From contig JBGSSW010000004.1 in the NCBI GenBank assembly GCA_041736805.1, forward strand, positions 51,843-115,842: DNA of 64,000 nucleotides, in the 5' to 3' direction. The translations under genes were made by a program, and so were the position numbers. The number at the start of each line of letters is the position of its first letter. Positions within the stretch are counted from its first letter, which is position 1. The stretch comes from Minisyncoccia bacterium. Lineage in GTDB: Bacteria > Patescibacteriota > Minisyncoccia > Phycocordibacterales > UBA918. Positions 1 to 64,000 of the stretch are shown here, in pieces. The notes beneath the pieces were generated by a model. It did not search any database and had not been told where the DNA came from. It saw only the letters and a list, made by a program, of their open reading frames with translations.

Positions 1-318
1 GGAATGGTCTTGCTATTTGAATACGAAATACTAAATCTTAGTGAACTCATCTCTGAACGTGAAATTCTTGGAGATTACAGTGTTTTAGATACTAATTTGG
101 AAAAATGGGAGGCACTTGTAAAAGAGGAAAAAGAGGTTAGTCGTCTGTATTTTGAATTAGTAAACGCGCAACGTCAAATCATTTCAATTTTGGCTGATGA
201 AGGAGAAAGTATATCGACGGTCGAAGAAATTCAGTCTGAAGTAGCAAGAATAAAAAGTGAAATGACAGTTGCTACTACCAAGACCTTTGAGTTAAGAGAA
301 AGCCTTATTTCATTATGA
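1..318 (+). CDS. hypothetical protein; the reading frame is open from base 1, so the ORF may continue upstream of the window
   Basis: ORF track 4..318 (104 aa). The frame is open back to position 1. The stop overlaps the next gene's start (ATGA at 315-318). No recognisable motif. Confidence 0.3.
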   Translation, partial: GMVLLFEYEILNLSELISEREILGDYSVLDTNLEKWEALVKEEKEVSRLYFELVNAQRQIISILADEGESISTVEEIQSEVARIKSEMTVATTKTFELRESLISL

Positions 319-1070
319 TGAGTTTAAGTGATATATGGAAAAAATTCATAGAGTCACGTCGATCTAAAAAAACGACTACTGTTAAATACATGTTCCCATT
401 ATTTATCGGGCTATTTGCTGTTCTAGGGGCATCAGTAATTTCAGGTAGCGATTCCTATATTAGATTGGAGTCTACGCAAACTGCTGTTATGGAGGGGGAA
501 AGATTTTCCATAAACATATACGCTTTTGCAAGTACTCCTGTCAATGCTATAGATTTAACTATTACGTTTGCAACTGATATGGTTGAAATTGTGAGTGTCG
601 ATAAAGGTCAATCAGTATTAAATATTTGGACACAAGAGCCAAAAATTGAGAATGGTAAAATTACTCTAGCCGGTGGGACTTTTAGACGAGGTTTTGTCGG
701 CGAGCATTTAGTGGCTACAATTAAGGCTAAAGCAAAGTCTAATGGGACTACTGAATTTACCGTGAACGGAGCACAACTTTTGGCTGGTGACGGCAAAGGT
801 ACTCCAGTTTCAGTTACCACTAGCAATGCTTCTTCCAAAACTAGCTTTTATATTTATAATCAAAATGAAGATCCAGATGTCATATCAGCTAAACTAGGTA
901 TTAGTATAGTTGCTGATATCGACGGTGATGGTAAGGTAACTTTAAGAGATATCAGTAAGTTTCTGTCAGCTTGGAATATTCATGATAAAACCTACGATTT
1001 TAACAAAGATGGAAAAATGAATTTTATTGACTTCTCTATTATTCTAGCCAAGTCTTTCTTAGATTTATAA
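315..1070 (+). CDS. membrane-anchored surface protein with a cohesin-like beta-sandwich region and a C-terminal dockerin-type Ca-binding repeat pair
   Basis: N-terminal TM helix (FPLFIGLFAVLGASVI). C-terminus carries two dockerin-type loops, DIDGDGKVTLRD and DFNKDGKMNFID (DxDxDGxVxxxD pattern). The middle region resembles cohesin-family sequence. Confidence 0.55.
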   Translation: MMSLSDIWKKFIESRRSKKTTTVKYMFPLFIGLFAVLGASVISGSDSYIRLESTQTAVMEGERFSINIYAFASTPVNAIDLTITFATDMVEIVSVDKGQSVLNIWTQEPKIENGKITLAGGTFRRGFVGEHLVATIKAKAKSNGTTEFTVNGAQLLAGDGKGTPVSVTTSNASSKTSFYIYNQNEDPDVISAKLGISIVADIDGDGKVTLRDISKFLSAWNIHDKTYDFNKDGKMNFIDFSIILAKSFLDL

Positions 1071-1182
1071 CCCAACATAGTGCATATATCTGTTGATAAA
1101 CTGTTAATAATAGCTGTAAAAAGCTGTTATTATTGAAATGTGATGGGTTAATTTACTCCCCGCTACAAATGGCTGTCGCTTG

Positions 1183-3141
1183 ATGAGTAAAATAATTCAA
1201 AAAAGAACTACAAAAAAGCGTAAAACTACGACTGTAGCTAATTTTAGTGTGAAAAAAATAAGTGTTGGGCAAGAGATAAAAAATTCTTTGTGGCTATATA
1301 ACTTTGTTTACTCTAGTAAGATTAGTCTTTGCGTAGTATTTTTGCTATTTGTCTCTTTCAGTCTTCAAAATGTAGATAGGGCTTTTGCTGCTGATGAAGA
1401 AAAATCAAACTCAGAAACACTAGTTGAAACAACAGTTTCAACTGAGATGGTTACTGATAATTTGCCAATTAATGAAAAGTCCTCACAAGCATTGGTAAAT
1501 GACTTAGTAAGAGAAGAACAACCCACAGAAACACAAGAAATACTTATCTCAGGAATTGCATCAAGTTCCAAAGCTAAGACAGAAAATAATTCTTTAGATA
1601 GTATAGCTTCGACGTCAATCTTGAATATAAGTTCTTCTACCGCTAATTTACTTAAAAGCACAAGCACTCAATTGTCTAATTCCCTTAATAATTCGAGCTC
1701 TAAAGTAAGTATTTCCTCAGACAATAAGTTCAATGATATAAATAACTTGTCGACCACGACAGTTTTAATAATTTCTGAAAGTAAAGTACCAGATGAACAA
1801 TTACCTGAGAATGATGACCTAAATGAAGTAATGAGTTTGGATAGTGGTCAAAATGATTTTCCTGAGAATCCTTCAGAACTTAGAAATGAACTGGACACAA
1901 ATATTATTGTCGACTCACAAGCACCCTCAACCACGGAGTCAGAGCTAGTTGTAGCAGATGAGGTTATTGAAGAAATACCACTAGAAGATTTAATTACCAA
2001 TAACGAGTCTGTTTCTGTCACAAATAGTGATAGTGAATTTTCGTTCAGTAAAAATGAATGTACCCAACTCGCAAGTGGATCTTTTTATTGTCGAACTCCA
2101 AACCCGAATCAACTTAAGGATGCTTTGTTTTCAGCTCCTGATGAAGATGGAGATTTAGAAATATTTATAGTTCGTGACGGACAACAAGTTCAGGTCACTA
2201 GCAATCAGATGGATGATGCAGCTCCATACTTTGATCAAAATTCAAATACGATTGTTTGGCACCGCTTAGTTGATGACAGATTCCAAATTATATCTTTTGA
2301 TGTGGAGAGTGGAGAAGAAACAAAAATAACAAATACTAGCGAGAACAATATGGAGCCAACTAGGCAAGGTGACTATACAGTTTGGCAGCGCTGGATTGAT
2401 GGTGGTTGGAATATAATTTTGTTCAATGGTAAAACCGAAACTCAAATAACTAAAAATACTGACAACAATGTTGCACCTTATATCCACGGCTCGCTTGTAG
2501 TTTGGAATAGTCGAGACCAAGCTGGAGATAAAACCATAGAAATGTATGACATTCAGAGCAAGGCTTATCTGACGGTAGATGATCCGGATGGGATGTCTGT
2601 ATCTAATCCACGCATGGTGTTTGTTTTTGACTCACTACATCCAAATGGTGATATCGTCACCCGCGGATATGATGTGATGGCCCACAAGTTCATTGACTTG
2701 GATTCTTTGCCACGTGAGCTCCCTGAAGAGTTACCTGAAAGTGATTCCACCGGAGAAACTCGAGCTTTAATTCAAAGTAAACCATCAGTCAAGTCTGAAG
2801 TTGAAGAATTAGTCACTAGCACCTCTACAAACAATGCTTTACCACCAAAATTACCTGATATGGCATCTAGTACAGGGCTAGGGACCCTTGATTTATCTAT
2901 AAGTCAGCCAATCACTGAAACTCTTGCAACTTCTTCAATTAACACTGTTTTGCAACCTCAATTACCTGATTTAGCTACAAGTACAGACTCACTAACCTTA
3001 GATTTATCCATAAATACCAATACTGTAATTAATACAGCTGAAGTAGCTGAAAGTATGATTGAGCAAAACCCTGTAGTTGAGCCTATGTTAGATCCGATAA
3101 ATTTATCTGAAGCGACTACGACTGAAACTGTGCAAGAGTAG
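1183..3141 (+). CDS. secreted/anchored Ser/Thr-rich protein with a beta-propeller-like (TolB/PD40-like) repeat region and C-terminal tandem ~38-aa repeats
   Basis: ORF track start 1180 is TTG; ATG at 1183. N-terminal TM. Repeated ...DGxxV/W... blades (VWHRLVDDRFQII, TVWQRWIDGGWNIIL, LVVWNSRDQAGDKTIEMYD). C-terminal duplicated LPxxLPDxAxSTxxxTLDLSI motif. Confidence 0.5.
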   Translation: MSKIIQKRTTKKRKTTTVANFSVKKISVGQEIKNSLWLYNFVYSSKISLCVVFLLFVSFSLQNVDRAFAADEEKSNSETLVETTVSTEMVTDNLPINEKSSQALVNDLVREEQPTETQEILISGIASSSKAKTENNSLDSIASTSILNISSSTANLLKSTSTQLSNSLNNSSSKVSISSDNKFNDINNLSTTTVLIISESKVPDEQLPENDDLNEVMSLDSGQNDFPENPSELRNELDTNIIVDSQAPSTTESELVVADEVIEEIPLEDLITNNESVSVTNSDSEFSFSKNECTQLASGSFYCRTPNPNQLKDALFSAPDEDGDLEIFIVRDGQQVQVTSNQMDDAAPYFDQNSNTIVWHRLVDDRFQIISFDVESGEETKITNTSENNMEPTRQGDYTVWQRWIDGGWNIILFNGKTETQITKNTDNNVAPYIHGSLVVWNSRDQAGDKTIEMYDIQSKAYLTVDDPDGMSVSNPRMVFVFDSLHPNGDIVTRGYDVMAHKFIDLDSLPRELPEELPESDSTGETRALIQSKPSVKSEVEELVTSTSTNNALPPKLPDMASSTGLGTLDLSISQPITETLATSSINTVLQPQLPDLATSTDSLTLDLSINTNTVINTAEVAESMIEQNPVVEPMLDPINLSEATTTETVQE

Positions 3142-3182
3142 GAATTTACTAATATTTTTCATGTAAAATAGAGTAAACTGGT

Positions 3183-6100
3183 ATGAAATTTCCGGGTATG
3201 TTTTGTATGCTTAAAAGACCTATCACGCTAACTTTAGTGTGGGCAATTTTTCTGCAGGTCTCAGGAGCGACTATAATTAGCGTTCTGCTTCTTACTCCAG
3301 AAAAAGCTGAAGCTGCTGCAAAAATAATAGAACCAACTCCAAGTACAAGTGCCGTCACCCATACACAGTCTGGAACTGGGATTGTGTTTGTGACACCAGA
3401 CGTTGGTTATAAGTTTCACGTCTTTGGTGCTGTTCCGGATTCAGGCAAGTGTGTATATCGTAAAACTACTGACGGTGGAATAAGCTGGGGGTCACAAGTA
3501 GTGGTTGACTCACAGACAGACTGTCAGGGGGTTTCAGTTTGGTATGATCGTTGGACCCCATCTGATACTGGAACAATAATTCATATTGCTACGTATGATA
3601 CAAGTGCAGACGAAATTTACTACAATAGTCTCGACACTACTTCTGATACTTTGCTGCTTGTCACTTCTACTAGTACTATGTTAAATCTTGTCACGGCATA
3701 CGCTGCTGGTACAAATAATGTTTCAATTACAAAAGCCACTAATGGAAACCTGTATATTAATATTGATGATGCTAATGGAACTTTTATTCGTACCTGTACA
3801 TCTACTTGCTCAATAGGTAGTAATTGGACCGCCGCTGGTACACCACCGCAGGGAAACGCCAATACCGCTAGCATCCTGATGCCTCTTTCAGGTGGGAGTG
3901 TTATGTTGGTAAACCGTAGTACCGGAGGAGTAGTGCGTTCCAGTATTTGGAATGGTGCTTCCTGGTCCGCATTTACTAATATTGATACTTCAGCAGTAGT
4001 AAACACGACCTATGATGTCGGTATGTCACTGACTCTTTCAACCAGTACAAATGATATCTACATGTCATATATTGCCGATAATAATGACTTTATCACTAGT
4101 GATCATGACTTAAGGACGGCTTTGTATAACGGCAGTAGTTGGTCGACATCTACAGCAGCAATACTGACTGATACTAGTGGTCGCGGACTACATCAGGTTA
4201 CAATGTCACGTGACGCAAGTACGGGTGATATTTATGCAGTTTACGCGGTACGGACAGATATTACTAATGCTGCCTCAGCCAATGTTTATTATGCTCGTTC
4301 GACCGACAACATGACTAGCTGGGAAAGTGAGGTAGGTCCAGTTAATACCGTCCCAGGAAATCTCTACGGTATCGACACTAACCCAATGTTTTACAGTAGA
4401 CTTTTTGTGGCTTGGTTTAATAATCTGGCTCTAGATGTCATCGGTGATAGTATTTTACCCACTCCTACCGATACTTTAGTTGCACTTGAACCTACGCCAC
4501 AAACCACCGCTTCAGGACATACGATAGCTGGAGCTGCAACTGTGTTTGTGACAGACCAAATTGGTTATCGTTTTCTACGTTTTGGGGCTGCTCCAGATAG
4601 CGGTAAATGTGTCTATCGTAAGACTCTGGACGGAGGTTTACACTGGAGTAGTCAGGTGGTGGTTGACGCACAGACTGACTGTTCGGGCTTGGCGGTTTGG
4701 TATGATAAATGGACACCGGGAGATACTGGCAGTTATATTCATATTGCGACCTACGATATAGGTAACGATGATATATTTTATAATCGCCTCGACACTGCTA
4801 ATGATTCATTGCTTCTAACTACTTCTACAACTACCATGCCGGCTACGGCCAGTGTTTTAGCAGTCGGAACAAACTATGTTGCCATCACTAAAGCAACTGA
4901 CGGAAAAGTATATGTAAATATTGATGATGCTAACGGTACGTTCTTACTTTCATGTGCAGCTACCTGTGATAATTCAAATAATTGGGCAGCTGTGGGTACT
5001 GCACCACAAGGAAATGCAGATAGCTGGAGTATCATGGCTCCATTATCAGGGGGAAACGTGATGCTTATTAACCGTTCGACTACCAATCAGATACGTTCTA
5101 GTATTTGGAATGGTTCAATTTGGTCTTCTTTTAATACAATCGACGCCGCTGCAGTCAGAAATACTGTTTACGACGTCGGTATGTCCGCTACTATAGATAT
5201 AAGCACCAATGACATTTATCTAGCATATGCCACAGACAATGATAATTTTACGACGGCAGACCACGATATAAAAACTGCTAAATATACTGGGGGAGCTTGG
5301 TCAGCTATGACTAATATCATAACTAATGACCCTGCCCGAGGTGTTCTTCAGGTAGCGATAGGGCGCGATCAAAATAATGGTGATATCTACACGGCCTATT
5401 CAATTCGTTCCCAAATTTCAACCACTACTTCCGCTAATGTCTTCTACTCACGATCAACTAATGGGATGACCAGTTGGGAAGCTGAAGAGGGCCCGATAGG
5501 ACGCGTTGAAGGTGATTATTATGGTTTGGATATGAATCCAATGTCATACGAAAGATTGTATGTTAGTTGGTTTGATAACGTGACTACGGTCAGAGACATT
5601 TATGGAAATACTCTGGCCGACATTGGACCCGATACAACCTTGAGCTCGCTAGGTACACAAAAAAGCGAGACTTTAGCTGGAGAAAATAACTTTTATGTCG
5701 GAGGTTCATTTATGTTAACGACCTTGGTGTCTAAAAACGTTAACACAATAATAATTGCTGAATCAGGGACAATTCAAGCTCGAAACAATATAAAAAATGT
5801 AAGTTTATATTACGACTTTGATACCTCGGCTCCCTATGACTGTGAAAGTGAGTCATATGGCGGAGGTGAAGCCCAGTTTGGGACAACTGTGGCAGGAGGT
5901 TTCTCTGGAGCTAACGGCGTCGCTTCATTTAGTACCTCTCCAGTCGGAATAACAGGAACAAAGAGTATGTGTATCTATCCTGTTTTCGATATCCAGTCCG
6001 GTGCCCAAGATGGAGACACGATTGAGATTTCCGTTCTAAACCCAGAGACCGACGTTTTGATTTCCGGAGTGTTTGAAGTATTTCCAGCTACTGAAGTAAG

Positions 6101-9100
6101 TATTCCTGGTACCACGACCATCGTTGATCCTCAGCTAACTCAGTCCGGTTTTCATTGGCGATTAGATAATGGCTCAGAAATAACAGCTTCATCTGCGACG
6201 GCGGGAGTTGAAAACACCAATTTAACAGCTTTGAAGATAGGAATTCCAAGGCGAGTTCGTCTCGATGTTTCGAATCAAGGTTCCACCACCTCTGTACCAG
6301 CCGCTTTTAGACTTGAGTACGGTGAAGCTGCTCCAACTTGTAACGATACAAGTTCCTGGAGTGTTGTCGGTGAACCAAGTTCAGACTGGATTATGTATGA
6401 CTCAAGTAATTTAACTGATGGTACAGACACAACTAATATTCTAGTTGCAAATGGAGGTGTAACTGACCTTGGAACGAACTTTATAGGTAGTAATGGGGGA
6501 GTCAGAGACGTAAATAATACTTTCGGAACAACCACATTAGATATAGATGATTTCGTTGAGCTAGAGTACTCAATCATGGCTTCTTCTTCGGTGGTAGAAG
6601 GTTCAACTTACTGTTTTAGAGTTTCCAGAAATGGCATTCCACTTGGTTCATATTTGGAATTTCCAAGAGTGACAATCGCGGCTGATGTGTTGGTGCAGGG
6701 TTATGGTACCCAAATAGCCACTACATCAGTTTTAGCAACTAATGTATATGCTGGAGGAGGAATCAGAATTGTAGAAAATAGTAGCAATCGTGATGTAACA
6801 AGCGTAAAGCTTTCTGAGTTTGGAACCATAGACAGTGCTACCAGTATTAAGAATCTAAAATTATTCTACGACCTTGATACCTCTGGACCGTATGACTGTG
6901 CTAGTGAATCGTACAGTGGGGGAGAAGCTCAGTACGGCTCTACAGTTAGTGATGGATTTAATGGAGTCGGCGAAACGGCTTCATTTACAGATGCAGTAAA
7001 TATATCGACAACAGAAACCCTTTGCTTATATGTGGTCTATGACGTCGGTGATTTGGCTCAAAATGGTCAGACTTTAGATATTGGGGTTAATTCTGGGTCG
7101 TCAGATGTGACTGTTACGGGAGTTGCAAGTGTCGGACCTTCAGGACTGATTAGTATATCAGGAGAAACAATTATCGAAGGGGCTATTTTATCACAAATAA
7201 ATTATCACTGGAGAAGTGACAATGGTACCCAATTAACTGCCTCGTCTGCTACCGCTGGAGTTGAAAATACGCCAATTGTGGATTTTTCTCAAAATTCTCC
7301 AATTCGTTTAAGATTTGCAGTTACAAACACCGGTCTTGCTTCTTCAGTACCAGCTCGTTTTCAACTTGAGTACTCTCCTAAAATCACTACTTGTGATATG
7401 GCCACTGTTTGGACAGATGTGAACAGTACGCTTGACGGTTGGGATATGTATAACTCGTCATATTTAACTAATGGGGAAACAACAACAAATATTGCTGTTG
7501 CTAGTGGAGGAGTTTCAAATGGTTCGGGGACATTTATCTCTAGCAATGGTGGAGTAAGGGACACTGAGTCGCTTTCCGCTACTACTTCTATTCCAGTAGG
7601 AGATTATCTTGATGTCGAATACAGTATTACTTCAACTGATCTTACTTCTTACAGTACTACTTACTGCTTTAGAGTATCTTCAAATGTTTCATCTGCCTTT
7701 GGTTCATATGTTCAATATGCTGAAATTACCACTGCCGCTAAAAGAGATTTTAAGATTCAAAGAGGCTCAGTTCAAGTGAGTGGGACTTCGGCCACAGTGG
7801 TCGCTGGAGTCGACTATACAGCTCCGGCTAGTACTTCGCTAGCCTTTGTTAGAATCACTAATTCCCATCATACAGGAGCGGGAAATTCAACAGCCTCAAC
7901 AAATCAAAACAGTGACGATGTGACAGCCTATATCTCAAATCCAGGCAACATTGCTACTAACTTTACTATTTCTCGTCCTAGTTCGGCCACGAGTAATACT
8001 CGCGTTGATTGGGAAATAATTGAATTTATCGGCAATTCTGGCACAGATAATGAAATGATTGTGCGTGGAGTTGGAACGGTTTCTTATACAACTACGTCCC
8101 TAGTGGCAACGGGTACAGTTTTATCAAACATTAGTAATAATAGTAAAGTGGTAGTTTTTGTCACTGGGGCTAGTGATAGAAATACTTCACGTAATTACTA
8201 TGCCGGATTAGTAACTTCAGCCTGGGATACTAATACAAATTCACCTGTCTTTACTCGAGGAGCCAATGGTTCAAGTATCGCTGATATAAGCTACGCAGTG
8301 GTAGAGTTTGTTGGACCAAATTGGAATGTCCAAAGAGTAGAACATACTTACATAGCATCTGGTGTAACTGAGACAGAATCAATTACAGCTGTAAATAGTC
8401 TAGCAAAAACTTTCCTTCATACACAAAAAAGAATGGGAGCCACGACTAACGTTGTTCACTATGGACATCAAGTATGGTTATCAAGTATAGGGGCTGTTTC
8501 ATTTCAGTTGGAGACTGGAGCCAGTGTAGCAGTCGGACAGACTTCAGTAGCCTGGATAATTGAAAATATCCAAGGTGGAATTGGGGCCATGAATATTCAA
8601 AGGTCTAATGGTAATACGACTGGTGGGACAGGACCGTTATCACTTTCTGTAGTGCTCTCTACCCCACTTGTAGCAGTAAATAATACTTCCATCATGGCAA
8701 ATACCAGCGGGGCTGGAGTAAATACTAGTTATCCTAGACCGATGGCGGGTTTTACTATCACTAGTACTTCCACCTATCAAATTTGGCGTAGTAATACTGG
8801 AACAACTTTAACTTACAGAGTCGAGCTAGTGGAATGGCCAGTAGCAGACTTAGCTATTCGGCAGAATTACTATCGCTTCTACGTCGATAATAATTTGCTA
8901 ACCCCTACGGACCCTTGGCCAGCCGGAGTTATTGATCTTGGTGAAAATACCTCCATTACTACTGCTGATGAACCACTTGGTAGTGGAGAACATTTAAGGA
9001 TAAGAATGAGTTTAAGAACTTCAAATGCAGCCATGCCCGCTGGTTTACAAAACTTCAAACTCCAGTATGCCCTAAGAAGTACTACTTGTTCGGCTGTTTC

Positions 9101-10508
9101 CGGAGGTAGTTGGGCAGATGTTGGTCCCGCTAGTAGTGGTAGTGTTTGGAGAGGTTATGCTGCAACTGGAACAACAGACGGAACCTCGCTTTCTATTGAT
9201 CCACCAACTGGGGGGGGCTTGCTGATTTCAGTTTCTGATCGAGCAGGATCGTTAGTGGAGGAAAATCCTTCTGCCGTCAATCCATATCCTGTGGCTGAAG
9301 GTGACAATATTGAATACGATTGGCATTTAGAACAAAACGGAGCTAATCCACAAAGCACTTATTGCTTTAGGGTTGTAAGAAGTGATAGTACTCCACTAGA
9401 AGGCTATAGTAACTATCCTCAAATTAGAACTGCCGGCTTCACTCCACTTTCAAAAAATTGGCGTTGGTACGATGATGCAGAAAATGAAACCCCATCTACA
9501 GGACTTGCCCTTGAAAATGTGGCCCCAATTGATATTGCTAACACTGATACTTTAGCTCTGCGCGTTAGCGTAAAAGAAAACAAGAATGCCCAAGGCGATA
9601 ACATTAAATTTAAGTTACAGTTTTCTGAAGATGTAACTTTTTCTAATCCAATTGATGTTGCTGCAACAAGCAGCTGTCAAGACCAATCTTTTTGGTGCTA
9701 TGTTGAAGGAGGAGGTGTAGATAATAATTATATAACAACTCAACTCCTTTCTGACGGAGATGGTTGCGTATCTAGTGTTGGAGCTGGTTGTGGACGACAT
9801 AATACAATTCCAGACTCATTAACTACACACACACATTTCGGTAGTGACACACAAGAGTATAGTTTTATGATTCGCCACGTTGCTGCTAGAGTCAATGCGG
9901 TATATTACTTCCGCCTCTACGATATAACTAACGATTCACCTGTGTATGTAGCCGTAGGTGAAACTTATCCATCGTTAGTAACAGAAGGACCCTTATTACA
10001 GTTGTCTTTGGCAGGCCTACCAGCTGGTACTACTACTGCAGGAGTTATGACGGATATTTCTACTACACCTACAGGGATTAACTTTGGAAATTTAAACTTG
10101 AATATAGAATATATTGCTGCTCATAGAGTCTCTGTTGAAACCAATGCCACAGAAGGATATCAAGTTTTAAATTTTGCTAGACAACAATTATTGAATTCAA
10201 ATGGAATTTCTATCCCTTCAGTTAGCGGCACAAATTTAATTCCCCTTAGTTGGTCTACTGCTTGTAACGCATCTTCAACCGGATGTGTAGGTTACCATTC
10301 CACTGATCCTACTTTAAGCAATGGATCGACTCGTTTTGCAGCTACAGACACCTATGCTGCACTTGAAACTAACCCAGCAGAGGTGATGTATAGTTCAATT
10401 CCATCTTCCGATACTCATGATATAGTTTACAGAATAAAGGTAGGTGAATTACAGGCAGCTGGTGATTATGAAACGGAAATAGTTTATCTAGCTGTACCTT
10501 CTTTTTAA
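3183..10508 (+). CDS. giant (2441 aa) secreted cell-surface protein with two tandem sialidase-like BNR/Asp-box beta-propeller modules plus further duplicated modules
   Basis: Single uninterrupted ORF with N-terminal signal/TM. Asp-box motifs TTDGGISW, TLDGGLHW, STDNMTSW, STNGMTSW. Large internal duplications visible in the translation. YCFRV motif occurs three times. Confidence 0.7.
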   Translation: MKFPGMFCMLKRPITLTLVWAIFLQVSGATIISVLLLTPEKAEAAAKIIEPTPSTSAVTHTQSGTGIVFVTPDVGYKFHVFGAVPDSGKCVYRKTTDGGISWGSQVVVDSQTDCQGVSVWYDRWTPSDTGTIIHIATYDTSADEIYYNSLDTTSDTLLLVTSTSTMLNLVTAYAAGTNNVSITKATNGNLYINIDDANGTFIRTCTSTCSIGSNWTAAGTPPQGNANTASILMPLSGGSVMLVNRSTGGVVRSSIWNGASWSAFTNIDTSAVVNTTYDVGMSLTLSTSTNDIYMSYIADNNDFITSDHDLRTALYNGSSWSTSTAAILTDTSGRGLHQVTMSRDASTGDIYAVYAVRTDITNAASANVYYARSTDNMTSWESEVGPVNTVPGNLYGIDTNPMFYSRLFVAWFNNLALDVIGDSILPTPTDTLVALEPTPQTTASGHTIAGAATVFVTDQIGYRFLRFGAAPDSGKCVYRKTLDGGLHWSSQVVVDAQTDCSGLAVWYDKWTPGDTGSYIHIATYDIGNDDIFYNRLDTANDSLLLTTSTTTMPATASVLAVGTNYVAITKATDGKVYVNIDDANGTFLLSCAATCDNSNNWAAVGTAPQGNADSWSIMAPLSGGNVMLINRSTTNQIRSSIWNGSIWSSFNTIDAAAVRNTVYDVGMSATIDISTNDIYLAYATDNDNFTTADHDIKTAKYTGGAWSAMTNIITNDPARGVLQVAIGRDQNNGDIYTAYSIRSQISTTTSANVFYSRSTNGMTSWEAEEGPIGRVEGDYYGLDMNPMSYERLYVSWFDNVTTVRDIYGNTLADIGPDTTLSSLGTQKSETLAGENNFYVGGSFMLTTLVSKNVNTIIIAESGTIQARNNIKNVSLYYDFDTSAPYDCESESYGGGEAQFGTTVAGGFSGANGVASFSTSPVGITGTKSMCIYPVFDIQSGAQDGDTIEISVLNPETDVLISGVFEVFPATEVSIPGTTTIVDPQLTQSGFHWRLDNGSEITASSATAGVENTNLTALKIGIPRRVRLDVSNQGSTTSVPAAFRLEYGEAAPTCNDTSSWSVVGEPSSDWIMYDSSNLTDGTDTTNILVANGGVTDLGTNFIGSNGGVRDVNNTFGTTTLDIDDFVELEYSIMASSSVVEGSTYCFRVSRNGIPLGSYLEFPRVTIAADVLVQGYGTQIATTSVLATNVYAGGGIRIVENSSNRDVTSVKLSEFGTIDSATSIKNLKLFYDLDTSGPYDCASESYSGGEAQYGSTVSDGFNGVGETASFTDAVNISTTETLCLYVVYDVGDLAQNGQTLDIGVNSGSSDVTVTGVASVGPSGLISISGETIIEGAILSQINYHWRSDNGTQLTASSATAGVENTPIVDFSQNSPIRLRFAVTNTGLASSVPARFQLEYSPKITTCDMATVWTDVNSTLDGWDMYNSSYLTNGETTTNIAVASGGVSNGSGTFISSNGGVRDTESLSATTSIPVGDYLDVEYSITSTDLTSYSTTYCFRVSSNVSSAFGSYVQYAEITTAAKRDFKIQRGSVQVSGTSATVVAGVDYTAPASTSLAFVRITNSHHTGAGNSTASTNQNSDDVTAYISNPGNIATNFTISRPSSATSNTRVDWEIIEFIGNSGTDNEMIVRGVGTVSYTTTSLVATGTVLSNISNNSKVVVFVTGASDRNTSRNYYAGLVTSAWDTNTNSPVFTRGANGSSIADISYAVVEFVGPNWNVQRVEHTYIASGVTETESITAVNSLAKTFLHTQKRMGATTNVVHYGHQVWLSSIGAVSFQLETGASVAVGQTSVAWIIENIQGGIGAMNIQRSNGNTTGGTGPLSLSVVLSTPLVAVNNTSIMANTSGAGVNTSYPRPMAGFTITSTSTYQIWRSNTGTTLTYRVELVEWPVADLAIRQNYYRFYVDNNLLTPTDPWPAGVIDLGENTSITTADEPLGSGEHLRIRMSLRTSNAAMPAGLQNFKLQYALRSTTCSAVSGGSWADVGPASSGSVWRGYAATGTTDGTSLSIDPPTGGGLLISVSDRAGSLVEENPSAVNPYPVAEGDNIEYDWHLEQNGANPQSTYCFRVVRSDSTPLEGYSNYPQIRTAGFTPLSKNWRWYDDAENETPSTGLALENVAPIDIANTDTLALRVSVKENKNAQGDNIKFKLQFSEDVTFSNPIDVAATSSCQDQSFWCYVEGGGVDNNYITTQLLSDGDGCVSSVGAGCGRHNTIPDSLTTHTHFGSDTQEYSFMIRHVAARVNAVYYFRLYDITNDSPVYVAVGETYPSLVTEGPLLQLSLAGLPAGTTTAGVMTDISTTPTGINFGNLNLNIEYIAAHRVSVETNATEGYQVLNFARQQLLNSNGISIPSVSGTNLIPLSWSTACNASSTGCVGYHSTDPTLSNGSTRFAATDTYAALETNPAEVMYSSIPSSDTHDIVYRIKVGELQAAGDYETEIVYLAVPSF
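3336..4470 (+). repeat. intragenic repeat A1 (~375 aa module with two Asp-boxes) of the giant surface gene
   Basis: Residues ~52-430 (TPSTSAVTHTQSGTGIVFVTPDVGYKFHVFGAVPDSGKCVYRKTTDGGISW...) are paralogous to residues ~431-800. Boundaries approximate. Confidence 0.6.
4473..5580 (+). repeat. intragenic repeat A2 (second copy of the Asp-box module)
   Basis: TPQTTASGHTIAGAATVFVTDQIGYRFLRFGAAPDSGKCVYRKTLDGGLHW... parallels A1 along its whole length. Boundaries approximate. Confidence 0.6.
5790..6700 (+). repeat. intragenic repeat B1 (module starting NVSLYYDFDTSAPYDCESESYGGGEAQFG, ending YCFRVS)
   Basis: Paralogous to B2, ~352 aa downstream. Boundaries approximate. Confidence 0.5.
6846..7760 (+). 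repeat. intragenic repeat B2 (IKNLKLFYDLDTSGPYDCASESYSGGEAQYG ... YCFRVS)
   Basis: Same motif order as B1 (FYDxDTSxPYDC, HWRxDNG, ATAGVENT, YCFRVS). Boundaries approximate. Confidence 0.5.
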
Positions 10509-10512
10509 AAAT

Positions 10513-11535
10513 ATGAAAATTAAACTAACTAAAACATACTTACTTATCGTAGTTTTTATACTCACCAGCACTCCATTTAACTTGACTTTGGCAGCAAACT
10601 TTTCAGTATCTCCTTTAATAATCGATATAGAAACAGAAGCAAGAGATTCACTTTCTAAAACAATAACTTTGACCAGCCAGCAAAACAATTCACTCAGATT
10701 ATTTGCCTCCGTGCATGAAATTACACTTGGAGATGAGAGCGAAATTAAGTCTTTCGTTCCAGCCTCAATGAGTGACAGAACTACCTCTCCGACAAGTTGG
10801 ATACAAGTCAGTCGAGCAAGAATTGACTTAAAAAGTGATGAAAAAAGAGAAATTCCAGTAACGATAAAAATAAATCCTAATACATTACCAGGTCTTTATC
10901 ACGCTTACATTGGTTTTGCTCCTGGCCCCAATCGGGATGTGGCGGAAGCAACAATTTTGGCTGGACAGGGAAGCGGCGTAGTAATCAGAATACTTGTAGG
11001 CGGCAAACAAGAAGAATTTTTAAGACTAGTTTCATTTAGAACCGATCGCTTTAGTTACAAGGATTCTAAAGGAGAAATTGTCTATGTTTTAGAAAATACT
11101 GGTGATGTGCCTTTGTCACCTAAAGGAGATATTATTATATATGACTCGCAAGGAAGAGAACTTACAACTCTAGAGTTGAATCAAGATGAAACCAAAGTCA
11201 TTAATCCAGGCGAAACCTTAGAGTACAGAGAAAATCTTCCTTTTATTAACCATATTGGTAAAAATAAGGCTTTTTTATCACTGGATTACGGAAAAGAAAA
11301 TAGAGCTTCTGTTTATGACACTAATTTTTACTATTCAATCCCATGGTTATATATGCTAGTAATAATGTTATTATTAGCAACGGTTCTTACGGTTTTAATT
11401 ATATTATTCAGACGCAGCACGTCAGAAAGAGAATTAACTGAACCAGAAGCGTATGACTTACCTTTATATGTTAGAGACAACAAGGACCACAGCGAATACG
11501 AACATGATATTGACCTTAAGAAAAAAGATTCTTAA
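10513..11535 (+). CDS. cell-surface protein, DUF916/DUF3324-like (CscA-like of Gram-positive WxL loci), signal peptide plus C-terminal TM anchor
   Basis: Signal peptide (IVVFILTSTPFNLTLA). Two beta-rich domains with DUF916/DUF3324-like composition. C-terminal TM (WLYMLVIMLLLATVLTVLIILFRR) and short basic tail. Immediately follows the giant adhesin-like gene. Confidence 0.45.
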   Translation: MKIKLTKTYLLIVVFILTSTPFNLTLAANFSVSPLIIDIETEARDSLSKTITLTSQQNNSLRLFASVHEITLGDESEIKSFVPASMSDRTTSPTSWIQVSRARIDLKSDEKREIPVTIKINPNTLPGLYHAYIGFAPGPNRDVAEATILAGQGSGVVIRILVGGKQEEFLRLVSFRTDRFSYKDSKGEIVYVLENTGDVPLSPKGDIIIYDSQGRELTTLELNQDETKVINPGETLEYRENLPFINHIGKNKAFLSLDYGKENRASVYDTNFYYSIPWLYMLVIMLLLATVLTVLIILFRRSTSERELTEPEAYDLPLYVRDNKDHSEYEHDIDLKKKDS

Positions 11536-13150
11536 TACCACGTACCTAGTCCTACTGGTTTTACTGATTTCAATTTCATCAACCAGTAATGTTCAAGCGC
11601 AAGAAGCGTTAACCTTAAGTATTTCTCCGTCAATTTTTGACATGTCGGCCAATCCGGGACAAGAATGGCGTAGCTCGATCAGAGTTATCAATGTAAACAA
11701 ATACGAACTAACGGTTTATTTAGATGTTGTGAATTTTTTACCACAAGGGGAAAGTGGAGGCGGTAAATTCATTTCAACTTTAGAAGGAGAACAAAATGGT
11801 TCCACTATTGCCGAATGGTTTACAATCAGTAAGGAACCTGTCACAATTTTACCTGAACAATCGGTAGAGATTCCCTTTTCGGTGAACGTTCCACTTGACT
11901 CAACGCCTGGCGGGCACTTTGCTGCCATTTTGGTTGGGACAAAACCTACGGCCACAGAAAATGGACAATCAAGAGTACAAACATCACAGATGGTGACATC
12001 TCTATTTTTTGCTCGAGTAGCCGGTGATGTTATTGAGTCAGGAACAATACGTGAATTCATTACTACTAAAAAATATTTAAACTCACCTGAAGCAACTTTT
12101 GAACTGCGTTTTGAAAACAAAGGTAATGTCCATTTAAAACCACAAGGCGATATAAGAATTACAAATATGTGGGGAGAAGAAAGGGGAGTTATTCCTATAA
12201 ACCAAAATTCTAATTTCGGAAATGTTCTCCCTGACACAGTTAGAAAATTTATTTTTACCTGGAAAGGTGAATGGTCGATATCTGACATTGGCCGTTACAC
12301 TGCTATAGCAACTTTAGCATATGGTTCAGATGGTAGACAATTTACCAACTCAAGAACAAGTTTCTGGGTAATTCCTTATAAACTTATACTTGGGGTCCTT
12401 CTAGGGTTGGCCATTTTTGTATCTATAGTATCTTGGCTAATACGTTTGTATATTAGACACATGCTTATTATGGCGGGTATAGATGTAAATGAATTTAAAA
12501 ACTCAAAACAGACAAATACTTTAGCAATGCGTTATAGAAAGCATCAAAAAATTAAGTTGCATAGTTCTATAAAAGTAGCCTACACAAATTTACAACAGCA
12601 TGTTTTACAAGCTAAAGGTTTATCAAATAAATATAAAGCCGCTTTTAATTATATTTTCCAGTACAAGTTACTGATAATTGCCATTGTATTAATAGTTGCG
12701 ATGATAATTCTTTTAGTTGTATATGTAATAAATGCTAATACCTCATATCGTAGCTATGAGGTTGCTTATGTAAATTCGGACGAGACTGTTACTCTAACTT
12801 CAGAGGATATTATTTACAATAAATTAATAGTCGAAAGGGGATTGCAAGAAGTTGAAATCAATCCGAACTTACCAAAGTTAAAAATTATTAATCGAAGCGG
12901 AAAACCGGGAGTAGGAGCTGAGACAAGAATAAAGTTAGAAACTAAAGGGTATCAAGTAATTAGCTTAGCGGCCGACTTTAGTTCCCCTCAAGTTAGAACG
13001 GTAATAGTTTATCCAACTGATGATGAAAAAGAGGCTTTGAAATTAAGCCCTAGAATAGGAAATGCTCTACTTTCAGTTGATACTGAGCCAAGTAATTCAG
13101 AAGTAAATACAATTACAATCTATATTGGAAGTGATATGGCAACGAATTAG
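11504..13150 (+). CDS. second DUF916/DUF3324-like surface protein, fused through two TM helices to a C-terminal LytR_C (LytR/CpsA/Psr C-terminal) domain
   Basis: ORF track 11453..13150; I start it at the internal ATG 11504, which begins a signal peptide (MILTLRKKILNTTYLVLLVLLISISSTSNVQA). TM at ~GVLLGLAIFVSIVSWLI and a second at ~LLIIAIVLIVAMIILLVVYVI. C-terminus KLKIINRSGKPGVGAETRIKLETKGYQVISLAADFSSPQVRTVIVYP...ITIYIGSDMA matches the LytR_C consensus. Confidence 0.5.
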   Translation: MILTLRKKILNTTYLVLLVLLISISSTSNVQAQEALTLSISPSIFDMSANPGQEWRSSIRVINVNKYELTVYLDVVNFLPQGESGGGKFISTLEGEQNGSTIAEWFTISKEPVTILPEQSVEIPFSVNVPLDSTPGGHFAAILVGTKPTATENGQSRVQTSQMVTSLFFARVAGDVIESGTIREFITTKKYLNSPEATFELRFENKGNVHLKPQGDIRITNMWGEERGVIPINQNSNFGNVLPDTVRKFIFTWKGEWSISDIGRYTAIATLAYGSDGRQFTNSRTSFWVIPYKLILGVLLGLAIFVSIVSWLIRLYIRHMLIMAGIDVNEFKNSKQTNTLAMRYRKHQKIKLHSSIKVAYTNLQQHVLQAKGLSNKYKAAFNYIFQYKLLIIAIVLIVAMIILLVVYVINANTSYRSYEVAYVNSDETVTLTSEDIIYNKLIVERGLQEVEINPNLPKLKIINRSGKPGVGAETRIKLETKGYQVISLAADFSSPQVRTVIVYPTDDEKEALKLSPRIGNALLSVDTEPSNSEVNTITIYIGSDMATN

Positions 13151-13196
13151 GTGTATAATTATTAGACAACTTAACTTACAATTTTAAATTTAAACT

Positions 13197-13667
13197 ATGG
13201 ATAAAAAGTCAATTGGTCTGGTAATTACACTGTTTATATTAGTTGTTTTAGGTATGTTTATTTTTGCTTATCTAAAAAAAGCTGAAGTGACAAATGAAGC
13301 ACCCTTAGTTGAAGAAAGAGTTCTCCCTTACGCCGACATTACTATGATTGATTCAAAACACTATTTTATAGATGGCGTTCACACTTTTGTTGGCGAGATT
13401 GTTATGCCGACACCTTGTGATCTACTGGAAGTAACTTCCAGTGTAGCTGAGTCATATCCAGAACAAATTAAATTAGATTTCAATGTAATTAACAATTCAG
13501 ATGCGTGTGCCCAAATTTTAACTGCCCAGAGATTTAGTGTTACAGCAATTGCTTCCGAAAATGCTCAGGTGTCCGCAACTTTTATGGGTAGAAACATAAA
13601 TTTAAATCTTATTCCAGCCGGAGAAGATGAAACGCCAGATGAGTTTGAACTTTATATCAAAGGATAA
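13197..13667 (+). CDS. hypothetical membrane-anchored protein
   Basis: ATG at 13197. Single N-terminal TM (IGLVITLFILVVLGMFIFAYL). No recognised motif. Confidence 0.4.
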   Translation: MDKKSIGLVITLFILVVLGMFIFAYLKKAEVTNEAPLVEERVLPYADITMIDSKHYFIDGVHTFVGEIVMPTPCDLLEVTSSVAESYPEQIKLDFNVINNSDACAQILTAQRFSVTAIASENAQVSATFMGRNINLNLIPAGEDETPDEFELYIKG

Positions 13668-13678
13668 CAATCGTAGTA

Positions 13679-14224
13679 ATGATAAAACATAATTTAAAAG
13701 TTATATTTGTATTGATCTTTGTCTTGATAATTGCTTTGTCACTAACTATTTGGCTTAAAAATCAAAATAGCCAAGAAATACTTAAAGATACAGTAGCGAC
13801 ATTTTCAAACGAACCAGGTGAATTACCTTACACAGATTTAGTTGGCAATCCTGTTTCACTTGATAAGTATTTAGGCAAAGTACTTGTTGTCCAAACTTGG
13901 GCTAGTTGGTCCCCGTTTACACAAACTGATATGGAAGTACTTGATGAACTAGCGAAACCATACTCTCCTGAAAAAGTGGTATTTTTAGCAATTAATCGCA
14001 AAGAAACAAAGGAACAAGCAATGCGCTATCTAAGTACAGTCCCAAATATTGTTAATGTTGTTATTATTCTTGATCCAAGAGACAGGTTTTATTCTGCCGT
14101 TGGTGGTTATGCCATGCCAGAAACAGTTATATACAACCAGAAAGGTGAAATAGTAAGACATCTCAGAGGTCAAGCGTCAGCAGAAGAAATAAGTACAACT
14201 TTAAACGAAATAACTATTAATTAA
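13679..14224 (+). CDS. TlpA/redoxin-like thioredoxin-fold protein with the CxxC motif replaced by SPFT (probably redox-inactive)
   Basis: N-terminal TM. The stretch LGKVLVVQTWASWSPFT aligns to the redoxin consensus ...VNFWASWCxPC...; both cysteines are substituted. Confidence 0.5.
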   Translation: MIKHNLKVIFVLIFVLIIALSLTIWLKNQNSQEILKDTVATFSNEPGELPYTDLVGNPVSLDKYLGKVLVVQTWASWSPFTQTDMEVLDELAKPYSPEKVVFLAINRKETKEQAMRYLSTVPNIVNVVIILDPRDRFYSAVGGYAMPETVIYNQKGEIVRHLRGQASAEEISTTLNEITIN

Positions 14225-14298
14225 ACTATTGTTTGAGTGCTATAGGTTGGGTATATTACCTAGATCTTTCTGGGTTTACTTGTTATAGTTAAGGCAAT

Positions 14299-15339
14299 AT
14301 GACTATCAGTCGAATTGTTGAATACGTTTTCTTTTTTCTTTTGTTAGTCGGTTCTGGCTACTTGGTATGGAAGGTTCTTTCACCATTTATTGGGGCCCTA
14401 GCGCTTTCCATAGTTATTGTAACTATTTGCTACCCTCTTTACGAAAAGTTTTTAAAAATTTCCTACAAGAAAAGTCCTACAATCGCCGCTGGATTAAGTA
14501 CTTTGACTGTAGTTTGTGTCGTCGTTCTTCCCCTAGTGCTAATTTCTTCATTATTTGTAAAGGAATTGGCCAGTTTTTACCAGACGCTAAATACTGGACA
14601 GGAACTTGCAATAGAAAAGTACATTTTAAACATAGAGCCTGCAATTCAAAAATATATACCATCTTTTCAAATTAACTTTACTGACCAAATAAGACAAGGT
14701 GCTGAATGGTTAGTTAAAAATATTGGGGCCATCTTCGCCGGTACAGTTTCGACAATATTTATAATTTTTGTATCGCTAATTGGTTCATTTTACTTTTTTA
14801 AAGATGGTCGTGAGTTTGTTAAGTTGGCAATAAAAGTCAGTCCATTACCTGACCGAGAAGATGAATTAATTATATCTCGTTTGGCACGAGCAGTTAGGAC
14901 TGTGGCGACTGGAGTAGTATTAGTATCACTTATTCAAGGTACTTTAGCAGCTATTGGATTTGCCATATTCGGTGTAGAAAGGGCTGTGCTTTGGGGAGCA
15001 GTAGGAGCTATACTTTCCTTAATTCCAGGTCTAGGGACAATTACTGTTATGATTCCTGGAATTATATACCTATTTTTTACAAGTACTCTTTTTAATACAA
15101 TTGGCTTAGCTATTTGGACCATACTCATTGTCATTTTCGTTGACAATATTTTATCACCAAAATTAATGAGTCGAGGCAATAATCTTCATCCTTTCATCAT
15201 GCTTATATCTGTTTTGGGAGGAGTATCAGCCTTTGGTCCAATTGGGTTTATTATTGGCCCGGTAATAGTTACTCTTTTTGTTGTATTACTAGAAGTTTAC
15301 AATCAGTATATAGTTAAGGCTAAGAAACAAGACCGTTAG
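14299..15339 (+). CDS. AI-2E family transporter-like polytopic membrane protein (UPF0118/PerM-like)
   Basis: 346 aa with about 8 predicted TM helices. Size and topology fit AI-2E family permeases; no sharper motif. Confidence 0.45.
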   Translation: MTISRIVEYVFFFLLLVGSGYLVWKVLSPFIGALALSIVIVTICYPLYEKFLKISYKKSPTIAAGLSTLTVVCVVVLPLVLISSLFVKELASFYQTLNTGQELAIEKYILNIEPAIQKYIPSFQINFTDQIRQGAEWLVKNIGAIFAGTVSTIFIIFVSLIGSFYFFKDGREFVKLAIKVSPLPDREDELIISRLARAVRTVATGVVLVSLIQGTLAAIGFAIFGVERAVLWGAVGAILSLIPGLGTITVMIPGIIYLFFTSTLFNTIGLAIWTILIVIFVDNILSPKLMSRGNNLHPFIMLISVLGGVSAFGPIGFIIGPVIVTLFVVLLEVYNQYIVKAKKQDR

Positions 15340-15340
15340 T

Positions 15341-15766
15341 ATGATAGCCAAAAAAGACATTGAGACCATTCTTAAAATAAATGGAGTTTCACCGACTGCT
15401 GCAGACGAAGAAATTCGCTCGGTTTTAATGAGCGCGAAATACGATAATGATGAAATTAACACTGCCATTATGGTACTTAGAGAAAACTCTTCCACTCATG
15501 TGACAAGAGTCAGTAGTTTGCATAAAATTTTTACTAGTGATTCTTCACTAAAACCAAGTGAAATTTCTTCATTATTGGGAATTAATGTCGATATTGAAGA
15601 ATTAAAATTTAGAAGAAGTCGCTCACAGGGCCGAGATTTGACAAAAATTCAGATGCTAATAATTGTAACGATTACTATAATTCTAGCACTCTCGGGCACT
15701 TTTTTTGCAATGTACTACAATAAAGTAGGTATATTTCACGCAAGCGCCTCTACCTTTACACGCTAG
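15341..15766 (+). CDS. hypothetical protein with C-terminal TM helix
   Basis: ATG at 15341 directly after the previous stop. C-terminal hydrophobic segment LIIVTITIILALSGTFFAMYY. Confidence 0.35.
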   Translation: MIAKKDIETILKINGVSPTAADEEIRSVLMSAKYDNDEINTAIMVLRENSSTHVTRVSSLHKIFTSDSSLKPSEISSLLGINVDIEELKFRRSRSQGRDLTKIQMLIIVTITIILALSGTFFAMYYNKVGIFHASASTFTR

Positions 15767-15771
15767 GATTC

Positions 15772-16899
15772 ATGAAAAAGCCGTTAATCATCCTTTTTGA
15801 AATATTAGGCCTTGCGTTAGTGTTTTCACTGGTTTACTTTTACCTTTCAAGTTCAATTTATTCTATAGCAGCTAAAAATAACGTTGTGTTAATGCCAAAT
15901 TTCGAATTTGGAAATATAGACTCAAGGTTTGTAAATAATGAATCAAATGATGAAGCCAGTAAGAATTCCATCTTTTTTGTTGGTGATATTATGCTCACTC
16001 GAGATGTGGAAGAATACGTCTTAGATAATGGGTTTGATTATCCGTATCGGAAGTTGAGTTTTATAGATCAAAATTCATACGTAATAGCAAATTTTGAAGC
16101 TTCGATTCCTATTCGACATGTTCATGTTCCAGTAAATACTTTTAAGTTTTCAGTAAACCCAGACTTTATTCCAGCACTAAAATCAGCAGGCTTCACGCAT
16201 CTTTCTTTAGCAAATAATCACTCTTTCGACTTTGGATTGTCTGGATATAACAATACCGTAACAACACTTTGGAATAATGATATCGTGCCTTTTGGACACC
16301 CATCTATATTAGCTTCGACCTCTGTTTCTTTCTTAAATCTCAGTGGTGGTCTTACGGCGTCAATAATTGCTATTCATACACTCTATGTAGAACCCACAGA
16401 ACTAAAAATTAGAGAAATACTAAATTACGCAAGTGAGAATAGTGATGTGCAAATTGTTTTTATACATTGGGGTGAGGAATATAAAGATATTCAAATTAAT
16501 CAGCAACGTAAATTTGCAACCATATTAGCAAATGCCGGAGCTGATGTAGTAATTGGACACCATCCGCATGTTACTCAAGGAATTGAACTTATAGACAATA
16601 CAATTGTTTTCTACTCTCTCGGGAATTTCATTTTTGATCAGTACTTCTCTGATAATGTACAAAATGGTTTAGTTTTGAAATTAGGTTTAAAAAACCATTT
16701 AGAAATAGGCCTATTGCCATTTACTAGCTTAGTAAATAGAGCTCAACCTGAACCAATGGTTGCCGAGAAAAGAACTGAATTTTTAAGTGCTTTAGCCGAA
16801 AAAAGTACCTTAAGTTTAAGTGAGCAGATAAAATCCGGCAATATTTTTCTAAGTTTTGCTATTGCAACTTCTGCAGAAGAAGTTATTATGACTGAATAA
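15772..16899 (+). CDS. CapA-family metallophosphoesterase (poly-gamma-glutamate synthesis CapA/PgsA-like)
   Basis: Motifs [64 protein letters not shown]-terminal TM. Confidence 0.7.
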
Positions 16900-16909
16900 A
16901 TTTAAATAT

Positions 16910-17455
16910 ATGTTGAGTAAATTTGAAATTGTTTGTATTGGATTAAGTGTGTTATCGATGGCAGCAGCGCTGTATCTGGTAAGAATTGAAACCTCTTTCC
17001 TCGCTCTAACTCCAGCATCAACCCAAACAGCCCAATTAAACAATAATGGAATTATTGTAGTGGCAGACGGAGGTGATGTTAATAATCAAAGGACTGATGC
17101 ACTACAAAATGCAGCAGACGAGAAAGGTAATCTTAAAAGACTTGTGATAGAAGATATTCGTGTAGGTGAAGGGACTGAAGTGGCAAACGGGGACACCGTA
17201 GTGGTACATTACATTGGAACTTTGCAGAATGGAGTAGAGTTTGATAATTCAAACAAAAGAGGGGAACCCTTTACTTTTACCGTAGGAAAGGGCCAGGTAA
17301 TTAAGGGTTGGGAGCAAGGCCTTGTTGGTATGAAAATAGGTGGGCAAAGAATATTAGTTGTACCGCCTGACTTAGCCTACGGCAGTACGAGTATAGGACC
17401 AATTCCTGCTAATTCTACCCTCGTTTTTGTTATTGAATTACTTGAAATAAGATAA
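16910..17455 (+). CDS. FKBP-type peptidyl-prolyl cis-trans isomerase, membrane-anchored
   Basis: [21 protein letters not shown]...[41 protein letters not shown] is the canonical FKBP domain. Confidence 0.8.
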
Positions 17456-17474
17456 GCAAGTATGTGCAATAAAT

Positions 17475-17505
17475 AAAACCTGCTTAGTGCAGGTTTTATT
17501 TATTT
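17475..17505 (+). terminator. rho-independent terminator after the FKBP gene
   Basis: AAAACCTGC-ttagt-GCAGGTTTT hairpin followed by ATTTATTT. Confidence 0.65.
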
Positions 17506-17547
17506 AAATCAAAGTAATTTGCTACACTTAATTTATACTTTTACTTT

Positions 17548-18786
17548 ATGTCAGAGCCCGTTACATTTACAATAAAGAAAAAATTATCAAACTCTCTGGC
17601 GCGAGTGGGAACTATCCATACCCCTCATGGTGATATTGAAACCCCAGCCTTTGTCACGGTAGGTACTAAAGGTACCATAAAGGGAGTAATGTCAGAGGAA
17701 ATGGAAAAGTACGTTGGTAATCAAGTAGCTTTAGCGAATACTTACCATCTATTTCTTCAGCCTGGTCACGAAGTTATTAAAGCCTCTGGAGGATTACATG
17801 AATTTGCTAATTGGCATTTGCCGACGATGACTGATTCTGGTGGATTTCAAGTTTTTTCACTAGGAGCCGCCTTTGGTAAAGGAGTTACAAAGTTCGCTAA
17901 AGGTGAAGCGGATGAAGAAGTGCTTAAACAACATCATGGTCTCAGTGTCTACTCACAAGAATTTGCTAGTGAACACGGCAAACTTTGTATTATTGATGAA
18001 GAAGGGGTGACTTTTACTTCACATATTGACGGCTCGATGCATCGCTTTACGGCAGAACGTTCGATTGAAATTCAGCAGGCGATAGGAGCTGATATTATTA
18101 TTGCTTTTGATGAATGTACTAGTCCAACAGCGGATTACCAGTATCAAAAAGAAGCTATGGACCGGACACATCGCTGGGCTAAACGTAGCGTAATGGCACA
18201 CAAGCAAAACTATGAAGCCATCAAGAAGCAGGGGCTTTACGGAGTAGTACAAGGTGGACGTTATACTGATTTGCGCCAAGAGAGCTCTAAAACTTTAGCT
18301 GCGATGGATTTTGCTGGCTTTGGCATCGGGGGTTCATTTTCCAAAGAGGATTTAGGTGACTCTCTAAAGGTGGTAAATGAAATTTTGCCTGAGGATAAAC
18401 CGCGACACTTACTGGGAATTGGGGAACCCGAAGATATTGTTGAAGGAATATTGCAAGGTTGTGATACCTTCGACTGCGTCGCTCCCACTAGGATAGGAAG
18501 GACTGGCACTATCTATGTTTATACCGGTAGGACTGTCACCAGTAAGTGTGGACGAATAGCATATCCAGAAACAACTAAAATAAATTTAAATAACGAAAAA
18601 TACAAAAACGACCACTCGCTACTAGATCCGTTTTCTGAAGGCCATGTTGCCACGACCTACACCAAAGCCTACCTTTCACATTTATTTCGAGCCAAAGAAA
18701 TGCTTGGACCGCAATTGGCTTCAATTCACAACCTACATTTTATTGTCAGTTTTACTAAGAAATTACGAGATCAATTATTAAAATAG
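17548..18786 (+). CDS. tgt: queuine tRNA-ribosyltransferase (tRNA-guanine transglycosylase) lacking the canonical Zn-binding CxCxxC motif
   Basis: Conserved LHTPHGDIETPAFVTVGTKGT, LANTYHL, MTDSGGFQVFSLG (catalytic Asp), LLGIGEPEDI...DTFDCVAPTR, YTKAYLSHLFRAKEMLG. The region that normally carries CxCxxC contains no Cys. Confidence 0.8.
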   Translation: MSEPVTFTIKKKLSNSLARVGTIHTPHGDIETPAFVTVGTKGTIKGVMSEEMEKYVGNQVALANTYHLFLQPGHEVIKASGGLHEFANWHLPTMTDSGGFQVFSLGAAFGKGVTKFAKGEADEEVLKQHHGLSVYSQEFASEHGKLCIIDEEGVTFTSHIDGSMHRFTAERSIEIQQAIGADIIIAFDECTSPTADYQYQKEAMDRTHRWAKRSVMAHKQNYEAIKKQGLYGVVQGGRYTDLRQESSKTLAAMDFAGFGIGGSFSKEDLGDSLKVVNEILPEDKPRHLLGIGEPEDIVEGILQGCDTFDCVAPTRIGRTGTIYVYTGRTVTSKCGRIAYPETTKINLNNEKYKNDHSLLDPFSEGHVATTYTKAYLSHLFRAKEMLGPQLASIHNLHFIVSFTKKLRDQLLK

Positions 18787-18789
18787 AAA

Positions 18790-18903
18790 CTCTCCGGAAC
18801 TCGTTGAGTTAACCGGCGAGGTGGGTGACAACCAGAAGGGGACAAGTGCGTCGTGCACGGACGACTACACACGGAGGGACGGAATTCTCCACTGGCTATC
18901 AGG
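18790..18903. other. GC-rich, stem-loop-rich ~115-nt element between tgt and uvrB; candidate structured small RNA, unassigned
   Basis: Sharp local GC rise in AT-rich DNA. Nested inverted repeats (CCGGAACTC..GAGTTAACCGG; GTCGTGCACGGACGAC). No ORF. An AT-rich promoter-like tract follows before uvrB. Confidence 0.25.
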
Positions 18904-18978
18904 TAAATCCATTAATAGAGTAGCATAAAGATCTTCTTTATCAACTATTATAAGAGTGCTATATTTAAACAATATTTT

Positions 18979-21033
18979 ATGCCATTTAAGATATCTACAG
19001 AAAAAACCCCGGCTGGCGATCAGCCAGAGGCTATCAAAGCTCTCGTAAAAGGGATTAAAGCTGGCCACACCCACCAGACGCTTTTGGGCGTTACGGGCTC
19101 TGGTAAGACGTTTACGGCTGCTAATGTCATACAACAGATTCAAAAACCCACCTTAGTAATTGCTCACAACAAGACACTAGCCGCCCAACTAGCTCAAGAG
19201 TATCGTGATTTCTTCCCAGAAAATGCGGTACATTATTTCGTTTCATACTACGACTACTATCAACCAGAGGCCTACATGCCCACTTCTGATACTTATATCG
19301 AGAAAGAAGCCCAAATCAACGAAGAGATTGATAGACTGCGTCACGCCTCCACTCAAGCTCTACTGACCAGAAATGATGTCATTATCGTAGCGTCTGTGTC
19401 GTGTATTTACGGCTTAGGGGCTCCAGCCGAATATCTCAAACGACATTTAAAAATTGAACGTGGTTACGAGACCACCCGCACTAATATTCTCCGCACTTTG
19501 ATAGCAATGTATTTTCAAAGAACTAACGCCGATTTAATTCCAGGAAATTTCAGGGCGGTTGGTAATACTGTCGAAATCATGCCCACCAATGAGCGAGTTA
19601 TTTTTAGACTAGGTTTTGCTGGTAATAAAGTTTCTTCCATTACAAAAATAGACGCTGTCACCAGAGCCATTATTTCTGAACCGGAAACCTTTTTCTTATT
19701 CCCTGCCAAACACTTTGTTACTCCAGAAGAGGAGCGAAAAATTGCCATTAGCGAAATTCAAACTGACTTAGACAAACAGTTAAATAAATTCAAAAAAGAA
19801 GGTAAATTGTTGGAATCTGAAAGACTTCGTCGTCGCACTCAGCATGATTTGGCTTTGATGCGTGAGGTTGGTTACTGTAACGGTATTGAAAACTACTCTC
19901 GTCATTTTGATAGACGTAAGGAAGGTGAACCACCCTACACTCTATTGTCATATTTCCCACATACCAAGGATGGTAAGCCTGATTTTCTCACTATTATTGA
20001 TGAGTCTCATGTCACGATTCCACAAATCAATGGCATGTTTGCGGGTGATCGCTCACGCAAGGAAACTTTAATTGAATTCGGTTTTCGTTTACCCAGTGCT
20101 TTAGACAATCGACCACTACGCTTTTCTGAATTTGAAGAGAAGGTTGGTCAAAGAATTTATACTTCTGCAACTCCAGGTAAGTATGAATACGAGCAATTGA
20201 ACAAAAGCAAGATACCAATGATTGAACAAGTAATCAGACCAACGGGACTAGTAGACCCAATAATTGATATTAGAAAAATTACTGAAGTAGGCAATTATCC
20301 AGGTCAGGTTAAAGATTTTATTGAAGAGGCCATAAAGGTCATTAAGGGCGGTACTAGGGTTTTGACCACAACCCTCACAAAGAAGATGGCCGAGGACTTA
20401 TCAGAATTTTTGACAGAGCGAGGAATTAACGCTAAGTATATTCATAGTGACATTGACACAATTGAACGAATTGAAATATTGACTGACTTTAGACGCGGTA
20501 AATTTGATTGTCTAGTAGGGGTCAACTTACTCCGTGAAGGTCTCGACTTACCCGAAGTGGAACTAGTGGCAATTCTTGATGCTGACAAGCAAGGTTTCCT
20601 TCGTAGCGAAACAGCTTTAATTCAAACTATTGGTCGAGCAGCCAGAAATATCAATGGAAGAGTTATTCTTTACGCAGACGAAATGACTCCAGCCTTAGAA
20701 TATGCAATTGGAGAAACGAATCGGCGCCGCGACAAGCAACTTGCTTACAACAAAGCAAACGGTATTACTCCTAAAACAATCGCTAAGGAAATAAAATCTA
20801 TTACAGACCAAATGCGGACCGAACATGATGAAACCGTGGATACTTTATTAAAAGTTGATATGGACATTTTTCTTAAAAATCCAAAAGTCGTCTTGAAGGA
20901 TAAAAAACGACAAATGGATGAGGCTGTATCTGTCCTAGACTTTGAAACAGCAGCGATAATTAGAGATGAACTTAAAATTTTAGAAGAAACCTTACTGAAA
21001 AATAAGAAGTCAAAACTTAAGTCAAAACGTTAA
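18979..21033 (+). CDS. uvrB: excinuclease ABC subunit B
   Basis: GVTGSGKTFT (Walker A), QLAQEYRDFFPENAVHYFVSYYDYYQPEAY, helicase motifs, C-terminal UVR domain (ETAAIIRDELKILEE). Confidence 0.95.
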   Translation: MPFKISTEKTPAGDQPEAIKALVKGIKAGHTHQTLLGVTGSGKTFTAANVIQQIQKPTLVIAHNKTLAAQLAQEYRDFFPENAVHYFVSYYDYYQPEAYMPTSDTYIEKEAQINEEIDRLRHASTQALLTRNDVIIVASVSCIYGLGAPAEYLKRHLKIERGYETTRTNILRTLIAMYFQRTNADLIPGNFRAVGNTVEIMPTNERVIFRLGFAGNKVSSITKIDAVTRAIISEPETFFLFPAKHFVTPEEERKIAISEIQTDLDKQLNKFKKEGKLLESERLRRRTQHDLALMREVGYCNGIENYSRHFDRRKEGEPPYTLLSYFPHTKDGKPDFLTIIDESHVTIPQINGMFAGDRSRKETLIEFGFRLPSALDNRPLRFSEFEEKVGQRIYTSATPGKYEYEQLNKSKIPMIEQVIRPTGLVDPIIDIRKITEVGNYPGQVKDFIEEAIKVIKGGTRVLTTTLTKKMAEDLSEFLTERGINAKYIHSDIDTIERIEILTDFRRGKFDCLVGVNLLREGLDLPEVELVAILDADKQGFLRSETALIQTIGRAARNINGRVILYADEMTPALEYAIGETNRRRDKQLAYNKANGITPKTIAKEIKSITDQMRTEHDETVDTLLKVDMDIFLKNPKVVLKDKKRQMDEAVSVLDFETAAIIRDELKILEETLLKNKKSKLKSKR

Positions 21034-21039
21034 TAAACA

Positions 21040-21068
21040 TAATTTTTGTTGCATATAAAGTGTATAAT
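21040..21068 (+). promoter_or_regulatory. putative sigma-70-type promoter; perfect -10 TATAAT at 21063-21068 upstream of the 21076 gene
   Basis: TATAAT hexamer 8 nt before the ATG. The -35 is weak. If real, the transcript would be nearly leaderless. Confidence 0.3.
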
Positions 21069-21075
21069 CTAAACA

Positions 21076-23382
21076 ATGCCTACGTCGTTAAAAAATAAAA
21101 CGACTACTGTTTCTGTCAGAAAAAAAGCAGCTGTTTTAGCTGAATCCAGCACAAAGGTCAAAAAAGCTATTAAAGTTCCTACTAAAACGCCGTCAAAAAA
21201 TGAAGCTCCAAAGAAAGCAAAACGGACACTAAGGAGAGCTGTTAAAATTGAAACACCTGTGGTTGTCCCGTCAGTGGCTAGTCTAAGACTAGTTGAAAAA
21301 GTTGAAGCTTATAGGACCTGGTACTACGAAAACTTTCCTTTATATGTTTCAAGTGTTACGAGAGTAGCTGGCTTCTCCTTTATCTTGTTTGGTACGTTAC
21401 TAACTTCTACTTTTTATTTAGCCGATAAAAACTACTCTTGGTTTTCTTCGGCCGCACTTGTCTGTAGTCTCCAAAATTGTATTGAGACACCAGACTCCGA
21501 ACTACCTATTGGTTCTCCACTGGTTGTTTACAATAATTCTCTTCCGCTGGTCGTCTCTACAGACACTGATTTTATTATTAAACTTGAGAATACCTCAGAG
21601 GTAAGTGTTGAAGTTAGATCATCCCTTAGCTGGGAATCATACCCTCTTGAATACGAAGAAAAAATTAGTGATACCGAGTATAAGTATCTTATTCGTCCGA
21701 CAGCTTTGCCTGCTTCAACCTATTTTATCAATGCCCGGGTTCATTTAAATGGTAAAAGCTTCATCTTCAAAGGACCAAGTTTTTCTATATTAGAAAACGG
21801 GACTTTGGAATCTGAAGTAAATTTGGAGTCTCTACCTGCCGCTACGAACCTGAGTACTTTGTCTAAAAGTTTAGTTAATGAAAGTCCAGTTCTGGAGGCT
21901 GATGAGCAAAATTTAAGTAGCAGTACTAGTTTTGATATTGAGACTAAAACAAAGTTGGAGAAAAATGATTTAGAAAATAAACCGATTACTATCAAACTCA
22001 AAGAAGTAAATCAGTCTAAGTATCTTTTGTTAACTTTAGCAGATTTCCTACCTGATAAAGTAGAAGTTTATGCGGAAGTAACTGATTCTAAGCAACCACT
22101 ATTTTTAGGTCTAGCCACCCTGGTAAATGGTGAGTGGCTGTTTAGCTTGTCCGCATTAGATTTACCAGCAGTAAATTTAAAGGTATACGCTGCCTTTAGA
22201 ACAGAAGAGGGCCTAAATCAATCTGAAAGTGTTACCTATAAGCCATTTTTATTACCAAGACCAGGTAGTGAAGAAGACGCTAAACTGGAAGTGGCTATCT
22301 TGAAACAAAAAATTGAGCTAGCCTTAGAAAACATCAATATAAGCCTCAGTGACCGCGAAAATTATGGAACCAGTTTTGCTAGTTCAACTAACAGTTTATC
22401 TAAGTTACTATACGAAAAGCAATTTTTGACTCAAGCTGAAGCATCGTTTCTAAGTACAGAAGTTAAAGGAAATATGCCATATATCGATTCTTTACTACAA
22501 AGATATGCCAGTGTACGTAAAACAGACTACTTAATAGATGAAAACAATACTCTAATAGACAGTTTGAACAACACCATGGCTAATCAAGTTGCTCTCGATA
22601 CAGATAATGAAAATTTGTTTTCTTCTTTAGTTACAATTTTGGCTACCAGATTTGAACTTTACAAGGCTTACGTTGATAAGATTGAAAATGAAATAGAAGA
22701 TGCCACTGCTGGTCTTTCACTGCGTGACACTGACAAAGACGGGCTTAATGACCTAGACGAGGCCATCTTTTACAAGACTGATATTGAGTCTACCGATACA
22801 GACATGGACGGAGTAATTGACAGCATTGAAGTAATCAATATCTCTGACCCCAAGGTGTCAAACTTAAGAAGTTTTGTAAAAAGTGATTCAACACCAAATA
22901 TAAAAATCGATGAAAATGTGGTTATCATAGATTCAGTGGAGCCTTTGGTGATGAAAAGTTACAACGAAGATTACGAACAAGTCTATGCGTCAGTTCAGGG
23001 AAAAAGTCTTCCTAATACACATGTAGCTGTTATTATGAAAAACCCTTATACTTCTGGTTTAATCAAAACTGACTCTACTGGAAACTTTTCTTACTTTATT
23101 GAAAAACCATTATTAGATGGAAATTATGAAGTGATGGCTGCCTTGCAAAATAATGATGGAGAATTAGTGGTAGCTACCGCCCCGTATACTTTCAGTAAAG
23201 TTTCTAAAGAATTTACTGCTTCACTGGCTTCAGTTGGAAAATCATATTTTGAAGCTCCACCTAATAAAAGTGAACTTTTCAGTCGAACGGGGGCTGCTGC
23301 CTTGATAATCGTCATATTTGGAGTAACCTTGCTTTTATTGGCACAATCACTGCGAATTAAAACTAAAATTTTGATAAAATAG
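21076..23382 (+). CDS. large membrane/surface protein with Lys-rich basic N-terminal tail, N- and C-terminal TM helices and acidic Asp-rich (Ca-binding-like) repeats
   Basis: N-terminus KKAAVLAESSTKVKKAIKVPTKTPSKNEAPKKAKRTLRRAVK, then TM. DTDKDGLNDLDEA / DTDMDGVIDSIE motifs. C-terminal TM (AAALIIVIFGVTLLLLAQ). Sits between uvrB and uvrA. Confidence 0.5.
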   Translation: MPTSLKNKTTTVSVRKKAAVLAESSTKVKKAIKVPTKTPSKNEAPKKAKRTLRRAVKIETPVVVPSVASLRLVEKVEAYRTWYYENFPLYVSSVTRVAGFSFILFGTLLTSTFYLADKNYSWFSSAALVCSLQNCIETPDSELPIGSPLVVYNNSLPLVVSTDTDFIIKLENTSEVSVEVRSSLSWESYPLEYEEKISDTEYKYLIRPTALPASTYFINARVHLNGKSFIFKGPSFSILENGTLESEVNLESLPAATNLSTLSKSLVNESPVLEADEQNLSSSTSFDIETKTKLEKNDLENKPITIKLKEVNQSKYLLLTLADFLPDKVEVYAEVTDSKQPLFLGLATLVNGEWLFSLSALDLPAVNLKVYAAFRTEEGLNQSESVTYKPFLLPRPGSEEDAKLEVAILKQKIELALENINISLSDRENYGTSFASSTNSLSKLLYEKQFLTQAEASFLSTEVKGNMPYIDSLLQRYASVRKTDYLIDENNTLIDSLNNTMANQVALDTDNENLFSSLVTILATRFELYKAYVDKIENEIEDATAGLSLRDTDKDGLNDLDEAIFYKTDIESTDTDMDGVIDSIEVINISDPKVSNLRSFVKSDSTPNIKIDENVVIIDSVEPLVMKSYNEDYEQVYASVQGKSLPNTHVAVIMKNPYTSGLIKTDSTGNFSYFIEKPLLDGNYEVMAALQNNDGELVVATAPYTFSKVSKEFTASLASVGKSYFEAPPNKSELFSRTGAAALIIVIFGVTLLLLAQSLRIKTKILIK

Positions 23383-23477
23383 GCCAAAATTACTACTTTA
23401 TTAACTTTTGCATCTGGCTGTAAAATAGTTATACTTGTTCGATAGAAACCTTCATCATCAAATGAAGGCGTTATGAT

Positions 23478-26120
23478 ATGGCAAAAAAAACAACAAAAAC
23501 AAAGTGGGCTTCTGACGAGGTAGAAAAATCTAGTAATAAGATTATTATTAGAGGTGCTCGCACTCATAACTTAAAAAATATTGATGTAGAAATGCCGAGA
23601 GGAAAGATGATCGCCATTACCGGACCATCTGGTTCAGGAAAGTCTTCTTTAGCTTTTGATACAATTTTTGCTGAGGGTCAACGCAGATATGTTGAGTCGC
23701 TATCCCCATACGCAAGGCAATTTTTAAATAAGTTGCAAAAACCTGACGTAGATGAAATCAGTGGTTTATCACCAGCTATTTCGATTGATCAAAAGTCGGC
23801 TTCAAGAAATCCTCGTTCAACTGTAGCAACCATAACTGAAATTTATGATTACTTAAGAATTCTCTATGCTCGGGTGGGACAACCATACTGTCTTGATGTA
23901 GATGTACCAATTCAAAAATTATCGCAAGATGAAATTTTAGGTATTATTCTTAATTCAATTGAAACTAAAGAAGTACTTACTGCCACCAAAAACCAATCGC
24001 AAACTGTAATGGGAATCAACCTTTCCAAAGGTCGAGTCTCAATTTTTTCACCAGTGGTAGTAGGAAGAAAAGGTGAATATTATCAACTCCTTTATGACTT
24101 GTTGGGAAAGGGTTATGAAGCAGTCAAGATTGATGGTGAAATAAAGCAATTACGTGAAAAAATAATTCTAACTAAAACTAAAAGACACGATATTGATGTG
24201 CTGGTTGACGAAATTTATGTAAGTGAATTTACAGATGTCCCTAAAGGATCACGGGAAAGACTTTCTGAAGCGGTTGAGCGTGCTTTACATGAATCAAATG
24301 GGCTCGTGAAAATTGAAAGCCCGGACGGAACTAGTCGAACACTATCGGCAAAATTTATTTGTCCGATAGATGGCTCTTCCTTCCCAGAAGTAGAGCCTAG
24401 ACTTTTTTCTTTCAATTCACCATATGGGGCTTGTCCAGAATGTAATGGTCTAGGCGTGGTAGGAATTTTTCAGTCTGATATATGTCAAGTGTGTCAGGGT
24501 GCAAGACTGCGTCCAGAAGCGATGCGGGTGTACTTAGGGGGGGATGGTAAAAAGAACTTGGGTATAAATATTGTGGCCTTTACAGCTATGACGGTAAAAG
24601 AAGCTAGCGATTTTATTGACTCTCTTAAACTTACAAAAAAGCAGCAGGATATTGCATGGCCCGCCTTACGTGAAATAATTGAACGCTTACAATTCATGAA
24701 TAATGTTGGAATTCAATATTTAACCTTGGACAGAAAGGCGAACACTCTTTCTGGGGGCGAAGCTCAGAGAATACGTTTAGCATCTCAACTTGGTTCAGGA
24801 CTGGTCGGGGCTTTATATGTTCTAGATGAACCAACCATAGGGTTACATCAGCGCGACAATGATAGATTAATAAAAACCCTTACGGAACTACGTGACTTAG
24901 GTAACACTATAATAGTTGTGGAACATGATGAAGATACAATTTTTGCAGCTGATTATCTAATAGACATTGGACCTGGGGCAGGTATCCACGGTGGGGAAGT
25001 GATTGTTGCTGATTATTTGGAAAAGTTACTTTCAGATACAAAAAACACTTCAAAGTCAGTCACTTTGGATTATTTAAGAGGTGACAAAAAAATACCAATA
25101 CCGAAAAGAAGGACTAGTGAAAAAGGTTCAATAAAAATTAGAGGGGGTAAAGCTTTTAACATCAAAAACTTAAATGTTGATATTCCCTTGGGTAAACTAG
25201 TCTGTGTAACAGGTGTGTCTGGTTCAGGGAAGTCTACTTTCATGTACGAAATTTTAGATAAAAACTTAAAATCAAGGCTAGAAAAAAAATTTAGAACCCC
25301 ACATACCTACAATTGTAAAACTTTTACCGGTTCAGAATACTTAGGTAGATCTTGTTTGATTGACCAGTCACCAATTGGTAGGACACCCAGAAGTAACCCG
25401 GCTACCTACACTGGTGCTTTTACCCACATAAGAGACATGTTCGCTGCTAGCGGCGAAGCAAAAGCCCGTGGTTGGAAACCTGGACGGTTTAGCTTTAATG
25501 TAAAAGGTGGCCGATGTGAAGCTTGTCAGGGAAATGGAGAAATCGCAGTTGAAATGCATTTTCTTCCGACCGTCTATGTGACTTGTGATGTTTGTGAGGG
25601 TAAGAGATTTACTAAAGAAACGCTAGAAGTAACTTATCGCAGAAAAAACATTAATGAAGTTTTACATATGACGATTGAAGAGGCTTACTCATTCTTTATG
25701 GATGTGCCAGCCATTGAAGAAAGGCTAAAATCCTTACTTGATGTAGGCCTTGGCTACTTACAACTTGGTCAAAGTGCTACAACTTTATCAGGTGGAGAAG
25801 CACAAAGAGTAAAAATTGCTTCTGAACTCTTTAAGCCACATAGTCAAAAAACAATTTACATGTTAGACGAGCCCACGATTGGTTTGCACTATGAAGACGT
25901 AAAAAAACTAATCGAAATTCTACAAAAGTTAGTCAATCAAGGTAACACCGTCATGGTAATTGAACATAATTTAGACTTAGTTAAAAGCTCTGATTATATA
26001 ATTGATATTGGGCCTGAAGGGGGCGTTGCCGGCGGCGATATCGTAGCTAAAGGGACTCCAGAAGAAGTAGCGCAAAATAGTAAATCTTATACTGGCCAAT
26101 ATTTAAAAAAAGTACTGTAG
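23478..26120 (+). CDS. uvrA: excinuclease ABC subunit A
   Basis: Two ABC ATPase modules (GPSGSGKSSLAFDTIFAEGQRRYVESLS; GVSGSGKSTFM), signature motifs LSGGEAQR twice, Zn-finger Cys clusters (CPECNGLG, CEACQGNGE). Confidence 0.95.
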   Translation: MAKKTTKTKWASDEVEKSSNKIIIRGARTHNLKNIDVEMPRGKMIAITGPSGSGKSSLAFDTIFAEGQRRYVESLSPYARQFLNKLQKPDVDEISGLSPAISIDQKSASRNPRSTVATITEIYDYLRILYARVGQPYCLDVDVPIQKLSQDEILGIILNSIETKEVLTATKNQSQTVMGINLSKGRVSIFSPVVVGRKGEYYQLLYDLLGKGYEAVKIDGEIKQLREKIILTKTKRHDIDVLVDEIYVSEFTDVPKGSRERLSEAVERALHESNGLVKIESPDGTSRTLSAKFICPIDGSSFPEVEPRLFSFNSPYGACPECNGLGVVGIFQSDICQVCQGARLRPEAMRVYLGGDGKKNLGINIVAFTAMTVKEASDFIDSLKLTKKQQDIAWPALREIIERLQFMNNVGIQYLTLDRKANTLSGGEAQRIRLASQLGSGLVGALYVLDEPTIGLHQRDNDRLIKTLTELRDLGNTIIVVEHDEDTIFAADYLIDIGPGAGIHGGEVIVADYLEKLLSDTKNTSKSVTLDYLRGDKKIPIPKRRTSEKGSIKIRGGKAFNIKNLNVDIPLGKLVCVTGVSGSGKSTFMYEILDKNLKSRLEKKFRTPHTYNCKTFTGSEYLGRSCLIDQSPIGRTPRSNPATYTGAFTHIRDMFAASGEAKARGWKPGRFSFNVKGGRCEACQGNGEIAVEMHFLPTVYVTCDVCEGKRFTKETLEVTYRRKNINEVLHMTIEEAYSFFMDVPAIEERLKSLLDVGLGYLQLGQSATTLSGGEAQRVKIASELFKPHSQKTIYMLDEPTIGLHYEDVKKLIEILQKLVNQGNTVMVIEHNLDLVKSSDYIIDIGPEGGVAGGDIVAKGTPEEVAQNSKSYTGQYLKKVL

Positions 26121-26129
26121 ATAACCACT

Positions 26130-27371
26130 ATGGATAAAAAGTCTATACTAAGAAAGAAATTGCCTGATAAACCTGGAGTATATTTCTTCTTAGGAAAGAA
26201 TAAAAAGATACTTTATATTGGGAAAGCGACATCAATAAAGAATCGAATAACTAGTTATTTTGGCTTAGACATTGTAGAAAAAAGATCTAACTTAATTGAA
26301 AAAATGGTTCAAGAGGCAATTTCTATTGATTACACTGAAACAGACAGCGTGGTTGAGGCTTTAATATTAGAGTCAAACCTAATACGTTCCCATAAACCTT
26401 ATTATAATACTAAAAGTAAAGATGATAAAACTTATAATCATTTAATAATTACTAATGAAGAATGGCCAAGATTACTTATTGTCCGTGAAAGCGATTTAAC
26501 AGAAAAATTCTCACCCGAAGATATAAAGTATCAATTTGGTCCTTTCCCCAATGGTTCGCTATTTAAAGAGGCCCTCAGAATTATTAGAAAGCTTTTTAAA
26601 TATTACGATTCCAAGAACTCTGTTGGGGAAGAAAAAACAAAAATTGAAAGAGGCCGTATAGATTTTAACCGTCAAATTGGACTTTATCCTAGTTTGATAG
26701 GTCGTAGTGAATATTTAAAAACTATTCTACATATAAAGCTTTTCTTTGAGGGTAAAAAATCAAAAATAATTTTAGACTTAGAAAAAGAAATGTCTATTAA
26801 GGCAAAATTACAAAAGTTTGAAGAAGCTAACGAAATTAAAAAAAGGATATTTGCTTTAAAGCACATAGAAGACATTGCTTTAATTAAAATAGAGAGAAAT
26901 ATGCCTGATGTTCCTATTTTTAGGATTGAAGCTTATGACATAGCTCATCATGCTGGGAAAGATATGGTGGGTGTTATGGTAGTAATACAAAACTCAGAGG
27001 CCAAAAAGTCAGAGTATCGTAAATTCAAAATTAAAACCCTAAAAAGTGCAAATGATCCAGCGGCCCTTACGGAAGTCCTAGAACGAAGATTTTGTCATCA
27101 GGAGTGGGCTATGCCTGATTTAATTGTTGTCGATGGAAATTTAATACAAATTAACGCCGCCGTACGAATTTTGTCAAAACTTATGCTAGAAATACCAGTT
27201 TTAGCAGTGACCAAGGACAAGAGTCATAAACCAATAAAAATTGTCCCAGAGAGTGGACTAGCACTTAAATATAAGTATGAAATTTTGATGGCGAACGCAG
27301 AGGCACACAGATTCGCCATAAACTATTATCGAAACCTTAATCGAAAAACTTTTTTAAAGAGCAGTAAGTAG
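26130..27371 (+). CDS. uvrC: excinuclease ABC subunit C, short form (GIY-YIG + UVR + RNase H-like endonuclease domain; no C-terminal HhH pair)
   Basis: GIY-YIG segment PGVYFFLGKNKKILYIGKATSIKNRITSYF. UVR-like FEEANEIKKRIFALKHIE. Endonuclease domain RIEAYDIAHHAGKDMVGVMVV...SEYRKFKIK, VVDGNLIQINAA, EAHRFAINYYR. Ends at 413 aa with no HhH motifs. Confidence 0.8.
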   Translation: MDKKSILRKKLPDKPGVYFFLGKNKKILYIGKATSIKNRITSYFGLDIVEKRSNLIEKMVQEAISIDYTETDSVVEALILESNLIRSHKPYYNTKSKDDKTYNHLIITNEEWPRLLIVRESDLTEKFSPEDIKYQFGPFPNGSLFKEALRIIRKLFKYYDSKNSVGEEKTKIERGRIDFNRQIGLYPSLIGRSEYLKTILHIKLFFEGKKSKIILDLEKEMSIKAKLQKFEEANEIKKRIFALKHIEDIALIKIERNMPDVPIFRIEAYDIAHHAGKDMVGVMVVIQNSEAKKSEYRKFKIKTLKSANDPAALTEVLERRFCHQEWAMPDLIVVDGNLIQINAAVRILSKLMLEIPVLAVTKDKSHKPIKIVPESGLALKYKYEILMANAEAHRFAINYYRNLNRKTFLKSSK

Positions 27372-27432
27372 TTTTTATTCACCTAGAATTCGCTATTTAG
27401 AAAAATTTAATGTTATTATTAAATTAACTTTT

Positions 27433-28083
27433 ATGAAAAACTTCAAAAACCTATTTGAGTTCACAAATGCTTTTTTTCTTTTGTTAGTAATTATTCTTAC
27501 TACTTATAGTCTTTACTTGTACATGAATTTAGGTAAAGACTCCTCGACAATTGTTCCAAATACCAACACTGATAAAAAGTACTTATCTGAAGGAGAATTA
27601 AATATTGAACGTAATAGTTTATTAAAAACTCCAGCTACGTCCTCTGAAATAATTCAAATTCAATTTTCTAAAGCTACATCTAGTGTAGTTTCTGATACAG
27701 AACTACAAGTAACATCAAAAGTAAAAAATGAACAGCCTAAGGAAGTATTCGTTGCAGTAAATTCAGGTATTACTTTTATTGACTCTTCAGTTTCGACCTA
27801 TGAAGATTTTGAAGAGCCAATCATTGAAGTCATAGAAGAAGGAACTATTTTTTTTATAGATAATGACAATAGTAAATTTGGTATATCCAATAATTCAGTT
27901 TCACCGATTATTTTTAGAACGAATTTAGAAACAAATTACGAAATAAACACTAAAAATATTACTTTCTCTAATTTAAAAGTTGGCGATATTGTAAAAGTCG
28001 AAGGAAATGGTCACAATGAATCAAATGATTATCTGGCGTCTAAAGTAATAATAACTGGAATTTACCAAGCCACTCTTGAATAA
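27433..28083 (+). CDS. hypothetical secreted/anchored protein
   Basis: N-terminal TM/signal (FFLLLVIILTTYSLYLYM). No recognised domain. Confidence 0.4.
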   Translation: MKNFKNLFEFTNAFFLLLVIILTTYSLYLYMNLGKDSSTIVPNTNTDKKYLSEGELNIERNSLLKTPATSSEIIQIQFSKATSSVVSDTELQVTSKVKNEQPKEVFVAVNSGITFIDSSVSTYEDFEEPIIEVIEEGTIFFIDNDNSKFGISNNSVSPIIFRTNLETNYEINTKNITFSNLKVGDIVKVEGNGHNESNDYLASKVIITGIYQATLE

Positions 28084-28094
28084 ACAAATAAATT

Positions 28095-30683
28095 ATGAAA
28101 ATTAAAGTAATAAAAAATTTCTCTTTTGCAATAATCACTGTTTTTGTACTCTCTTTTAACTTATCACAAGTTGAAGCAAATACTGCTTCAGGGTGGATTT
28201 CACCTAAAGCTATATACATTGAGCCACAAACAACTTGTGCCGACCCAAGTAATGCTTCTATTGAATTTGTTCTTGTTGAACATGGCACAACCAACCAAAT
28301 TACATCTTCAATTGGAAGTTGGGTAGTTAGAGTGCGAGATAGTTCACTTTCTATTAAGCAAAGTATAAATTTTAATGGAGTAAAATCATCTTCCAAGATT
28401 TGTTTTGACCCAACTACTGATGGTTTACAAGTTCTTGTTAATAATTCACCAAACTATTATAAATTTACAGGCCCGACCATTCTACCGAAAAGTTCTTCTG
28501 ATTTTTCAAGTATGCGAGGTTCCCATTTTAGGGGCTATGTTGAGTTACTTAGTACTTCTGTAACCACGGAAGATATCGAGATGACTTCTCCACTTGGTGG
28601 AAGCGCTTACTCGACCTTCCCGTCTTTAACTTTTACAAATAACCGCTTATCAAGCTTATTTAATTCTACTGAACTTAAATTAATTAAATTTTATATTTCT
28701 AACCAAAGTAGTGGAGCGTTGTATACAGCAGAAATCCCAGCCACTGGCGGAGCCGGCCCAAGAATTATTAACAATTTCTCTACTACAACCTTACCCCAAG
28801 GCATATATTTTTGGACGTTCCATCAAGAAGAAAACGGATATTCTGATACAAATGAAACGTCAGGTATAAAAACATGGAATTTTACAGATTTACCAGTTTC
28901 TGCCGCTCCTTCGGCCGGATCTTTTATGATTGACAACCAACCTCTTTCCACTAATCAATTTCACTATGTCTTAATGACTTCTGTTCCGGTAGCTTCAAGT
29001 ACATCTATTAGATATGTTCAGAAACTTAAAGATGATTTGTCTGGCATTGATAGTGTAACTACCTATGTTATGGACTCTTTGAATAATATTATCTTAATTA
29101 GTCCGGAACAGATTAAACCCTCAGCTGACCTGTACGGAACTACTGCTTTTACATATGCCTTCACAAATTTCACAGGCACTCTTGGTACAACATATAAGTT
29201 TTATGCGGTAGCTAAAGATGTGGCAGGTAATACATCGACTTCTTCAATAACTACCTATACTGTACCAACAGTTTATGGTGTACCAATTTTAAGTGCACCA
29301 AGTGTTGACTCGATCACAAGCAGTTCAAGCCGTACGACAGCTACAGTTTTATCTGAAGATGGTTTTCGTTACAGCTCAAGAGGAGTTTGCTGGTCTGCCG
29401 AAACTGCTGATTTAACTACTACAGGTGGAACTTGTAAGACAACTGTAGCCTATAATCCAACACCGTACACTTTTAATGAATATCCAAATGGAATGCCTTC
29501 TAATACTACTATCTACTATCGAGCTTTTGCGACTAGTGTTGCAGGAACAGGTTATAGCTCCATTGGTTCATTTAATACCCTGGGCGAAGCCTTCTCTACA
29601 ACTTCTTCCTCTACAATACCAACCGTTGTGGGGGAAACACCGACTGGAATATACTCAAGTTCAGCTTATGTAGGTTCAAACATAACCAGTACTGGAGGTT
29701 CTTTGATTACCGCAAGAGGAATGTGCTGGGACACTTCTTTAGCCTCTCTTAATGCGCAAAACGTGGCGACTTCAACCAAATGTGTAACACAAGGTTCATT
29801 GCCCTTGGCAGCAACTCTACCTTTTAGGTCACAGTTTTCACTTGATGGTTTACCAGCTAATACGCTAATTTATTATCGAGCATTTGCCACCAATGCTAAC
29901 GGAACGGCTTATTCCAACAGTACGTTTACAACCGATATTCAAAGAAATGATTTTGTGGTTAATACCATTATACCAACACAAACCTATATTCAAGCAACTG
30001 ATAGTTATAATTTGGATTTAAACTTTATCATGAAAGACAAAAGTAATTACCAGGTACTTTCATTAGGCATACCCCAACCCAAAATGGTACCTTATGAAAT
30101 TAAGCTTGATTTCGGTAATAATGGCACCTACGAAAGAACAGCAACCGGAAGTATTGGCACTGCTGCCTGGCTAGGAAGCACTCCAATTGAATACGTCTCG
30201 TTTTCTAATTTACCAGGTGGTTTTGTGCGCATTGTTTTAGAAGTAAATAAGCCTGAGAGCACTTATCCTGAACTAGCAGCAAATAGAATTAATAACTCAA
30301 CCAGCACAACTATTATTTTGTCTCAGACTGGTTCAGAAATTGACGAGAGCTTGTCGGCTGCTGGCGGCGGTTCCTCAGCTCTCATCCCCGTAGATCCTGG
30401 CATGTTAATATGGGCAGGAACAGGAATAGTTAGAAGTGGACAACAGACTACTGTTTCCTGGGACACTGTAGCTGCTTACGATATGAGCTGTACTATTTAT
30501 GGACCAAGTGATTTTGTGCGCACAACTTTCAACCCTTCAGTTGACGGAACAACCGGTACTATTAGCTCAGGCACTATTAATTCAGCACAAAATTATCTCC
30601 TAGAATGCACAGAACCTTTAACAGGCACTAAGTTTACTTCTTCGGTAAGAGTTAAGGTGGCTGGAGTTGTACAAGAAATCTAG
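28095..30683 (+). CDS. large secreted Ser/Thr-rich surface protein (Ig/FN3-like beta-rich repeats)
   Basis: Signal peptide. 862 aa, very Ser/Thr/Asn-rich. Repeated ...YYRAFATS/N..GT.YS... segments suggest tandem Ig-like domains. Confidence 0.5.
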   Translation: MKIKVIKNFSFAIITVFVLSFNLSQVEANTASGWISPKAIYIEPQTTCADPSNASIEFVLVEHGTTNQITSSIGSWVVRVRDSSLSIKQSINFNGVKSSSKICFDPTTDGLQVLVNNSPNYYKFTGPTILPKSSSDFSSMRGSHFRGYVELLSTSVTTEDIEMTSPLGGSAYSTFPSLTFTNNRLSSLFNSTELKLIKFYISNQSSGALYTAEIPATGGAGPRIINNFSTTTLPQGIYFWTFHQEENGYSDTNETSGIKTWNFTDLPVSAAPSAGSFMIDNQPLSTNQFHYVLMTSVPVASSTSIRYVQKLKDDLSGIDSVTTYVMDSLNNIILISPEQIKPSADLYGTTAFTYAFTNFTGTLGTTYKFYAVAKDVAGNTSTSSITTYTVPTVYGVPILSAPSVDSITSSSSRTTATVLSEDGFRYSSRGVCWSAETADLTTTGGTCKTTVAYNPTPYTFNEYPNGMPSNTTIYYRAFATSVAGTGYSSIGSFNTLGEAFSTTSSSTIPTVVGETPTGIYSSSAYVGSNITSTGGSLITARGMCWDTSLASLNAQNVATSTKCVTQGSLPLAATLPFRSQFSLDGLPANTLIYYRAFATNANGTAYSNSTFTTDIQRNDFVVNTIIPTQTYIQATDSYNLDLNFIMKDKSNYQVLSLGIPQPKMVPYEIKLDFGNNGTYERTATGSIGTAAWLGSTPIEYVSFSNLPGGFVRIVLEVNKPESTYPELAANRINNSTSTTIILSQTGSEIDESLSAAGGGSSALIPVDPGMLIWAGTGIVRSGQQTTVSWDTVAAYDMSCTIYGPSDFVRTTFNPSVDGTTGTISSGTINSAQNYLLECTEPLTGTKFTSSVRVKVAGVVQEI

Positions 30684-30721
30684 AGTAAAGATAATTTTGC
30701 TTTGTAGTAGTATTTCATTAT

Positions 30722-31693
30722 ATGATGAATCACCTTCAAATTGCTGTTTTAAGAGGAGGGACAAGTGATGAATACCAGGTTTCGCTACAGACTGGTTCAG
30801 CTGTTTTACGTGCTCTTTCAGAATCTGGATATCTTGTAAAAGACATAGTAATCACAAAAAATGGGGATTGGTTGGACAGAGGTATTGTTAAATCACCTGA
30901 AATAGCTTTAACCTCAGTCGACGTTGTATTTGTGGCGCTACATGGAACCTTCGGAGAAGATGGTGAAGTACAAAAAATTTTACAAAGAATAGGGATTCCT
31001 TTCACCGGAAGCAACTCCTTTTCTTCTGCTTTGGCATTTAACAAACAGACTACAAAAGAATTTTTAAAGCAGTATGACATTCTAACTCCAAAGTATTTAG
31101 TTGTTACAAAAGATGATATTAGTATTATTGACGAAGTAGTTGCTCAAGTTGAAGATAATTTTGGACCTGAGTATATTATTAAACCAACTTCAAGTGGGTC
31201 GTCTTTTGGGGTTTCTTTTGTTAAAACTAAAAGTTCACTGAAAAGTAATCTTCTTAAATCTTTAAATCTTTATGAAAAAGTCTTGATAGAAGAATTTATA
31301 TTTGGTAGAGAAGCGACTAGTGCCGTTTTAGAAAACTATCGAAACGAAAATATTTATGTTTTTCCAACCATTGAAATAATTACTCCTAATAATCAATCAT
31401 ATTTCGATACCGAATCTAAGTATAATGGAAAAACTTTAGAAATATGTCCATCTGATTTTCCTTACTCTGAAAGAACAAAAATTGCTGAAATTTCTACTCT
31501 GATTCATAGAGAGTTGGGATTGTCTCAGTATTCAAGAAGTGATTTTATTGTTAGTCAAAATGGAATCTACTTTCTAGAAGTTAATACCCTACCTGGCTTG
31601 ACTTCTGAATCACTATACCCGAAAGCAGCTAATTCGGTCGGACTTACTTTTAATCAACTTATTTCGCATTTGGTTAGTACGGCAAACTGTTAG
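30722..31693 (+). CDS. ddl: D-alanine--D-alanine ligase
   Basis: IAVLRGGTSDEYQVSLQTGSAV, VVFVALHGTFGEDGEVQ, GIPFTGSNSFSSALAFNKQTTKEFL, ATP-grasp C-terminus (LEVNTLPGLT). Confidence 0.85.
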   Translation: MMNHLQIAVLRGGTSDEYQVSLQTGSAVLRALSESGYLVKDIVITKNGDWLDRGIVKSPEIALTSVDVVFVALHGTFGEDGEVQKILQRIGIPFTGSNSFSSALAFNKQTTKEFLKQYDILTPKYLVVTKDDISIIDEVVAQVEDNFGPEYIIKPTSSGSSFGVSFVKTKSSLKSNLLKSLNLYEKVLIEEFIFGREATSAVLENYRNENIYVFPTIEIITPNNQSYFDTESKYNGKTLEICPSDFPYSERTKIAEISTLIHRELGLSQYSRSDFIVSQNGIYFLEVNTLPGLTSESLYPKAANSVGLTFNQLISHLVSTANC

Positions 31694-31734
31694 TAAGGTT
31701 TATTAACTTAGTAATTATTTGTTATAATTTTAGT

Positions 31735-32343
31735 ATGGAAGGATCCAGACATGAACGAGCTGTAATTGTAGCAATATCATATGTAATTGGTTTTACAGCT
31801 GCTTTTTTACTGTACGCTGCACATTCTGATTTCAGTAATGAAGACAACGGTTATTTAAATGAAAGTGCAAGTTTGCCGGCTGCAGTTATTCAGTCAGACT
31901 TCAGCACAGGTAATACTGAAATTTCTAGCGCTATTGGAAAAGTTAACTACACAGATGGCAAACTTGAGTATCTAAGTAACACAGGAACTAGACTTTTGTC
32001 GTTTAACCCAGACATAACTGGTTTTTCAAAATTGAAAAATTTGGAACAACAAGGCACCCATACTAGAGACATTTTCTATTCAGTCTCAGACGACAATAAG
32101 CAAGTTTTTTTCTGCGAAAATGGCACAAGGGAGATCGACTACTGTAAGGGTTATATTTACAGCGTTGAAGAAGATTTAATTTATCCAATTACTGAAAATG
32201 GGACTTTTCCTATTTTTACTAGTGAAGAAGCTTCAGAAGCTATATGGTCTTCAGGTCAGTTATTAATTAAAAACTCCTATTCTGCAAATAAGCTCGAACC
32301 GTGGCTATTCATTACGGAGAAGTCAGCGTTTGACTTGCAATAA
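31735..32343 (+). CDS. hypothetical membrane-anchored protein
   Basis: N-terminal TM (VIVAISYVIGFTAAFLLYAA). TATAAT at 31723-31728 immediately upstream, so the transcript is possibly leaderless. Confidence 0.4.
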   Translation: MEGSRHERAVIVAISYVIGFTAAFLLYAAHSDFSNEDNGYLNESASLPAAVIQSDFSTGNTEISSAIGKVNYTDGKLEYLSNTGTRLLSFNPDITGFSKLKNLEQQGTHTRDIFYSVSDDNKQVFFCENGTREIDYCKGYIYSVEEDLIYPITENGTFPIFTSEEASEAIWSSGQLLIKNSYSANKLEPWLFITEKSAFDLQ

Positions 32344-32386
32344 ATATGTCTGTATTATAGGCAAAATTAAAGTCTTACTTTAATTT

Positions 32387-32462
32387 GGGCCAGTAGCTCA
32401 CTTGGTAGAGCGCCTCATTTGCACTGAGGAGGCAGGGAGTTCGAATCTTCTCTGGTCCACCA
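32387..32462 (+). tRNA. tRNA-Ala (anticodon UGC), 76 nt with encoded CCA
   Basis: Cloverleaf folded by hand. Acceptor GGGCCAG/CTGGTCC with the G3:U70 alanine identity pair. D-arm GCTC-ACTTGGTA-GAGC. Anticodon loop TTTGCAC. T-loop TTCGAAT. 3' CCA present. Confidence 0.85.
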
Positions 32463-32557
32463 TCTAATTTACTTGTAGCAGCTCGACTAGTTCAGTTAAT
32501 TTCAATTTTGAAAGCTTGAGCGTAAGTAAAATTTAAGTTATTATTCTTCGTCCCTTA

Positions 32558-32630
32558 GGGCCCTTAGCTCATCCGGTAGAGCGCTTCCATGGCATGGAAG
32601 AGGTGAGCGGTTCAAGTCCGCTAGGGTCCA
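32558..32630 (+). tRNA. tRNA-Ala (anticodon GGC), 73 nt, CCA not encoded
   Basis: Acceptor GGGCCCT/AGGGTCC with G3:U70. Anticodon stem CTTCC/GGAAG, loop ATGGCAT (anticodon GGC). T-arm AGCGG-TTCAAGT-CCGCT. Discriminator A. Confidence 0.8.
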
Positions 32631-32632
32631 CA
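32616..32632 (+). repeat. 17-nt direct repeat copy 1 (gtccgctagggtccaca), the 3' end of tRNA-Ala(GGC); att-core-like
   Basis: Identical 17-mer recurs at 32800-32816. Confidence 0.6.
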
Positions 32633-32657
32633 AAAAACATCCTTTTTTTGTGGACCC
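32624..32657 (+). terminator. hairpin terminator overlapping the 3' end of tRNA-Ala(GGC)
   Basis: GGGTCCACAAAAAA-catcc-TTTTTTTGTGGACCC perfect 14-bp stem. A second perfect hairpin CAAAGCAAC-attc-GTTGCTTTG follows at 32662-32683. Confidence 0.5.
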
Positions 32658-32799
32658 TAGACAAAGCAACATTCGTTGCTTTGGTCGGACTTGAACCACC
32701 GGAACGATGTGAGTTTACGAACGAGTGAGGTGTGTCCCGCGGCACCTGCTAGATTGTGAGCGAATGCAAAACAATATAGCTTGGTGACCGTCAGGATCT

Positions 32800-32816
32800 G
32801 TCCGCTAGGGTCCACA
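32800..32816 (+). repeat. 17-nt direct repeat copy 2 (gtccgctagggtccaca), a duplicated tRNA-Ala 3' end with no tRNA body upstream
   Basis: Exact copy of the tRNA 3' end, 184 bp downstream of copy 1. Upstream sequence (cgtcaggatct) does not form a T-arm. Confidence 0.6.
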
Positions 32817-32887
32817 TATTAACATACTAGATATAGTATGTTATCTCATAACTCGAACAATTCCGTTCATCAGAAAGGAGACCTGCG

Positions 32888-33262
32888 ATGGTCGCTCTCA
32901 AACGTCAGAACATCCCCGCTGGCAAGTTCCGTGTCCTCGGCTGCGACCTGTTCGATCACTCGGTCGACGTCGTCGAAGACTGCGACACCAAGGACGAGGC
33001 CTTCAAGATCGCCGACGACCACAACCGTCAGCGCACGGGGTCGATGTCCGACGTGTACTACGTCTACAACGACAAAGGCAGCTATCACCGTGGCGAGGAA
33101 GCGATCAAGAATGCCAAGGGCGAGAGACCACCGTCAGCGTCAGCCCGTAAACGCAAGCGTCGGCATTGCCGGCACGAGACCCCAGAGATAACATCAAGGG
33201 GTCTCATTTCGTTTATAATTCTACTTTTCACTCAAACTCTTTGCAAAGTAGGACATCCTTGA
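32888..33262 (+). CDS. small GC-rich gene of foreign composition, hypothetical protein; 3' end uncertain (possibly a shorter product or frameshifted)
   Basis: Strong SD (AAAGGAG) 8 nt upstream of the ATG. Pronounced GC3 codon bias in this frame (gtc, ctc, ggc, aag, ttc, gac) for the first ~80 codons, fading after ~33120. Competing overlapping frames look like GC-rich noise. Confidence 0.4.
   Translation: MVALKRQNIPAGKFRVLGCDLFDHSVDVVEDCDTKDEAFKIADDHNRQRTGSMSDVYYVYNDKGSYHRGEEAIKNAKGERPPSASARKRKRRHCRHETPEITSRGLISFIILLFTQTLCKVGHP
33176..33213 (+). terminator. hairpin (GAGACCCC...GGGGTCTC) at the end of the first GC-rich cassette
   Basis: 8-bp GC stem with a 14-nt loop. A weak T-rich tail follows. 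Confidence 0.35.
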
Positions 33263-33327
33263 TACGTCACCCAAGACTTCATTAAATATCCCCTAAATTG
33301 GTTCTGTAAATTTCCACTATAGTCCAC
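33242..33327 (+). repeat. 86-bp direct repeat DR1, containing a promoter-like TTGATA-17-TTAAAT and ending in a degenerate tRNA-Ala 3'-end-like ctatagtccac
   Basis: About 92% identical to DR2 at 33816-33901. Each copy sits just after a cassette terminator. Confidence 0.6.
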
Positions 33328-33398
33328 GAGTACAGAAAGAGCGCCTTTGTTGTTCGTGGACTATAAGCAAGCAAACTACCTTGCTTGCTTGAGGCCTT

Positions 33399-33427
33399 TT
33401 CGTGTAGATTGACAAGTCACACTATTC
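33399..33427 (+). promoter_or_regulatory. putative sigma-70 promoter TTGACA-17-TAGTAT upstream of the 33478 gene
   Basis: Consensus -35 TTGACA at 33399-33404, 17-nt spacer, -10 TAGTAT at 33422-33427. SD AGGAG precedes the ATG at 33478. Confidence 0.4.
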
Positions 33428-33477
33428 ATGCTAGTATTTTGAATGAAATTCTTGTTATTCCACAACCAGGAGATGTC

Positions 33478-33747
33478 ATGGCGATTTTGAAATGTCGTTA
33501 TTGCAAAGAAGGTGTGCTTACGGGCGCGCGTCATCACTGCAAGCAAATGCAACTTGCAAAACAACCATCGGCTGTTGTCGATGAGAGTGAAGGAAGCATC
33601 TTTCTCTCATTCGCGGTCGCAGCGGCAACAGACAATTGGGCAATTGGGACGCTTGTTGGAGGCAATCTCATTGGTGGAATTGTCGGCGACGCAGTAGTAG
33701 GAAACAACGACTCATGTAACGACGGTGACTCTGGTAGCGACGACTGA
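33478..33747 (+). CDS. small protein (89 aa) with N-terminal Cys/His cluster (CRYC...HHC), glycine-zipper hydrophobic segment and acidic tail; hypothetical (bacteriocin- or membrane-peptide-like)
   Basis: ATG preceded by AGGAG. Sequence MAILKCRYCKEGVLTGARHHCKQ...FLSFAVAAATDNWAIGTLVGGNLIGGIVGDAVVGNNDSCNDGDSGSDD. The ORF track's 33385 start is an upstream extension lacking an SD. Confidence 0.5.
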   Translation: MAILKCRYCKEGVLTGARHHCKQMQLAKQPSAVVDESEGSIFLSFAVAAATDNWAIGTLVGGNLIGGIVGDAVVGNNDSCNDGDSGSDD

Positions 33748-33754
33748 GCGCAAC

Positions 33755-33805
33755 TAGCCCCACGAGGAAGTCCCACGACTTCACAACTCGTGGGGCTTCT
33801 TCTTT
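33755..33805 (+). terminator. rho-independent terminator after the 33478 gene
   Basis: GCCCCACGAG...CTCGTGGGGC 10-bp stem enclosing an inner GAAGTC/GACTTC stem, followed by TTCTTCTTTTC. Confidence 0.6.
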
Positions 33806-33815
33806 TCTAAAATTA

Positions 33816-33901
33816 ACTGCAAAGTAGGACAAGATTGATACGTCACCCAAAACTTCATTAAATACCCCCTACATTGGTTCTGTAAATTTCCCCTATAGTC
33901 C
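33816..33901 (+). repeat. 86-bp direct repeat DR2 (copy of DR1)
   Basis: tgcaaagtaggacaAGATtgatacgtcacccaaAacttcattaaataCcccctaCattggttctgtaaatttccCctatagtccac. About 7 mismatches to DR1. Confidence 0.6.
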
Positions 33902-34022
33902 ACAAACAAATTAAAATCAATAGAGCACAAGACCAAGTTTGTGAAATACTGCCAATGGACTTGTAAAATATAGATAAAGGTATATATTTAGACTAAATAT
34001 GAAAAGGAGACGTAGAGCAACC

Positions 34023-34142
34023 ATGTTTATAATGATAGCTATCATTGCTGCTGTTTGCTTTATTCTCAGGTCTGATTACTTCAGCCACATCACTTCGAAT
34101 CAGATTATCAATGATTCTAGAGCAAGTTTGCTTGCTGAATAA
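34023..34142 (+). CDS. tiny hydrophobic peptide (39 aa) downstream of DR2; hypothetical
   Basis: ATG with AAGGAG 12 nt upstream. MFIMIAIIAAVCFILRSDYFSHITSNQIINDSRASLLAE. Below the ORF-track length cut-off. Converges on the HAD gene stop 18 bp away. Confidence 0.3.
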   Translation: MFIMIAIIAAVCFILRSDYFSHITSNQIINDSRASLLAE

Positions 34143-34160
34143 AGAGCCAGGTCTTTAAAA

Positions 34161-34856
34161 CTATTGTTTAAACATTTTAACTAACTTTCGGTAAGTGTCT
34201 AAATAGTCTACCACTGGTACCGTTTCAATTACGCCAATCACAGCTTCATCATTACCTCCCGGGTATAGTCCATCTCCAAAATAAATACAATTATTTTTAT
34301 CCCATTTCATTAGATCAATGAGCTTTTGAACATTGGTTCCTTTATGTCTGTCTTTATGGATGTAATCAAAACTTGTAGAACCTCCGATTTTAACTATTAA
34401 CTCATCAGATTCAAATGGTATTGTCTTAATTAAATTCTCACGGATCCTTCTGTCCGGGTCGTAAGTGTTTTTTATTTCGTGCGGAGCAGTATTTCCAATT
34501 GGGCTAAAAGTTATCTGTGCACCTCTATCCTCAATCGGATTCCATTCTTGGTTTATATCATGTTCAATTAGATTTGATATTTTTTTAATGTGATTCAAAA
34601 TTTCTAGTCGATGATTATTGTCTAAAGGAATATTCCACAATTCTTTATCATCCAAATCAGTTGCATGATTTCCATTTTGGCCAAGTGTATATGAACGCAA
34701 ATAATTACTTTGTGCTCCAATTTTCACCACTTCTTGTCCAGAAACTATAACAATGTCCTGAGAAAAGCTATTTAGTAGATCAAACATGTCGTCAAGGATT
34801 AGTTGCCTGGCCGGAGCTATCGTCTGATCCATATCAAAAAAGAGATGTTTATACAT
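34161..34856 (-). CDS. HAD-IIB hydrolase, phosphomannomutase (PMM)-like
   Basis: DxDxT motif FFDMDQTI. Mid-region IVSGQEVVKI and C-terminal IYFGDGLYPGGNDEAV resemble the eukaryotic-type PMM family (FFGDKTxxGGNDxE). Confidence 0.55.
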   Translation of the reverse strand: MYKHLFFDMDQTIAPARQLILDDMFDLLNSFSQDIVIVSGQEVVKIGAQSNYLRSYTLGQNGNHATDLDDKELWNIPLDNNHRLEILNHIKKISNLIEHDINQEWNPIEDRGAQITFSPIGNTAPHEIKNTYDPDRRIRENLIKTIPFESDELIVKIGGSTSFDYIHKDRHKGTNVQKLIDLMKWDKNNCIYFGDGLYPGGNDEAVIGVIETVPVVDYLDTYRKLVKMFKQ

Positions 34857-34944
34857 ATCCTACAAGAATACAATATAATTTTGTATTGTGAATACACATC
34901 TGTCAGTTACCAAATAGATATTCATTTGTTATTATGAATGGGTT

Positions 34945-35484
34945 ATGGAATCTCTTATAATGACTCTAAACATTGTTCAATCATTTGCTATTGCAATAGG
35001 TGCAGGTACATCAACTCTCGCTGTAGTTAATTTTTTTTACGCCATAGCCGACGGTAAAATTGATGAAACGGAAAGAAACTTTATGGGTATTACCTATGTA
35101 GTACTTAGAGTCGCAATGGCCTTTATATTGATTACTTTAATTCTATTAACAATTTTGGGTTGTCTTTCTGAAGGGGCGGCTTTCTTCACCGGCTACACAA
35201 CTGCTGAATCAATTTTGGTTGCGATTCTGTTTGTTAACTCTTTTTTGATGACAATTCGCCTGATGCCAAGTACCTTTGGTCCAGCTATCCAGGCGTCTAG
35301 CTGGTACTCCTTAGCATTTTTGCAAGCATTGTATACCTACTACCAAGCCGACTTTAGTCTACTAGTATTTTGTTTTTCTTACTTAACATTTCTTTTCTTT
35401 GCTGTTTCTCTCATTAATAGCATAATGGCTTATCTAAAAGATAAATCAACTTCGGAAAAGGCAGCAGAAAATAGTCCTTCCTAG
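34945..35484 (+). CDS. hypothetical polytopic membrane protein (about 4 TM)
   Basis: Hydrophobic segments throughout. Divergent from the HAD gene. Confidence 0.45.
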   Translation: MESLIMTLNIVQSFAIAIGAGTSTLAVVNFFYAIADGKIDETERNFMGITYVVLRVAMAFILITLILLTILGCLSEGAAFFTGYTTAESILVAILFVNSFLMTIRLMPSTFGPAIQASSWYSLAFLQALYTYYQADFSLLVFCFSYLTFLFFAVSLINSIMAYLKDKSTSEKAAENSPS

Positions 35485-35494
35485 AATTATTTAT

Positions 35495-38400
35495 TTAATC
35501 GTGTAACTTTCCTGGCCATCGATCATATATAATTGGTACCAAAACAAGCGTAATAATTACTGAAAATGTTAAGCCGAAAATTACAGCGGTAGCAAGTGGT
35601 ACCCAAATCGGGTCTGAGTAAAGCAAGGGCACCATACCAACAATTGTAGTTAAGGAAGTCAATATAATAGGTCTTAACCTACTAACTGCAGCGTCAATTA
35701 CAATTGTATCAATTGCTTTATTTGGAAACTTTAGTCTCATTTCGTTCATTCTATCGATCAATAGAATGGAATTGTTAACAATAATACCAGTTAAGGCTAT
35801 GAAGCCCATAATAGAAGGGAAGGAAAGAGCACTACCAGTAATGGCAAGTCCAAATAAAATTCCAATTAAAGAGAAAGGAACGATAGATAGAACGTAGGCT
35901 GTGTACCTAAATGAGTTAAACTCCAGTACCAAGACAGCTATCATTAGAACTAGTCCGATTATCAAAGCTAGGAATAGCTCTATAAAGGCTTGATTTGAAT
36001 CTTCTGCTTCTCCTCCAAAGGCATAACTTACGTCAGTCGGAAACTGTGAACTCGATTCAATTTTTTTAGAAAGTTCATTATTGATTTCAATTACATTGCC
36101 ACTTGCAGTAATATCAGCCGAAACTGTAACGACTCTTGATTGATTTTCATGATTAATTGCACTACTAGATTCACGTAGTGAAGTAACAATTAAAGAAGAC
36201 AAAATAATACTGTCCCCTTGATTATTTTTAATCGATATATTATTTAACGAGTCTATGGTAGTACGATTGGTTTGGGCTGCATCTATTTGGTCATTGCCAG
36301 TTAAGTTTAGTCTAACCACTACAGGGATGTCTTCATTTACAGTAGTTAAATTTGTTGCTTCTGTCCCATAAACAGCAGCTCTGAGAGTCTGAGAAACAAC
36401 CAGAGGGTTTAGTCCTGCAGCTGCCGTTTTAGCCTTATCTAAAGTCAAAACGTATTCAATATTATTACTTGTATTGCTAGTTTGAATATTGGTCACACCA
36501 ACTATTTCGTCCAATAAATCAGCTACCAAATTTGCTGCTTTATCAAGCTCAATTAAATCATTTCCCATTAATTTGACTCCAATTGGACTGCCGGTAGGAG
36601 GACCATTGTTTGGTTCAGAAACTGTAATTAAAGCTCCTTTAATTACAGGTATTTCGTTGCGTAGTTTTGTTATAAATTCAGTACTAGTTATTGTTCTATC
36701 ATCCTTTAAGTTAATTGTTATATTAGCGAGTTTTTCATTTTTTCCGCCACCTAAGAAAGCGCTACCTGAACCAACAGTAACGGCGTGAGCTTCAATAATG
36801 TCTTTGTTCTTATAAAGTACTTCTTCTACTTGTCTCACAACCAAATCAGTACTTTCTTTAATACTACCTTCAGGTAGTTTAATTTCAATATAAATCTGTG
36901 GAGTATCAGTTTGTTCAAAGAAAACAACTTTAACTAATCCAGCTGGAATCAAAGCTAAAGAAATAAAAAATAAAGAAATAATAACTGTCAGAAATATTTT
37001 TTTTCCCTTCTTACTTGTTATTAGTTTTTCAATATTTTTTCTATACCAACCCTGAATTTTAATATTTATTTTTTCTCCGGCACTTAGATCACTTTCTGCC
37101 AAAATGACCTTCGCTCCTTTAAGAAAACTAGATGATATAAGTGGAATAAATCCAATGGCGACAAGAAGCGAAGCAAAGAGCACAAAGATTAGGGTAAAGG
37201 GAATACCGGAAATAAACTGTCCAGTGACACCAGAAACAATAAATAGGCCTACAAACATTGCTACCGTAGTTAAAGTACCAGAGGTAATCGGACTAGCAAA
37301 ATCAACAACTGCTTTTCTTGTTACTTCTTTCTTACTCCAATCTGGGTGATCAGAAATATTTTTGTTTATTCCTTCCACCATTACAATACCTGCGTCAACT
37401 AAAACACCAATACCAAGAATTAGCGCAAATAAACTGATAAAGTTTATGGTATTACCTGAAAGATAGAGTCCAATAAAGCCAATTGTGAACGAAAGGGGTA
37501 TTGATAGTCCAGCCAGCAAACCCTCACGCCAGCCAATCATTAGTACCAAAACAAGCATGACCATCACGACAGTTTGAAGACCAGACGATGTTAAATTTTT
37601 TAAGTCATGAGCAATGTCTGCTCCAGCATCTTGTATCGTGTAAATAGTTAAATTATGTAGGAGCTGGCCTTCTGCTTGAAGTTCAACCAACTTTTCTTGA
37701 ACGGATTTTGTAATTTTTGTAATATCTCCACCGCTTTGCTTGTAAATGTCAAAACTTGCTCCAGTAAACGAAGGCTTACCGTCGATACTTAGTCTAGTAA
37801 TTGAATTTGAAGGACTCAAACCATCATCAACTATCGCAATATCTCTAACATAAACTGGCTGCCCCCCTCGGGTTGCAATTGGAATGTTAGCAACTTCTGA
37901 ACGGTCCTCGATGTCACCAAAAAAAGAAACATTATATGAAATATCTCCGGTCACTATTTGCCCGATTGGAAAGGTACTGTTAGCTGAACGTAAACCATTT
38001 ATTACATCTGAAACAGTTAAATCATATCGTGAGAGAGCTGTTGGGCTAGTGATTAAAGTTATTTCTCGTGTTCTAACGCCTTGAACCTCTACTTTTGAAA
38101 CGCCTGTCAAAGATTCCAATTCGCTCTCTAGTTTATCTGACATTTGAGTGAACTCTGCATCTGAAAGACTTCCAGACACTGAAATTGTTGTTATCGGCTG
38201 ATTGACGAAATCAATCTGTGTCACTCTAGGGTCTTCTGCATTGTCAGGTAAGTCTGAAATAACGGTATCAACTGCGTCTTTTAAATCTTGGATTGAGGCA
38301 TCTAAGTCAGCGCTAGCTTCAAACTCTACGGTTATTAATGAAACGCTTTCATTAGAAACTGAAGTTATTGATTTAACTTGTGTTAAGGAACTTGCTAGTG

Positions 38401-38602
38401 TTCTTTCTATTTCATTAGTAACTAAATTTTCAACATCGCTGGCTGGAGCTCCAGGTAGAATGGTAGTAACAATACCAACAGGAATTACAACCTCAGGAGC
38501 AGATTCCTTTGGAATTGAAATGGCCGAGTAAACTCCAAACAAGATTAGTGATGCAATTAGCAGGTAAGTAAACCTACTGTTTTTTAAGAAAAATTCCCAC
38601 AT
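35495..38602 (-). CDS. RND-family efflux transporter permease (AcrB/HAE-like, 12 TM)
   Basis: 1035 aa. Two large periplasmic loops and two 6-TM bundles. Conserved RND segments (e.g. GIVMVEGINKNIS..., ILTSLTTIVGMVPL). Confidence 0.85.
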   Translation of the reverse strand: MWEFFLKNSRFTYLLIASLILFGVYSAISIPKESAPEVVIPVGIVTTILPGAPASDVENLVTNEIERTLASSLTQVKSITSVSNESVSLITVEFEASADLDASIQDLKDAVDTVISDLPDNAEDPRVTQIDFVNQPITTISVSGSLSDAEFTQMSDKLESELESLTGVSKVEVQGVRTREITLITSPTALSRYDLTVSDVINGLRSANSTFPIGQIVTGDISYNVSFFGDIEDRSEVANIPIATRGGQPVYVRDIAIVDDGLSPSNSITRLSIDGKPSFTGASFDIYKQSGGDITKITKSVQEKLVELQAEGQLLHNLTIYTIQDAGADIAHDLKNLTSSGLQTVVMVMLVLVLMIGWREGLLAGLSIPLSFTIGFIGLYLSGNTINFISLFALILGIGVLVDAGIVMVEGINKNISDHPDWSKKEVTRKAVVDFASPITSGTLTTVAMFVGLFIVSGVTGQFISGIPFTLIFVLFASLLVAIGFIPLISSSFLKGAKVILAESDLSAGEKINIKIQGWYRKNIEKLITSKKGKKIFLTVIISLFFISLALIPAGLVKVVFFEQTDTPQIYIEIKLPEGSIKESTDLVVRQVEEVLYKNKDIIEAHAVTVGSGSAFLGGGKNEKLANITINLKDDRTITSTEFITKLRNEIPVIKGALITVSEPNNGPPTGSPIGVKLMGNDLIELDKAANLVADLLDEIVGVTNIQTSNTSNNIEYVLTLDKAKTAAAGLNPLVVSQTLRAAVYGTEATNLTTVNEDIPVVVRLNLTGNDQIDAAQTNRTTIDSLNNISIKNNQGDSIILSSLIVTSLRESSSAINHENQSRVVTVSADITASGNVIEINNELSKKIESSSQFPTDVSYAFGGEAEDSNQAFIELFLALIIGLVLMIAVLVLEFNSFRYTAYVLSIVPFSLIGILFGLAITGSALSFPSIMGFIALTGIIVNNSILLIDRMNEMRLKFPNKAIDTIVIDAAVSRLRPIILTSLTTIVGMVPLLYSDPIWVPLATAVIFGLTFSVIITLVLVPIIYDRWPGKLHD

Positions 38603-38609
38603 AAAATAT

Positions 38610-40154
38610 TTACTTGCTTACTTCCGTTACTTTTGTACCTTCGACAAGACCTCGTGCATCTACAACAATTTTTGTATTCAAATCAATTCCTGAACTAATT
38701 GTTACTCTTTCTCCTCTAATTGTACCCAGTTCCACGTCTTGTCTTTTTAATAGTTCAGACTCAACCAAAAATACATAACTAACCGGACCGTCGAACTTTA
38801 CTGAGGATAAAGGAATTTGAGTCTCAACCAACGTTTGAGTTTTAGCTTTAGGAACAAATAATCGAACCGTATCTCCATTTTGAAATCCAGACCCAACAAC
38901 CGCTACTCTGACTTCAATTTTTCCAGTCTGATTATCAACAACTGGAGAAACATTAGTTACCGTACCGGTACCATTACCTTCAAGTATTAAATTGTCGCCA
39001 ATTGTAATCAAATCCCTTTCGTTTACTCCAATGTAGGTAGTAATTTCAAGACCTTGATTGTTAGCAATTTGAGCCACTGGGGCAAAAGCCGATAGATAAT
39101 CTCCAGTTTTAATCGATAAAGTATTAACTTGACCAGCAATAGGTGTTCTAATAATTGTTTTTGCGTAGTTTGATTGAGCAGCTCGCAGTGAACCTAATGC
39201 TTGTTTTACTTGAGCGTCTGCCGTTGAATAGTTATTACTTGATCCTCCAGCAATATCTGCACGATTTTTAGCCTCCAAAGCCGCTGTAAGAGCTGAAGAA
39301 GCTCTGTCCAAAGAATCTATTGTGGTATTTAAGCTTGTCCGAGCGGCACCAAAAGTGGCTAAGTCAAGTTGAATCTCCGCGTCGGTGTAACCTAAGGTAG
39401 AATCCTCTTTTTGCAGAACGCTGATGAATGTATCCACTATGTCAATTAAATTTTGTGTAGCTGACTTTGCTTCTAGGTAAATTTCATTAAGATTATCTGT
39501 TGTCTTGGTACTTTCTGTTTTTTGCTGCCAAAGAGGCAAGGATTTCTGTAATTTTACTCTTTCTTCATTTAAATAAGTAGTATACCCTCGTCCATTGATT
39601 CGTAAGCCGGGCACATATGCAAATGGATTTCCAAAAAATTGGTCAATTGTCCCAATCACAATAGTATTATTTGTGTTATAAGCAGCTTTATAGGCAGATA
39701 AAGAAGCATTTTGCGCAGCTAAAAAAGAATTTTCAGCCTCAGTCACTCCAATCAAGCCTTGCTGTGAACCAGCCAAAGCTGCTTCATAAGCCCCTTCCGC
39801 TTGCAATAAAACGGCACTTTGTGCTGAATTCTCCAAGGTAGCAATCACTGTTCCAGCAGAAACGGTTTGTCCCAAAGAGACATTAACAGAGGTAACCCGT
39901 CCACCAACCTCAGATAGTAGGCCAGCTTGTGTTTTTGCTGCAACAACTCCAATCAATTCAACTGATTGGTTATTATTTAGTTGCGCTGGTGTAGCTGTTT
40001 CAACTAGATTTACAATTGCTTTAACTTCTAAATCAGCGGCGTCGTCATTTGAAGTTAATGTTGAAACTACAGCCACAAATAATAGGGTAATCAAGATATA
40101 CGTCCGAAAGGGTCGAACGTATCTTTGATATAAACTTAACAACATGCTTTTCAT
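38610..40154 (-). CDS. RND efflux periplasmic adaptor (membrane fusion protein, HlyD-like), unusually long coiled-coil
   Basis: N-terminal TM. Lipoyl/beta-barrel motifs (RTPIAGQVNTLSIKTGDYLSAFAPVAQIA; VTNVSPVVDNQTGKIEVRVAV). Stop is 8 bp from the permease start, so an operon. Confidence 0.7.
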   Translation of the reverse strand: MKSMLLSLYQRYVRPFRTYILITLLFVAVVSTLTSNDDAADLEVKAIVNLVETATPAQLNNNQSVELIGVVAAKTQAGLLSEVGGRVTSVNVSLGQTVSAGTVIATLENSAQSAVLLQAEGAYEAALAGSQQGLIGVTEAENSFLAAQNASLSAYKAAYNTNNTIVIGTIDQFFGNPFAYVPGLRINGRGYTTYLNEERVKLQKSLPLWQQKTESTKTTDNLNEIYLEAKSATQNLIDIVDTFISVLQKEDSTLGYTDAEIQLDLATFGAARTSLNTTIDSLDRASSALTAALEAKNRADIAGGSSNNYSTADAQVKQALGSLRAAQSNYAKTIIRTPIAGQVNTLSIKTGDYLSAFAPVAQIANNQGLEITTYIGVNERDLITIGDNLILEGNGTGTVTNVSPVVDNQTGKIEVRVAVVGSGFQNGDTVRLFVPKAKTQTLVETQIPLSSVKFDGPVSYVFLVESELLKRQDVELGTIRGERVTISSGIDLNTKIVVDARGLVEGTKVTEVSK

Positions 40155-40275
40155 ACTAATTGAATGACTTAATTTTGCGCAAAATAATAAGCTGGAATAA
40201 TAACACTAAATTTTCAATTTGTCTATATCTAAAAAATTATTGCTAACGATTTTTGCGTGATAGAATAACAATCTT

Positions 40276-40590
40276 ATGTTTGGAAAATTAAAACAATTTG
40301 CCCTAAAAAAAGTATTACAATCGCAGATGAAAGATGCTCCGCCTGAGCAACAAAAAATGCTCCTTGAAATGCTGGATAAAGACCCGGCTCTATTTGAGAA
40401 AATCGCCAAAGAAATGCAGGCTGAATTAAAAAAGAACGGTAACAACCAAATGTCAGCTGCCATGAAAGTGCTACCTAAGTACCAAAAGGAAATAATGTCG
40501 GCCATGAGTCCAGAAATGAAAGATCAAATGATAAAGATGCAAATGGGTTCTCAAGGTAAATTTAATCCTAACGGTTCAATTAGGCGCTAA
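40276..40590 (+). CDS. small Lys/Met-rich helical protein, hypothetical
   Basis: 104 aa, low complexity (MKDAPPEQQKMLLEMLDKDPALFEKIAKEMQAELKK...MSAMSPEMKDQMIKMQMGS). Followed by a hairpin. Confidence 0.35.
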   Translation: MFGKLKQFALKKVLQSQMKDAPPEQQKMLLEMLDKDPALFEKIAKEMQAELKKNGNNQMSAAMKVLPKYQKEIMSAMSPEMKDQMIKMQMGSQGKFNPNGSIRR

Positions 40591-40617
40591 GTAAATCAAG
40601 TAGTTTTGAAAGTAATC

Positions 40618-40648
40618 AACACACCGCAAGCTTTGCTTGCGGTGTGTT
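40618..40648 (+). terminator. hairpin after the 40276 gene (AACACACCGCAAGC-ttt-GCTTGCGGTGTGTT)
   Basis: Perfect 14-bp stem. No clear T-tract. Confidence 0.4.
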
Positions 40649-40666
40649 CAGTTATACTAGTCATAT

Positions 40667-41251
40667 ATGCAAAATCCTAAAAAAATTCTTATTATTTGCG
40701 GTCACCCAGACCATGAATCATTTAGTGGAAACGTGGCTGATCATTATCAAGTTGGGGCCGAAGACGCTGGTCATACTGTTGTAAGAGTGAACCTAGGCCA
40801 ACTAAACTTTGACCCAATTTTGCACAAAGGATACAAAGAGATTCAACAGCTTGAACCAGATTTAATTGATTTACAAAATAAATTTAAGGAAGCTGATCAC
40901 ATTGTAATTTTATATCCAAATTGGTGGTGTACTATGCCTGCCTTACTTAAAGGTCTTTTTGATAGATTTTGGCTGCCTGGATTTGCTTTCAACTTCAATA
41001 AGCAAACCAAAAAAATTGAAAAACACCTGTCTGGAAAAACTGGTCGAGTTATTATTCTTTCTGGTTCGCATACTCCATTTCAAACCTGGTGGAAGTTTGG
41101 TGACTATACAAACGAAATTCAATACGGGATTTTAGAATTTGCTGGTATTAGAACTCAAGTTAGCTCATACGGACCTTGTGAAAAAGTTAACGATGAAATA
41201 AGAGGGAAGTGGCTAAAAGAGGTAGAAAACCTAGGAAAAAAGGCCTTTTGA
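40667..41251 (+). CDS. flavodoxin-fold NAD(P)H dehydrogenase (quinone)-like oxidoreductase (Flavodoxin_2/MdaB/KefG-like)
   Basis: KKILIICGHPDHESFSGNVADHY..., DHIVILYPNWWCTMPALLKGLFDRFWLPGFAF. Confidence 0.75.
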   Translation: MQNPKKILIICGHPDHESFSGNVADHYQVGAEDAGHTVVRVNLGQLNFDPILHKGYKEIQQLEPDLIDLQNKFKEADHIVILYPNWWCTMPALLKGLFDRFWLPGFAFNFNKQTKKIEKHLSGKTGRVIILSGSHTPFQTWWKFGDYTNEIQYGILEFAGIRTQVSSYGPCEKVNDEIRGKWLKEVENLGKKAF

Positions 41252-41265
41252 AGCCCCAAAATACA

Positions 41266-41294
41266 TTGACTTTTTAGTCATTTCGTGCTATACT
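41266..41294 (+). promoter_or_regulatory. putative sigma-70 promoter TTGACT-17-TATACT driving the GC-rich lipoprotein gene pair
   Basis: -35 at 41266-41271, -10 at 41289-41294, ATG at 41330. Confidence 0.4.
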
Positions 41295-41329
41295 CTAAAT
41301 AGAAGGTTCTTCACATTGAGGAATCAAAA

Positions 41330-41722
41330 ATGGAGTACGGTATGTACACGAAGTATTTTTTCACCCTGGTTCTCGTTGCCCTTTTTGCTGGTTGTGCCAG
41401 CAACGAAAGCTACCATTCATCGCGTCGCAATGCGGTGCCGGTGGATGAACTCGGATCGCGCGGGGCCACCTTTGCCGGCCAAGCCCAGCAGTTCCATCAG
41501 AACAACATGGCCATGAGTGTGTGCCCCAACGGCACAATCACGAAAAAAGGCGGTGGCTCGATGAACGCCGGAGCTGGTGACCAGAGTGGCCGAGTGACCT
41601 ACAGTGTCACCTCAGCCAGTCAGTTCAAAGAAGAATGCGACTACGGTGAACAAAACCAGGCACCAAAAACGCCGGCTCGTAACGTTGGAGAAAACCCGAC
41701 CAAGAAGGAGAAGCGGCAATGA
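41330..41722 (+). CDS. small lipoprotein (lipobox LFAGC), GC-rich foreign-looking gene
   Basis: MEYGMYTKYFFTLVLVALFAGCASN... signal peptide plus lipobox. GC3-biased codons. Competing overlapping frames rejected. Confidence 0.5.
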   Translation: MEYGMYTKYFFTLVLVALFAGCASNESYHSSRRNAVPVDELGSRGATFAGQAQQFHQNNMAMSVCPNGTITKKGGGSMNAGAGDQSGRVTYSVTSASQFKEECDYGEQNQAPKTPARNVGENPTKKEKRQ

Positions 41723-41973
41723 GGCTTCTTTGCGCAGCTCTCGCCATTGCAATGTCGGGTTGCGCCAGTACCAACTATTACGTCGAAAGCGACATTCCAG
41801 GCCTAGCCGGAAAAATTGCTGAGGGAATGCAATCAATCCCTCAGCACTCCTGTCAGCCTGGAGAAAAAGTTTTGATGCTCTCAAGAGCAGATTCCAACTG
41901 CACGAAAGCTGGTTGTCGGGAGAAATTCCAGAAGAAAATTTCCTGCCAAAAAGCAACCCCAGAGCGCCGCTAA
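41719..41973 (+). CDS. small lipoprotein (lipobox MSGC), GC-rich, translationally coupled to the previous gene (ATGA overlap)
   Basis: MRLLCAALAIAMSGCASTNYYVES... Start overlaps the upstream stop. Confidence 0.5.
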   Translation: MRLLCAALAIAMSGCASTNYYVESDIPGLAGKIAEGMQSIPQHSCQPGEKVLMLSRADSNCTKAGCREKFQKKISCQKATPERR

Positions 41974-41996
41974 CATGTTAGCTGGCGCTCTTTTTT
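41961..41996 (+). terminator. strong rho-independent terminator (bidirectional; the minus-strand mltG also ends here)
   Basis: AGAGCGCCGCTAACA...TGTTAGCTGGCGCTCT, a ~14-bp stem with one bulge, followed by TTTTTT. Confidence 0.7.
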
Positions 41997-42014
41997 ATAT
42001 TCAATTTTATAAGA

Positions 42015-43031
42015 TTACTTACCTCGACCGTATATTTCCTTTAGTTTATTGACGTGCTCTTCGTAGGTAACACTACAATAAAATTGACCTTTAGGTCCAT
42101 GAAAATAGTACATGCAGTCTGTATTTTTTGGGTTTAAAGCAGCAACAATTGCTTCAGTTGAAGGATTTGAAATTGGGGCTGGTGGTAATCCGATGTTTGC
42201 GTAGGTATTGTATGGTGAATCAATAAACTTATCGGCTGGAATGACTTTTGGCCACCAATGTTTTTCCGAAGTCTTACTACCTTTGGCATACTGTAGGGTA
42301 GCGTCTAGTTGTAGTGGCATATCAATGAAAAGCCGATTCCAAATTACACCTGAAATATATCTCATGTCATTAAAGTCATAGGCTTCACGTTCAATTAATG
42401 AAGCAATCGTCAGACCATCTATTAAAGGTACTTGTTGTTCAACACTCTCATCATATTGCTTTAAAATTTCTTGATTAAAATTTTCATATAAGACATCAGC
42501 CACATTTTCTGGTGTAGCTTCAATACTGACAATATATCTTCCGGGGAAGAACTTACCTTCTGCTAGAGCAGGTTCCGCTTCAGTTATATATGAAGCAAAA
42601 AGATCTTGTTCAGCTTTGTTCCACTTTAAAATTTCGGCAAAATCAGCGATGATTTCTTCCTTCCTTTCACCAGAGTAAATTACTAAAATGCGACTGACTG
42701 GTGAAGCCAGATTTTGATAGAAATCCCATTTTGCAATTTGTGCAAGCAGTTTATCTTGGAAACGCTTTTTTCTGGAGTCAGCAACCTTTATGGAAAGGTA
42801 GGTTTCGACATATAAATCAACAGCTGGATTTTCTGTAATTAACTTAGTAGCAGTGTTTACACCAACCGGGAACTTATCCTGCCCTTGAACTTGAGTAAGT
42901 GTGTAGGTATTACTTTTAAAGTAGAAAGCATTAAACCAAACAAAAAACGCTAGTGATGCGAATAATATAAAAAGAAGAAGAGAAATTACTATCTTCCTGG
43001 TTAAGTTTACCGGCCTTTTAATAGACGTCAT
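42015..43031 (-). CDS. mltG: endolytic murein transglycosylase MltG (YceG-like)
   Basis: N-terminal TM. YceG signature ...LQYAKGSK...IDSPYNTYANIGLPPAPISNPSTEAIVAALNP...YYF. Confidence 0.8.
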   Translation of the reverse strand: MTSIKRPVNLTRKIVISLLLFILFASLAFFVWFNAFYFKSNTYTLTQVQGQDKFPVGVNTATKLITENPAVDLYVETYLSIKVADSRKKRFQDKLLAQIAKWDFYQNLASPVSRILVIYSGERKEEIIADFAEILKWNKAEQDLFASYITEAEPALAEGKFFPGRYIVSIEATPENVADVLYENFNQEILKQYDESVEQQVPLIDGLTIASLIEREAYDFNDMRYISGVIWNRLFIDMPLQLDATLQYAKGSKTSEKHWWPKVIPADKFIDSPYNTYANIGLPPAPISNPSTEAIVAALNPKNTDCMYYFHGPKGQFYCSVTYEEHVNKLKEIYGRGK

Positions 43032-43091
43032 ACAACAACCTCTATATTGTACACAATTAAACTAATCTTACTATTTAAATACATAGCGAAA

Positions 43092-43523
43092 TTATTCTTC
43101 GCTTAGACCATCAATTGCTTCAACTAATAGAAGTTTTTCTGTTAGTTGCTGGTGAATCATAATTCTGGTGTCAATTTCGCGTATTAAATCAATTTGCTCC
43201 TTTAATCTGCCTTCGGCTAAACTTGTCACCTCATTAATATAGGCCTTATCTGATTTAGTTTTTCTTTTTTTGTCAGTAATAGAACCTGAAAAATCACGAA
43301 GTTCAAGTAAAAAAACGCTAGTATTTGAAACGCTATCTACTAGGTCCTGTCTGATTTCTTCAGCCTGAACAACCCATTCATCCCAATAGCCACAGAACGG
43401 TCCATACTGTTTGTGAAAATCAACTTCTACAGAATTAATTGCTTTGGAGCAATAGATTATCCTTGCTCGCAATTTATCAAGGCAAGCTAGATTTTTATTT
43501 AATAAAGAAAAAAGATTATCCAT
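43092..43523 (-). CDS. hypothetical protein
   Basis: 143 aa, no recognised motif. Confidence 0.35.
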   Translation of the reverse strand: MDNLFSLLNKNLACLDKLRARIIYCSKAINSVEVDFHKQYGPFCGYWDEWVVQAEEIRQDLVDSVSNTSVFLLELRDFSGSITDKKRKTKSDKAYINEVTSLAEGRLKEQIDLIREIDTRIMIHQQLTEKLLLVEAIDGLSEE

Positions 43524-43664
43524 GTCTAACTATAATAACATTACGCCTAGGTCCAAATGTCACTGCTAGTTGCAACTGTGCATATGAAAAACATTGCTTT
43601 TTAAGCAATAATGTTATCTAATGTTACTGGCAATGTTTTTTTATACCTTACCAGGAGATAAGCA

Positions 43665-44258
43665 GTGACTTTAAAGTTGGTGTCAAAGCAAATACCGTCT
43701 GATCAAAATGTTTCGCAAACCTTGATTGAGTATTGGAGACTGGCCTCTGATAGAGTTACGGTTGATAAAATTGCTAAGCAGGCAGTTACTGCCAGTGCCG
43801 GTTTTGTTAACCACAGAGAAGCTTTAGGTGCCTTGAATGGTCTACTGCAAATCTTTGCTTTCCACGTCTCAAAAGTATCCAAAAAGGATGGTCCTGACGA
43901 AACACCGACGATATTGTTCGAAAGCCTTATCGACCGGATGTTTCAGTTTTTGGTTCGTGAAAGCCTTCCTTACCAGCAGCTTTGCAAGCACCTAGGCTTT
44001 CAAGTTGTTCGTATACCCATAGGATGTACGGAGACTAGTCGGCTTATTTTCGATTTAGGAGGTGTCGCCTACCAAGAACGTGAACTCTCGCTTGTTTTTG
44101 GCAAAGAGTTGGATCACGGCCTGCACGAATGGAATAGTCGTCACAATAAGTCAATTGCGATTTCTTCCTTTGCTCTTCCAATGTCAATTGATTACGACGA
44201 TTCTTTTGATATAGATTTGCTTGATTTAAACCTATACAGTACTTTGTGGTCAAAATAG
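43665..44258 (+). CDS. hypothetical protein (GTG start)
   Basis: AGGAG about 8 nt upstream of GTG 43665. 197 aa, no recognised motif. Confidence 0.4.
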   Translation: MTLKLVSKQIPSDQNVSQTLIEYWRLASDRVTVDKIAKQAVTASAGFVNHREALGALNGLLQIFAFHVSKVSKKDGPDETPTILFESLIDRMFQFLVRESLPYQQLCKHLGFQVVRIPIGCTETSRLIFDLGGVAYQERELSLVFGKELDHGLHEWNSRHNKSIAISSFALPMSIDYDDSFDIDLLDLNLYSTLWSK

Positions 44259-44302
44259 GAAACGGCCGGGAGGAAAGAGACGCTGTCAAAAAACAGCGTC
44301 TT

Positions 44303-44869
44303 TTAATTTTCTACTCGAACAAAAAACATAGTTTCGGAATTATCTGTCGAACTAAGTTTTAGCATGTTGTTAGTTAACAAATAATCAGAAACTTTTAAAA
44401 GTTGTGACGTATAGCTTTCCTCAAGTGAATTTTCACAATACATTTTAGTTGAAAGTAATTTATCAAAAGTTAGGGAGTTTCCTTCAACCATAAACTCTCC
44501 TCCAATAGTATTGCAATCTGTTTCACTTCCCATTGAGTCCGAAGCACCGAAGCGAAGTATAAAAGGTTTGTCTCTTGGTTCTAGTAGTATAGCGCCAGTC
44601 GTATCTTCAGTGCGTAACCAGCGCCAATTAGTACTAGAAAGGCTATTTGGAAGTTCTGCTGCAACGGTTTCCTCCATACTAACCAGTTCACCTTCCGCAG
44701 TCCTAAAATCGCTGGTAGTTGAAGAAACGCTATTATCGGAAGGAATAAAAACATTAGCTGAAGTATTAGATTCATCTTTTGGAGCCATGACATCACTAGT
44801 GTAAAGATAAGTAAAAACTATAATGACGACGAGAGCGACTACGTAGTAAGAAACTTGTTTCTTAGTCAT
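44303..44869 (-). CDS. membrane-anchored META/HslJ-like domain protein
   Basis: N-terminal TM. C-terminal LRFGASDSMGSETDCNTIGGEFMVEGNSLTFDKLLSTKMYCEN resembles the META (DUF306) pattern. Confidence 0.4.
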   Translation of the reverse strand: MTKKQVSYYVVALVVIIVFTYLYTSDVMAPKDESNTSANVFIPSDNSVSSTTSDFRTAEGELVSMEETVAAELPNSLSSTNWRWLRTEDTTGAILLEPRDKPFILRFGASDSMGSETDCNTIGGEFMVEGNSLTFDKLLSTKMYCENSLEESYTSQLLKVSDYLLTNNMLKLSSTDNSETMFFVRVEN

Positions 44870-44963
44870 ATTTATAAATTTAAAATTAGTACTTTAATTT
44901 TATCATAGTTTTAAAACTATATTTCTGGTAACAAAAATGACAGCTATAAAGCTGTCATTTTTG

Positions 44964-45932
44964 TTAATTTAAAGTTGTAAAACTTTCCACCTCACCACAA
45001 GATAAATAGGGAGACTTGTTAGTGTCGGTATATTCTACACAAATACGATAGTAATTTTTTGTTCCTCTAGCAAGGCCGGAAGCAGTTAATTTTACAGTAT
45101 TGCGACCAGTAAATTTAGCGTTGGCGGATTTTTTTGCTACTAAGCCCGCGGCAACTGGAATTTGGGCTAATGAATCGAAATCTTCTGCATCAACAACTTG
45201 ATTTCTGTCACTTCCATAAACAAAGAAAACATTACCTAAACTGTAATCATTCATGGTAACAAATCCTTGAATAGAGGCTCCTGTAGCTGTTATGGCACTA
45301 GATCCTTCTGTTTCGGCGCTTGGTCGACCATTAAATGACATAGTGTTAGCTGATGAAACGGTTGTGAAAGTTCTAGTTTGTCCGTACTGTCGGTTTCCGT
45401 CCTTATCTTCGGCTGCAATACGAAAACTATAATTAGTATCCGAAAGCAAATCTGTCACAGCTATTGTTTGTGGTTGTATTCCAGTTTTTGTTAAGTCGGG
45501 CAGGTAAATTTTCTTTGAAAGACTACTGCCTGTTCCATATTCAAACCAAACCTCTGCCATAGTAGAACCACCTTTGTCGACAGTACCTTTTAAAGTAGCG
45601 TTATTTCTAGATATTGACGTTGGCGCTAAGGAAACAACATTCATAAAATAAGGATTTGGGCCCTTAGTGGTTGAGCTACGACCCGAATTACTACTAGATT
45701 CTTCAGCTTTCAAAGCAGCCAGTTGAGCTTGTAGTTGAGCCAAAACACCGTATAGGTATGCCAGTAGTTCAGTATTAGTTCTGGGTTGGTACTGACTAGT
45801 GGTTGCAGCATAAGAAAAATTAACAGTTGGTGCTAACAAAAGGACTGAAAGTAAGAGTGCTGATATTCCTTTTGCTAAAGTGAAGTTTTTAAACATTTTG
45901 TAAATCCTTAAGAATAATTTTAATTTTATCAC
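44964..45932 (-). CDS. secreted protein with FN3/Ig-like beta-sandwich repeats, hypothetical
   Basis: Signal peptide. Two similar ~90-aa segments (LKGTVDKGGSTMAEVWFEYG... and ITATGASIQGFVTMNDYSLGNVFFVYG...). A 15-bp perfect inverted repeat (44930-44965) overlaps its stop. Confidence 0.45.
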   Translation of the reverse strand: MIKLKLFLRIYKMFKNFTLAKGISALLLSVLLLAPTVNFSYAATTSQYQPRTNTELLAYLYGVLAQLQAQLAALKAEESSSNSGRSSTTKGPNPYFMNVVSLAPTSISRNNATLKGTVDKGGSTMAEVWFEYGTGSSLSKKIYLPDLTKTGIQPQTIAVTDLLSDTNYSFRIAAEDKDGNRQYGQTRTFTTVSSANTMSFNGRPSAETEGSSAITATGASIQGFVTMNDYSLGNVFFVYGSDRNQVVDAEDFDSLAQIPVAAGLVAKKSANAKFTGRNTVKLTASGLARGTKNYYRICVEYTDTNKSPYLSCGEVESFTTLN

Positions 45933-46031
45933 ACCCTAGCTTGAATTATAACTAAAGCACTATTATCAACTTTGAAAATAACATTTTTTCTGCTAATGTA
46001 CGAGCGAACTTAAATAACTATCTAAAACTTT

Positions 46032-47129
46032 ATGTCACTATCAGTCGGAATCGTTGGGCTTCCCAATGTCGGTAAATCAACTCTCTTTACCGCTCTTACT
46101 AAAAAGGAGGTCTTAATTGCCAATTATCCTTTCGCCACCATTGATCCTTCGGTGGGGATTGTCCCAGTACCCGATGGACGGCTTGAGACTTTATCAAAAA
46201 TATCTGGTTCTAGTGTCATCATCCCCGCCGTTATTGAATTTGTGGATATTGCTGGACTAGTTTCTGGAGCCGCTTCGGGTGAAGGTCTTGGCAACAAGTT
46301 CTTAGCAAACATCCGCGAGACTGACGTCATTGCTGAAGTAGTCAGAATTTTTGAAGACAGTGATGTCCACCATGTCTCAGCTGAGATTAACCCCCTCTCT
46401 GATATCGAAGTTATAAATTTAGAACTAATTTTAGCTGACGCTGAAACCGTGAGTAAAAGAAAGATTAATGTCGAAAAAGATGCCAAGCGGGGAGATAAAG
46501 AGGCAATTAAAGAACAAGCTTTGCTGACCAGACTGCTTCCACATCTTGAATCAGGCAAACTAGCCAATTCACTAGCGATGGATGAGGAGGAACTCAAATT
46601 AATCAAGCACTTGCATCTACTTACAATGAAGCCGTTTTTGTATGTTTGTAATAAAAAAACCGACGCTTTCAATCTTGATGAGCAAAATGATGAAAGGTGG
46701 CAAAGATTGGTGGAATTTTTTGAAAGCTCTGGAGCAGAGTACGTCGTGGTAGATGCAGGAATGGAGCACGAACTCAAAGACCTCAGTGACGATGAAAAAA
46801 ATGATTTCAGACGTGAATACGGCGCACAGGGGAGTGGAGTCGAAAGTCTGATTCGAGCTTGTTACAACCGCCTAGGCTTGATGAGTTACCTGACCACGGG
46901 CGAAAAGGAGACTAGGGCTTGGACAGTGCCAATTGGGTCTACTGGACCAAAAGCCGCCGCCGCTATTCACACTGATTTTGAAAAAAAATACATTCGCGCC
47001 CAAGTCGTGACGTTTGATGACTTAGTTAAATGTGGTTCGCTTGCTAAAGCTCGCGAACAAGGCAAACTCCGTACTGAAGGTAAAGACTATATAGTCAAAG
47101 ATGGCGACGTGATTGAATTTTTGATTTAA
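46032..47129 (+). CDS. ychF: redox-regulated ribosome-associated ATPase YchF (Obg-family)
   Basis: VGIVGLPNVGKSTLFTALT, ANYPFATIDPSVGIVPVPD, DIAGLVSGAASGEGLGNKFL, C-terminal TGS domain (DVIEFLI). Confidence 0.9.
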   Translation: MSLSVGIVGLPNVGKSTLFTALTKKEVLIANYPFATIDPSVGIVPVPDGRLETLSKISGSSVIIPAVIEFVDIAGLVSGAASGEGLGNKFLANIRETDVIAEVVRIFEDSDVHHVSAEINPLSDIEVINLELILADAETVSKRKINVEKDAKRGDKEAIKEQALLTRLLPHLESGKLANSLAMDEEELKLIKHLHLLTMKPFLYVCNKKTDAFNLDEQNDERWQRLVEFFESSGAEYVVVDAGMEHELKDLSDDEKNDFRREYGAQGSGVESLIRACYNRLGLMSYLTTGEKETRAWTVPIGSTGPKAAAAIHTDFEKKYIRAQVVTFDDLVKCGSLAKAREQGKLRTEGKDYIVKDGDVIEFLI

Positions 47130-47209
47130 TCTAGCATTGACAAGCTGTACCAATCTAGTAGCCTTTAGTAAGATTGTTCAAGTAAATCTCAACCTGTCGG
47201 AGGTCTGTC

Positions 47210-47494
47210 ATGCAAACTGAAATTGGTCGGAAAGTCGAACTTCGCGAGGAAATGTGCGCTGTATATGCAGAGAAACTTCTTTCTCTAAACCCACAACACT
47301 GGTTACTTCAGTACTATCGATTTCCAAAAGACGGTGAGGAGTGGCGGAAGATTCGCAAGCAGTTTTTTGACCGTTTTGGAAAGAAAGATTGTCCTGGTGA
47401 CAACAGTGTCGGCTATCCAGCTTTGGCACACTTTTACGGAGCGCTGTTTATCGCCTTACTCGAAGCATGCCGAGAAAGCAAGCAAAATGGCTAA
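47210..47494 (+). CDS. hypothetical small protein (94 aa), moderately GC-enriched
   Basis: GGAGG 9 nt upstream of the ATG. Ends at a shared hairpin. Confidence 0.4.
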   Translation: MQTEIGRKVELREEMCAVYAEKLLSLNPQHWLLQYYRFPKDGEEWRKIRKQFFDRFGKKDCPGDNSVGYPALAHFYGALFIALLEACRESKQNG

Positions 47495-47523
47495 ACGCCA
47501 CAAAGGAACACCTTTGTGGCGTT
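47494..47523. terminator. bidirectional hairpin terminator between convergent genes (AACGCCACAAAGG-aaca-CCTTTGTGGCGTT)
   Basis: Perfect 13-bp stem abutting both stop codons. Confidence 0.5.
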
Positions 47524-47528
47524 CCTGT

Positions 47529-47798
47529 TTAACTAAGAGGAGTTGGTGGATTAGCTCTCTGGACAGGACTGACCACATTTGGATTCCAATCAGCTTTAAT
47601 ATCACCAAACTTTGCCTCAAACTCCTTTAAGTCATACTGGAGTTTTTGCACTAAACGTTTGGCATGAGCAGGCGTTAGGGCATACACTTGGGCCTGAGCG
47701 CCACTTAACATTCCCACGATAAAATATTCACCAGAATAGCCAGTTTGAATATTTTCACACAGTAATTTAGGAGCTTTTTTTAATTCTTCAGGATTCAT
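47529..47798 (-). CDS. hypothetical small protein (89 aa)
   Basis: Convergent with 47210..47494. No recognised motif. Confidence 0.4.
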   Translation of the reverse strand: MNPEELKKAPKLLCENIQTGYSGEYFIVGMLSGAQAQVYALTPAHAKRLVQKLQYDLKEFEAKFGDIKADWNPNVVSPVQRANPPTPLS

Positions 47799-47885
47799 AT
47801 TTTATATATTATCGCACAATATTGTACCTTAGTCCAAATCCCATACCCGTAACTATTTGTTCAAAATAGGCGTATAATAAAGTAT

Positions 47886-48809
47886 ATGGAAAACAACACC
47901 GCCAAGCACTTTGCTTTACAACTCGGTTCACTGGCAAGTCTTTATTTATCATTAGCTTTCTTATTAGTTCTTATCTTTGGAATAGTCAATCTTCTTTATC
48001 CTGACGCCACTGAAGGCTCATGGGCGGTAGAAAGCGCCTCTTCGTCAGTGCGGCTCGGCTTTGCCATGGTCTTGGTCTTTTTCCCGACTTACTTAGTACT
48101 GACTAGACTAGTTAATCAAGCACGTCGACAAGAAACGGATGGTAACTATTTAACCTTAACTAAATGGTTAATCTATCTTTCACTTATTATTGGCGGCGGG
48201 GTTTTGCTTGGGGACATAGTAGCTATCGTTATGGCATTCTTGGAAGGAGGAATATCCACCAGATTTATCCTTAAAGCCTTAGCAGTTATCATTATTGTTG
48301 GTCCAGCATTTTATTACTACATCCTAGATGCCCGAGGTTATTGGCTGAAAAATGAAAAAATTTCTATTCGCTTTGCAATTGGCGCCACTTTAGTAGTACT
48401 TGTGGCCATGGTTTTTGGTTTAAAGAATATTGCTACCCCAGACGAAGTGAGGGAAAGGAAGATTGATGACAAACAAATTACCGACTTGCAGGACATTCAA
48501 TATCGAGTGATTAATTATTATCAAATTAATTCTACTTTACCTAAGTCACTTTCTGAGCTACCCAAAACCGCACCGCTGCCTTCAGCCCCTGAATCAAGAA
48601 CTGCTTATATTTATAATTTGTCAGACAAAGGCTACCAACTCTGTGCTAATTTTGCTTATCCAAATCAAATAGATCAATATCGCTACTATGGTATACCAAT
48701 TGATGTTACTAATCCTATCAAGAATCAAGACAATTGGGAGCACAGTGAAGGAGACTTTTGTTTTGAAAGAGTTATTTCAAACGAATCAGTACCAACAAAA
48801 TCTCTTTAG
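47886..48809 (+). CDS. hypothetical polytopic membrane protein with C-terminal extracytoplasmic domain
   Basis: 4-5 TM helices in the first 200 aa. C-terminal Cys pair (YQLCANF...GDFCFERV). Confidence 0.45.
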   Translation: MENNTAKHFALQLGSLASLYLSLAFLLVLIFGIVNLLYPDATEGSWAVESASSSVRLGFAMVLVFFPTYLVLTRLVNQARRQETDGNYLTLTKWLIYLSLIIGGGVLLGDIVAIVMAFLEGGISTRFILKALAVIIIVGPAFYYYILDARGYWLKNEKISIRFAIGATLVVLVAMVFGLKNIATPDEVRERKIDDKQITDLQDIQYRVINYYQINSTLPKSLSELPKTAPLPSAPESRTAYIYNLSDKGYQLCANFAYPNQIDQYRYYGIPIDVTNPIKNQDNWEHSEGDFCFERVISNESVPTKSL

Positions 48810-48877
48810 ACTTTCTTACAAACTACTGAGTGTAAAATTACCTAGCTTCAAAAGAAGGAATGCTATAATTTAGTCAC

Positions 48878-51208
48878 ATGTCACTGGCAGAACAAGAACC
48901 AGACGGCTCTTTAGGCGAAGCCGTAAGCAAGGAGGAGCAAGTGGCCGGTAATGGCTGGGCGGCTTTTTCCGCCTTTTCCAAGAGTCCTGAAAACACCCGC
49001 CCAGCCTTCACCCCCACCCACGTCACCGCCAAACAAGACTTCTCACCCCTGACCAAGCTCCTGATTCTTTTAATTCCGCTATTACTTCTAGTTGGTTATC
49101 AAAGTTATTCCCAAGTTTTTGGTTCTACACTTATCGGTTATTTTTCTCCCAAACCATCAATAAATCTTGAGTCAGGATTAATTGCACATTGGACCTTTGA
49201 CGGACTAGATATGACCACTGCAACATCGTCAGATGTAAGTGGTAATGGATATAACTTAGCGTTAGACGGTAATCCAAAATTATCAATTGGTAAAATTGGA
49301 CAAGCTATAGAACTTGATGGTGCTAGTGATTCTCTTAACTTGCTAAATAATAGTAGCCTTAATTTAGATTCAGGCACCAGTGACTTCACTCTTTCTGGAT
49401 GGTTTAAGCGCAACAGTTTTTCAACACGAGACGTAATATTAGCAAAGAGAGCCAACTCAGGTACTGGTGAATCTGGATATATGCTTGAAATTTCAGGGTC
49501 AGATTATCTTATTTTTCGAGCTTCCGACGGTGTTGATGATTATACCTTAAATTCTTTGACTAGAATTGAAAATTCAGACTGGCATCATTTCACAATCGTC
49601 TGGGGGGACAATACTATTGGTACCACCATGTACATCGATGGACGATCTAATGCCCCCACAGCTGCTGCGGGATCACTTGGATATATTGGTAATATAAATT
49701 TTACAAATTACTTCCGTTTAGGAGTTTCTTCCAACGGTTCTGACCCTTTTGACGGCAAATTAGATGATGTCCGTATCTATGACCACTCACTTTCTTCTGA
49801 AGAAGTCGCTGCTTTGTATGCTATGACTAAGGAAACGAAGATCAATACCACCCAAACTCCCACTAATCTAGAAACCGGCCTCGTCGGCCACTGGACCTTT
49901 GATGGCCCTGACATGACCACAGCTACTGCGACCGATGTGAGTGGAACTGGAAATGACGGCACACTAATAAGTTCACCAACTAAAATCATTGGAAAAACTG
50001 GCCAGGCAATAGAGTTTAATGGAATTGATAATTATATTTTTATCGAGGATAATTCAAGTCTTGATATTACAAATGAATTAACAATTTCAGCCTGGGTTAA
50101 CAAACAAATTATTACTACTTGCGGTGACTATGATGGAGTTATCGGCAAAGGCTACCAAGGAGATCCCTCAGCAAACTATGCACTTGGTATATTTAACAAC
50201 TGTGATGATGAGCATATTATTTTTTATTATAATAATAATTCATCAGAACACTCAATTCGAGGTAACACAACACTTCAACTTAATACTTGGAATCTTCTTA
50301 CTGTCACATATAATGATGCCAGCAACAACATCAGTCTTTATGTTAACGGGGTTCTTGAAAGTAAGACTGTAATAGCAGGTGCTCCCGAAACAAATTCTTT
50401 AGAAACTAATTTGCATGGGGTAACAATTGGGGCAAAAGATGTTGGTTATTGGTTTATTCCAGCAAAAATTGATGACGTTCGTGTTTACAATAGAGCTATT
50501 TCAGCGGATGAAGTGCAAAAACTCTATAACCTTGGTGAAGGCACTAAATTCAACGTCACTCCGATCAACCGCTCACCACTTTCAGAAGGTCTAGTCGGCC
50601 ACTGGACTTTTGATGGCCTAGATATGACCACAGCTACTGCGACTGATGTGAGTGGAAACGGAAACAACGCCACTCTTCTTGGCAACAGTGAAAAAGCAAT
50701 TGGTAAAATGGGGCAAGGAATTAGTTTGGATGGCACCAACAGTACATATATCACTACCAACAGTGGTTCTGGTGTTATTGACGCATCACAAGATATTACA
50801 ATTGGAGTTTGGGTTAAACCTAGAGTCATAAACCAGTACCAGGGAATTATTTCTAAGTCAGCAGCCTGTGATGAGCCAACATCAAAATACCTACTTGAAT
50901 TTCTAGATGGCGGGGCCACGTTTTGGATGGGAGGGTCTAGTACCGGCTATCGTGGCTCGTTAATATCACTTAATGAATGGTCGCATATCGCAGTTACGAA
51001 CAATGCAAATGGTTTTGCTATATATAAAAATGGCGTATTAGAGAAATCTGGCTCAGCTTTACCGGCGCCAACTTCCTCAACTGCTGACTGGACTTTTGGA
51101 AATTGTGGTGGACTTTATTATTCAGATATGAATATGGACGATGTCCGCATCTATAACCGCGCCCTATCAGCAACCGAAGTGGATCAGCTTTATAATCAAG
51201 GTCGGTAG
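48878..51208 (+). CDS. membrane-anchored protein with three tandem LamG-like (concanavalin A-like lectin/glucanase) domains and a GC-rich N-terminal cytoplasmic extension
   Basis: Repeats GLxxHWTFDGxDMTTATxxDVSGNGxxxxLxGxxxxxIGKxGQxIxxDG ... DDVRIYxxxLSxxEVxxLY occur three times. TM at ~LTKLLILLIPLLLLVGY. The first ~180 nt are GC-rich, unlike the rest. Confidence 0.6.
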   Translation: MSLAEQEPDGSLGEAVSKEEQVAGNGWAAFSAFSKSPENTRPAFTPTHVTAKQDFSPLTKLLILLIPLLLLVGYQSYSQVFGSTLIGYFSPKPSINLESGLIAHWTFDGLDMTTATSSDVSGNGYNLALDGNPKLSIGKIGQAIELDGASDSLNLLNNSSLNLDSGTSDFTLSGWFKRNSFSTRDVILAKRANSGTGESGYMLEISGSDYLIFRASDGVDDYTLNSLTRIENSDWHHFTIVWGDNTIGTTMYIDGRSNAPTAAAGSLGYIGNINFTNYFRLGVSSNGSDPFDGKLDDVRIYDHSLSSEEVAALYAMTKETKINTTQTPTNLETGLVGHWTFDGPDMTTATATDVSGTGNDGTLISSPTKIIGKTGQAIEFNGIDNYIFIEDNSSLDITNELTISAWVNKQIITTCGDYDGVIGKGYQGDPSANYALGIFNNCDDEHIIFYYNNNSSEHSIRGNTTLQLNTWNLLTVTYNDASNNISLYVNGVLESKTVIAGAPETNSLETNLHGVTIGAKDVGYWFIPAKIDDVRVYNRAISADEVQKLYNLGEGTKFNVTPINRSPLSEGLVGHWTFDGLDMTTATATDVSGNGNNATLLGNSEKAIGKMGQGISLDGTNSTYITTNSGSGVIDASQDITIGVWVKPRVINQYQGIISKSAACDEPTSKYLLEFLDGGATFWMGGSSTGYRGSLISLNEWSHIAVTNNANGFAIYKNGVLEKSGSALPAPTSSTADWTFGNCGGLYYSDMNMDDVRIYNRALSATEVDQLYNQGR

Positions 51209-51210
51209 GA

Positions 51211-51245
51211 GTTTACATAGGCCTTTCCTATGTAAACCTTTATAC
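51211..51245 (+). terminator. hairpin after the LamG-repeat gene (GTTTACATAGG-ccttt-CCTATGTAAAC)
   Basis: Perfect 11-bp stem. Weak T-tail. Confidence 0.35.
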
Positions 51246-51328
51246 AAGCTGCTGGGTGTTAAGTTTTTTACATTATCCTATTTCGTGGCATACTAAATCA
51301 ATAATTACTTTTTTAAGTGGGGTTTATT

Positions 51329-53710
51329 ATGCACAAAAAATTTGACTCTGAAGCGATTGAAAAAAGGTGGCAGACCAAGTGGCAAACTGATGGTCTTTAT
51401 GCTGTCGGACAGCGTAATAAAAGTAAAGAAAAGGAATATGTCTTGGTCGAGTGGCCATATCCCTCTGGCAATCTCCACATCGGGCATTGGTATGCTTTTG
51501 CTGTCCCAGACATCTATGTGCGTTTCAAACGTATGCTCGGTAAACAAGTGCTATATCCAATGGGTTTTGATGCGTTTGGCTTACCAGCCGAAAACGCCGC
51601 TATCAAACGCAACCTCAATCCCAAAGACTGGACCAACGACAACATCTCCTACATGAAGAATCAGTTGGCCAGTATGGGAAACAGCTTCTCTTGGGACAAG
51701 ACCACCAACTCCACTGACCCTGAATACTACAAATGGACCCAATCCATGTTTACCAAGTTTTTTGATAATGATATTGCTTATCGTGGTAAGGGAATAGTTA
51801 ATTGGTGTCCTGGCTGTAATACGGTGATTGCCAATGAACAAGTGTTAGCCGATGGTACCTGTGAACGCTCGGGAGACGTAATTGAAAAAAAAGAAATGCC
51901 GCAGTGGATGCTCCGTATCACTAAGTACGCGGACCGACTAATTGATGACTTAGAAACAGTCAACTGGCCTGAACATATCAAAGAAGCTCAACGCCAATGG
52001 ATAGGAAGAAGCAAAGGGGCAAAAATTAATTTCAAACTATCTACCGGTGAAGAAGTGACTGTCTTCACCACCCGACCTGATACGCTTTTTGGAGCGACTT
52101 ATTTGGTATTGGCCCCAGAACACCCTCTGGTGGCTCAAAACAAAGACCAGATAGGCAATTACTCAGAAGTGAGTACACATGTATCTCTATCTAGAGCCAA
52201 AGATGAGCAAGACCGTCTAGACGCGACCAAAGAAAAAACGGGTGTAAAGCTAGAGGGCATCACGGCTACCAATCCGGCCAGTGGAGAAGAAATCCCTGTC
52301 TACATCGCCGATTATGTCCTAGCTGGTTACGGCACCGGAGCCATCATGGCCGTACCAGCTCACGATGAAAGGGATTATGAATTTGCCAAGAAATTTGGAA
52401 TTGAAGTCAAGCAGGTTATAGCCTCAACTGTTGAATTGCCATTTTCAGAAATAGGAAAATTAATTAATTCTGGAGAATTTAATAACCTAGACAGCGAAGA
52501 AGCTAAGGAGAAGATAGTTGAAAAAGTGGGTGGAAAGATGACTTCTACTTATCGTTTGCGGGACTGGTCTATTGGTCGCCAAAGATACTGGGGAGTGCCA
52601 ATTCCAATTGTCTATGATCCAGACGGAAAAGCTCACGTGGTACCAAAGGAACATTTACCGTGGACCTTGCCTGAAGATGTAGACTTCAAGCCGACAGGAG
52701 AGGCCCCGCTGGCGAAGAGCGAAGCTCTTCGCCAGCGGACCGAAGAAATCTTTGGTAAAGGCTGGACACCGGAAGTCGAGACGATGGATACTTTTGTCGA
52801 TTCGTCGTGGTATTTCCTTAGATATTTGGACAATGAAAACGGTAGTGAGCTGGCGAGCAAAGCTCGCCAGCAAGACTGGATGCCGATTGATATTTACTTT
52901 GGGGGAGCTGAGCATACTACCATGCACCTTCTATACTCTCGCTTTTGGCAGAAGGCTCTCCTAGACCTAGACTTAGTGACTGAAAATGAACCTTATCGCA
53001 GGCGTATCAATCGTGGATTAATTCTTGGTCCTGACGGCAACAAAATGAGTAAGAGTAAGGGCAACGTGATTGACCCCGATGAACAAGTGAAGTTAGTGGG
53101 TGCAGATACCGTCAAGATGTACTTAGCCTTTATGGGTCCTTATGAAGGAGCCAACTATCCGTTTGACCTCGGAGGCATCGCTGGCGTGCGTCGTTTCCTA
53201 GAGAGAGTTAATGGTCTGGCTGAACATATAATTGAGGATGAGAGTCCAGAAATGCTAGGTCAGCTACATAAAACTATCGACAAAGTACGCTCTGATATCG
53301 AAGCTTTTAAGTTCAACACTGCCATCTCCGCCATGATGATATTCGTCAATGCAGCTGAAAAGAGTGGTCTAAGCAGTGATTCTTACCACACTTTCCTTAA
53401 GCTTTTAGCTCCTTTTGCTCCTTACCTGACTGAAGAAATCTGGTCAACTTTGCAGACTGACACATCAATCCACCTAGCCAGTTACCCAGAGGCCAAAGCT
53501 GAATTACTGATAGATGACATGGTTACTTTGGGAGTACAAGTCAATGGAAAGCTTCGTGGGTCTATTACTGTCAGTCCTGAGGCGGAGGAGTCAGAAGTAC
53601 TCGCAGCCGCCTTAGTTGAAGAAAGTGTAACCAGATACGCCACTAAGGAGAATGTAACTAAGGTAATTTACGTAAAAGGTAGGATTTTGAATCTGATTGT
53701 TCAAAGCTAA
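51329..53710 (+). CDS. leuS: leucine--tRNA ligase
   Basis: ORF track start 51317 is GTG; ATG at 51329 (MHKKFDSEAIEKRWQTKWQ). HIGH motif (PYPSGNLHIGHWYAF), KMSKS (NKMSKSKGNVIDP), editing domain. Confidence 0.95.
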   Translation: MHKKFDSEAIEKRWQTKWQTDGLYAVGQRNKSKEKEYVLVEWPYPSGNLHIGHWYAFAVPDIYVRFKRMLGKQVLYPMGFDAFGLPAENAAIKRNLNPKDWTNDNISYMKNQLASMGNSFSWDKTTNSTDPEYYKWTQSMFTKFFDNDIAYRGKGIVNWCPGCNTVIANEQVLADGTCERSGDVIEKKEMPQWMLRITKYADRLIDDLETVNWPEHIKEAQRQWIGRSKGAKINFKLSTGEEVTVFTTRPDTLFGATYLVLAPEHPLVAQNKDQIGNYSEVSTHVSLSRAKDEQDRLDATKEKTGVKLEGITATNPASGEEIPVYIADYVLAGYGTGAIMAVPAHDERDYEFAKKFGIEVKQVIASTVELPFSEIGKLINSGEFNNLDSEEAKEKIVEKVGGKMTSTYRLRDWSIGRQRYWGVPIPIVYDPDGKAHVVPKEHLPWTLPEDVDFKPTGEAPLAKSEALRQRTEEIFGKGWTPEVETMDTFVDSSWYFLRYLDNENGSELASKARQQDWMPIDIYFGGAEHTTMHLLYSRFWQKALLDLDLVTENEPYRRRINRGLILGPDGNKMSKSKGNVIDPDEQVKLVGADTVKMYLAFMGPYEGANYPFDLGGIAGVRRFLERVNGLAEHIIEDESPEMLGQLHKTIDKVRSDIEAFKFNTAISAMMIFVNAAEKSGLSSDSYHTFLKLLAPFAPYLTEEIWSTLQTDTSIHLASYPEAKAELLIDDMVTLGVQVNGKLRGSITVSPEAEESEVLAAALVEESVTRYATKENVTKVIYVKGRILNLIVQS

Positions 53711-53775
53711 CTCCAGCCGGAAAGGGGTCATAGAACGCGAGTAGGCTAAGTTTGTCATAGTCCTGTGGATAGGAT

Positions 53776-53804
53776 TTGACCTTATTTGTTACTTATGTTA
53801 TAAA
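53776..53804 (+). promoter_or_regulatory. putative sigma-70 promoter TTGACC-17-TATAAA upstream of the sigma-r4-domain gene
   Basis: -35 at 53776-53781, -10 at 53799-53804. This implies the ORF-track TTG start at 53816 is too close to the TSS, so ATG 53846 is preferred. Confidence 0.4.
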
Positions 53805-53845
53805 TAAGCCACGCATTGAGGTATCTATCGGGAAAAATTAGTTTT

Positions 53846-54871
53846 ATGATTACATTTAAACCAAAACAAATAACAAAATCACTTTTAAGTGTGCTGCCTG
53901 AGCGAGCGCGCGACGTACTAACAAAGCGTTACGGACTTGGCCCAACCGGTGAAACTTCGACTTTGGAGTCTATTGGTCAAGCCTATGGTATTACTCGTGA
54001 GCGAGTAAGACAAATTGAAAACTACGGGATTCAGTCAATCCAAAAATCTGAAGAATATAAGAAAAACTTTGACTTATTTCTTGAAATTCAAAGCTTGATT
54101 GATCAATTAGGTGGTGGAGTAATCGCTGAACACGTCTTGCTCGATGAGCTAACCACCGACCCAGTGGTGAAAAATCACCTCTACTTTTTACTAGTGGTTG
54201 GAGACCCGTTTTATCGTGGCAAAGAAAACCCAACTTACACTCATCGTTGGTTTACTGAGCGTAAGATTGCAGATGTGGTTGAAAAGGCCTTGAAACAAGT
54301 TTATCTATCTTTAAATAGCGACGAACTGGTTAGTGAGCAAGAGATTTTAAATCGCTTCCGAACCCAATTGCTTGAACTAGCCGACAAGTATGATGAAGGA
54401 ATCCTCAAGCGTTGGTTATTGATTTCAAAGCAAATTGGGCGCAATCCACTCGGTGACTGGGGTCCATCTGATAGCCCAAATATTAAAGTAAAAGGCATTC
54501 GTGATTATGCTTACCTGGCCGTTAAAAGACACGGTTCACCAATGCACTTTAGGGAAGTGGCCGAGTCAATTGATTCACTTTTTAAACACAAAGCCCATAT
54601 AGCGACCACACACAACGAATTAATTAAAGATGCTCGCTTTGTACTAGTTGGTCGTGGACTATATGCCCTTACAGAATGGGGCTATACGGCTGGAGTGGTA
54701 AAGGATGTCTTGCGGGAAATCCTAGAAAAAGAAGGTCCACTGTCAAAAGAGGAACTGATTGATAAAGTTAGAAAAGAACGTTACGTAAAAGACAACACTA
54801 TTATCGTCAACTTACAAGATGCCAACATCTTTAGACGATTAAGTAATGGGACTTACGCAATCGCAGAATAA
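53846..54871 (+). CDS. sigma-70 region-4 (HTH) domain-containing protein with unknown C-terminal domain
   Basis: N-terminus LPERARDVLTKRYGLGPTGETSTLESIGQAYGITRERVRQIENYGIQSIQKS is a sigma-70 region 4.2 HTH. No region 2 is present. Confidence 0.55.
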   Translation: MITFKPKQITKSLLSVLPERARDVLTKRYGLGPTGETSTLESIGQAYGITRERVRQIENYGIQSIQKSEEYKKNFDLFLEIQSLIDQLGGGVIAEHVLLDELTTDPVVKNHLYFLLVVGDPFYRGKENPTYTHRWFTERKIADVVEKALKQVYLSLNSDELVSEQEILNRFRTQLLELADKYDEGILKRWLLISKQIGRNPLGDWGPSDSPNIKVKGIRDYAYLAVKRHGSPMHFREVAESIDSLFKHKAHIATTHNELIKDARFVLVGRGLYALTEWGYTAGVVKDVLREILEKEGPLSKEELIDKVRKERYVKDNTIIVNLQDANIFRRLSNGTYAIAE

Positions 54872-54881
54872 GCGATCAATT

Positions 54882-54923
54882 AAAAAATCTCCCACAGACC
54901 AATGGTCCGGTGGGAGATTTTTT
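54882..54923 (+). terminator. rho-independent terminator after the sigma-r4 gene (AAAAAATCTCCCAC...GTGGGAGATTTTTT)
   Basis: 14-bp stem with structured loop and T-tract. It covers the ORF-track start 54902 of the next gene. Confidence 0.55.
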
Positions 54924-54940
54924 ATAGTACAATAATCAAA

Positions 54941-56275
54941 ATGGGAGAAATACTTAAAGTTATATTTACAGGCATCGCTGGACCTTTGTTTCTTGTTTTT
55001 GGAATACTGTTTTTTATATTTTTTCTAACTAGACTAAATTTAAACCCCGGACCGATTTTTTCGGTCATGATTGCCCTCACCCCTATTTGGCTACCAATAG
55101 CAATTTTTTTCATTACTTTTGAGCGTTGGATGTATTACATCCAAAACAAATTTGTTTTTAATACGGGACGCAGTACCTTGCGAATTAATTTACCGCAAGA
55201 AATTTTTAAATCTCCTGAAGCTATGGAAAGTGTTATTGCTCAAATTCACAACGTCAATACACCAGATAATCTAATGCAAACATATATAGACGGTAAACAT
55301 CCTTTGCCTTTTAGTTTTGAGCTAGTTTCCACGGGTGGAGAAGTGCGCTTTTATATTAATGTACCCACCAAAAAAACCAAAAATGCTTTAGAAGCTCAAC
55401 TTTATGCTCAGTATCCTGGCATTGAAGTAATTGAAGAGGACATGGACTATACCGATGAAATTAAATGGGATCCTGAACGTTATGAGTACATGGCTTTCCA
55501 TATGGGTAAAAAAGAAGCTGAGTCTTTTCCCATCAAGACCTATATTGATTTTGGTCTTGATAAACTACCTAAAGAGGAAGAGAAATTCGAACCAATGGCA
55601 CCAATGATTGAGGTGATGGGTAAAATAAAACCCCATGAAAGACTCTGGGTGCAAATTTTGGCAACTCCACACGTTAAAAAAACTTTTAAAAATGGCTACT
55701 TAATTGAGCAACAAACTTGGGACCATAAAACTAAAGCAACTATCAATGAAATGTTAAAAAGGGACCCAAGACCAGCAAATGAAATTGACGAGTATGAAAG
55801 AGCACCGATGCTAACCATGGGTGAAAGAGACACTATTGCAGCCATGGAAAGAAATGCCGGTAAATATGCTTTTGAAGTTGGGATTAGATGGATGTACATC
55901 ACAGAAAAGGGAAAATTTAATGGTGATGTAATTTCTCCTATGATTCGTGCCTTTGCTCAATACGACATAATTGGACGTAATAGCATTGGTGTACGCTGGC
56001 GCACAGATTTTGATTATAATTTTATTTCTGACCGCTCGGGAAAAAGGAAGCTACGAATGAAAAGACTAGAGTTAGCCAGATACAAGGATAGATTTTATTA
56101 TTACATGGACCGAAAGAATAGAGCCGACGCCCCGAAAGTATTTTCGGCTGAGGAACTGGCTACCATGTTCCATATCCCAGGTAGCTCTGTTGTTACTCCA
56201 ACCATGCCACGTATTACTTCAGCCAGAAAAGAAGCTCCAAGCAACTTGCCTACTGGTTTAAAGACAACTATCTAG
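54941..56275 (+). CDS. hypothetical membrane protein (two N-terminal TM helices, large soluble domain)
   Basis: ORF track start 54902 lies inside the upstream terminator hairpin, so the next in-frame ATG at 54941 (MGEILKV...) is preferred. No recognised domain. Confidence 0.45.
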   Translation: MGEILKVIFTGIAGPLFLVFGILFFIFFLTRLNLNPGPIFSVMIALTPIWLPIAIFFITFERWMYYIQNKFVFNTGRSTLRINLPQEIFKSPEAMESVIAQIHNVNTPDNLMQTYIDGKHPLPFSFELVSTGGEVRFYINVPTKKTKNALEAQLYAQYPGIEVIEEDMDYTDEIKWDPERYEYMAFHMGKKEAESFPIKTYIDFGLDKLPKEEEKFEPMAPMIEVMGKIKPHERLWVQILATPHVKKTFKNGYLIEQQTWDHKTKATINEMLKRDPRPANEIDEYERAPMLTMGERDTIAAMERNAGKYAFEVGIRWMYITEKGKFNGDVISPMIRAFAQYDIIGRNSIGVRWRTDFDYNFISDRSGKRKLRMKRLELARYKDRFYYYMDRKNRADAPKVFSAEELATMFHIPGSSVVTPTMPRITSARKEAPSNLPTGLKTTI

Positions 56276-56286
56276 ACTATTACGAC

Positions 56287-57318
56287 ATGTCTGACGAAAC
56301 AGAAAACATTATATTTGGGCAGTACAACGAATCTACTTTGGAAGCACCTCTTAAAAAAAATAAGTGGCTGTTTGTAATTTGCTTTCTTTCGCTGTTGACA
56401 CTGTTTTTTTCTTTATCACTGATTTTTATTAAAAATTACGCCACAAAGCCGCCAAATGAATTTCCAATTAATTCTACTTTTGTTGTTGAAAAAGGAGCTA
56501 GTACTTGGAGTGTAATTCAAGCGGCTAAGCAACAAAGATTAATCAGATATGAACTAGCCTTATATTTTGAATTAAAACTTAATCACCCAGAGGATTTAAT
56601 CAAGGCCGGTACCTATACTTTTTCTAAGCCCCTAGACTTAGCAGAGCTGGCTACTGAGCTGACTTTGGGAAATCACTTAAGCGATTTAGTTAAAATTACC
56701 AATATTGAAGGGGAAACTTCTGTTCAAGTGGCGAATAAAGCCGCTAGTGTCTTAACCAACTTTAACGCGCAAATTTTTATAGAAATGGCCAAACCACTCG
56801 AAGGAAGACTTTTTCCTGATACCTATTTAGTTCCCAAATACTTTACTGAAGCAAAATTAGTGTATTTACTTACTTCTACTTTTGAGGAAAAAATTTCAGC
56901 CTACAAGGATAGAATTTTAGCTAGTAAGCTCAGTTTGGATGATATTATTATCCTTGCTTCAATTTTAGAAAGAGAAGCAAATACTATGGAAAGCAAAAAA
57001 ATAGTTTCGGGTATTTTGCAAAAAAGACTTTCTATAAATATGCCCTTACAAGTAGACGCTTCACTTGAGTACGTACTTGATAAACCGCTTTCTAAACTTA
57101 CCGCCGAAGACTTAGATATAGACTCACCATACAACACATACTTAAATTATGGTTTACCTCCTACGGCAATAGGTAATCCAGGATTAGACTCGATTATCGC
57201 AGTTTTGGAGCCTGAAGAAACAAACTATCTTTTTTATATAACTGGAGACGATGGTAATTTTTATTACGCTAAAGATTTTGACACCCATAAATTAAATGTG
57301 GCCAAATACTTGCGCTAA
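56287..57318 (+). CDS. mltG: second MltG/YceG-like endolytic transglycosylase paralog
   Basis: N-terminal TM. LQVDASLEYV..., DIDSPYNTYLNYGLPPTAIGNPGLDSIIAVLEP...YLFYI is the YceG signature. Confidence 0.75.
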   Translation: MSDETENIIFGQYNESTLEAPLKKNKWLFVICFLSLLTLFFSLSLIFIKNYATKPPNEFPINSTFVVEKGASTWSVIQAAKQQRLIRYELALYFELKLNHPEDLIKAGTYTFSKPLDLAELATELTLGNHLSDLVKITNIEGETSVQVANKAASVLTNFNAQIFIEMAKPLEGRLFPDTYLVPKYFTEAKLVYLLTSTFEEKISAYKDRILASKLSLDDIIILASILEREANTMESKKIVSGILQKRLSINMPLQVDASLEYVLDKPLSKLTAEDLDIDSPYNTYLNYGLPPTAIGNPGLDSIIAVLEPEETNYLFYITGDDGNFYYAKDFDTHKLNVAKYLR

Positions 57319-57345
57319 TTCAGTAGCGTGATAATTTACTAAATC

Positions 57346-58410
57346 ATGAACAAGAAAAAAACTGTTTTTATTGGTCTTTCGGGTGGGGTAGATTCTTCTG
57401 TCGCTGCTCTTAGACTTTTGCAATCAGGCTATAATGTAGTCGGAGTTTTTATAAAAGTTTGGCATCCAGATTTTTTGGTTTGCAATTGGGAGCAAGAAAG
57501 ACTTGATGCTATGAGAGTGGCTGCTCATTTGGACATTAAATTTTTAACCTGCAACGCAGAAACAACCTACAAAGATGAAGTAGCTGATTATTTTATTAGC
57601 GAGTATCAGGCTGGACGAACCCCAAATCCTGACGTAATGTGCAACAAAAGTGTTAAATTTGGCGCTTTTTTGAAATTCGCCAAGGAAAATGGAGCTGACT
57701 ATATTGCTACCGGGCACTATGCTCAAAAAATTACTGCGAATGAGGAAGTTGAATTACATAGAGGAATTGATGGAAATAAAGATCAGTCATATTTTTTATG
57801 GTCACTAGATAGAGAACAACTTAAATCAGTTTTACTTCCGGTTGGAGATACTGCCAAAGAACAAATTAGAGCCGAAGCAACCAAAGCTAAAATACCGACA
57901 GCCACAAAGAAAGATAGTCAAGGGGTTTGCTTTCTTGGTCATATCGACATCAGAGATTTTTTATCTCATTACGTTGAACTAAAGAAGGGCAATGTACAAG
58001 ACGAGGTTGGAAATGTAATTGGAACACACAGCGGTTCACTAATTTACACAATTGGGCAAAGACATGGATTTGATGTCACCGTTATGGCCGAAAAAAGAGC
58101 TGCCTATTATGTCTGTGCAAAGAATCTTGAAAATAATACAATTACAGTTTCCACTACTCAACCAAAACTTAATGTCAGTAACGAAATGACTATTTCAAAT
58201 TTAGAGTTTAGAAAGCAAATTATCGTCGGAGAAAAATACGAAGCTCAGACTAGATATAGACAAAAACCATTTCTAGTTGAAATTTTGTCGATACAACAAA
58301 ATACTGGGGCTAAGTTAAAAATTCTAGAGACAACTGAAGCAGCTGCCAGTGGACAGTCCTGTGTACTATACTTAGGTAGCCAGTGCCTGGGAGGTGGTAT
58401 CATAGTTTAA
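57346..58410 (+). CDS. mnmA: tRNA-specific 2-thiouridylase
   Basis: PP-loop VFIGLSGGVDSSVAA. NPDVMCNKSVKFGAFLKFAKENGADYIATGHYA. Cys residues for persulfide relay (CFLGHIDI). Confidence 0.9.
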   Translation: MNKKKTVFIGLSGGVDSSVAALRLLQSGYNVVGVFIKVWHPDFLVCNWEQERLDAMRVAAHLDIKFLTCNAETTYKDEVADYFISEYQAGRTPNPDVMCNKSVKFGAFLKFAKENGADYIATGHYAQKITANEEVELHRGIDGNKDQSYFLWSLDREQLKSVLLPVGDTAKEQIRAEATKAKIPTATKKDSQGVCFLGHIDIRDFLSHYVELKKGNVQDEVGNVIGTHSGSLIYTIGQRHGFDVTVMAEKRAAYYVCAKNLENNTITVSTTQPKLNVSNEMTISNLEFRKQIIVGEKYEAQTRYRQKPFLVEILSIQQNTGAKLKILETTEAAASGQSCVLYLGSQCLGGGIIV

Positions 58411-58412
58411 TG

Positions 58413-59252
58413 CACCTGCAAATAAAAAAAGCAGACGGTACTTTCGAATTTTTTAAAATCGAAAAACTAAGACGCTCTCTGCGCAGAGCTGGAGCTTCTC
58501 CTGATGAGGTAAATAACGTGGTAGCCAAGATAACTCAGGAGTTATACGAAGGGATACAGACGCAAGAAATTTATCGACGGGCATTTACTTTACTACGTGA
58601 AAGTGAATTACCGACAGCAGCTAGGTACTCGCTACGTAGAGCTTTGTTTGGACTTGGTCCAACAGGATTTCCTTTTGAGAGATTTATAGCCCGGCTTTTT
58701 GAAACAGATGGCTACAAAACTAAAACTGGAATTGTGCTGCAAGGACGCTGCGCTCCCCATGAAATTGATATTGCGGCTTACACTGATACACACAGCTTTG
58801 TCGGAGAAGCAAAGTTTCACTCTCGACCAGGGGTAAAATCGGACTTACAAGTAGCTTTATATTCTTACGCTCGGCTAATTGACTTAAAAGGAACTACTAT
58901 TTGTTCCGATGACATTTGTAGTATTCAAGAATTTTGGTTAATTACTAACACAAAATTTACTTCAACCGCTGAAGAGTACGGTGAATGCGTTGGAATTAAG
59001 ATGCTTAGCTGGGATTACCCAAAACACAACAATCTTCATGACCGAATCCAAAGAGCTAAAATATACCCAATTACTGTTCTACAAAGTCTAAATTCTGCCC
59101 AGATAGCTACCCTGATAGCTAGAGATATCATTGTTTGTAACGATATTGTTGACAACCAAGGTGCGTTAAGACATTTACACCTCTCTTCACCTAAACTTCA
59201 GGCTGTCATGAATGAGGTAAATGAAATATGTGAAAAGAAAATAACCGCTTAA
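58413..59252 (+). CDS. ATP-cone domain fused to Mrr-like PD-(D/E)XK restriction-endonuclease-fold domain
   Basis: ORF track 58383 start overlaps mnmA. ATG 58413 (MHLQIKKADGTFEFFKIEKLRRSLRRAG...) begins a typical ATP-cone. Then GFPFERFIARLFETDGYKT...HEIDIAAY...FVGEAKFH carries the D...E-x-K nuclease motif. Confidence 0.6.
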   Translation, partial: HLQIKKADGTFEFFKIEKLRRSLRRAGASPDEVNNVVAKITQELYEGIQTQEIYRRAFTLLRESELPTAARYSLRRALFGLGPTGFPFERFIARLFETDGYKTKTGIVLQGRCAPHEIDIAAYTDTHSFVGEAKFHSRPGVKSDLQVALYSYARLIDLKGTTICSDDICSIQEFWLITNTKFTSTAEEYGECVGIKMLSWDYPKHNNLHDRIQRAKIYPITVLQSLNSAQIATLIARDIIVCNDIVDNQGALRHLHLSSPKLQAVMNEVNEICEKKITA

Positions 59253-59337
59253 AATAGAGATATTGTCAATATGGACCATATTTCCCTTATGATATAATTG
59301 GCATTATTACTATATATTCAGAAATTCAAATACCAAT

Positions 59338-59880
59338 ATGTTAGATGAAAAGCAAGAAGGGCAAAAGACTGTAGTCTCGTTTATAGTAGGTCTACTCATT
59401 GGAGGACTCCTAGTGTGGGCATTCTCAGGGCCAGAAGTTAAAGCACCAAGCGATAAGGATGACGATAAGGATGGAAAAGAAATGATGGATGAAGAAAAAG
59501 ATACAAATGAAGATGTAACAAAAACTGAAGAAAAAACAGAGGTGGTTCCAGTAGCAGTACTCCCAGTCGGAGACGGTAAAGTAACAACAGAAAATCAAGC
59601 CGCTGGCTCAGTTACAAAACTTACTTCAGCTGTTTTTCCAGTGAGCGAAGGCTGGATTGGTGTTAGAGATTACCAAAATGGTCAGCTAGGTGGGCTACTG
59701 GGCGTGGTTAGATTTAGTGAAGAACAAGGATTAGTGCCAAGTGAAGTAATCTTACAAAGAGCTACCGAAGCCGGAAAAGATTATGCTGTGGTAGTTTATA
59801 CCGAAAGTGGTGATAGACAGTTTAGTTTGGCAGACGACAAACAATTGGATTCTGTTTTTGCTACCTTTACTGCTGAATAG
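59338..59880 (+). CDS. hypothetical membrane-anchored acidic protein
   Basis: TM (VVSFIVGLLIGGLLVWAF), then an acidic low-complexity linker and a beta-rich C-terminal domain. Confidence 0.4.
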   Translation: MLDEKQEGQKTVVSFIVGLLIGGLLVWAFSGPEVKAPSDKDDDKDGKEMMDEEKDTNEDVTKTEEKTEVVPVAVLPVGDGKVTTENQAAGSVTKLTSAVFPVSEGWIGVRDYQNGQLGGLLGVVRFSEEQGLVPSEVILQRATEAGKDYAVVVYTESGDRQFSLADDKQLDSVFATFTAE

Positions 59881-59902
59881 TAGATACAATCTTTATGCTA
59901 CA

Positions 59903-59929
59903 AAAAAGCCCGCTGGGGCTTTTTTGTTA
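59903..59929 (+). terminator. rho-independent terminator (AAAAGCCC-gctg-GGGCTTTTTT)
   Basis: GC stem flanked by A-tract and T-tract, right after the stop of the 59338 gene. Confidence 0.55.
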
Positions 59930-59959
59930 CCCAAATTACTATAGTGTTATACTTATCTC

Positions 59960-60754
59960 ATGGCAGAATTTAAAAAATACTATAACCCCAATCGAAGTAG
60001 TGAGTGGAACTATGGCGGAGAAAAATGGCGCCTATCACGTTCAAAAATTGACTTTTTTATTGAATGTCCACGTTGTTTTTATCTTGATAACAAACTTGGC
60101 ACCAAGCGCCCAGGTTTTCCCTCTTTCAATTTAAACATTGCGGTTGACGAGTTGTACAAGAAAGAATTTGACATTCATCGTGCCGCCAAAACGCCACATC
60201 CAATTATGAAGAAGTATAAAATTGAAGCGGTCCCTTTTTTGCACAAAAATATGGATAAATGGCGCGATCCATTTGTTGGTATCGAATATAAGGAACCCAA
60301 AACTGGTTTAATGGTATCGGGAGGGGTTGATGATATTTGGGAAACAAAAAAGAAATCGTTAATTATAGTTGATTATAAATCAACATCTAAAGCGGGTTCC
60401 ATTACTGAGCTTTCAGATAGTCCCTGGGATCAACAATATACTAGACAACTTGGAGTCTATCGCTGGTTACTAGAGAAAAACAACTTTGCAGTCGAACCAA
60501 GAGGTTACTTGGTTTATGCCAATGCAAGTAAGGAAGAAGCTGCTTTTGCTGACAAGTTGGTCTTTGAAACCACGTTAGTGTCAGTAGAAACTGATACGAA
60601 TTGGATATTACCAACATTACGAGACATTAAAATTTGTCTTGAGGGCGACGATTTACCAGCTATAGGTGAAAACTGTGAATTTTGTCCCTATCGTGAAGCT
60701 AGCGGTAAAAAACTTCAGGCCATCCATTATGCAAAAATTAAAGTCAAAAAGTAA
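59960..60754 (+). CDS. Cas4/RecB-like PD-(D/E)XK nuclease with four Cys (Fe-S cluster-type), standalone
   Basis: N-terminal ECPRCFY. Motif II/III IIVDYKSTSK. QLGVYRWLL (QxxxY). C-terminal CEFCPY. No CRISPR array or other cas genes in the window. Confidence 0.65.
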   Translation: MAEFKKYYNPNRSSEWNYGGEKWRLSRSKIDFFIECPRCFYLDNKLGTKRPGFPSFNLNIAVDELYKKEFDIHRAAKTPHPIMKKYKIEAVPFLHKNMDKWRDPFVGIEYKEPKTGLMVSGGVDDIWETKKKSLIIVDYKSTSKAGSITELSDSPWDQQYTRQLGVYRWLLEKNNFAVEPRGYLVYANASKEEAAFADKLVFETTLVSVETDTNWILPTLRDIKICLEGDDLPAIGENCEFCPYREASGKKLQAIHYAKIKVKK

Positions 60755-61004
60755 GAGGAACTTCAGTCTAGAGGTAAAGAATGTGGTTAAGAACATCCCA
60801 CGTGGCCAGACTCTTTCCTACAAAGAAGTGGCCACACTAGCTGGCAATGCGAAAGCCGCCCGAGCTGTAGCCAGAGTGATGTCTACTAATTATGATGAGA
60901 GTATTCCTTGTCATCGGGTAATTAGGAGTGACGGCACCTTTGGTGGCTATAACCGTGGTGGAGAGCTGGTCAAACGTGATATATTAGAGTCTGAATCTAA
61001 ATAA
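60729..61004 (+). CDS. ogt: methylated-DNA--protein-cysteine methyltransferase, minimal single-domain form
   Basis: Active-site PCHRV present (IPCHRVIRSDGTFGGY). HTH (LSYKEVATLAGNAKAARAVA). Internal ATG 60729 chosen; the ORF-track 60666 start overlaps the upstream gene by ~90 nt. Confidence 0.7.
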   Translation: MQKLKSKSKRNFSLEVKNVVKNIPRGQTLSYKEVATLAGNAKAARAVARVMSTNYDESIPCHRVIRSDGTFGGYNRGGELVKRDILESESK

Positions 61005-61125
61005 ACGTTATGATCAATGACTCAGAACTAACAAGATTTAACCAAGAACTAAATAGTCTAAGAGATAGCGAAAGAGAGACTGAAGAAGAAAGAAGAAGAA
61101 CAGAGGCAAATAAAAAATAACTTAT

Positions 61126-61728
61126 ATGTACTCCTATCGAGTCGAACAAGCCATTAGAGCAGCGGCAGTGCTGCACAAAAACCAACTTCGAAAGGGTTCA
61201 ATGCCTTTTCCATACATCACCCACTTAGTAGCCACAGCTTTTACTTTGATGGACTACAGCGACGATGAAGACGTTATAATTGCTGGGCTACTTCACGATA
61301 CACTTGAAGACACGGACTATACCATTGATGAATTACAAGAAGATTTTGGGGGACGCGTACGAGAGATTGTTGAAGCAGTAACCGAACCGAAAAGTACGCC
61401 GGAAAACAGAATTGCTTGGAAAGATAGAAAAAAGGCTTATGTGGAATTACTCAAAAAAGGACCGAAGGAATCAGTCTTAGTGGCTGCAGCAGACAAGATA
61501 CATAACTTTAGAACTTTAGTTGAAGATTACTCTGATGGTCACGACAGATTCATGACTGACTTTGGTAAAAATTTTGATGAAAGACTTGAAGTTTACCAAC
61601 TAATTGCCAACGTTATAAACAATCGACTAGAAGGAAGTATTTTAGCTGAATTTAACCACGTTTTTGAGGAATATAAACAATTTTTATACAATGTCAAAGA
61701 AACAGAAGAAAAAAGATATACTATCTAA
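61126..61728 (+). CDS. HD-domain (p)ppGpp hydrolase-like protein (SpoT/RelA hydrolase domain only; small alarmone hydrolase type)
   Basis: YITHLVATAFTLMDYSDDEDVIIAGLLHDTLEDTDYTIDELQEDFGGRVREIVEAVTE matches the RelA/SpoT HD domain (HD...LHDxxED). No synthetase domain. Confidence 0.75.
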   Translation: MYSYRVEQAIRAAAVLHKNQLRKGSMPFPYITHLVATAFTLMDYSDDEDVIIAGLLHDTLEDTDYTIDELQEDFGGRVREIVEAVTEPKSTPENRIAWKDRKKAYVELLKKGPKESVLVAAADKIHNFRTLVEDYSDGHDRFMTDFGKNFDERLEVYQLIANVINNRLEGSILAEFNHVFEEYKQFLYNVKETEEKRYTI

Positions 61729-62998
61729 GGATTTTCGAAAAATACGTGAGGTAGATGGAATTACTGAGTATGTTTTAATAAATAACGGGCTACGCGTGCT
61801 TCATAAACATATTCCGAAAACCGGTGTAATTACCACAAATATTACCTATTTGGTTGGCTCAAGAGATGAACAGCCAGGTGAGACAGGTGTTGCACATATG
61901 CTTGAACACATGCTATTTAAACCGACCAAACAAGATATTGCAAAAAAAATACCTAGCGGCGCAATGGAATTTGAAAGAAACGTTGGCGTGGTTTTGAATG
62001 CTAATACTTGGAAAGACAGAACCACTTATTATTTTTCCTATGGCAAGGAACACTTTTCGGAGGCACTTTTAATTGAAGCGCAAAGAATGAGGGACGTGGT
62101 TTTATCTGATAAAGAATTTCTTCCAGAGCGGACAAATGTCCTTAGTGAGTTTGATATGTATAATGGTGACCCTCACTTTGCTTTAGCTGTTGACATGACC
62201 TGCTCGGCTTTTATTTCTCACCCTTATGGCCACGAGACAATAGGCTTTAGAGAGGACATTGAGGCCTATACGATCAGCAAACTCCAGAAATTCTATAATC
62301 ACTTTTATCGACCAAACAATGCTGTTTTAATGGTCATTGGTGATGTTGACGCTAGTGTCGCCCTAAAAGAAATCGCGGTTAAATTCAAGCATTTAGAAGC
62401 TGAGCCTAATGTAATGGATAGACCAATAATAGTAGAACCAAAACAAGAGGGGACAAGAAGGGTGGAAGTAGTCCGACCAGGAATTACTAATATTCTCGCC
62501 CTAGGCTTCAAACATCCAGCTTTCCCAGAACAAGGTTGGTTCGAAACTTGTATTATTTTACGCTTATTAACAGATGGCTCGGACAGCATCCTAGCTAAAA
62601 AGTTAATCGATACTGGTTTGGCTTCAGGAATTTCAGTCAGTCAATCCTTTTCCAAGGATAAGGATTTAGCAACAATTTATGTTACTTTGACTAAAAAAAC
62701 TACTCATAAAAGAGCTGAGGAATTAATCCTAGGATTAATTCGTGAAATATCAGTTACTACTATTAAAAAACAACTAAAACCAATTATTACCAAGATGGTT
62801 ACTGAGGAAATCTTTTCAAGAGACAGTAGCCTAAATATTGCCGCCGAACTAACAGAATATGTAGCTGCCGGGAAGTGGGAAGCTTACGTCGAAACAGAGA
62901 CCATCTTGAAAAAGATTAAACTTAAAGACATAAAAGTTCGTATGGACGAACTTTTTATTAATTCCAACTTAACTATTGGTAACTACAAAAGTATTTAG
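61691..62998 (+). CDS. M16-family zinc peptidase (insulinase-like), catalytic subunit
   Basis: HxxEH zinc motif (GVAHMLEHMLFKPT). Size and C-terminal half typical of M16B. Confidence 0.75.
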   Translation: MSKKQKKKDILSKDFRKIREVDGITEYVLINNGLRVLHKHIPKTGVITTNITYLVGSRDEQPGETGVAHMLEHMLFKPTKQDIAKKIPSGAMEFERNVGVVLNANTWKDRTTYYFSYGKEHFSEALLIEAQRMRDVVLSDKEFLPERTNVLSEFDMYNGDPHFALAVDMTCSAFISHPYGHETIGFREDIEAYTISKLQKFYNHFYRPNNAVLMVIGDVDASVALKEIAVKFKHLEAEPNVMDRPIIVEPKQEGTRRVEVVRPGITNILALGFKHPAFPEQGWFETCIILRLLTDGSDSILAKKLIDTGLASGISVSQSFSKDKDLATIYVTLTKKTTHKRAEELILGLIREISVTTIKKQLKPIITKMVTEEIFSRDSSLNIAAELTEYVAAGKWEAYVETETILKKIKLKDIKVRMDELFINSNLTIGNYKSI

Positions 62999-62999
62999 T

Positions 63000-64000
63000 A
63001 TGTACGTCAAAACAAGCAGGGAGGGGAATCTTACTTACGGAGAAATAATTAAGCCGGGCGCAAGAACTATTTCATTAAATATTACTTCCGAAACTAACCT
63101 GAGGAATACTCCAGGTAATATTGTTTTAACTTTACTTTACAGCGATTTATTAATGTCTGGTTCGGGGGGGCTAAGCCGTGATGAATTTCAGTTCAAACTA
63201 AACGAACTAGGCTCTTCAATTACAGTTTCCGCCACTGAAGACAAAATTACCGTTAGCGTAAATCTACTTGAAACTAAACTTAAGCAAACAATGTCGCTAT
63301 TTGAATTAATGATAGCTAAGCCCAGTTTTAAAGTTGGCGAATTTAAGAGAGCAGCACAAACATTAAAAAATTCGCTAGAGCAACATAAAGAAAATGCCAA
63401 AAGTATTGCTCTGTCCAAATTAAAAAACTCGCTTTTTAATCCTGACAGTAGAAACTACAGCTACGACCCAGACACTTTAATTAAGGCTGTAGAAGAAATT
63501 AAACTAGTGAACTTTAAGGATATTCATGCTTTGTTTTTAGCTTCTAAATGGATAGCAACGGCAGGAGGTAGCGAAAAGGCTGTTAAGTCAATAATTAAAA
63601 ACTTAAGAAAGATTAAACCCCAGGGAGAAGAGTTGGAAAAAGCTGAGGAAGTTAATTTTAGTGGTTTGAAAAGCAAACATGTAATTACTCACGAAGTAAG
63701 TAGTAAACAAAATATTGAGGTTTCAATTGGAGGTTATTTACCCCTTACTCTAAACGACTCTGAACTGCCAGCTTTTTTATTTGGTTTGGCAGTTTTAGGG
63801 AAGTGGGGTGGTTTTTCAGGACGATTAATGAGCACAGTTCGTGAAAAAGAGGGTTTAACTTACGGTATTTATGCTCATGTGCAGGGAATTACTTTAGACA
63901 GGGCAGGGTTTTGGCGAATCATGACTTTTTTTTCACCAAAAGACGTTGTTAAGGGAGTCACGTCAACTTTACGAGAAGTAAGTCTTATTGCAAATAGAGG
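63000..64000 (+). CDS. M16-family peptidase-like protein, probable non-catalytic partner subunit (3' end outside window)
   Basis: ATG at 63000, 1 bp after the previous stop. No HxxEH, but M16 inactive-subunit-like sequence (LLMSGSGGLSRDEFQFKLNELG...). ORF runs off the window end. Confidence 0.5.
   Translation, partial: MYVKTSREGNLTYGEIIKPGARTISLNITSETNLRNTPGNIVLTLLYSDLLMSGSGGLSRDEFQFKLNELGSSITVSATEDKITVSVNLLETKLKQTMSLFELMIAKPSFKVGEFKRAAQTLKNSLEQHKENAKSIALSKLKNSLFNPDSRNYSYDPDTLIKAVEEIKLVNFKDIHALFLASKWIATAGGSEKAVKSIIKNLRKIKPQGEELEKAEEVNFSGLKSKHVITHEVSSKQNIEVSIGGYLPLTLNDSELPAFLFGLAVLGKWGGFSGRLMSTVREKEGLTYGIYAHVQGITLDRAGFWRIMTFFSPKDVVKGVTSTLREVSLIANR

Follow-up and report, generated by a model that had tools for sequence, protein, structure and literature searches.

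What does a protein of 89 amino acids with a cysteine-rich head and a glycine-rich hydrophobic segment do for its host, and how does its gene come to lie behind a tRNA gene of a Patescibacteria genome? This question is raised by an ORF in the window, i.e., the whole stretch of 64,000 nucleotides of the Minisyncoccia contig JBGSSW010000004.1 that was analysed. A first, sequence-only reading had proposed a toxin, bacteriocin or membrane effector, carried on a mobile-looking cassette and endowed with a strong promoter and a terminator of its own. The gene, its parts and its expression signals are the following.

33409..33437, plus strand: sigma-70-type promoter with an extended -10 element, TTGACA-17-TAGTAT with TG upstream
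33468..33472, plus strand: Shine-Dalgarno sequence AGGAG, 5 nt 5' of the ATG, read from the sequence
33478..33747, plus strand: 89-aa ORF, ATG at 33478 and TGA at 33745-33747, translation MAILKCRYCKEGVLTGARHHCKQMQLAKQPSAVVDESEGSIFLSFAVAAATDNWAIGTLVGGNLIGGIVGDAVVGNNDSCNDGDSGSDD
33493-33540, plus strand: zinc knuckle C6/C9/H19/C21 of the ORF
33598-33699, plus strand: glycine-zipper domain of the ORF, residues 41-74
33700-33744, plus strand: acidic tail of the ORF, residues 75-89
33756..33806, plus strand: intrinsic terminator, an 11-bp outer stem (AGCCCCACGAG/CTCGTGGGGCT) that encloses an inner hairpin, with a T-rich run on its 3' side

The ORF is a genuine gene. A chance reading frame was rejected because 65 homologous clusters exist; furthermore, alignment with its copy in locus L001 revealed no indels and 94.8% nucleotide identity, compared with about 86% for the rest of the cassette, and a dN/dS ratio of about 0.5 (based on 14 substitutions only). 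A mechanical ORF list offered a longer, 120-aa version starting from an alternative TTG at 33385, which was rejected because the -10 element (33432-33437) falls 3' of this codon. The ATG at 33478 is the credible start, given the AGGAG located 5 nt upstream, the position of the -10 element downstream of the TTG, and the homologues, which begin with M-x-x-K-C. The string GTLVGGNLIGGIVGDAVVGN, cited in the sequence-only reading, was found within the translation. The head of the protein (N-terminus M-A-I-L-K-C-R-Y-C) reads C6-x2-C9-x9-H19-H20-C21, the zipper glycines are G57, G61, G62, G66 and G70, and the whole protein has a net charge of -5 and a pI of 4.67. Its tail is acidic indeed, but with five Asp per 14 residues the term poly-acidic was too strong.

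The claim of an own strong promoter and terminator held. The promoter matches the consensus at 10 of 12 positions, and the hairpin 33756-33797 with its T-run gave a folding energy of -29 kcal/mol (z = -6.3). The promoter of the L001 counterpart is weaker (TTGATA-17-TACTGT). No minus-strand promoter, as would serve the antisense RNA of a type I toxin-antitoxin pair, was found in 33328-33806 by a consensus scan, which could miss weak or non-sigma-70 promoters. The best reading of the predicted promoter and terminator is an accessory gene of moron type with constitutive expression; in its autonomous promoter and terminator and its foreign GC content, its design may be likened to that of a phage 'moron'.

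The gene is part of an array that is anchored at a tRNA gene and comprises the following features.

32558..32631, plus strand: tRNA-Ala(GGC), detected by ARAGORN and by Rfam (tRNA, 58 bits), 3' end ..GTCCGCTAGGGTCCAC
32632..32815, no strand assigned: tRNA-proximal 184-bp unit without ORF, beginning with a hairpin that pairs to the tRNA 3' end
32816..33327, plus strand: cassette 1, 512 bp, GC 0.50, with an ORF at 32888-33262, ending in copy 1 of a 97-nt repeat
33231..33327, plus strand: copy 1 of the 97-nt repeat, element-side att arm, ending in TATAGTCCAC, a mimic of the tRNA 3' end
33318..33365, plus strand: junction inverted repeat TATAGTCCACGA ... TCGTGGACTATA, a hairpin across the boundary of cassettes 1 and 2
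33328..33903, plus strand: cassette 2, 576 bp, GC 0.46, carrying the 89-aa ORF as its single gene
33807..33903, plus strand: copy 2 of the 97-nt repeat, right end of the array (attR side), with host sequence next

The 3' end of tRNA-Ala(GGC) is the attachment site under this array, of which cassette 2 is the third unit. Repeats ending in GTCCAC occur at 32631, 32815, 33327 and 33903; the last 16 nt of the 184-bp unit are identical to the tRNA 3' end, and the two direct copies of the 97-nt repeat (33231-33327 and 33807-33903) are 88% identical. The left boundary of cassette 2 follows from locus L002, the junction of which reads tRNA followed immediately by GAATACAG.., and the right boundary from the divergence of the window and L001 after GTCCAC. 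Both cassettes stand out by their GC content (0.46-0.50 versus about 0.355 in the host flanks). Over 32300-34200, Rfam returned two tRNAs and nothing else. As for the neighbouring units, positions 32727-32796 of the 184-bp unit are 89-93% identical to segments of L006 and L013, and the ORF of cassette 1 (32888-33262) had no match in Pfam but has a shorter homologue in L006 (4164-4433). The junction hairpin, a longer equivalent of which is present in L001 and L002, probably insulates from, or terminates, transcription arriving from upstream.

The same cassette occurs in other positions elsewhere, which bears out its mobile look. In L002 it is joined straight to the end of tRNA-Ala(GGC), and in L001 it sits directly behind a copper cassette (CsoR/DUF305). 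A copper cassette of 1.67 kb that likewise has this 97-nt repeat shows 90-99.8% identity between metagenome-assembled genomes (MAGs) with flanks without detectable similarity, and the 97-nt repeat is followed on its 3' side by host-specific terminators in eight loci, representing seven distinct sequences. The cassette and its horizontal mobility were thereby demonstrated. In the preferred explanation, it was inserted by site-specific recombination at the tRNA-Ala(GGC) 3' end, and its boundaries are those of a tRNA-targeted integrative element. As to the conservation of the gene among island copies, it is kept in the cassette copies of L001-L003 but is absent from most arrays that have the 97-nt repeat. 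Neither the array nor the 10 kb on its 3' side yielded a tyrosine or serine recombinase, and none turned up when 30 of the 43 window ORFs with 150 aa or more were inspected. The cassette system is therefore classed as non-autonomous and CIME-like, and the recombinase must be encoded elsewhere. An excised circle would show a junction in which ..CCCCTATAGTCCAC is joined to GAGTACAGAAAG... The 97-nt repeat was not found in a scan of IMG/VR, and no parent phage was identified.

The arrangement in L001 raises the idea of a metal-handling accessory tied to the copper cassette, with putative binding sites for metal ions in the Cys/His head and the Asp-rich tail. The Cys2-His-Cys ligands and the Asp/Ser tail would suit such a role. 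However, the copies in the window and in L002 are not accompanied by a copper cassette, the contexts of the family elsewhere are not metal-related, and the CCHC ligands are spaced as in structural zinc knuckles, making this role very improbable.

An exhaustive HMMER search retrieved 65 cluster representatives of the same complete architecture at E <= 1e-3, eight of them at E <= 1e-10, the majority aligning across nearly the full length of the 89-aa protein. Among 54 knuckle-bearing homologues, C9 is invariant, and conservation reaches at least 90% at C6, H19 and C21 as well as at S44, T51, G57, G61, G62, G66 and G70. The ligands and zipper glycines are therefore conserved far above chance, and the earlier description of a Zn-ribbon-like CxxC...HxC head with a glycine zipper was correct. 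The head fits a generic CCHC zinc ribbon or knuckle, with four conserved Cys/His ligands and a predicted beta-hairpin, and may be expected to bind zinc. This type of N-terminus occurs in 63 of 92 family members. Conservation within the family is highest in the hydrophobic glycine-zipper segment (consensus FFxSxAxxAATDNW-xxG-xxxGG-xxxG-xxxGD); the tails, hypervariable in length and sequence, are strongly acidic and of low complexity, and many end in GDLFD, GGLF or SW, i.e., with recurrent C-terminal aromatics, although the window protein has no terminal aromatic residue. The median pI of the family is 4.4, and the net charge is positive in only three of 92 members.

Pfam, NCBIfam, the annotated PHROGs, PADLOC and the PDB have no entry that covers any of the 65 representatives. 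The 89-aa query alone gave nothing of substance in Pfam and PHROGs (no Pfam hit at E <= 1), and 30 members compared with profiles of Pfam, NCBIfam, PHROGs, PADLOC and the PDB gave sub-threshold or scattered matches only, none of which was accepted. These comprised Pfam glycine-zipper families in one to three of the 30 members (E 0.037-0.11; Gly-zipper_Omp 0.037), the ssl2009 family (0.0014, two members), and PtuB and a type I S-subunit (single members each). A tblastn search of cultured phage and plasmid collections gave no match, to which the low-complexity filter may have contributed, and a scan of IMG/VR with a narrower family alignment retrieved one jumbo viral contig. The protein is a member of a family, so far without a name, of small acidic proteins that combine a putative zinc knuckle with a glycine-zipper segment and are encoded by phages and bacteria.

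Neither the 89-aa protein nor its family displayed a signal peptide, a lipobox or a double-glycine leader. A cytoplasmic location is suggested by the conserved, presumably Cys-liganded zinc knuckle. The hydrophobicity of the zipper segment is no more than marginal (best Kyte-Doolittle 19-mer 1.56; Hessa sum +5.8 kcal/mol), as would suit a hairpin or a monotopic association and not a segment that spans the membrane. In four family members, a true transmembrane helix replaces or precedes the knuckle (Kyte-Doolittle 2.2-3.0); basic residues after this helix in P0021, P0029 and P0066 place the zipper domain in the cytoplasm, and the helix of P0052, followed by an acidic stretch, is uninformative on orientation. 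A holin or pinholin (holin-like peptides were among the earlier suggestions) is not supported in view of the contrast between the zipper values and those of the true transmembrane helices of the family, and because no endolysin or lysis cassette was seen at the window locus or in the phage-like contexts examined.

The secreted class II-type bacteriocin or microcin fares no better. Apart from a Gly-rich hydrophobic core that superficially resembles those of such peptides, the features of the protein contradict it: the leader is missing, the protein and its family are acidic, the N-terminal Cys/His knuckle of cytoplasmic type is conserved, and no immunity gene, ABC exporter or C39 peptidase gene was present in the 576-bp cassette or in 12 homologue contexts. 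The bacteriocin reading is effectively refuted.

Structure prediction was of limited confidence. With 30 as well as with 54 input sequences, the mean pLDDT of the AlphaFold2 prediction was about 60, the knuckle reaching about 74, with a beta-hairpin pairing residues 3-5 with 12-14, and the zipper about 50-55. The low zipper values are to be expected if this part needs partners or lipid. Genuine transmembrane helices are usually predicted confidently by AlphaFold2, which is not the case for the zipper here. Moreover, acidic residues flank the hydrophobic segment on both sides, which is unusual for a membrane segment and compatible with a soluble oligomer. Foldseek against the PDB yielded non-significant matches only, namely LysW (3vpb_E; E 5.7, probability 0.06) and a PHD finger (E 8.8). 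A LysW-type amino-group carrier was rejected in view of that E-value, a tail that differs from EDWGE, and the lack of ArgX/LysX neighbours.

The low confidence for the zipper suits a soluble, acidic zinc-finger adaptor or mimic, whose knuckle would dock on a partner protein or a nucleic acid and whose tail would be a flexible motif used for interaction or as a decoy, on a principle similar to that of SSB or ribosomal-stalk tails or of the LysW carrier; an anti-defence or host-takeover role would be conceivable for the protein in phages and cassettes. The low-complexity tails with their recurrent aromatics agree with such a role, as do the phage copies located among early or replication genes and the single, non-significant fold match, LysW being a zinc ribbon with an acidic tail. 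Yet it is the hydrophobic zipper that is most conserved and the tail that varies, the window protein lacks the terminal aromatic, membrane-anchored variants exist, and no ArgX/LysX-like gene is adjacent. Such an adaptor is a minority possibility, to be kept in mind but unlikely.

The genomic contexts of the homologues suggest an association of the family with the envelope, although they are few and heterogeneous. In L018 and L019, the family gene lies directly 3' of a GT4 glycosyltransferase gene, with a Mur ligase and a PBP close by, and in L026-L028 it is located between mraY/tRNA_edit and ftsW-murG. Elsewhere it adjoins yajC-secDF (L009), and the chromosomal contexts L009 and L010 are unrelated to the cell wall. 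In six phage-like lineages, the gene has early, replication or nucleotide-metabolism genes as neighbours and lies outside lysis modules; no endolysin or spanin family was among the precomputed Pfam hits of the neighbouring genes in the phage-like contexts, most of these genes being without a recorded hit and L020 being represented by an ORF list only. Whether the homologues are ordinary housekeeping proteins thus receives a divided answer: all are annotated as 'hypothetical', yet some are encoded inside core cell-wall gene clusters of small genomes.

Our preferred reading, with a probability of roughly 0.42, is that cassette 2 is a single-gene accessory unit, the product of which self-associates at the cytoplasmic face of the membrane and modulates an envelope process. 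It is favoured by the gene contexts, the marginal hydrophobicity, the absence of a signal peptide and the anchored variants. Zinc would be coordinated on the cytoplasmic side by the N-terminal CCHC knuckle, and the conserved zipper segment would fold into a short helical hairpin packed through small residues. Copies of this hairpin would associate with one another on the cytoplasmic leaflet of the membrane or at a shallow depth inside it, and the disordered acidic tail would remain exposed. Candidate targets would be the lipid-linked cell-wall or glycan machinery, or the entry of phage or DNA (superinfection exclusion). Zinc binding, cytoplasmic-face association, oligomerization and an envelope target are what we infer from these features, and killing is not a likely effect. 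The membrane-associated glycine-zipper mode of action proposed from the sequence alone is plausible.

Alternatively, the protein could be a membrane-permeabilizing toxin or an abortive-infection effector, the zipper of which would oligomerize to form a pore in the membrane of its own cell, comparable to the action of TelE, EsxX and CdzC/D from outside or inside. The conserved GxxxG/GxxxGxxxG pattern and the presence of the gene on a mobile cassette and in phages would allow this, and TelE (PMC10434224) and EsxX (PMC12744356) depend on glycine zippers for their toxicity, while in CdzC/D (PMC5380434), a pair of contact-dependent bacteriocins, such zippers are the hallmark. On the other hand, a lone gene is driven here by a near-consensus promoter, with neither an immunity or antitoxin gene nor an antisense promoter found in the cassette. 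The hydrophobicity is marginal and the family acidic, some members occur in core cell-wall clusters of small genomes, and PADLOC gave no substantial match for the family. A self-acting toxin is therefore disfavoured, and its probability falls somewhat below that of the soluble adaptor.

Returning to the envelope modulator, its significance lies firstly in the definition of a compact, conserved, unnamed family (CCHC knuckle, 35-residue glycine-zipper domain and acidic tail) that is common to jumbo-phage-like genomes, bacterial cell-wall gene clusters and one Patescibacteria mobile cassette. The family is amenable to study as a candidate for a new, small modulator of the envelope, and domain databases could be extended by it. 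Secondly, the cassette system is the more novel element of the two: ultra-small Patescibacteria genomes gain ready-to-express cassettes of 0.5-1.7 kb at one tRNA gene, and near-unchanged cassettes in otherwise unrelated MAGs provide a concrete handle on the poorly understood horizontal gene transfer in Patescibacteria. In a bolder and rather doubtful picture, the 97-nt-repeat units might represent an undescribed, integron-like gene-capture system of Patescibacteria, in which a trans-acting recombinase would shuffle units of 0.5-1.7 kb with their own promoter and terminator at tRNA-Ala(GGC), and the 89-aa protein would be a phage-derived member of a new family of cytoplasmic-face zinc-knuckle/glycine-zipper proteins and would remodel the envelope machinery in minimal-genome cells, for example by blocking phage or DNA entry or by tuning lipid-II-linked synthesis. 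Existing concepts are extended and none is overturned.

Compared with known systems, the 89-aa family shares a short hydrophobic G-x3-G-x3-G segment with the Pfam glycine-zipper families (Gly-zipper_Omp, PF13488; Gly-zipper_YMGG, PF13441; Rick_17kDa_Anti or 'glycine zipper 2TM', PF05433; SlyB/OsmB-type), and tightly packed, self-associating helices at the membrane are predicted for both. The Pfam families are mostly exported lipoproteins, whereas the 89-aa family has no signal peptide or lipobox, possesses an N-terminal CCHC knuckle and an acidic tail, and appears to face the cytoplasm. Similarly, TelE, EsxX and CdzC/D have a glycine-zipper core and accessory or mobile carriage in common with the 89-aa protein, but they are toxic, are secreted by a T7SS or T1SS and have cognate immunity, whereas the 89-aa protein lacks a secretion domain, a partner and homology to them. 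Like a phage moron, the gene is small, stands alone between a promoter and a terminator of its own, has a foreign GC content and possesses homologues in phages; unlike a moron, it resides not in a prophage but on a separate cassette that is bounded by att sites and located at a tRNA gene.

As for the cassette system, integrase-less or tRNA-anchored elements have been described as CIMEs (PMC5704250, PMC6323972), tycheposons and satellites (bioRxiv 10.1101/2020.12.28.424599) and Dehalococcoides ssrA islands (PMC3146451). The array resembles CIMEs, tycheposons and ssrA islands in its tandem accretion at a tRNA/tmRNA 3' end, direct repeats that copy the tRNA end, adaptive cargo (copper resistance, Ddl) and some units without recombinase. 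It differs from them in the size of its units (0.5-1.7 kb, one to three genes), the conserved 97-nt arm, its Patescibacteria hosts and the absence of an identified cognate recombinase. The 97-nt repeat was rejected as an integron attC site, as it forms no imperfect palindrome and has no internal hairpin. Unlike integron cassettes, the array cassettes have their own promoters, are anchored at a tRNA gene rather than at attI and had no IntI among the 30 window ORFs inspected; like them, they are very small, mostly single-gene tandem units, and the same cassette occurs in different arrays in a different order.

Direct reading of the region gave an 89-codon frame from an ATG (33478) to a TGA (33745-33747), the sole gene of a 576-bp cassette. 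Its product carries a CxxC...HHC head (C6, C9, H19, H20, and C21), the stretch GTLVGGNLIGGIVGDAVVGN, and an Asp/Ser/Gly-rich tail, exactly as described by the sequence-only reading. The mechanical ORF list also offered a TTG start (33385), giving a 120-aa version, which was set aside because AGGAG precedes the ATG by 5 nt, the TTG is upstream of the predicted -10 element, and the homologues open with M-x-x-K-C. The cassette's own promoter and terminator, both claimed earlier, were found by scanning and folding as predicted signals, as far as this can be judged from sequence:

33409-33437, + strand: promoter TTGACA-17-TAGTAT with upstream TG (consensus scan, 10 of 12 positions)
33478-33747, + strand: 89-aa ORF
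33756-33797, + strand: terminator hairpin followed by a T-rich run (-29 kcal/mol, 6.3 SD below shuffled sequence)

Compared with the copy on contig L001, the ORF showed no indels, 94.8% nucleotide identity versus about 86% in the rest of the cassette, and a dN/dS of about 0.5, a pattern that points to selection on this ORF. The replacements were conservative and spared the metal-ligand residues and zipper glycines.

Word-indexed searches with the 89-aa protein returned almost nothing, the single close homologue being P0001 (90% identical), found on three short NCBI contigs. An exhaustive HMMER search of 1.84 billion representatives retrieved 65 proteins at E <= 1e-3 and eight at E <= 1e-10, nearly all of 62-180 aa and most aligning over almost the full query. 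The family has the following architecture:

N-terminus: M..K-C-x2-C-x9-H-x-C
After the knuckle: short basic linker, then an acidic DDGDFF/L-x-S entry
Zipper core: A-x-A-A-T-D-N/S-W/A...G-x3-GG-x3-G-x3-G-D
Tail: hypervariable Asp/Ser/Gly, often with a terminal aromatic residue

Among 54 members, C9 was invariant and C6, H19, C21, S44, T51, G57, G61, G62, G66, and G70 were each at least 90% conserved. The database start of P0040 was miscalled, an in-frame upstream extension bringing back its CxxC...HHC knuckle. P0008 (4510 aa, matched via 25 repeated stretches) and P0030 (269 aa, a tandem-repeat protein with four matched stretches) were left out of the alignments, these matches probably being compositional or repeat artefacts. 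The family was absent from Pfam, NCBIfam, PHROGs, PADLOC, and PDB sequences; the only library matches, all sub-threshold, were to glycine-zipper and zinc-ribbon models. The family, to which the window contributes the 89-aa protein, is unnamed and recombines known motifs. That the protein handles metal is very improbable.

Family members are acidic (median pI 4.42, median net charge -7; only 3 of 92 net positive), as is the query (pI 4.67, net charge -5). The zipper segment is marginally hydrophobic (best Kyte-Doolittle 19-mer 1.56; Hessa apparent free energy sum +5.8 kcal/mol) and has acidic residues to either side. That the protein serves as a soluble acidic adaptor or decoy is unlikely. In four members, a true transmembrane helix is present at the N-terminus (Kyte-Doolittle 2.2-3.0). 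Basic residues follow it in three of them, which by the positive-inside rule places the zipper domain in the cytoplasm; P0052 has an acidic stretch there. The Cys/His zinc knuckle also points to the cytoplasmic side. AlphaFold2 (30 or 54 sequences) predicted a beta-hairpin knuckle with moderate confidence (pLDDT ~74) and short zipper helices with low confidence (pLDDT ~50-55), and a Foldseek search with the predicted structure gave no significant match. The domain would face the cytoplasm and need partners or lipid to fold, the simplest model being a small-residue-packed helical hairpin that would lie at the inner leaflet.

Across the contexts of twelve homologue lineages, no neighbouring gene was universal:

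Phage-like, six lineages: L011; the P0070 contig; L020 (340-kb IMG/VR contig); L021-23 (211 kb); L024-25 (169 kb); L029-30
Chromosomal, L018 and L019: homologue immediately 3' of a GT4 glycosyltransferase gene, with Mur ligase and PBP genes following in L019
Chromosomal cell-wall cluster, L026-28 (three samples): homologue between mraY/tRNA_edit and ftsW-murG
Chromosomal, L009: homologue flanked by PHO4 and DUF815, near yajC-secDF
Chromosomal, L010: homologue amid metabolic genes

In the phage-like lineages, the neighbours were small ORFs of the kinds seen in replication, nucleotide metabolism, or early regions, including ThyX, RtcB, dCMP deaminase, PNKP-ligase, exonuclease, and methyltransferase. 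The GT4-linked subfamily (L018 3-1673 and L019 5467-8285, two independent contigs) shares a conserved C-terminal TPGDSxxSY. Enzymes that use lipid-linked precursors on the cytoplasmic side recur among the neighbours, a suggestive pattern, albeit statistically weak.

The preferred reading, at a probability of about 0.4, is that of a moron-like accessory gene, constitutively expressed and carried by a cassette that targets a tRNA gene and is non-autonomous. The encoded zinc-knuckle protein would be cytoplasmic; its glycine-zipper hairpin would self-associate on the inner side of the membrane and modulate an envelope process. A pore in the cell's own membrane or an abortive-infection toxin is quite improbable: the glycine-zipper toxins TelE (PMC10434224), EsxX (PMC12744356), and CdzC/D (PMC5380434) show that the motif is able to kill, but a partner gene is lacking here, the consensus scan showed no antisense promoter inside 33328-33806, and the hydrophobicity is only marginal, leaving 'toxin' an unsupported possibility. 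A secreted bacteriocin is scarcely conceivable, as every defining feature tested failed. In the interpretation proposed earlier (candidate toxin, bacteriocin, or membrane effector), the glycine zipper with its membrane relation holds up, as does the cassette's mobility; the bacteriocin label falls, as does the holin label, given the marginal zipper and no recognisable lysis gene adjacent to the homologue in the six phage-like lineages, judged from the precomputed Pfam hits of the neighbours and, for L020, from an ORF list.

The cassette belongs to an array at a tRNA gene:

32558-32631: tRNA-Ala(GGC)
33231-33327 and 33807-33903: 97-nt direct repeat, the only two copies in the window, 88% identical

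The last 6-16 nt of the tRNA recur at 32815, 33327, and 33903, the latter two being the ends of the repeat copies. The order is therefore tRNA, a 184-bp unit, a 512-bp cassette (ORF 32888-33262), the 576-bp cassette with the 89-aa ORF, and host DNA. With a GC content of 0.46-0.50 versus about 0.355 in the flanks, the cassettes are foreign in composition. A tRNA-Ala(UGC) gene (32387-32462) stands in tandem with the GGC gene, both ending in GTCCAC, and insertions occur only at the latter; the UGC gene of L006 and L007 is on the opposite strand.

The ORF-less 184-bp unit (32632-32815), separating the tRNA from the 512-bp cassette, opens with a hairpin of 17-18-bp stem pairing with the tRNA 3' end (32621-32660), bears a T-arm/acceptor-like stretch on the minus strand (~32683-32700), and closes with the last 16 nt of the tRNA, copied exactly. 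It had no Rfam match; across 32727-32796 it shares 89-93% identity with segments of L006 (4094-4147) and L013 (5472-5540). The GC-rich ORF of the 512-bp cassette, without Pfam match, has a shorter homologue after the copper cassette of L006 (4164-4433). In the window, the frame stays open across a terminator-like hairpin of its own (33176-33205) and continues into the 97-nt repeat, which suggests that a stop codon was lost or that the C-terminus was extended. Immediately to the right of the array lies a strongly hydrophobic 39-47-aa ORF (MFIMIAIIAAVCFIL...; 33941-34142). It has a ribosome-binding site (GGAG) and two promoter-like sites (33941-33988), and in form it resembles a toxin, or one of type I, more closely than the 89-aa protein does. 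The window further encodes three large surface-type proteins (315-1070, 3183-10508, and 48878-51208): one with a cohesin/dockerin domain, one a 2441-aa giant ORF, and one a 776-aa ORF with three internal repeats spaced by ~700 nt (49175, 49877, and 50588). Such surface proteins are typical of episymbiotic Patescibacteria.

Elsewhere, the 89-aa cassette directly abuts the tRNA-Ala(GGC) 3' end in L002 (..GGGTCCAC joined to GAATACAG...) and is preceded in L001 by a DUF305 gene and a further repeat copy. Scanning the repeat core against species-representative genomes and JGI metagenomes gave eight loci (three genome, titled Patescibacteria/Paceibacterota MAGs or uncultured bacterium; five metagenome). 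Four have a tRNA-Ala(GGC) that can be recognised, with the repeat ~1.6 kb downstream of it; L013 has only the tRNA 5' half, not called intact by ARAGORN, and L014-L016 have none in the stretch fetched. The intervening DNA is usually a 1.67-kb copper-type cassette, bounded by the tRNA and the repeat and encoding a CsoR-like repressor, a 182-aa membrane protein, and a DUF305 protein:

L006, 2227-3892: copper cassette
L007, 2590-4255: copper cassette
L008, 405-2070: copper cassette
L017, 1015-2680: copper cassette
L001 and L014-L016: copper cassette also present

One locus, L013, instead has a D-Ala-D-Ala ligase (Ddl, 369 aa) and a 234-aa protein (950-3160), which may together form another cassette of this system, one that modifies the cell wall. 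A strong hairpin directly follows ..TATAGTCCAC in all eight loci, in seven distinct, host-specific sequences, and is the displaced native tRNA terminator. Since the copper cassettes of four MAGs share 90-99.8% identity, with no detectable similarity in the DNA flanking them, this copper-type resistance cassette is spreading between Patescibacteria.

Together, the tRNA junctions, repeat loci, host-specific terminators, and near-identical copper cassettes establish these units as horizontally mobile, site-specific cassettes, with the 97-nt repeat as element-side att arm; the mobility surmised earlier is borne out by the repeat-bounded array, the L002 and L001 copies, and the copper cassette's spread. 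An attC-like identity of the repeat was rejected, as it has no internal hairpin. That the units form an integron-like system of gene capture in Patescibacteria, with an envelope modulator of phage origin as cargo, is doubtful. No recombinase family was detected in 30 of the 43 window ORFs that reach 150 aa, nor does the precomputed annotation show one within the 10 kb downstream, which makes the cassettes non-autonomous. The repeat was absent from IMG/VR. To our knowledge, the literature searched contains no description of such tRNA-anchored cassette systems in Patescibacteria. In being non-autonomous, the cassettes resemble CIMEs (PMC5704250, PMC6323972), tycheposon satellite/cargo units (bioRxiv 10.1101/2020.12.28.424599), and Dehalococcoides ssrA islands (PMC3146451), but they are much smaller and have their own promoters, and represent a scaled-down variant, lacking an integrase, of the tRNA-anchored island arrays already known.

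Follow-up and report, generated by a model that had tools for sequence, protein, structure and literature searches.

A GC-rich pair of lipoprotein genes in an uncultivated CPR bacterium appears to be an old, syntenic operon

Introduction

Generic bacterial lipoproteins, the Lgt/LspA substrates covered by PROSITE PS51257, have a short, charged N-terminus, a hydrophobic core, a lipobox and small mature domains. Among genes for small envelope proteins, lpp of Escherichia coli and ompA, with its 5′ stem-loop, are highly expressed and have stabilised mRNAs. The Vlp and Vsa loci of Mycoplasma encode variable surface lipoproteins in small-genome, host-associated bacteria. Genomic islands, finally, are recognised by atypical composition and codon usage, by absence from the locus in related genomes and by little divergence since acquisition.

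We analysed a stretch of 64,000 nucleotides (hereafter the window) from an uncultivated CPR (Paceibacteria/Parcubacteria-like) bacterium, in which two small lipoprotein genes, here called lipoA and lipoB, stand out by their base composition. The window's sequence is also present in the Logan runs SRR28170467 and SRR28170465. We know of no earlier study of either member of the pair. A preliminary description of the locus had proposed a self-contained, compositionally deviant two-gene operon that was recently acquired by horizontal transfer; the first part of this proposal stood up to our analysis and the second did not. We consider it probable that the locus is an ancestral bicistronic operon of strongly expressed, fast-evolving surface lipoproteins, whose GC content is held up by selection on the mRNA.

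Results

Architecture of the operon

The features of the locus are the following, in window coordinates:

40276-41251, forward strand: upstream neighbours, p104 (40276-40590) and a flavodoxin-like NAD(P)H oxidoreductase (40667-41251; Pfam Flavodoxin_2, E 1.5e-32)
41266-41294, forward strand: sigma-70-type promoter, -35 TTGACT (41266-41271), 17-nt spacer, extended -10 TGcTATACT (41286-41294)
41305-41325, forward strand: 5′-UTR stem-loop, 9 pairs, 3-nt loop, -9.0 kcal/mol
41332-41335, forward strand: Shine-Dalgarno GGAG, 6 nt 5′ of ATG 41342
41342-41722, forward strand: lipoA, 126-aa prolipoprotein, lipobox LFAG, predicted lipidated Cys18
41612-41956, reverse strand: antisense ORF of 114 aa
41719-41973, forward strand: lipoB, 84-aa prolipoprotein, lipobox AMSG, predicted lipidated Cys15, motif YVESDIPGLAG, conserved Cys45 and Cys76
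41961-41996, forward strand: intrinsic terminator, 13-pair stem with one bulge (41961-41991), then T6 (41991-41996)
42015-43031, reverse strand: mltG, YceG/MltG-family protein of 338 aa (Pfam YceG, E 2e-49), convergent downstream neighbour

The -10 hexamer TATACT occupies 41289-41294 and its TG extension 41286-41287; with a score of 10/12, this was the best promoter match in the region. Promoter-like motifs as a class were not enriched there (8 found versus 9.0 ± 3.2 in shuffles), so that the motif alone proves nothing and the real evidence comes from conservation in orthologous loci. TTGACT, a spacer of 16–17 nt and TAnnnT were kept at the equivalent place in 11 loci bearing the module, which bears out the TTGACT-17-TATACT promoter of the preliminary description. 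The 5′-UTR stem-loop sits a few nucleotides from the predicted transcript start, and 8 of the 11 loci have a hairpin at the corresponding place. When six sequences were aligned, 89.6% of the cells paired in this hairpin, against at most 50% with the partners slid, and four of eight pairs showed compensatory changes. No Rfam family matched the hairpin or the operon RNA.

The first ORF spans 41330-41722. We placed the likely start of lipoA at ATG 41342 because GGAG aligns with the AGGAG of the orthologues and the database protein P0001 begins there. The N-terminus, MYTK-YFFTLVLVALF, has the positively charged n-region and the hydrophobic h-region of a signal peptide, and the match to the PS51257-type lipobox rule ends at Cys18. 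The mature protein comprises a predicted helix (AVPVDELGSRGATFAGQAQQFHQNNM), the invariant Cys61 and Cys99 and a tail rich in K, P and Q; its structure model was poor (pLDDT 47). Compared with the orthologues, pN (0.31–0.37) is far under pS (0.72–0.77), and lipoA is therefore under purifying selection.

The start of lipoB overlaps the stop of lipoA (ATGA), which implies translational coupling of the two genes. Its N-terminus, MR-LLCAALAIAM, also has the properties of a signal peptide, and the lipobox match ends at Cys15. The reading of this region as two small lipoproteins, with lipoboxes LFAGC and MSGC and an ATGA overlap, is thus sound; the Gly-Cys dipeptide is invariant in the alignments of both families. 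The AF2 model of lipoB (pLDDT 71) shows a beta-alpha-beta-beta fold, for which no significant structural neighbour was found. A paralogous relationship between lipoA and lipoB was considered and rejected, since hhalign aligned the signal peptide and lipobox alone (28 columns).

The strong terminator with T6 was also recovered, its stem being computed as 13 pairs and one bulge. It has a dG of -20.7 kcal/mol and a z of -4.85, none of 200 shuffles folding as well, and its stem contains the lipoB stop codon. Equivalent strong terminators with different stem sequences (z -7.5) are present in two loci of relatives, L001 and L010, where a TspO gene lies between the terminator and mltG. The preliminary description had proposed that the convergent mltG shares the terminator of the window. 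There, the mltG stop codon is at 42015-42017, and in the minus-strand direction GGGGTTGCTTTTT comes after the stem, with the U-run displaced by 7 nt.

Base composition

The windowed profile shows a clear deviation where a higher-GC block had been noticed between AT-rich genes. GC is 50–57% at positions 41350-41990 and about 36% in the sequence flanking them; in windows of 300 bp, it was 0.49–0.57 between 41300 and 41999 and 0.34–0.39 on either side, and the top 1-kb bin of the 64-kb window is 41001-42000 (GC 0.469). The GC-rich part is shorter than the block originally delimited (41266-41996): GC is 0.36 in the promoter and 5′-UTR (41252-41341), 0.43 in the signal-peptide codons of lipoA, 0.57 in its mature part, 0.50 in lipoB and 0.11 in the 18 bp 3′ of the terminator. 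In five lineages, the GC-rich stretch is confined to the CDS, starting at the coding sequence and stopping at the terminator.

The deviation is pronounced at third codon positions, with a GC3 of 0.61–0.62 in lipoA and 0.50 in lipoB; the median for 49 window ORFs is 0.29. C-ending codons are favoured in the pair for Asn, Tyr, Phe, Cys and Asp (AAC 91% versus 29% in the background, TAC 71% versus 39%, TTC 57% versus 21%), GCC and ACC are also among its preferred codons, and the G-ending codons CAG, ACG, CCG, GTG and TCG are in excess too. A likeness in codon style to the tRNA-adjacent island of the window had been suggested. It holds for GC3 (0.67 in ORF 32888-33262 of the island, versus 0.62 and 0.50 for lipoA and lipoB) and for C-ending codons, and does not extend beyond that level.

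Orthologues of the pair have a GC3 of 0.42–0.72 versus 0.27–0.34 in the flanks, and pS between them is 0.61–0.86, saturated as in the flanks. Since GC3 is high in the orthologues despite saturated synonymous sites, the GC excess is maintained and is no leftover of an import. Pairs of the lipoA/lipoB type with near-native GC3 (0.27–0.39) occur in L036 and L091, so that function does not require high GC. More generally, among 24 distinct cases there are 22 in which the first lipoprotein gene at this position has a higher GC3 than the flavodoxin-like gene next to it (mean difference +0.12, Wilcoxon p 5e-5); the genes compared include several unrelated lipoprotein families of relatives.

All nine lipoA/lipoB CDSs that we folded, which are homologous and not independent, are more stable than synonymous-codon shuffles (z -1.3 to -6.2), the z of -1.3 and -2.6 for the window's own genes lying inside the control range; 26 control gene segments average -0.6 (Mann–Whitney p 8e-4). 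The whole operon transcript has a folding z of -3.6.

The slot in related genomes

The upstream p104 and flavodoxin-like genes define the slot in which the operon lies. They are kept together in 80 metagenome loci, with 62–91% and 69–87% amino-acid identity, respectively. We found the same operon directly 3′ of these genes in at least 10 diverged relatives, with promoter, 5′ hairpin, gene overlap and terminator as in the window, and followed by TspO or mltG; mltG forms the downstream boundary in the window and in L093, L020, L036 and L041. The same-locus orthologues in L001 and L010 are 52–57% identical for lipoA and 37–43% for lipoB, the flanking proteins being 84% (flavodoxin-like), 85% (p104) and 65% (MltG) identical to those of the window. 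The lipoB orthologue of L001 is uncalled; another is present in L010. The 573-bp contig L011 carries the same promoter, UTR and lipoA. More distant coupled pairs of the lipoA/lipoB type occupy the same slot in L020, L036, L041/45, L091, L022, L093 and L094-96. The lipoB profile reached E-values of 1.7e-6 in L020, 2.9e-5 in L091 and 1.2e-3 in L036, and the second-gene homologues of L093 and L094 were found via P0015 and P0016.

Across the clade, whose genome GC ranges from 0.35 to 0.51, the slot contains the lipoA/lipoB pair, other single lipoproteins (at least three or four families) or nothing, in which case the flavodoxin-like gene is directly followed by TspO, an S49/NfeD gene or YchF. Many relatives with equally similar flanks do not have the pair, so that descent has not necessarily been strictly vertical. 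The flank and lipoA/lipoB trees were compared for congruence with lipoproteins that lie in the twilight zone of similarity, where the comparison carries no information.

Rarity of the two families

Homology searches with both lipoproteins returned few homologues, and each one with recovered genomic context lies in the same CPR gene context. An exhaustive search of 1.84 billion representatives with the lipoA profile gave only 7 matches, and the homologues of the pair number fewer than 10 among billions of proteins (4–7). The lipoA profile had no match among JGI metagenome contigs and viral contigs, and neither had lipoA among plasmids and phages by tblastn. The two proteins and their relatives had no match above threshold in Pfam, NCBIfam, PHROGs or PADLOC. 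Below threshold, we obtained TrwH/VirB7 via the signal peptide only (E 0.9) and Lipoprotein_21 LppP/LprE (E 0.017, distant relative); PDB sequence profiles gave E-values of 0.65–0.9 only, that is, noise. By these searches, lipoA and lipoB are orphans without described family relatives. Both evolve much faster than the neighbouring genes.

Discussion

Proposed working of the operon

The architecture of the locus suggests the following scheme. Transcription would start about 7 nt past the extended -10 and yield an mRNA opening with the conserved stem-loop and a good Shine-Dalgarno; lipoA and lipoB would be translated in a coupled manner through the ATGA overlap, probably with an output of about 1:1, and the transcript would end at the strong intrinsic terminator. 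The Sec-type signal peptides and lipoboxes predict the standard Lgt/LspA pathway for both products, and no Lgt or LspA gene was seen among the annotated ORFs of the window. The proteins would be exported, modified with diacylglycerol and cleaved before Cys18 (lipoA) and Cys15 (lipoB), which would anchor the mature lipoproteins on the outer face of the cell membrane, where the conserved Cys pair of each may form a disulfide. High expression, lipidation, disulfides and surface exposure are thus predictions from sequence. The fast evolution of the pair and the variable lipoprotein content of the slot among relatives suggest an exposed role at the cell surface or in the envelope, possibly as a heterodimer.

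What keeps the GC content high

In our view, the GC-richness most likely results from selection acting on the transcript of what would be a strongly expressed gene pair. We infer it from the preference for C-ending codons, from the U-poor, more structured mRNA, which is presumably more stable, and from the protective 5′ hairpin. The excess of G-ending codons is not predicted by simple selection for tRNA adaptation.

The main rival is biased gene conversion (gBGC) at the variable slot. The slot would be a recombination hot spot at which related CPR lineages gain, lose and swap surface-lipoprotein cassettes, the exchange going by homologous recombination through the conserved flanks, gBGC would keep GC3 high, and no selection at the mRNA level would be needed. 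Such a process, which we hold to be possible if on the unlikely side, would account for the varying content of the slot among loci with 69–87% identical flanks, for the joint enrichment of C- and G-ending codons and for the raised GC3 of unrelated slot families. The spread of genome GC within the clade also means that GC-richer donors are found among relatives, and an association between recombination and GC3 has been reported in bacteria (PMC4450053). Recombination tracts should, however, also reach into the flanks, and in every lineage the GC-rich tract breaks off abruptly at the edges of the CDS; conservation of the promoter and UTR goes along with that of the genes, and the process gives no reason to expect an excess of mRNA structure.

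A recent foreign cassette from a GC-richer donor, not yet ameliorated to its AT-rich host, is what the strong local contrast in GC and GC3, the complete regulatory punctuation and the tiny, patchy family would at first suggest. We now consider it very improbable. The same slot and regulatory elements occur in relatives whose flanks are only 65–85% identical, with saturated synonymous sites, and the orthologues are GC-rich as well, again within the CDS; an un-ameliorated recent import cannot explain a GC3 that is high in orthologues at saturated pS. No mobility gene, integrase or transposase was found near the block, whose neighbours are housekeeping genes; only short chance repeats were found at its borders, no tRNA is adjacent (the nearest are 9 kb away), and the searches of phages, plasmids and viral contigs yielded no relatives of the pair, the homologues with recovered context all sharing one CPR gene context. 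Recent acquisition thus appears largely refuted by synteny and saturated divergence, and the operon is best seen as an old, syntenic part of the genome of its lineage. Given the variable content of the slot, the operon may nevertheless have been gained long ago, or cassettes may have been exchanged between related lineages of CPR bacteria.

It is hardly credible that the GC excess merely follows from amino-acid composition or from chance fluctuation in two short genes. The proteins are indeed rich in Gly, Ala, Arg, Pro, Thr and Ser, and GC1/GC2 of the two genes (0.55/0.47 and 0.51/0.50) exceed the window average, but with native codon usage their composition takes the expected GC from about 0.38 to no more than 0.43, against 0.53 observed. 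It is the comparison of expected and observed GC3 (0.30 and 0.57), with the same excess in the orthologues, that refutes this reading. Of the GC excess, about one third is due to an amino-acid composition rich in Gly, Ala, Arg, Pro and Thr, and about two thirds are due to the choice among synonymous codons.

Finally, a second function of the DNA itself (a structured non-coding RNA, an antisense gene or a DNA-level element) would be compatible with folding more stable than in codon-shuffled controls and with the long antisense ORF, yet it is scarcely plausible in view of the absence of an Rfam match, of the purifying selection and conserved lipoboxes of the sense ORFs, of the saturated synonymous sites, which leave no primary sequence conserved beyond the protein level, and of the fact that long antisense ORFs are expected anyway in GC-rich DNA, stop codons being AT-rich.

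Significance

The operon offers a clean case in which a sharp island of GC and codon usage with full regulatory punctuation need not mean horizontal acquisition, the anomaly being confined to genes, syntenic and maintained across saturated divergence. For CPR biology, it draws attention to an uncharacterised, clade-restricted and fast-evolving lipoprotein pair and to a variable lipoprotein slot. Surface lipoproteins could plausibly mediate the host attachment on which reduced-genome CPR bacteria depend. The practical value of the finding is at present modest.

In a bolder reading, which we hold to be rather unlikely, an episymbiotic CPR clade would have in this slot a hypervariable locus for surface lipoproteins, a functional analogue of the variable lipoprotein loci of mycoplasmas, with lipoA and lipoB forming an abundant, disulfide-stabilised heterodimer that serves in host-cell contact or as a phage target. 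If this were true, the excess of GC3 and mRNA structure would be the signature of a gBGC hot spot or of selection for long-lived mRNA, and could help to locate such surface loci in further uncultivated bacteria with AT-rich genomes.

Comparison with known systems

With genomic islands the operon shares a strongly deviating local GC content and codon usage, together with a patchy distribution among relatives. The two other signs of an island were not found: related genomes carry the operon at the same locus, and divergence is large (pS 0.61–0.86). It also differs from islands in borders that lack mobility genes, att repeats and tRNA, in being syntenic across saturated divergence and in a deviant composition limited to the CDS.

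The likeness to the Vlp and Vsa loci of Mycoplasma lies in small, fast-evolving and lineage-variable lipoproteins encoded at a fixed chromosomal slot of a reduced genome. At the slot described here, neither repeats nor invertible promoters nor a multigene machinery for phase variation were seen, and the variation observed is between lineages. With generic bacterial lipoproteins, lipoA and lipoB have the N-terminal organisation, the lipobox and the small size of the mature domains in common; they differ in their mature parts, for which Pfam, NCBIfam and PDB gave no match to a described family.

No sequence relationship links the pair to lpp or ompA, and the operon belongs to a monoderm-like CPR host and has two coupled genes versus one. 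What it shares with them is the predicted expression architecture, namely a near-consensus promoter, a 5′ stem-loop, a strong Shine-Dalgarno and a strong terminator, as well as the preference for C-ending codons and a small lipoprotein product.

Organization and Conservation of the Operon

The window is AT-rich overall (38% GC) and most closely related to metagenome-assembled Candidatus Paceibacteria/Parcubacteria, i.e., CPR bacteria. Two ORFs, lipoA and lipoB, occupy a GC-rich block between a flavodoxin-like gene and a convergent YceG/MltG gene.

Genes at the locus, with amino-acid identity to their counterparts in L001, a related locus from MAG JTS-AC455
40276-40590, p104, encoding a 104-aa protein; 85%
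40667-41251, flavodoxin-like NAD(P)H oxidoreductase gene, upstream border of the GC-rich block; 84%
41342-41722, plus strand, lipoA; 52%
41719-41973, plus strand, lipoB; 37%
42015-43031, minus strand, convergent YceG/MltG gene, downstream border of the GC-rich block; 65%

The likeliest start of lipoA is the ATG at 41342 (126 aa), and the GGAG 5' of it aligns with the AGGAG of the orthologues; the stop and start of the two ORFs overlap (ATGA). Both products passed a PROSITE-type lipobox rule, at Cys18 in LipoA and Cys15 in LipoB. The promoter upstream of lipoA is TTGACT-17-TATACT with a TG extension, and the downstream terminator consists of a hairpin of 13 pairs and a T6 run after it (dG -20.7, z -4.85). 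The two-gene lipoprotein operon, with its promoter and terminator, had been correctly described in the preliminary description.

Neither protein matched Pfam, NCBIfam, PHROGs, PADLOC or PDB. Paralogy was rejected, as the two show no detectable likeness beyond the signal peptide. Among 5.8 billion clustered proteins, LipoA had only three homologues (52-57% identity) besides its own entry P0001, and LipoB had no called homologue; a profile run exhaustively against 1.84 billion representatives matched seven proteins. Every homologue with recoverable context had the same gene context. The order in L001 is RND pump, membrane-fusion protein, p104, flavodoxin-like gene, lipoA orthologue, lipoB orthologue (not called as a gene, and overlapping the former by GTGA), TspO and mltG. 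The arrangement in L010 is the same, and the short contig L011 has the same promoter, UTR and lipoA.

A LipoB profile recovered further second-gene homologues (local E 1.7e-6 to 1.2e-3) in L020, L036, L041/45, L091, L093 and L094-96, all directly after the flavodoxin-like gene and 3' of a first small lipoprotein gene, mostly with overlapping stop and start; L022 has a similar candidate pair with a weak LipoB match (E 0.25). The first genes of these distant pairs have only topology in common with lipoA (lipobox, helix, C-P-x-G, about 35 residues, Cys, basic tail), their HMM scores being not significant.

All 11 loci have a conserved promoter, of the form TTGACT, 16-17 nt, TAnnnT, and a conserved Shine-Dalgarno sequence. 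The window, L001 and L010 were the three examined for the terminator, and each has a strong one. A 5'-UTR hairpin was present in 8 of the 11, with compensatory changes in 4 of 8 pairs and 89.6% of cells paired, versus at most 50% in slid controls. A palindrome, AGCACA-N3/4-TGTGCT, lies in the promoter spacer of L001 (9923-9937), L011 (8-22) and L093, where it overlaps the extended -10; the window has a degenerate copy of it (AGTCATTTCGTGCT at 41274-41288). This palindrome could be an operator.

Other features of the neighborhood were recorded. The block 35495-41251 is widely conserved in this CPR clade (L001, L093, L094 and 80 metagenome loci), with an AcrB-type RND transporter and a membrane-fusion protein on the minus strand and p104 and the flavodoxin-like gene divergent; the p104 product is Lys/Glu/Met-rich, without known family, and 62-91% identical across loci. 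L020 (4583-5180) and L091 (1082-1600) have about 500-600 bp of extra DNA between the flavodoxin-like gene and the operon promoter, starting in L020 with the terminator of the flavodoxin-like gene itself. A TspO/MBR gene lies between lipoB and mltG in L001 (10776-11174), L010 (784-996) and many relatives; it is missing there in the window (41997-42014), as in L093, and no homologue was found elsewhere in the 64 kb. The window has two YceG/MltG paralogues (42015-43031, minus strand; 56287-57318, plus strand), 36% identical over 179 aa.

The Variable Slot and Its Composition

Scanning metagenomes with the flavodoxin-like protein yielded 80 loci (copies 69-87% identical), almost all with p104 preceding. 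The slot directly downstream holds lipoA/lipoB-type pairs at some loci and, at many, a single lipoprotein of other families, the types '...HYPSKTQEKFPRGK...C' and 'GCLEVTPNPDFY' among them. Of the slots that could be assessed, about half are empty, and TspO, an S49/NfeD gene or YchF comes directly next. In the more distant L007 and L009, unrelated small lipoproteins lie between the flavodoxin-like gene or contig end and mltG. These genes (L007 6992-7330 and L009 6947-7420, both minus strand) are convergent with mltG, and their Gly/Pro/Tyr/His/Arg-rich products terminate in ...PPPTPRW or ...GPGRRW, suggesting that a further lipoprotein family occupies this position.

The windowed profile bore out the marked GC contrast reported earlier: 300-bp windows between the two bordering genes reached 0.49-0.57, versus 0.34-0.39 in both flanks, and the block is the highest 1-kb GC bin of the 64 kb. 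The GC-rich tract is confined to coding sequence (about 41350-41990), the promoter and 5'UTR having native composition (0.36). In five lineages the tract runs from CDS start to terminator, between AT-rich promoter/UTR and downstream spacers. GC3 was 0.62 in lipoA and 0.50 in lipoB, against a median of 0.29 over 49 window ORFs. Re-coding both genes with the codon usage of the window gave an expected GC of 0.43 and GC3 of 0.30 (observed 0.53 and 0.57); amino-acid composition thus accounts for about one third of the excess, and codon choice for the other two thirds. Codons ending in C predominate (AAC 91% versus 29% background, TAC 71% versus 39%, TTC 57% versus 21%, TGC 67% versus 24%), and several G-ending codons are also enriched.

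Of 24 distinct first lipoprotein genes in the slot, 22 had a higher GC3 than the flavodoxin-like gene beside them; the mean offset was +0.12 (p 5e-5), and the window had the largest (+0.35). The offset thus characterizes the clade's lipoprotein genes in this slot rather than one import. Separately, GC ranged from 35% to 51% among loci (L013, L014 and L027-L032 versus the window, L034 and L036) with flavodoxin-like proteins 75-87% identical to that of the window, and base composition thus varies widely among close relatives.

A tRNA-Adjacent Region

The "tRNA-adjacent island" of the preliminary description (32558-33262) contains tRNA-Ala(ggc) at 32558-32631, the 3' end of which recurs as a 17-bp copy about 170 bp downstream (GTCCGCTAGGGTCCACA at 32616-32632 and 32800-32816), followed by a GC-rich ORF (32888-33262, 124 aa, GC3 0.67) without Pfam or PHROG match. 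The region looks like what is left of a small element that had inserted at the tRNA. ORF 33385-33747 (120 aa, no family match) lies between the two copies of a direct repeat, each about 90 bp long (33240-33330 and 33810-33900; ...gcaaagtaggaca..ttgatacgtcacccaa.acttcattaaata.cccct.aattggttctgtaaatttcc.ctatagtccac).

Discussion

We lean toward selection acting on the transcript, in an operon that would be strongly expressed, as the cause of the GC-richness. Strong expression would fit the near-consensus extended -10 promoter, the 5' hairpin, the strong Shine-Dalgarno sequence and the strong terminator, and selection on the transcript would fit the C-ending bias in Asn, Tyr and Phe codons, which are the usual translationally preferred ones in bacteria. 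The nine lipoA/lipoB CDSs tested, which are homologues of one another, all folded more stably than synonymous-codon permutations (z -1.3 to -6.2), while 26 control segments of window genes averaged z -0.6 (p 8e-4). The two CDSs of the window (z -1.3 and -2.6) are not exceptional by themselves; the whole transcript gave z -3.6. The 64-kb window contains no ribosomal-protein or EF-Tu genes.

GC-biased gene conversion (PMC4450053) at a recombination-prone variable slot is the second of two candidate causes, and the less probable one: it would account for the joint enrichment of C- and G-ending codons and for the GC3 offset across unrelated slot families, but leaves unexplained both the sharp CDS-limited GC borders and the excess mRNA structure.

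The suggestion that the module was recently acquired horizontally fared worse. The outcome named in the preliminary description as refuting it was largely observed, in that orthologues lie at this locus in relatives. Their composition is equally non-native in most of these relatives and native in L036 and L091. pS between orthologues is saturated (0.61-0.86 in lipoA/lipoB, 0.66-0.83 in flanking genes), and GC3 of the pair is 0.42-0.72 in four lineages with flanks at 0.27-0.34. By standard amelioration reasoning, a neutral foreign segment would have relaxed to host equilibrium over such turnover, so the retained GC3 argues against recent import. There are no flanking repeats at the operon borders and no tRNA nearby, and we found no mobility genes and no relatives in phages, plasmids or viral contigs. 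Given the shared locus, the retained GC3, the CDS-limited tract and this lack of mobility signs, acquisition on any recent time scale is not supported; an ancient gain of the operon, or exchange within the clade, may have taken place.

pN is lower than pS, indicating purifying selection and that lipoA and lipoB are real genes. From their sequences, both products would be exported, lipidated and anchored to the membrane on its outer side. The conserved cysteines (Cys61/Cys99 in LipoA, Cys45/Cys76 in LipoB) would form one disulfide per protein, translational coupling would give an output of about 1:1, and the two may possibly form a heterodimer. Divergence faster than that of the neighbors, together with the variable slot, suggests an exposed surface role. 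The lipoprotein operon is restricted to the clade, has a compositional anomaly that is maintained, and had not been characterized before.

What the first reader, a model, noticed from the sequence alone, without database searches (positions are those of the whole stretch)
57346..59252. ATP-cone domain fused to an Mrr-type PD-(D/E)XK nuclease, translationally coupled to mnmA
The ATP-cone (allosteric nucleotide sensor of NrdR and ribonucleotide reductases) precedes a restriction-endonuclease-fold domain with an intact D...E-A-K catalytic triad (HEIDIAAY...FVGEAKF). The ATG is 3 nt after the mnmA stop. A nucleotide-sensing nuclease is the logic of several recently described defence effectors. Here it is paired with a tRNA thiolation enzyme, hinting at tRNA or nucleotide-pool surveillance.
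Basis: partly seen in the sequence, partly recalled or inferred. Interest (0 to 1): 0.55.

Follow-up and report, generated by a model that had tools for sequence, protein, structure and literature searches.

The report
ATP-cone-gated nuclease, conserved housekeeping gene
The gene after mnmA encodes an uncharacterised nuclease with an ATP/dATP-sensing domain; it is a conserved core gene of tiny symbiotic bacteria, and its gene neighbours in other lineages point to nucleic-acid and nucleotide recycling rather than phage defence.

Summary

The defence and tRNA-surveillance reading is not supported. There is no PADLOC hit, no relative in phage or IMG/VR collections, and no defence neighbours. The gene diverges in step with MnmA (rho 0.81) inside a gene block conserved across Patescibacteria.

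Outside Patescibacteria (Bacteroidota, Chlamydiota, DPANN archaea) mnmA is never adjacent. There the gene sits in operons with a beta-CASP nuclease, an AMP-phosphorylase-like enzyme and a PRPP-synthase-like enzyme, or with AMP nucleosidase, often among Usp and Hsp20 stress genes.

Best reading (about 0.45): a non-specific endonuclease gated by adenine nucleotides that starts controlled nucleic-acid turnover for nucleotide recycling. I found no published characterisation of this fusion. Interest is moderate to high.

The parts
57346..58410 (+). mnmA (tRNA 2-thiouridine(34) synthase), 354 aa; the upstream gene of the coupled pair
   Evidence: NCBIfam NF001138, 388 bits (cut-off 284), and TIGR00420. 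Pfam tRNA_Me_trans, tRNA_Me_trans_M and tRNA_Me_trans_C.
58408..58412 (+). TAATG junction: the mnmA stop TAA and the ATG of the next gene share one base
   Evidence: Read directly from the sequence. Among 43 Patescibacteria loci, 16 have an overlapping stop/start and 7 have a gap of 0-30 nt. No terminator-like site lies between the genes.
58410..59252 (+). ATP-cone / AF1548-type PD-(D/E)XK nuclease / HhH-like protein, 280 aa (the finding itself)
   Evidence: ORF. An identical protein is called on public contigs. 3732 relatives at E<=1e-3. 430 clusters at 50% identity with E<=1e-30, nearly all about 280 aa and full length. AF2 model pLDDT 95.5, pTM 0.90.
58419..58640 (+). ATP-cone domain (residues 4-77)
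58653..58679 (+). Hinge motif L-G-P-x-G-F-P-F-E (residues 82-90) joining the cone to the first catalytic helix; ends in invariant E90
   Evidence: G83, G86, F89 and E90 are invariant, and P84 and P88 are conserved in at least 90% of 55 diverse sequences. It is the most conserved stretch of the family and was picked automatically as the search pattern.
58671..59024 (+). PD-(D/E)XK nuclease core (residues about 88-205): helix with E90; beta2 with H117-E118-x-D120; beta3 with E133-x-K135; R155, D158 and N180
59064..59228 (+). AF1548-like C-terminal helical domain (residues 219-273), helix-hairpin-helix-like; probably binds the nucleic-acid backbone
54902..57318 (+). Context: DUF8128 membrane protein (54902..56275) and YceG/MltG (56287..57318), the upstream part of the syntenic block conserved in Patescibacteria
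   Evidence: Pfam labels on the identical public contig. YceG is present upstream in 44 of 44 and DUF8128 in 42 of 44 MnmA-linked loci with enough sequence.
59338..61728 (+). Context: the downstream part of the conserved block. 180-aa unknown protein (59338..59880), solo Cas4-like PDDEXK_1 nuclease (59960..60754), small MGMT-like protein (about 60729..61004), HD_4 hydrolase (61126..61728)
   Evidence: Pfam and PADLOC. Found downstream in 23, 28 and 22 of 40 MnmA-linked loci for the 180-aa protein, PDDEXK_1 and HD_4 respectively.

Best explanation
The gene encodes a cytoplasmic, sequence-non-specific PD-(D/E)XK endonuclease of the AF1548 family. Its activity is set allosterically by an N-terminal ATP-cone.

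Proposed mechanism:
1. The cone binds adenine nucleotides (ATP against dATP, possibly ADP or AMP).
2. As in ribonucleotide reductases and NrdR, the bound nucleotide changes the oligomeric state.
3. The invariant G-P-x-G-F-P-F-E hinge transmits this to catalytic E90, and so to the formation of a cleavage-competent dimer of FokI/Mrr-like nuclease cores.
4. The HhH-like C-terminal domain holds the nucleic-acid backbone without sequence preference.

Proposed biological role: the first, gated cut in controlled turnover of nucleic acid into nucleotides. An exonuclease then produces NMPs, which enter AMP-cleaving and PRPP enzymes for base and ribose-phosphate salvage or for energy.

In Patescibacteria the gene is a vertically inherited core gene. 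The overlap with mnmA reflects a frozen operon-like block, not a functional partnership with tRNA thiolation.

Shown here: the domain architecture, the intact catalytic residues, the conservation, the phyletic spread and the gene contexts.

Inferred: nucleotide binding, the direction of regulation (which nucleotide switches the enzyme on), the substrate (DNA or RNA), and the recycling role.
For: Architecture and fold.

Active site: E90, E118, D120, E133 and K135 are invariant in 55 relatives that share only 33-67% identity.

Cone: K7 and G10 are invariant; K19 and T51 are conserved in at least 90%. The coordinates of the profile match to E. coli NrdA place K7, G10 and K19 on NrdA K9, G12 and K21. 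The NrdA sequence and the ligand-contact roles of those residues are recalled from memory.

Core-gene behaviour: identity tracks MnmA (53.7% against 54.4%, rho 0.81). The protein is more conserved than YceG (41.7%) or DUF8128 (44.2%). GC content matches the surroundings.

Independent contexts pointing to nucleotide metabolism:
1. The operon target / beta-CASP nuclease / archaeal-type 'thymidine phosphorylase' / PRPP-synthase subfamily occurs in Pontibacter, Criblamydia (another phylum), Cyclobacterium, Owenweeksia and several metagenome loci. The phosphorylase scores TIGR02645 589 bits against 434.6, and AMP phosphorylase TIGR03327 480 against 535. The synthase scores PRK07199 404 against 322.
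2. A beta-CASP gene is a putative operon partner 37 times among 115 loci without mnmA. It lies directly downstream in 26 of 36 Bacteroidota loci.
3. In another lineage an AMP nucleosidase gene (PRK07115, 412 bits against 264) overlaps the target's start by 10 nt. It sits beside a deo-like nucleoside locus.
4. pyrC and pyrD lie immediately downstream in another lineage.
5. In a Micrarchaeota genome, form-III-type RuBisCO and three HD hydrolases lie 2-6 kb upstream.

Other support:
- The MBL / PRPP-synthase / TP-family trio is induced by microoxia in Bradyrhizobium (PMC6515984).
- The AMP phosphorylase, R15P and RuBisCO route is established for CPR and DPANN (PMC5113843).
- In Patescibacteria a different exonuclease-type gene (Cas4-like PDDEXK_1) and an HD hydrolase follow the target.
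Against: - No biochemical data exist for any member. AF1548 itself is only a predicted nuclease.
- In the window's own lineage the neighbours (mnmA, mltG, Cas4-like nuclease, MGMT-like protein) say nothing direct about nucleotide salvage. The 64-kb window has no AMP phosphorylase, PRPP synthase, beta-CASP, AMP nucleosidase or RuBisCO.
- The HhH domain, the Cas4-like and MGMT-like neighbours, and UvrD-type helicases a few kb away in two loci fit DNA repair equally well.
- Many loci outside Patescibacteria have uninformative neighbours: 112 different Pfam families among 130 unlabelled partners.
- The commonest partners are Usp stress proteins (47), which indicate a stress regulon rather than a pathway.
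- The direction of regulation and the substrate are unknown.
Confidence: 0.45

Rival explanations
1. A DNA repair or recombination nuclease. It would be a structure-specific endonuclease (the nuclease-plus-HhH logic of Hjc, NucS, Mus81 and XPF) whose activity the ATP-cone couples to dNTP/ATP availability. It would act on damaged or branched DNA.
For: - In Patescibacteria the conserved downstream genes are a Cas4/RecB-like nuclease and an MGMT-like protein.
- UvrD-type helicases lie within about 5 kb in two unrelated loci.
- An S24 (LexA/UmuD-like) peptidase follows the gene in L096.
- Beta-CASP enzymes include DNA-repair nucleases.
Against: - The tight operons with an AMP-phosphorylase-like enzyme and a PRPP-synthase-like enzyme, with AMP nucleosidase, and with pyrC/pyrD are not repair contexts.
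- No recurrent association with recA, ruv, uvr, ligase or polymerase genes appeared in the neighbour census.
- The nearest nuclease folds are non-specific cleavage modules (AspBHI, FokI, MspJI) rather than junction resolvases.
Confidence: 0.2
2. An NrdR-like regulator. The ATP-cone would control DNA binding by the nuclease-fold and HhH module, which would repress the adjacent nucleotide or stress operons without cutting DNA.
For: - The gene is often the first gene of the operon it might regulate.
- Neighbouring genes concern nucleotide metabolism, as in NrdR regulons.
Against: - All five catalytic residues are invariant across bacteria and archaea. A purely DNA-binding role would not require this.
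- HhH domains bind the backbone without sequence specificity.
- There is no Zn-ribbon or HTH reader domain.
Confidence: 0.1
3. An anti-phage or abortive-infection effector, or a Type IV (Mrr-like) restriction enzyme. The nuclease would be triggered by changes in ATP/dATP caused by infection.
For: - NCBI names some members 'restriction endonuclease'.
- Published work groups 1Y88 with Mrr_cat.
Against: - No PADLOC model matches (best E 0.03). The neighbours form no defence system; the only hit is a solo Cas4-like gene that is itself syntenic and conserved.
- Absent from INPHARED phages and from IMG/VR.
- Only 2 hits in 72,556 plasmids, both in metabolic operons.
- Single-copy, syntenic, and diverging at the rate of MnmA. 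This is the opposite of the patchy, fast-evolving pattern of defence genes.
- No Mrr_N reader domain.
Confidence: 0.07
4. A tRNA/RNA-directed nuclease that works with MnmA, for example by clearing tRNAs that lack the s2U34 modification.
For: - mnmA lies immediately upstream on the same strand in 42 of 43 Patescibacteria loci, with overlapping stop and start in 16.
- In Bacteroidota the partner is a beta-CASP protein with an RMMBL 'RNA specificity' domain.
Against: - mnmA adjacency is restricted to Patescibacteria, where the whole multi-gene block is conserved.
- It is absent from all 36 Bacteroidota loci, from the other loci of the census, and from the Chlamydiota and archaeal loci.
- No RNA-binding domain is present; HhH domains typically bind DNA.
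Confidence: 0.05

Closest known systems
AF1548 of Archaeoglobus fulgidus (PDB 1Y88; structural-genomics protein of unknown function)
   Different: AF1548 (199 aa) has no ATP-cone and lacks the conserved G-P-x-G-F-P-F-E hinge context. Its function has never been tested, so the homology gives a fold but not a role.
ATP-cone regulators: NrdR and the ATP-cones of class I and class III ribonucleotide reductases
   Different: The output module is a nuclease, not a reductase or a Zn-ribbon DNA binder. I found no paper describing an ATP-cone on a nuclease. Which nucleotides bind, and the sign of the effect, are unknown.
Mrr / Type IV restriction enzymes and the Mrr-like cleavage modules of MspJI, AspBHI, LlaBIII and FokI
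   Different: Mrr_cat is below the Pfam gathering score (19.0 against 21). There is no modification-reader domain (Mrr_N, SRA). The gene shows no defence or mobile context and has core-gene conservation.
Ligand-gated PD-(D/E)XK effectors of CRISPR type III and CBASS systems (Can2, Card1, Cdn1, NucC, Cap4)
   Different: The sensor is an ATP-cone that reads housekeeping adenine nucleotides, not a CARF or SAVED domain reading cyclic oligonucleotides. No cyclase or CRISPR partner is present, there is no PADLOC hit, and the gene is not in defence islands.
Archaeal/CPR AMP metabolic (pentose bisphosphate) pathway, and the microoxia-induced MBL / PRPP-synthase / TP-family cluster of Bradyrhizobium
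   Same: In several phyla the gene heads an operon with just these enzymes: a beta-CASP MBL nuclease, an AMP-phosphorylase-like enzyme and a PRPP-synthase subfamily member. That trio is induced under low oxygen (PMC6515984). The AMP pathway is known in CPR and DPANN (PMC5113843).
   Different: No nuclease has been assigned to these pathways. The link rests on gene neighbourhood only, and it is not seen within the 64-kb window itself.

Membership tests
ATP-cone domain (PF03477) | Sequence match above the curated Pfam threshold | tested here: met
   36.0 bits against gathering score 25.8, E 1.1e-8, residues 4-77 covering profile positions 2-83 of 88.
ATP-cone domain (PF03477) | ATP-cone fold (beta-hairpin lid over a four-helix bundle), superposable on known cones | tested here: met
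ATP-cone domain (PF03477) | Conserved nucleotide-contacting residues (the K-x-x-G lid lysine, a second lysine about 12 residues later, a Thr in helix 3) | tested here: met
   K7 and G10 are invariant. K19 is conserved in 53 of 55 and T51 in 54 of 55 sequences. The coordinates of the profile match to NrdA place them on NrdA K9, G12 and K21. The ligand-contact role of those residues is recalled from published RNR structures, not tested here.
ATP-cone domain (PF03477) | Binds ATP or dATP and changes the oligomeric state | not testable with these tools
   Needs ITC or a filter-binding assay, plus SEC-MALS or mass photometry.
AF1548-like nuclease family (PDB 1Y88; PF22357 C-terminal domain) | Homology over the nuclease core and the C-terminal domain | tested here: met
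PD-(D/E)XK phosphodiesterase superfamily | An alpha-beta-beta-beta-alpha-beta core with D on beta2 and (D/E)-x-K on beta3 | tested here: met
   Model elements are H88-98, E103-111, E116-124 (D120), E129-135 (E133, K135), H146-159 and E174-179. These residues are invariant in 55, 31 and 53-sequence alignments.
Mrr / Type IV restriction endonuclease | Mrr_cat (PF04471) match above the curated threshold | tested here: not met
   19.0 bits against gathering score 21, E 1.6e-3, covering only profile positions 6-55 of 115. A few homologues do carry an unmarked PF04471 hit, and published work groups 1Y88 with Mrr_cat. It is therefore related, but not a member at the curated threshold.
Mrr / Type IV restriction endonuclease | N-terminal modified-DNA reader domain (Mrr_N winged helix) | tested here: not met
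   The N-terminus is an ATP-cone. Pfam finds no other domain.
Mrr / Type IV restriction endonuclease | Restricts modified DNA | not testable with these tools
   Needs in vivo restriction assays.
Known or candidate anti-phage defence systems (PADLOC-DB 2.0) | Match to a defence protein model, and location in a defence system or island | tested here: not met
   The best PADLOC hit for the protein is E 0.03 (PDC-S02). Of 8 flanking proteins, only a solo Cas4-like nuclease and a partial HTH hit match. No relative was found in phage collections. The neighbour census shows stress and metabolic genes.
CARF/SAVED-nuclease effectors (Can2, Card1, NucC, Cap4) | A CARF or SAVED sensor, or a cA3-binding trimer, with an associated cyclase | tested here: not met
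NrdR transcriptional repressor | N-terminal Zn-ribbon followed by an ATP-cone, about 150 aa | tested here: not met
   There is no Zn-ribbon, and the cone is N-terminal and followed by a nuclease. No NCBIfam family matches the protein.

The most novel reading that the evidence does not exclude
The family is the missing, allosterically gated entry nuclease of a widespread route from nucleic acid to NMP to ribose-phosphate and base. That route is AMP phosphorylase or AMP nucleosidase plus PRPP synthase, feeding the pentose-bisphosphate/RuBisCO pathway in CPR and DPANN. It would also be the first case in which the ATP-cone, so far a hallmark of ribonucleotide reduction (RNR, NrdR), controls a nuclease. 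It would give organisms without de novo nucleotide synthesis a dATP/ATP-feedback valve on nucleic-acid breakdown, mirroring the RNR activity site.
Probability: 0.3. Interest if true: 0.75.

Novelty: new variant of a known kind. Interest (0 to 1): 0.55.

Why it matters
ATP-cones are the classic on/off switch of deoxyribonucleotide synthesis. An ATP-cone driving a nuclease would extend that allosteric logic to nucleic-acid breakdown.

The family is conserved to the level of MnmA in Patescibacteria and also occurs in DPANN archaea. Neither group is thought to make its own nucleotides (established knowledge of these lineages, not tested here). Its partners elsewhere are AMP-cleaving and PRPP enzymes. 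It is therefore a concrete, testable candidate for how such cells control the conversion of DNA or RNA into nucleotides, and for how free-living Bacteroidota recycle nucleic acid under low-oxygen or energy stress.

It also assigns a plausible role to a 20-year-old structural-genomics orphan (1Y88). If the rival readings (repair nuclease or regulator) are right, the gene is still an uncharacterised core gene of a third of bacterial diversity, but the result is less surprising.

Tried and rejected
- Defence reading: rejected. PADLOC on the protein and on 8 neighbours, tblastn against phages and plasmids and an IMG/VR scan were all negative or metabolic.
- mnmA as a functional partner: rejected as a general feature. 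Adjacency is confined to Patescibacteria, within a frozen block.
- Horizontal-transfer signal: none. GC content is the same as the surroundings.
- Promoter and terminator scan around the junction: counts are no higher than in shuffled sequence, and there is no terminator between mnmA and the gene.
- NCBIfam: no family for the protein.
- Literature searches for AF1548, 1Y88, 'ATP-cone' with nuclease or restriction endonuclease, and 'ATP cone domain-containing protein' found only fold-based predictions for AF1548 and nothing on the fusion.
- NrdR phyletic complementarity: could not be assessed. The paper I consulted gave no phylum-level data.
- Profile search of the cone against the PDB: the top hits were designed helical-repeat proteins matching one amphipathic helix. 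They are spurious. The NrdR and RNR hits below them are the meaningful ones.
- The first attempt at a metagenome scan failed because the alignment was too divergent. It was repeated with alignment A4.
- The AFDB50 fold library was unavailable.
- Model coordinates are not exposed. The invariant Cys pair, the cone-nuclease interface and possible dimer geometry could therefore not be measured.
- A search of the window for AMP phosphorylase, PRPP synthase, beta-CASP, AMP nucleosidase, RuBisCO and an HD_3 hydrolase found nothing.
Full report
**What is in the sequence**

Two same-strand ORFs fill the reported span.
- The first, 57346..58410, is MnmA. It scores 388 bits on the NCBIfam equivalog NF001138, whose cut-off is 284, and has all three Pfam MnmA domains.
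- The second begins at the ATG at 58410 and ends at 59252 (280 aa). Public gene calls on an identical contig use the same start, and homologues align from this methionine.
- The mnmA stop and this ATG share one base (TAATG, 58408..58412).
- No terminator-like site separates the genes, and promoter-like matches are no more frequent than in shuffled sequence.

**Domains**

Pfam finds three matches:
- ATP-cone, residues 4-77, E 1.1e-8, above threshold.
- AF1548-like_C, residues 219-273, E 1.2e-8, above threshold.
- Mrr_cat, residues 86-135, only a sub-threshold match: 19.0 bits against a gathering score of 21.

The nuclease half is clear from other evidence.
- It matches the structural-genomics protein AF1548 (PDB 1Y88) with E 2.4e-31.
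- An AlphaFold model built on 55 diverse relatives is very confident (pLDDT 95.5, pTM 0.90).

The architecture is therefore sensor (ATP-cone), then PD-(D/E)XK core, then a non-specific nucleic-acid-binding domain.

**Is the nuclease active and the sensor functional?**

I aligned 55 representatives that share only 33-67% identity with the window protein. These columns are invariant: K7, G10, G83, G86, F89, E90, G112, C114, E118, D120, E133, K135, R155, D158, N180, C193, W201, P204 and P220. Two differently composed alignments give the same catalytic residues.
- E90, E118-x-D120 and E133-x-K135 sit on the canonical helix, beta2 and beta3 of the model. They align with the D/E/K residues predicted to be catalytic in AF1548.
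- In the cone, K7 and G10 are invariant. K19 and T51 are conserved in at least 96% of sequences.
- The coordinates of the family profile's match to E. coli NrdA put K7, G10 and K19 on NrdA K9, G12 and K21. The NrdA sequence and the nucleotide-contact role of those residues are from my memory of published structures.
- The most conserved stretch of the whole family is the hinge L-G-P-x-G-F-P-F-E. It connects the last cone helix directly to the catalytic glutamate E90. That placement suggests direct allosteric transmission, but this is inference.

**How the family is distributed**

- The word-indexed search found 3732 relatives.
- The exhaustive search of 50%-identity representatives found 430 clusters at E<=1e-30. 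Almost all are about 280 aa and cover residues 3-275 of the query, so the three-domain architecture is the norm.
- A scan of GTDB species genomes hit its ceiling at 598 confirmed loci. The best 80 are Patescibacteria (Nomura-, Kaiser-, Adler-, Zambryski-, Paceibacteria and others) and Bacteroidota (many Flavobacteriaceae, Cytophagales, Marinilabiliales), plus one Chlorobiota.
- Other members lie in Chlamydiota (Criblamydia) and Pontibacter plasmids, in Chitinophaga and Bacteroidia, and in DPANN-type archaea labelled Micrarchaeota and Altiarchaeota.
- No relative exists in 50,697 phage records or among the pattern matches in 2.9 million IMG/VR contigs.

**Context in the window's own lineage**

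Across Patescibacteria the order DUF8128, YceG/MltG, MnmA, target, 180-aa protein, Cas4-like PDDEXK_1, MGMT-like protein, HD_4 is conserved. It holds down to 38-45% identity of the target.
- mnmA lies immediately upstream on the same strand in 42 of 43 loci. The stop and start overlap in 16 and are 0-30 nt apart in 7.
- YceG is upstream in 44 of 44 loci and DUF8128 in 42 of 44. PDDEXK_1 is downstream in 28 of 40 and HD_4 in 22 of 40.
- The target's identity to the window protein tracks that of MnmA from the same genome: means 53.7% and 54.4%, Spearman rho 0.81, 46 loci. It is more conserved than YceG or DUF8128.
- GC content matches the surroundings.

This is the signature of a vertically inherited core gene in a frozen operon-like block. 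It is not that of a defence gene, and not that of a specific mnmA partnership.

**Context elsewhere**

None of the 36 Bacteroidota loci has mnmA nearby.
- In 26 of those 36 loci, a 457-aa beta-CASP metallo-beta-lactamase with an RMMBL domain follows directly. Tandem Usp genes, Hsp20 and a Crp-type response regulator surround the pair.
- In Pontibacter and Criblamydia (different phyla), the annotated operon is ATP-cone protein, MBL-fold hydrolase, 'thymidine phosphorylase family protein', ribose-phosphate pyrophosphokinase. The junctions are tight: the MBL gene starts 12 nt after the ATP-cone gene in Pontibacter and overlaps it by 4 nt in Criblamydia. In Criblamydia the operon lies beside phosphoketolase, glucan phosphorylase and acetate kinase.
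- The same four genes occur in Cyclobacterium, Owenweeksia, a Bacteroidia MAG and several metagenome contigs.
- NCBIfam identifies the phosphorylase as the archaeal type (TIGR02645, 589 bits against 434.6). It falls just short of the AMP phosphorylase equivalog (480 against 535). The kinase belongs to the PRK07199 subfamily.
- In another lineage the gene that overlaps the target's start by 10 nt is an AMP nucleosidase (PRK07115, 412 bits against 264). It faces a nucleoside-utilisation locus with a TonB receptor, cytidine deaminase, NupC, DeoC and DeoA.
- In another lineage pyrC and pyrD follow the target.
- In a Micrarchaeota contig, RuBisCO large subunit and three HD hydrolases lie 2-6 kb upstream.

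I made a census of putative operon partners (same strand, gaps of at most 120 nt, up to three genes each way) in 115 loci without mnmA. It gave:
- Usp: 47 genes.
- Beta-CASP: 37 genes.
- TP-family: 10 genes.
- PRPP-synthase-like: 6 genes.
- P-type ATPase: about 8 loci.
- Also 2-hydroxyacid dehydrogenase, MgtC, Hsp20, HAD hydrolases and phosphoketolase, with a long heterogeneous tail.
- No defence families among the 25 most frequent.

The MBL / PRPP-synthase / TP-family trio is induced at both protein and transcript level by microoxia in Bradyrhizobium (PMC6515984). The route from AMP phosphorylase through ribose-1,5-bisphosphate to RuBisCO is documented for CPR bacteria (PMC5113843).

**Interpretation**

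The shown facts are:
- an intact nuclease with an intact ATP-cone;
- core-gene behaviour in Patescibacteria;
- repeated, independent operon links to a second nuclease and to enzymes that cleave AMP or make PRPP, inside low-oxygen or stress gene sets.

I therefore think the protein is most likely an endonuclease gated by adenine nucleotides that makes the first cuts in controlled nucleic-acid turnover. The downstream exonuclease would be beta-CASP in Bacteroidota, and possibly the Cas4-like enzyme in Patescibacteria. Its products would feed AMP-cleaving and PRPP enzymes.

By analogy with RNR and NrdR, the cone would act through nucleotide-dependent oligomerisation, and FokI/Mrr-like cores need to dimerise to cut duplex DNA. 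Which nucleotide activates the enzyme, and whether DNA or RNA is the substrate, cannot be decided here.

I put about 0.45 on this reading. The rivals are:
- ATP/dATP-regulated repair or recombination nuclease, about 0.2. It is favoured by the HhH domain and the Cas4-like, MGMT-like and UvrD-type neighbours.
- NrdR-like regulator, about 0.1. The invariant catalytic residues argue against it.
- Defence effector or Type IV restriction enzyme, about 0.07.
- MnmA-linked tRNA nuclease, about 0.05.

**Comparison with known systems, and novelty**

- The gene is a clear member of the AF1548 family and carries a bona fide ATP-cone.
- It is related to Mrr but fails two Mrr membership tests: the Pfam threshold and the reader domain.
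- It may work like the CARF/SAVED-nuclease effectors, but it is not one of them.
- It is not NrdR.

The domain combination is already catalogued. Pfam lists the domains, and NCBI names members 'ATP cone domain-containing protein', 'restriction endonuclease' or 'ATPase'. However, I found no paper describing or testing it. I therefore class it as a new variant of known kinds: ATP-cone allostery and ligand-gated PD-(D/E)XK nucleases. The window's gene is an ordinary member of that uncharacterised family.

**Limits**

- All functional statements rest on sequence, a predicted structure and gene neighbourhood.
- Taxon labels of MAGs are those of the depositors.
- Both collection scans were truncated at 600 pattern matches (596-598 confirmed), so frequencies are samples, not censuses.
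- My ORF calling in fetched loci is mechanical.

Noticed in passing
window 51317..53710; L003:1-503, L005:1-1374, L007:1-1317: The leucyl-tRNA synthetase of closely related Patescibacteria carries different inserted domains: Ham1p_like/ITPase (1057 aa), Ser_hydrolase/Abhydrolase (961 aa) and a weak NUDIX (945 aa). The window's LeuRS is 797 aa with no insert. Nucleotide-sanitising domains inside an aminoacyl-tRNA synthetase look unusual.
   Followed up: no
window 59960..60754, about 60729..61004, 61126..61728: A solo Cas4-like PDDEXK_1 nuclease (PADLOC Cas4 E 4e-12; it has CxxC near the N-terminus and CxxC near the C-terminus) is overlapped by a roughly 90-aa MGMT-like protein that retains PCHR. 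An HD_4 hydrolase follows. No other cas genes are nearby. The trio is conserved downstream of the target in many Patescibacteria.
   Followed up: partly
window 58749..58751 (C114) and 58986..58988 (C193); also C243: Two cysteines are invariant across the family, including AF1548. A third (C243, in the C-terminal domain) is present in 45 of 55 sequences, and many members also have a Cys near the C-terminus. This could be a disulfide or a metal site. It could not be checked because model coordinates are not exposed.
   Followed up: no
window 59338..59880: A 180-aa protein with an N-terminal hydrophobic segment and an acidic, low-complexity linker has no Pfam or PADLOC hit. It follows the target in at least 23 of 40 MnmA-linked loci.
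   Followed up: partly
window 53816..54871: A conserved 351-aa protein combines Sigma70 region 4 with a HARE-HTH domain. It has a partial PADLOC MzaA hit covering the HTH only, and it sits between leuS and DUF8128 in all related loci examined.
   Followed up: no
window 3183..10508: A very large ORF (2441 aa) on the + strand. It was not examined.
   Followed up: no
window 32387..32462 and 32558..32631: Two tRNA-Ala genes (anticodons TGC and GGC) lie about 100 nt apart. They are the only tRNAs in the window.
   Followed up: no
L042, L051, L061, L076, L083 (upstream of position 6000): Flavobacteriaceae loci carry 4-6 tandem two-domain Usp genes directly upstream of the ATP-cone nuclease / beta-CASP pair, with Hsp20, a Crp-type response regulator, a PAS kinase and a P-type ATPase nearby. 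The composition recalls low-oxygen or dormancy regulons.
   Followed up: partly
L094:8001-9539 (P0186); P0133, P0179, P0218: There are variant architectures. One 512-aa member has an N-terminal extension of about 235 aa that is histone-H1-like (HC2), and it lies next to an integrase. Several members of 324-403 aa match the query in two stretches, which suggests an insertion after about residue 160, where the model's confidence dips.
   Followed up: no
L176:576-4718: In a Micrarchaeota contig, three HD-domain hydrolases (HD_5, HD_3, HD) and a RuBisCO large-subunit gene form a same-strand cluster a few kb upstream of the family member. This looks like a nucleotide-catabolism cluster.
   Followed up: no
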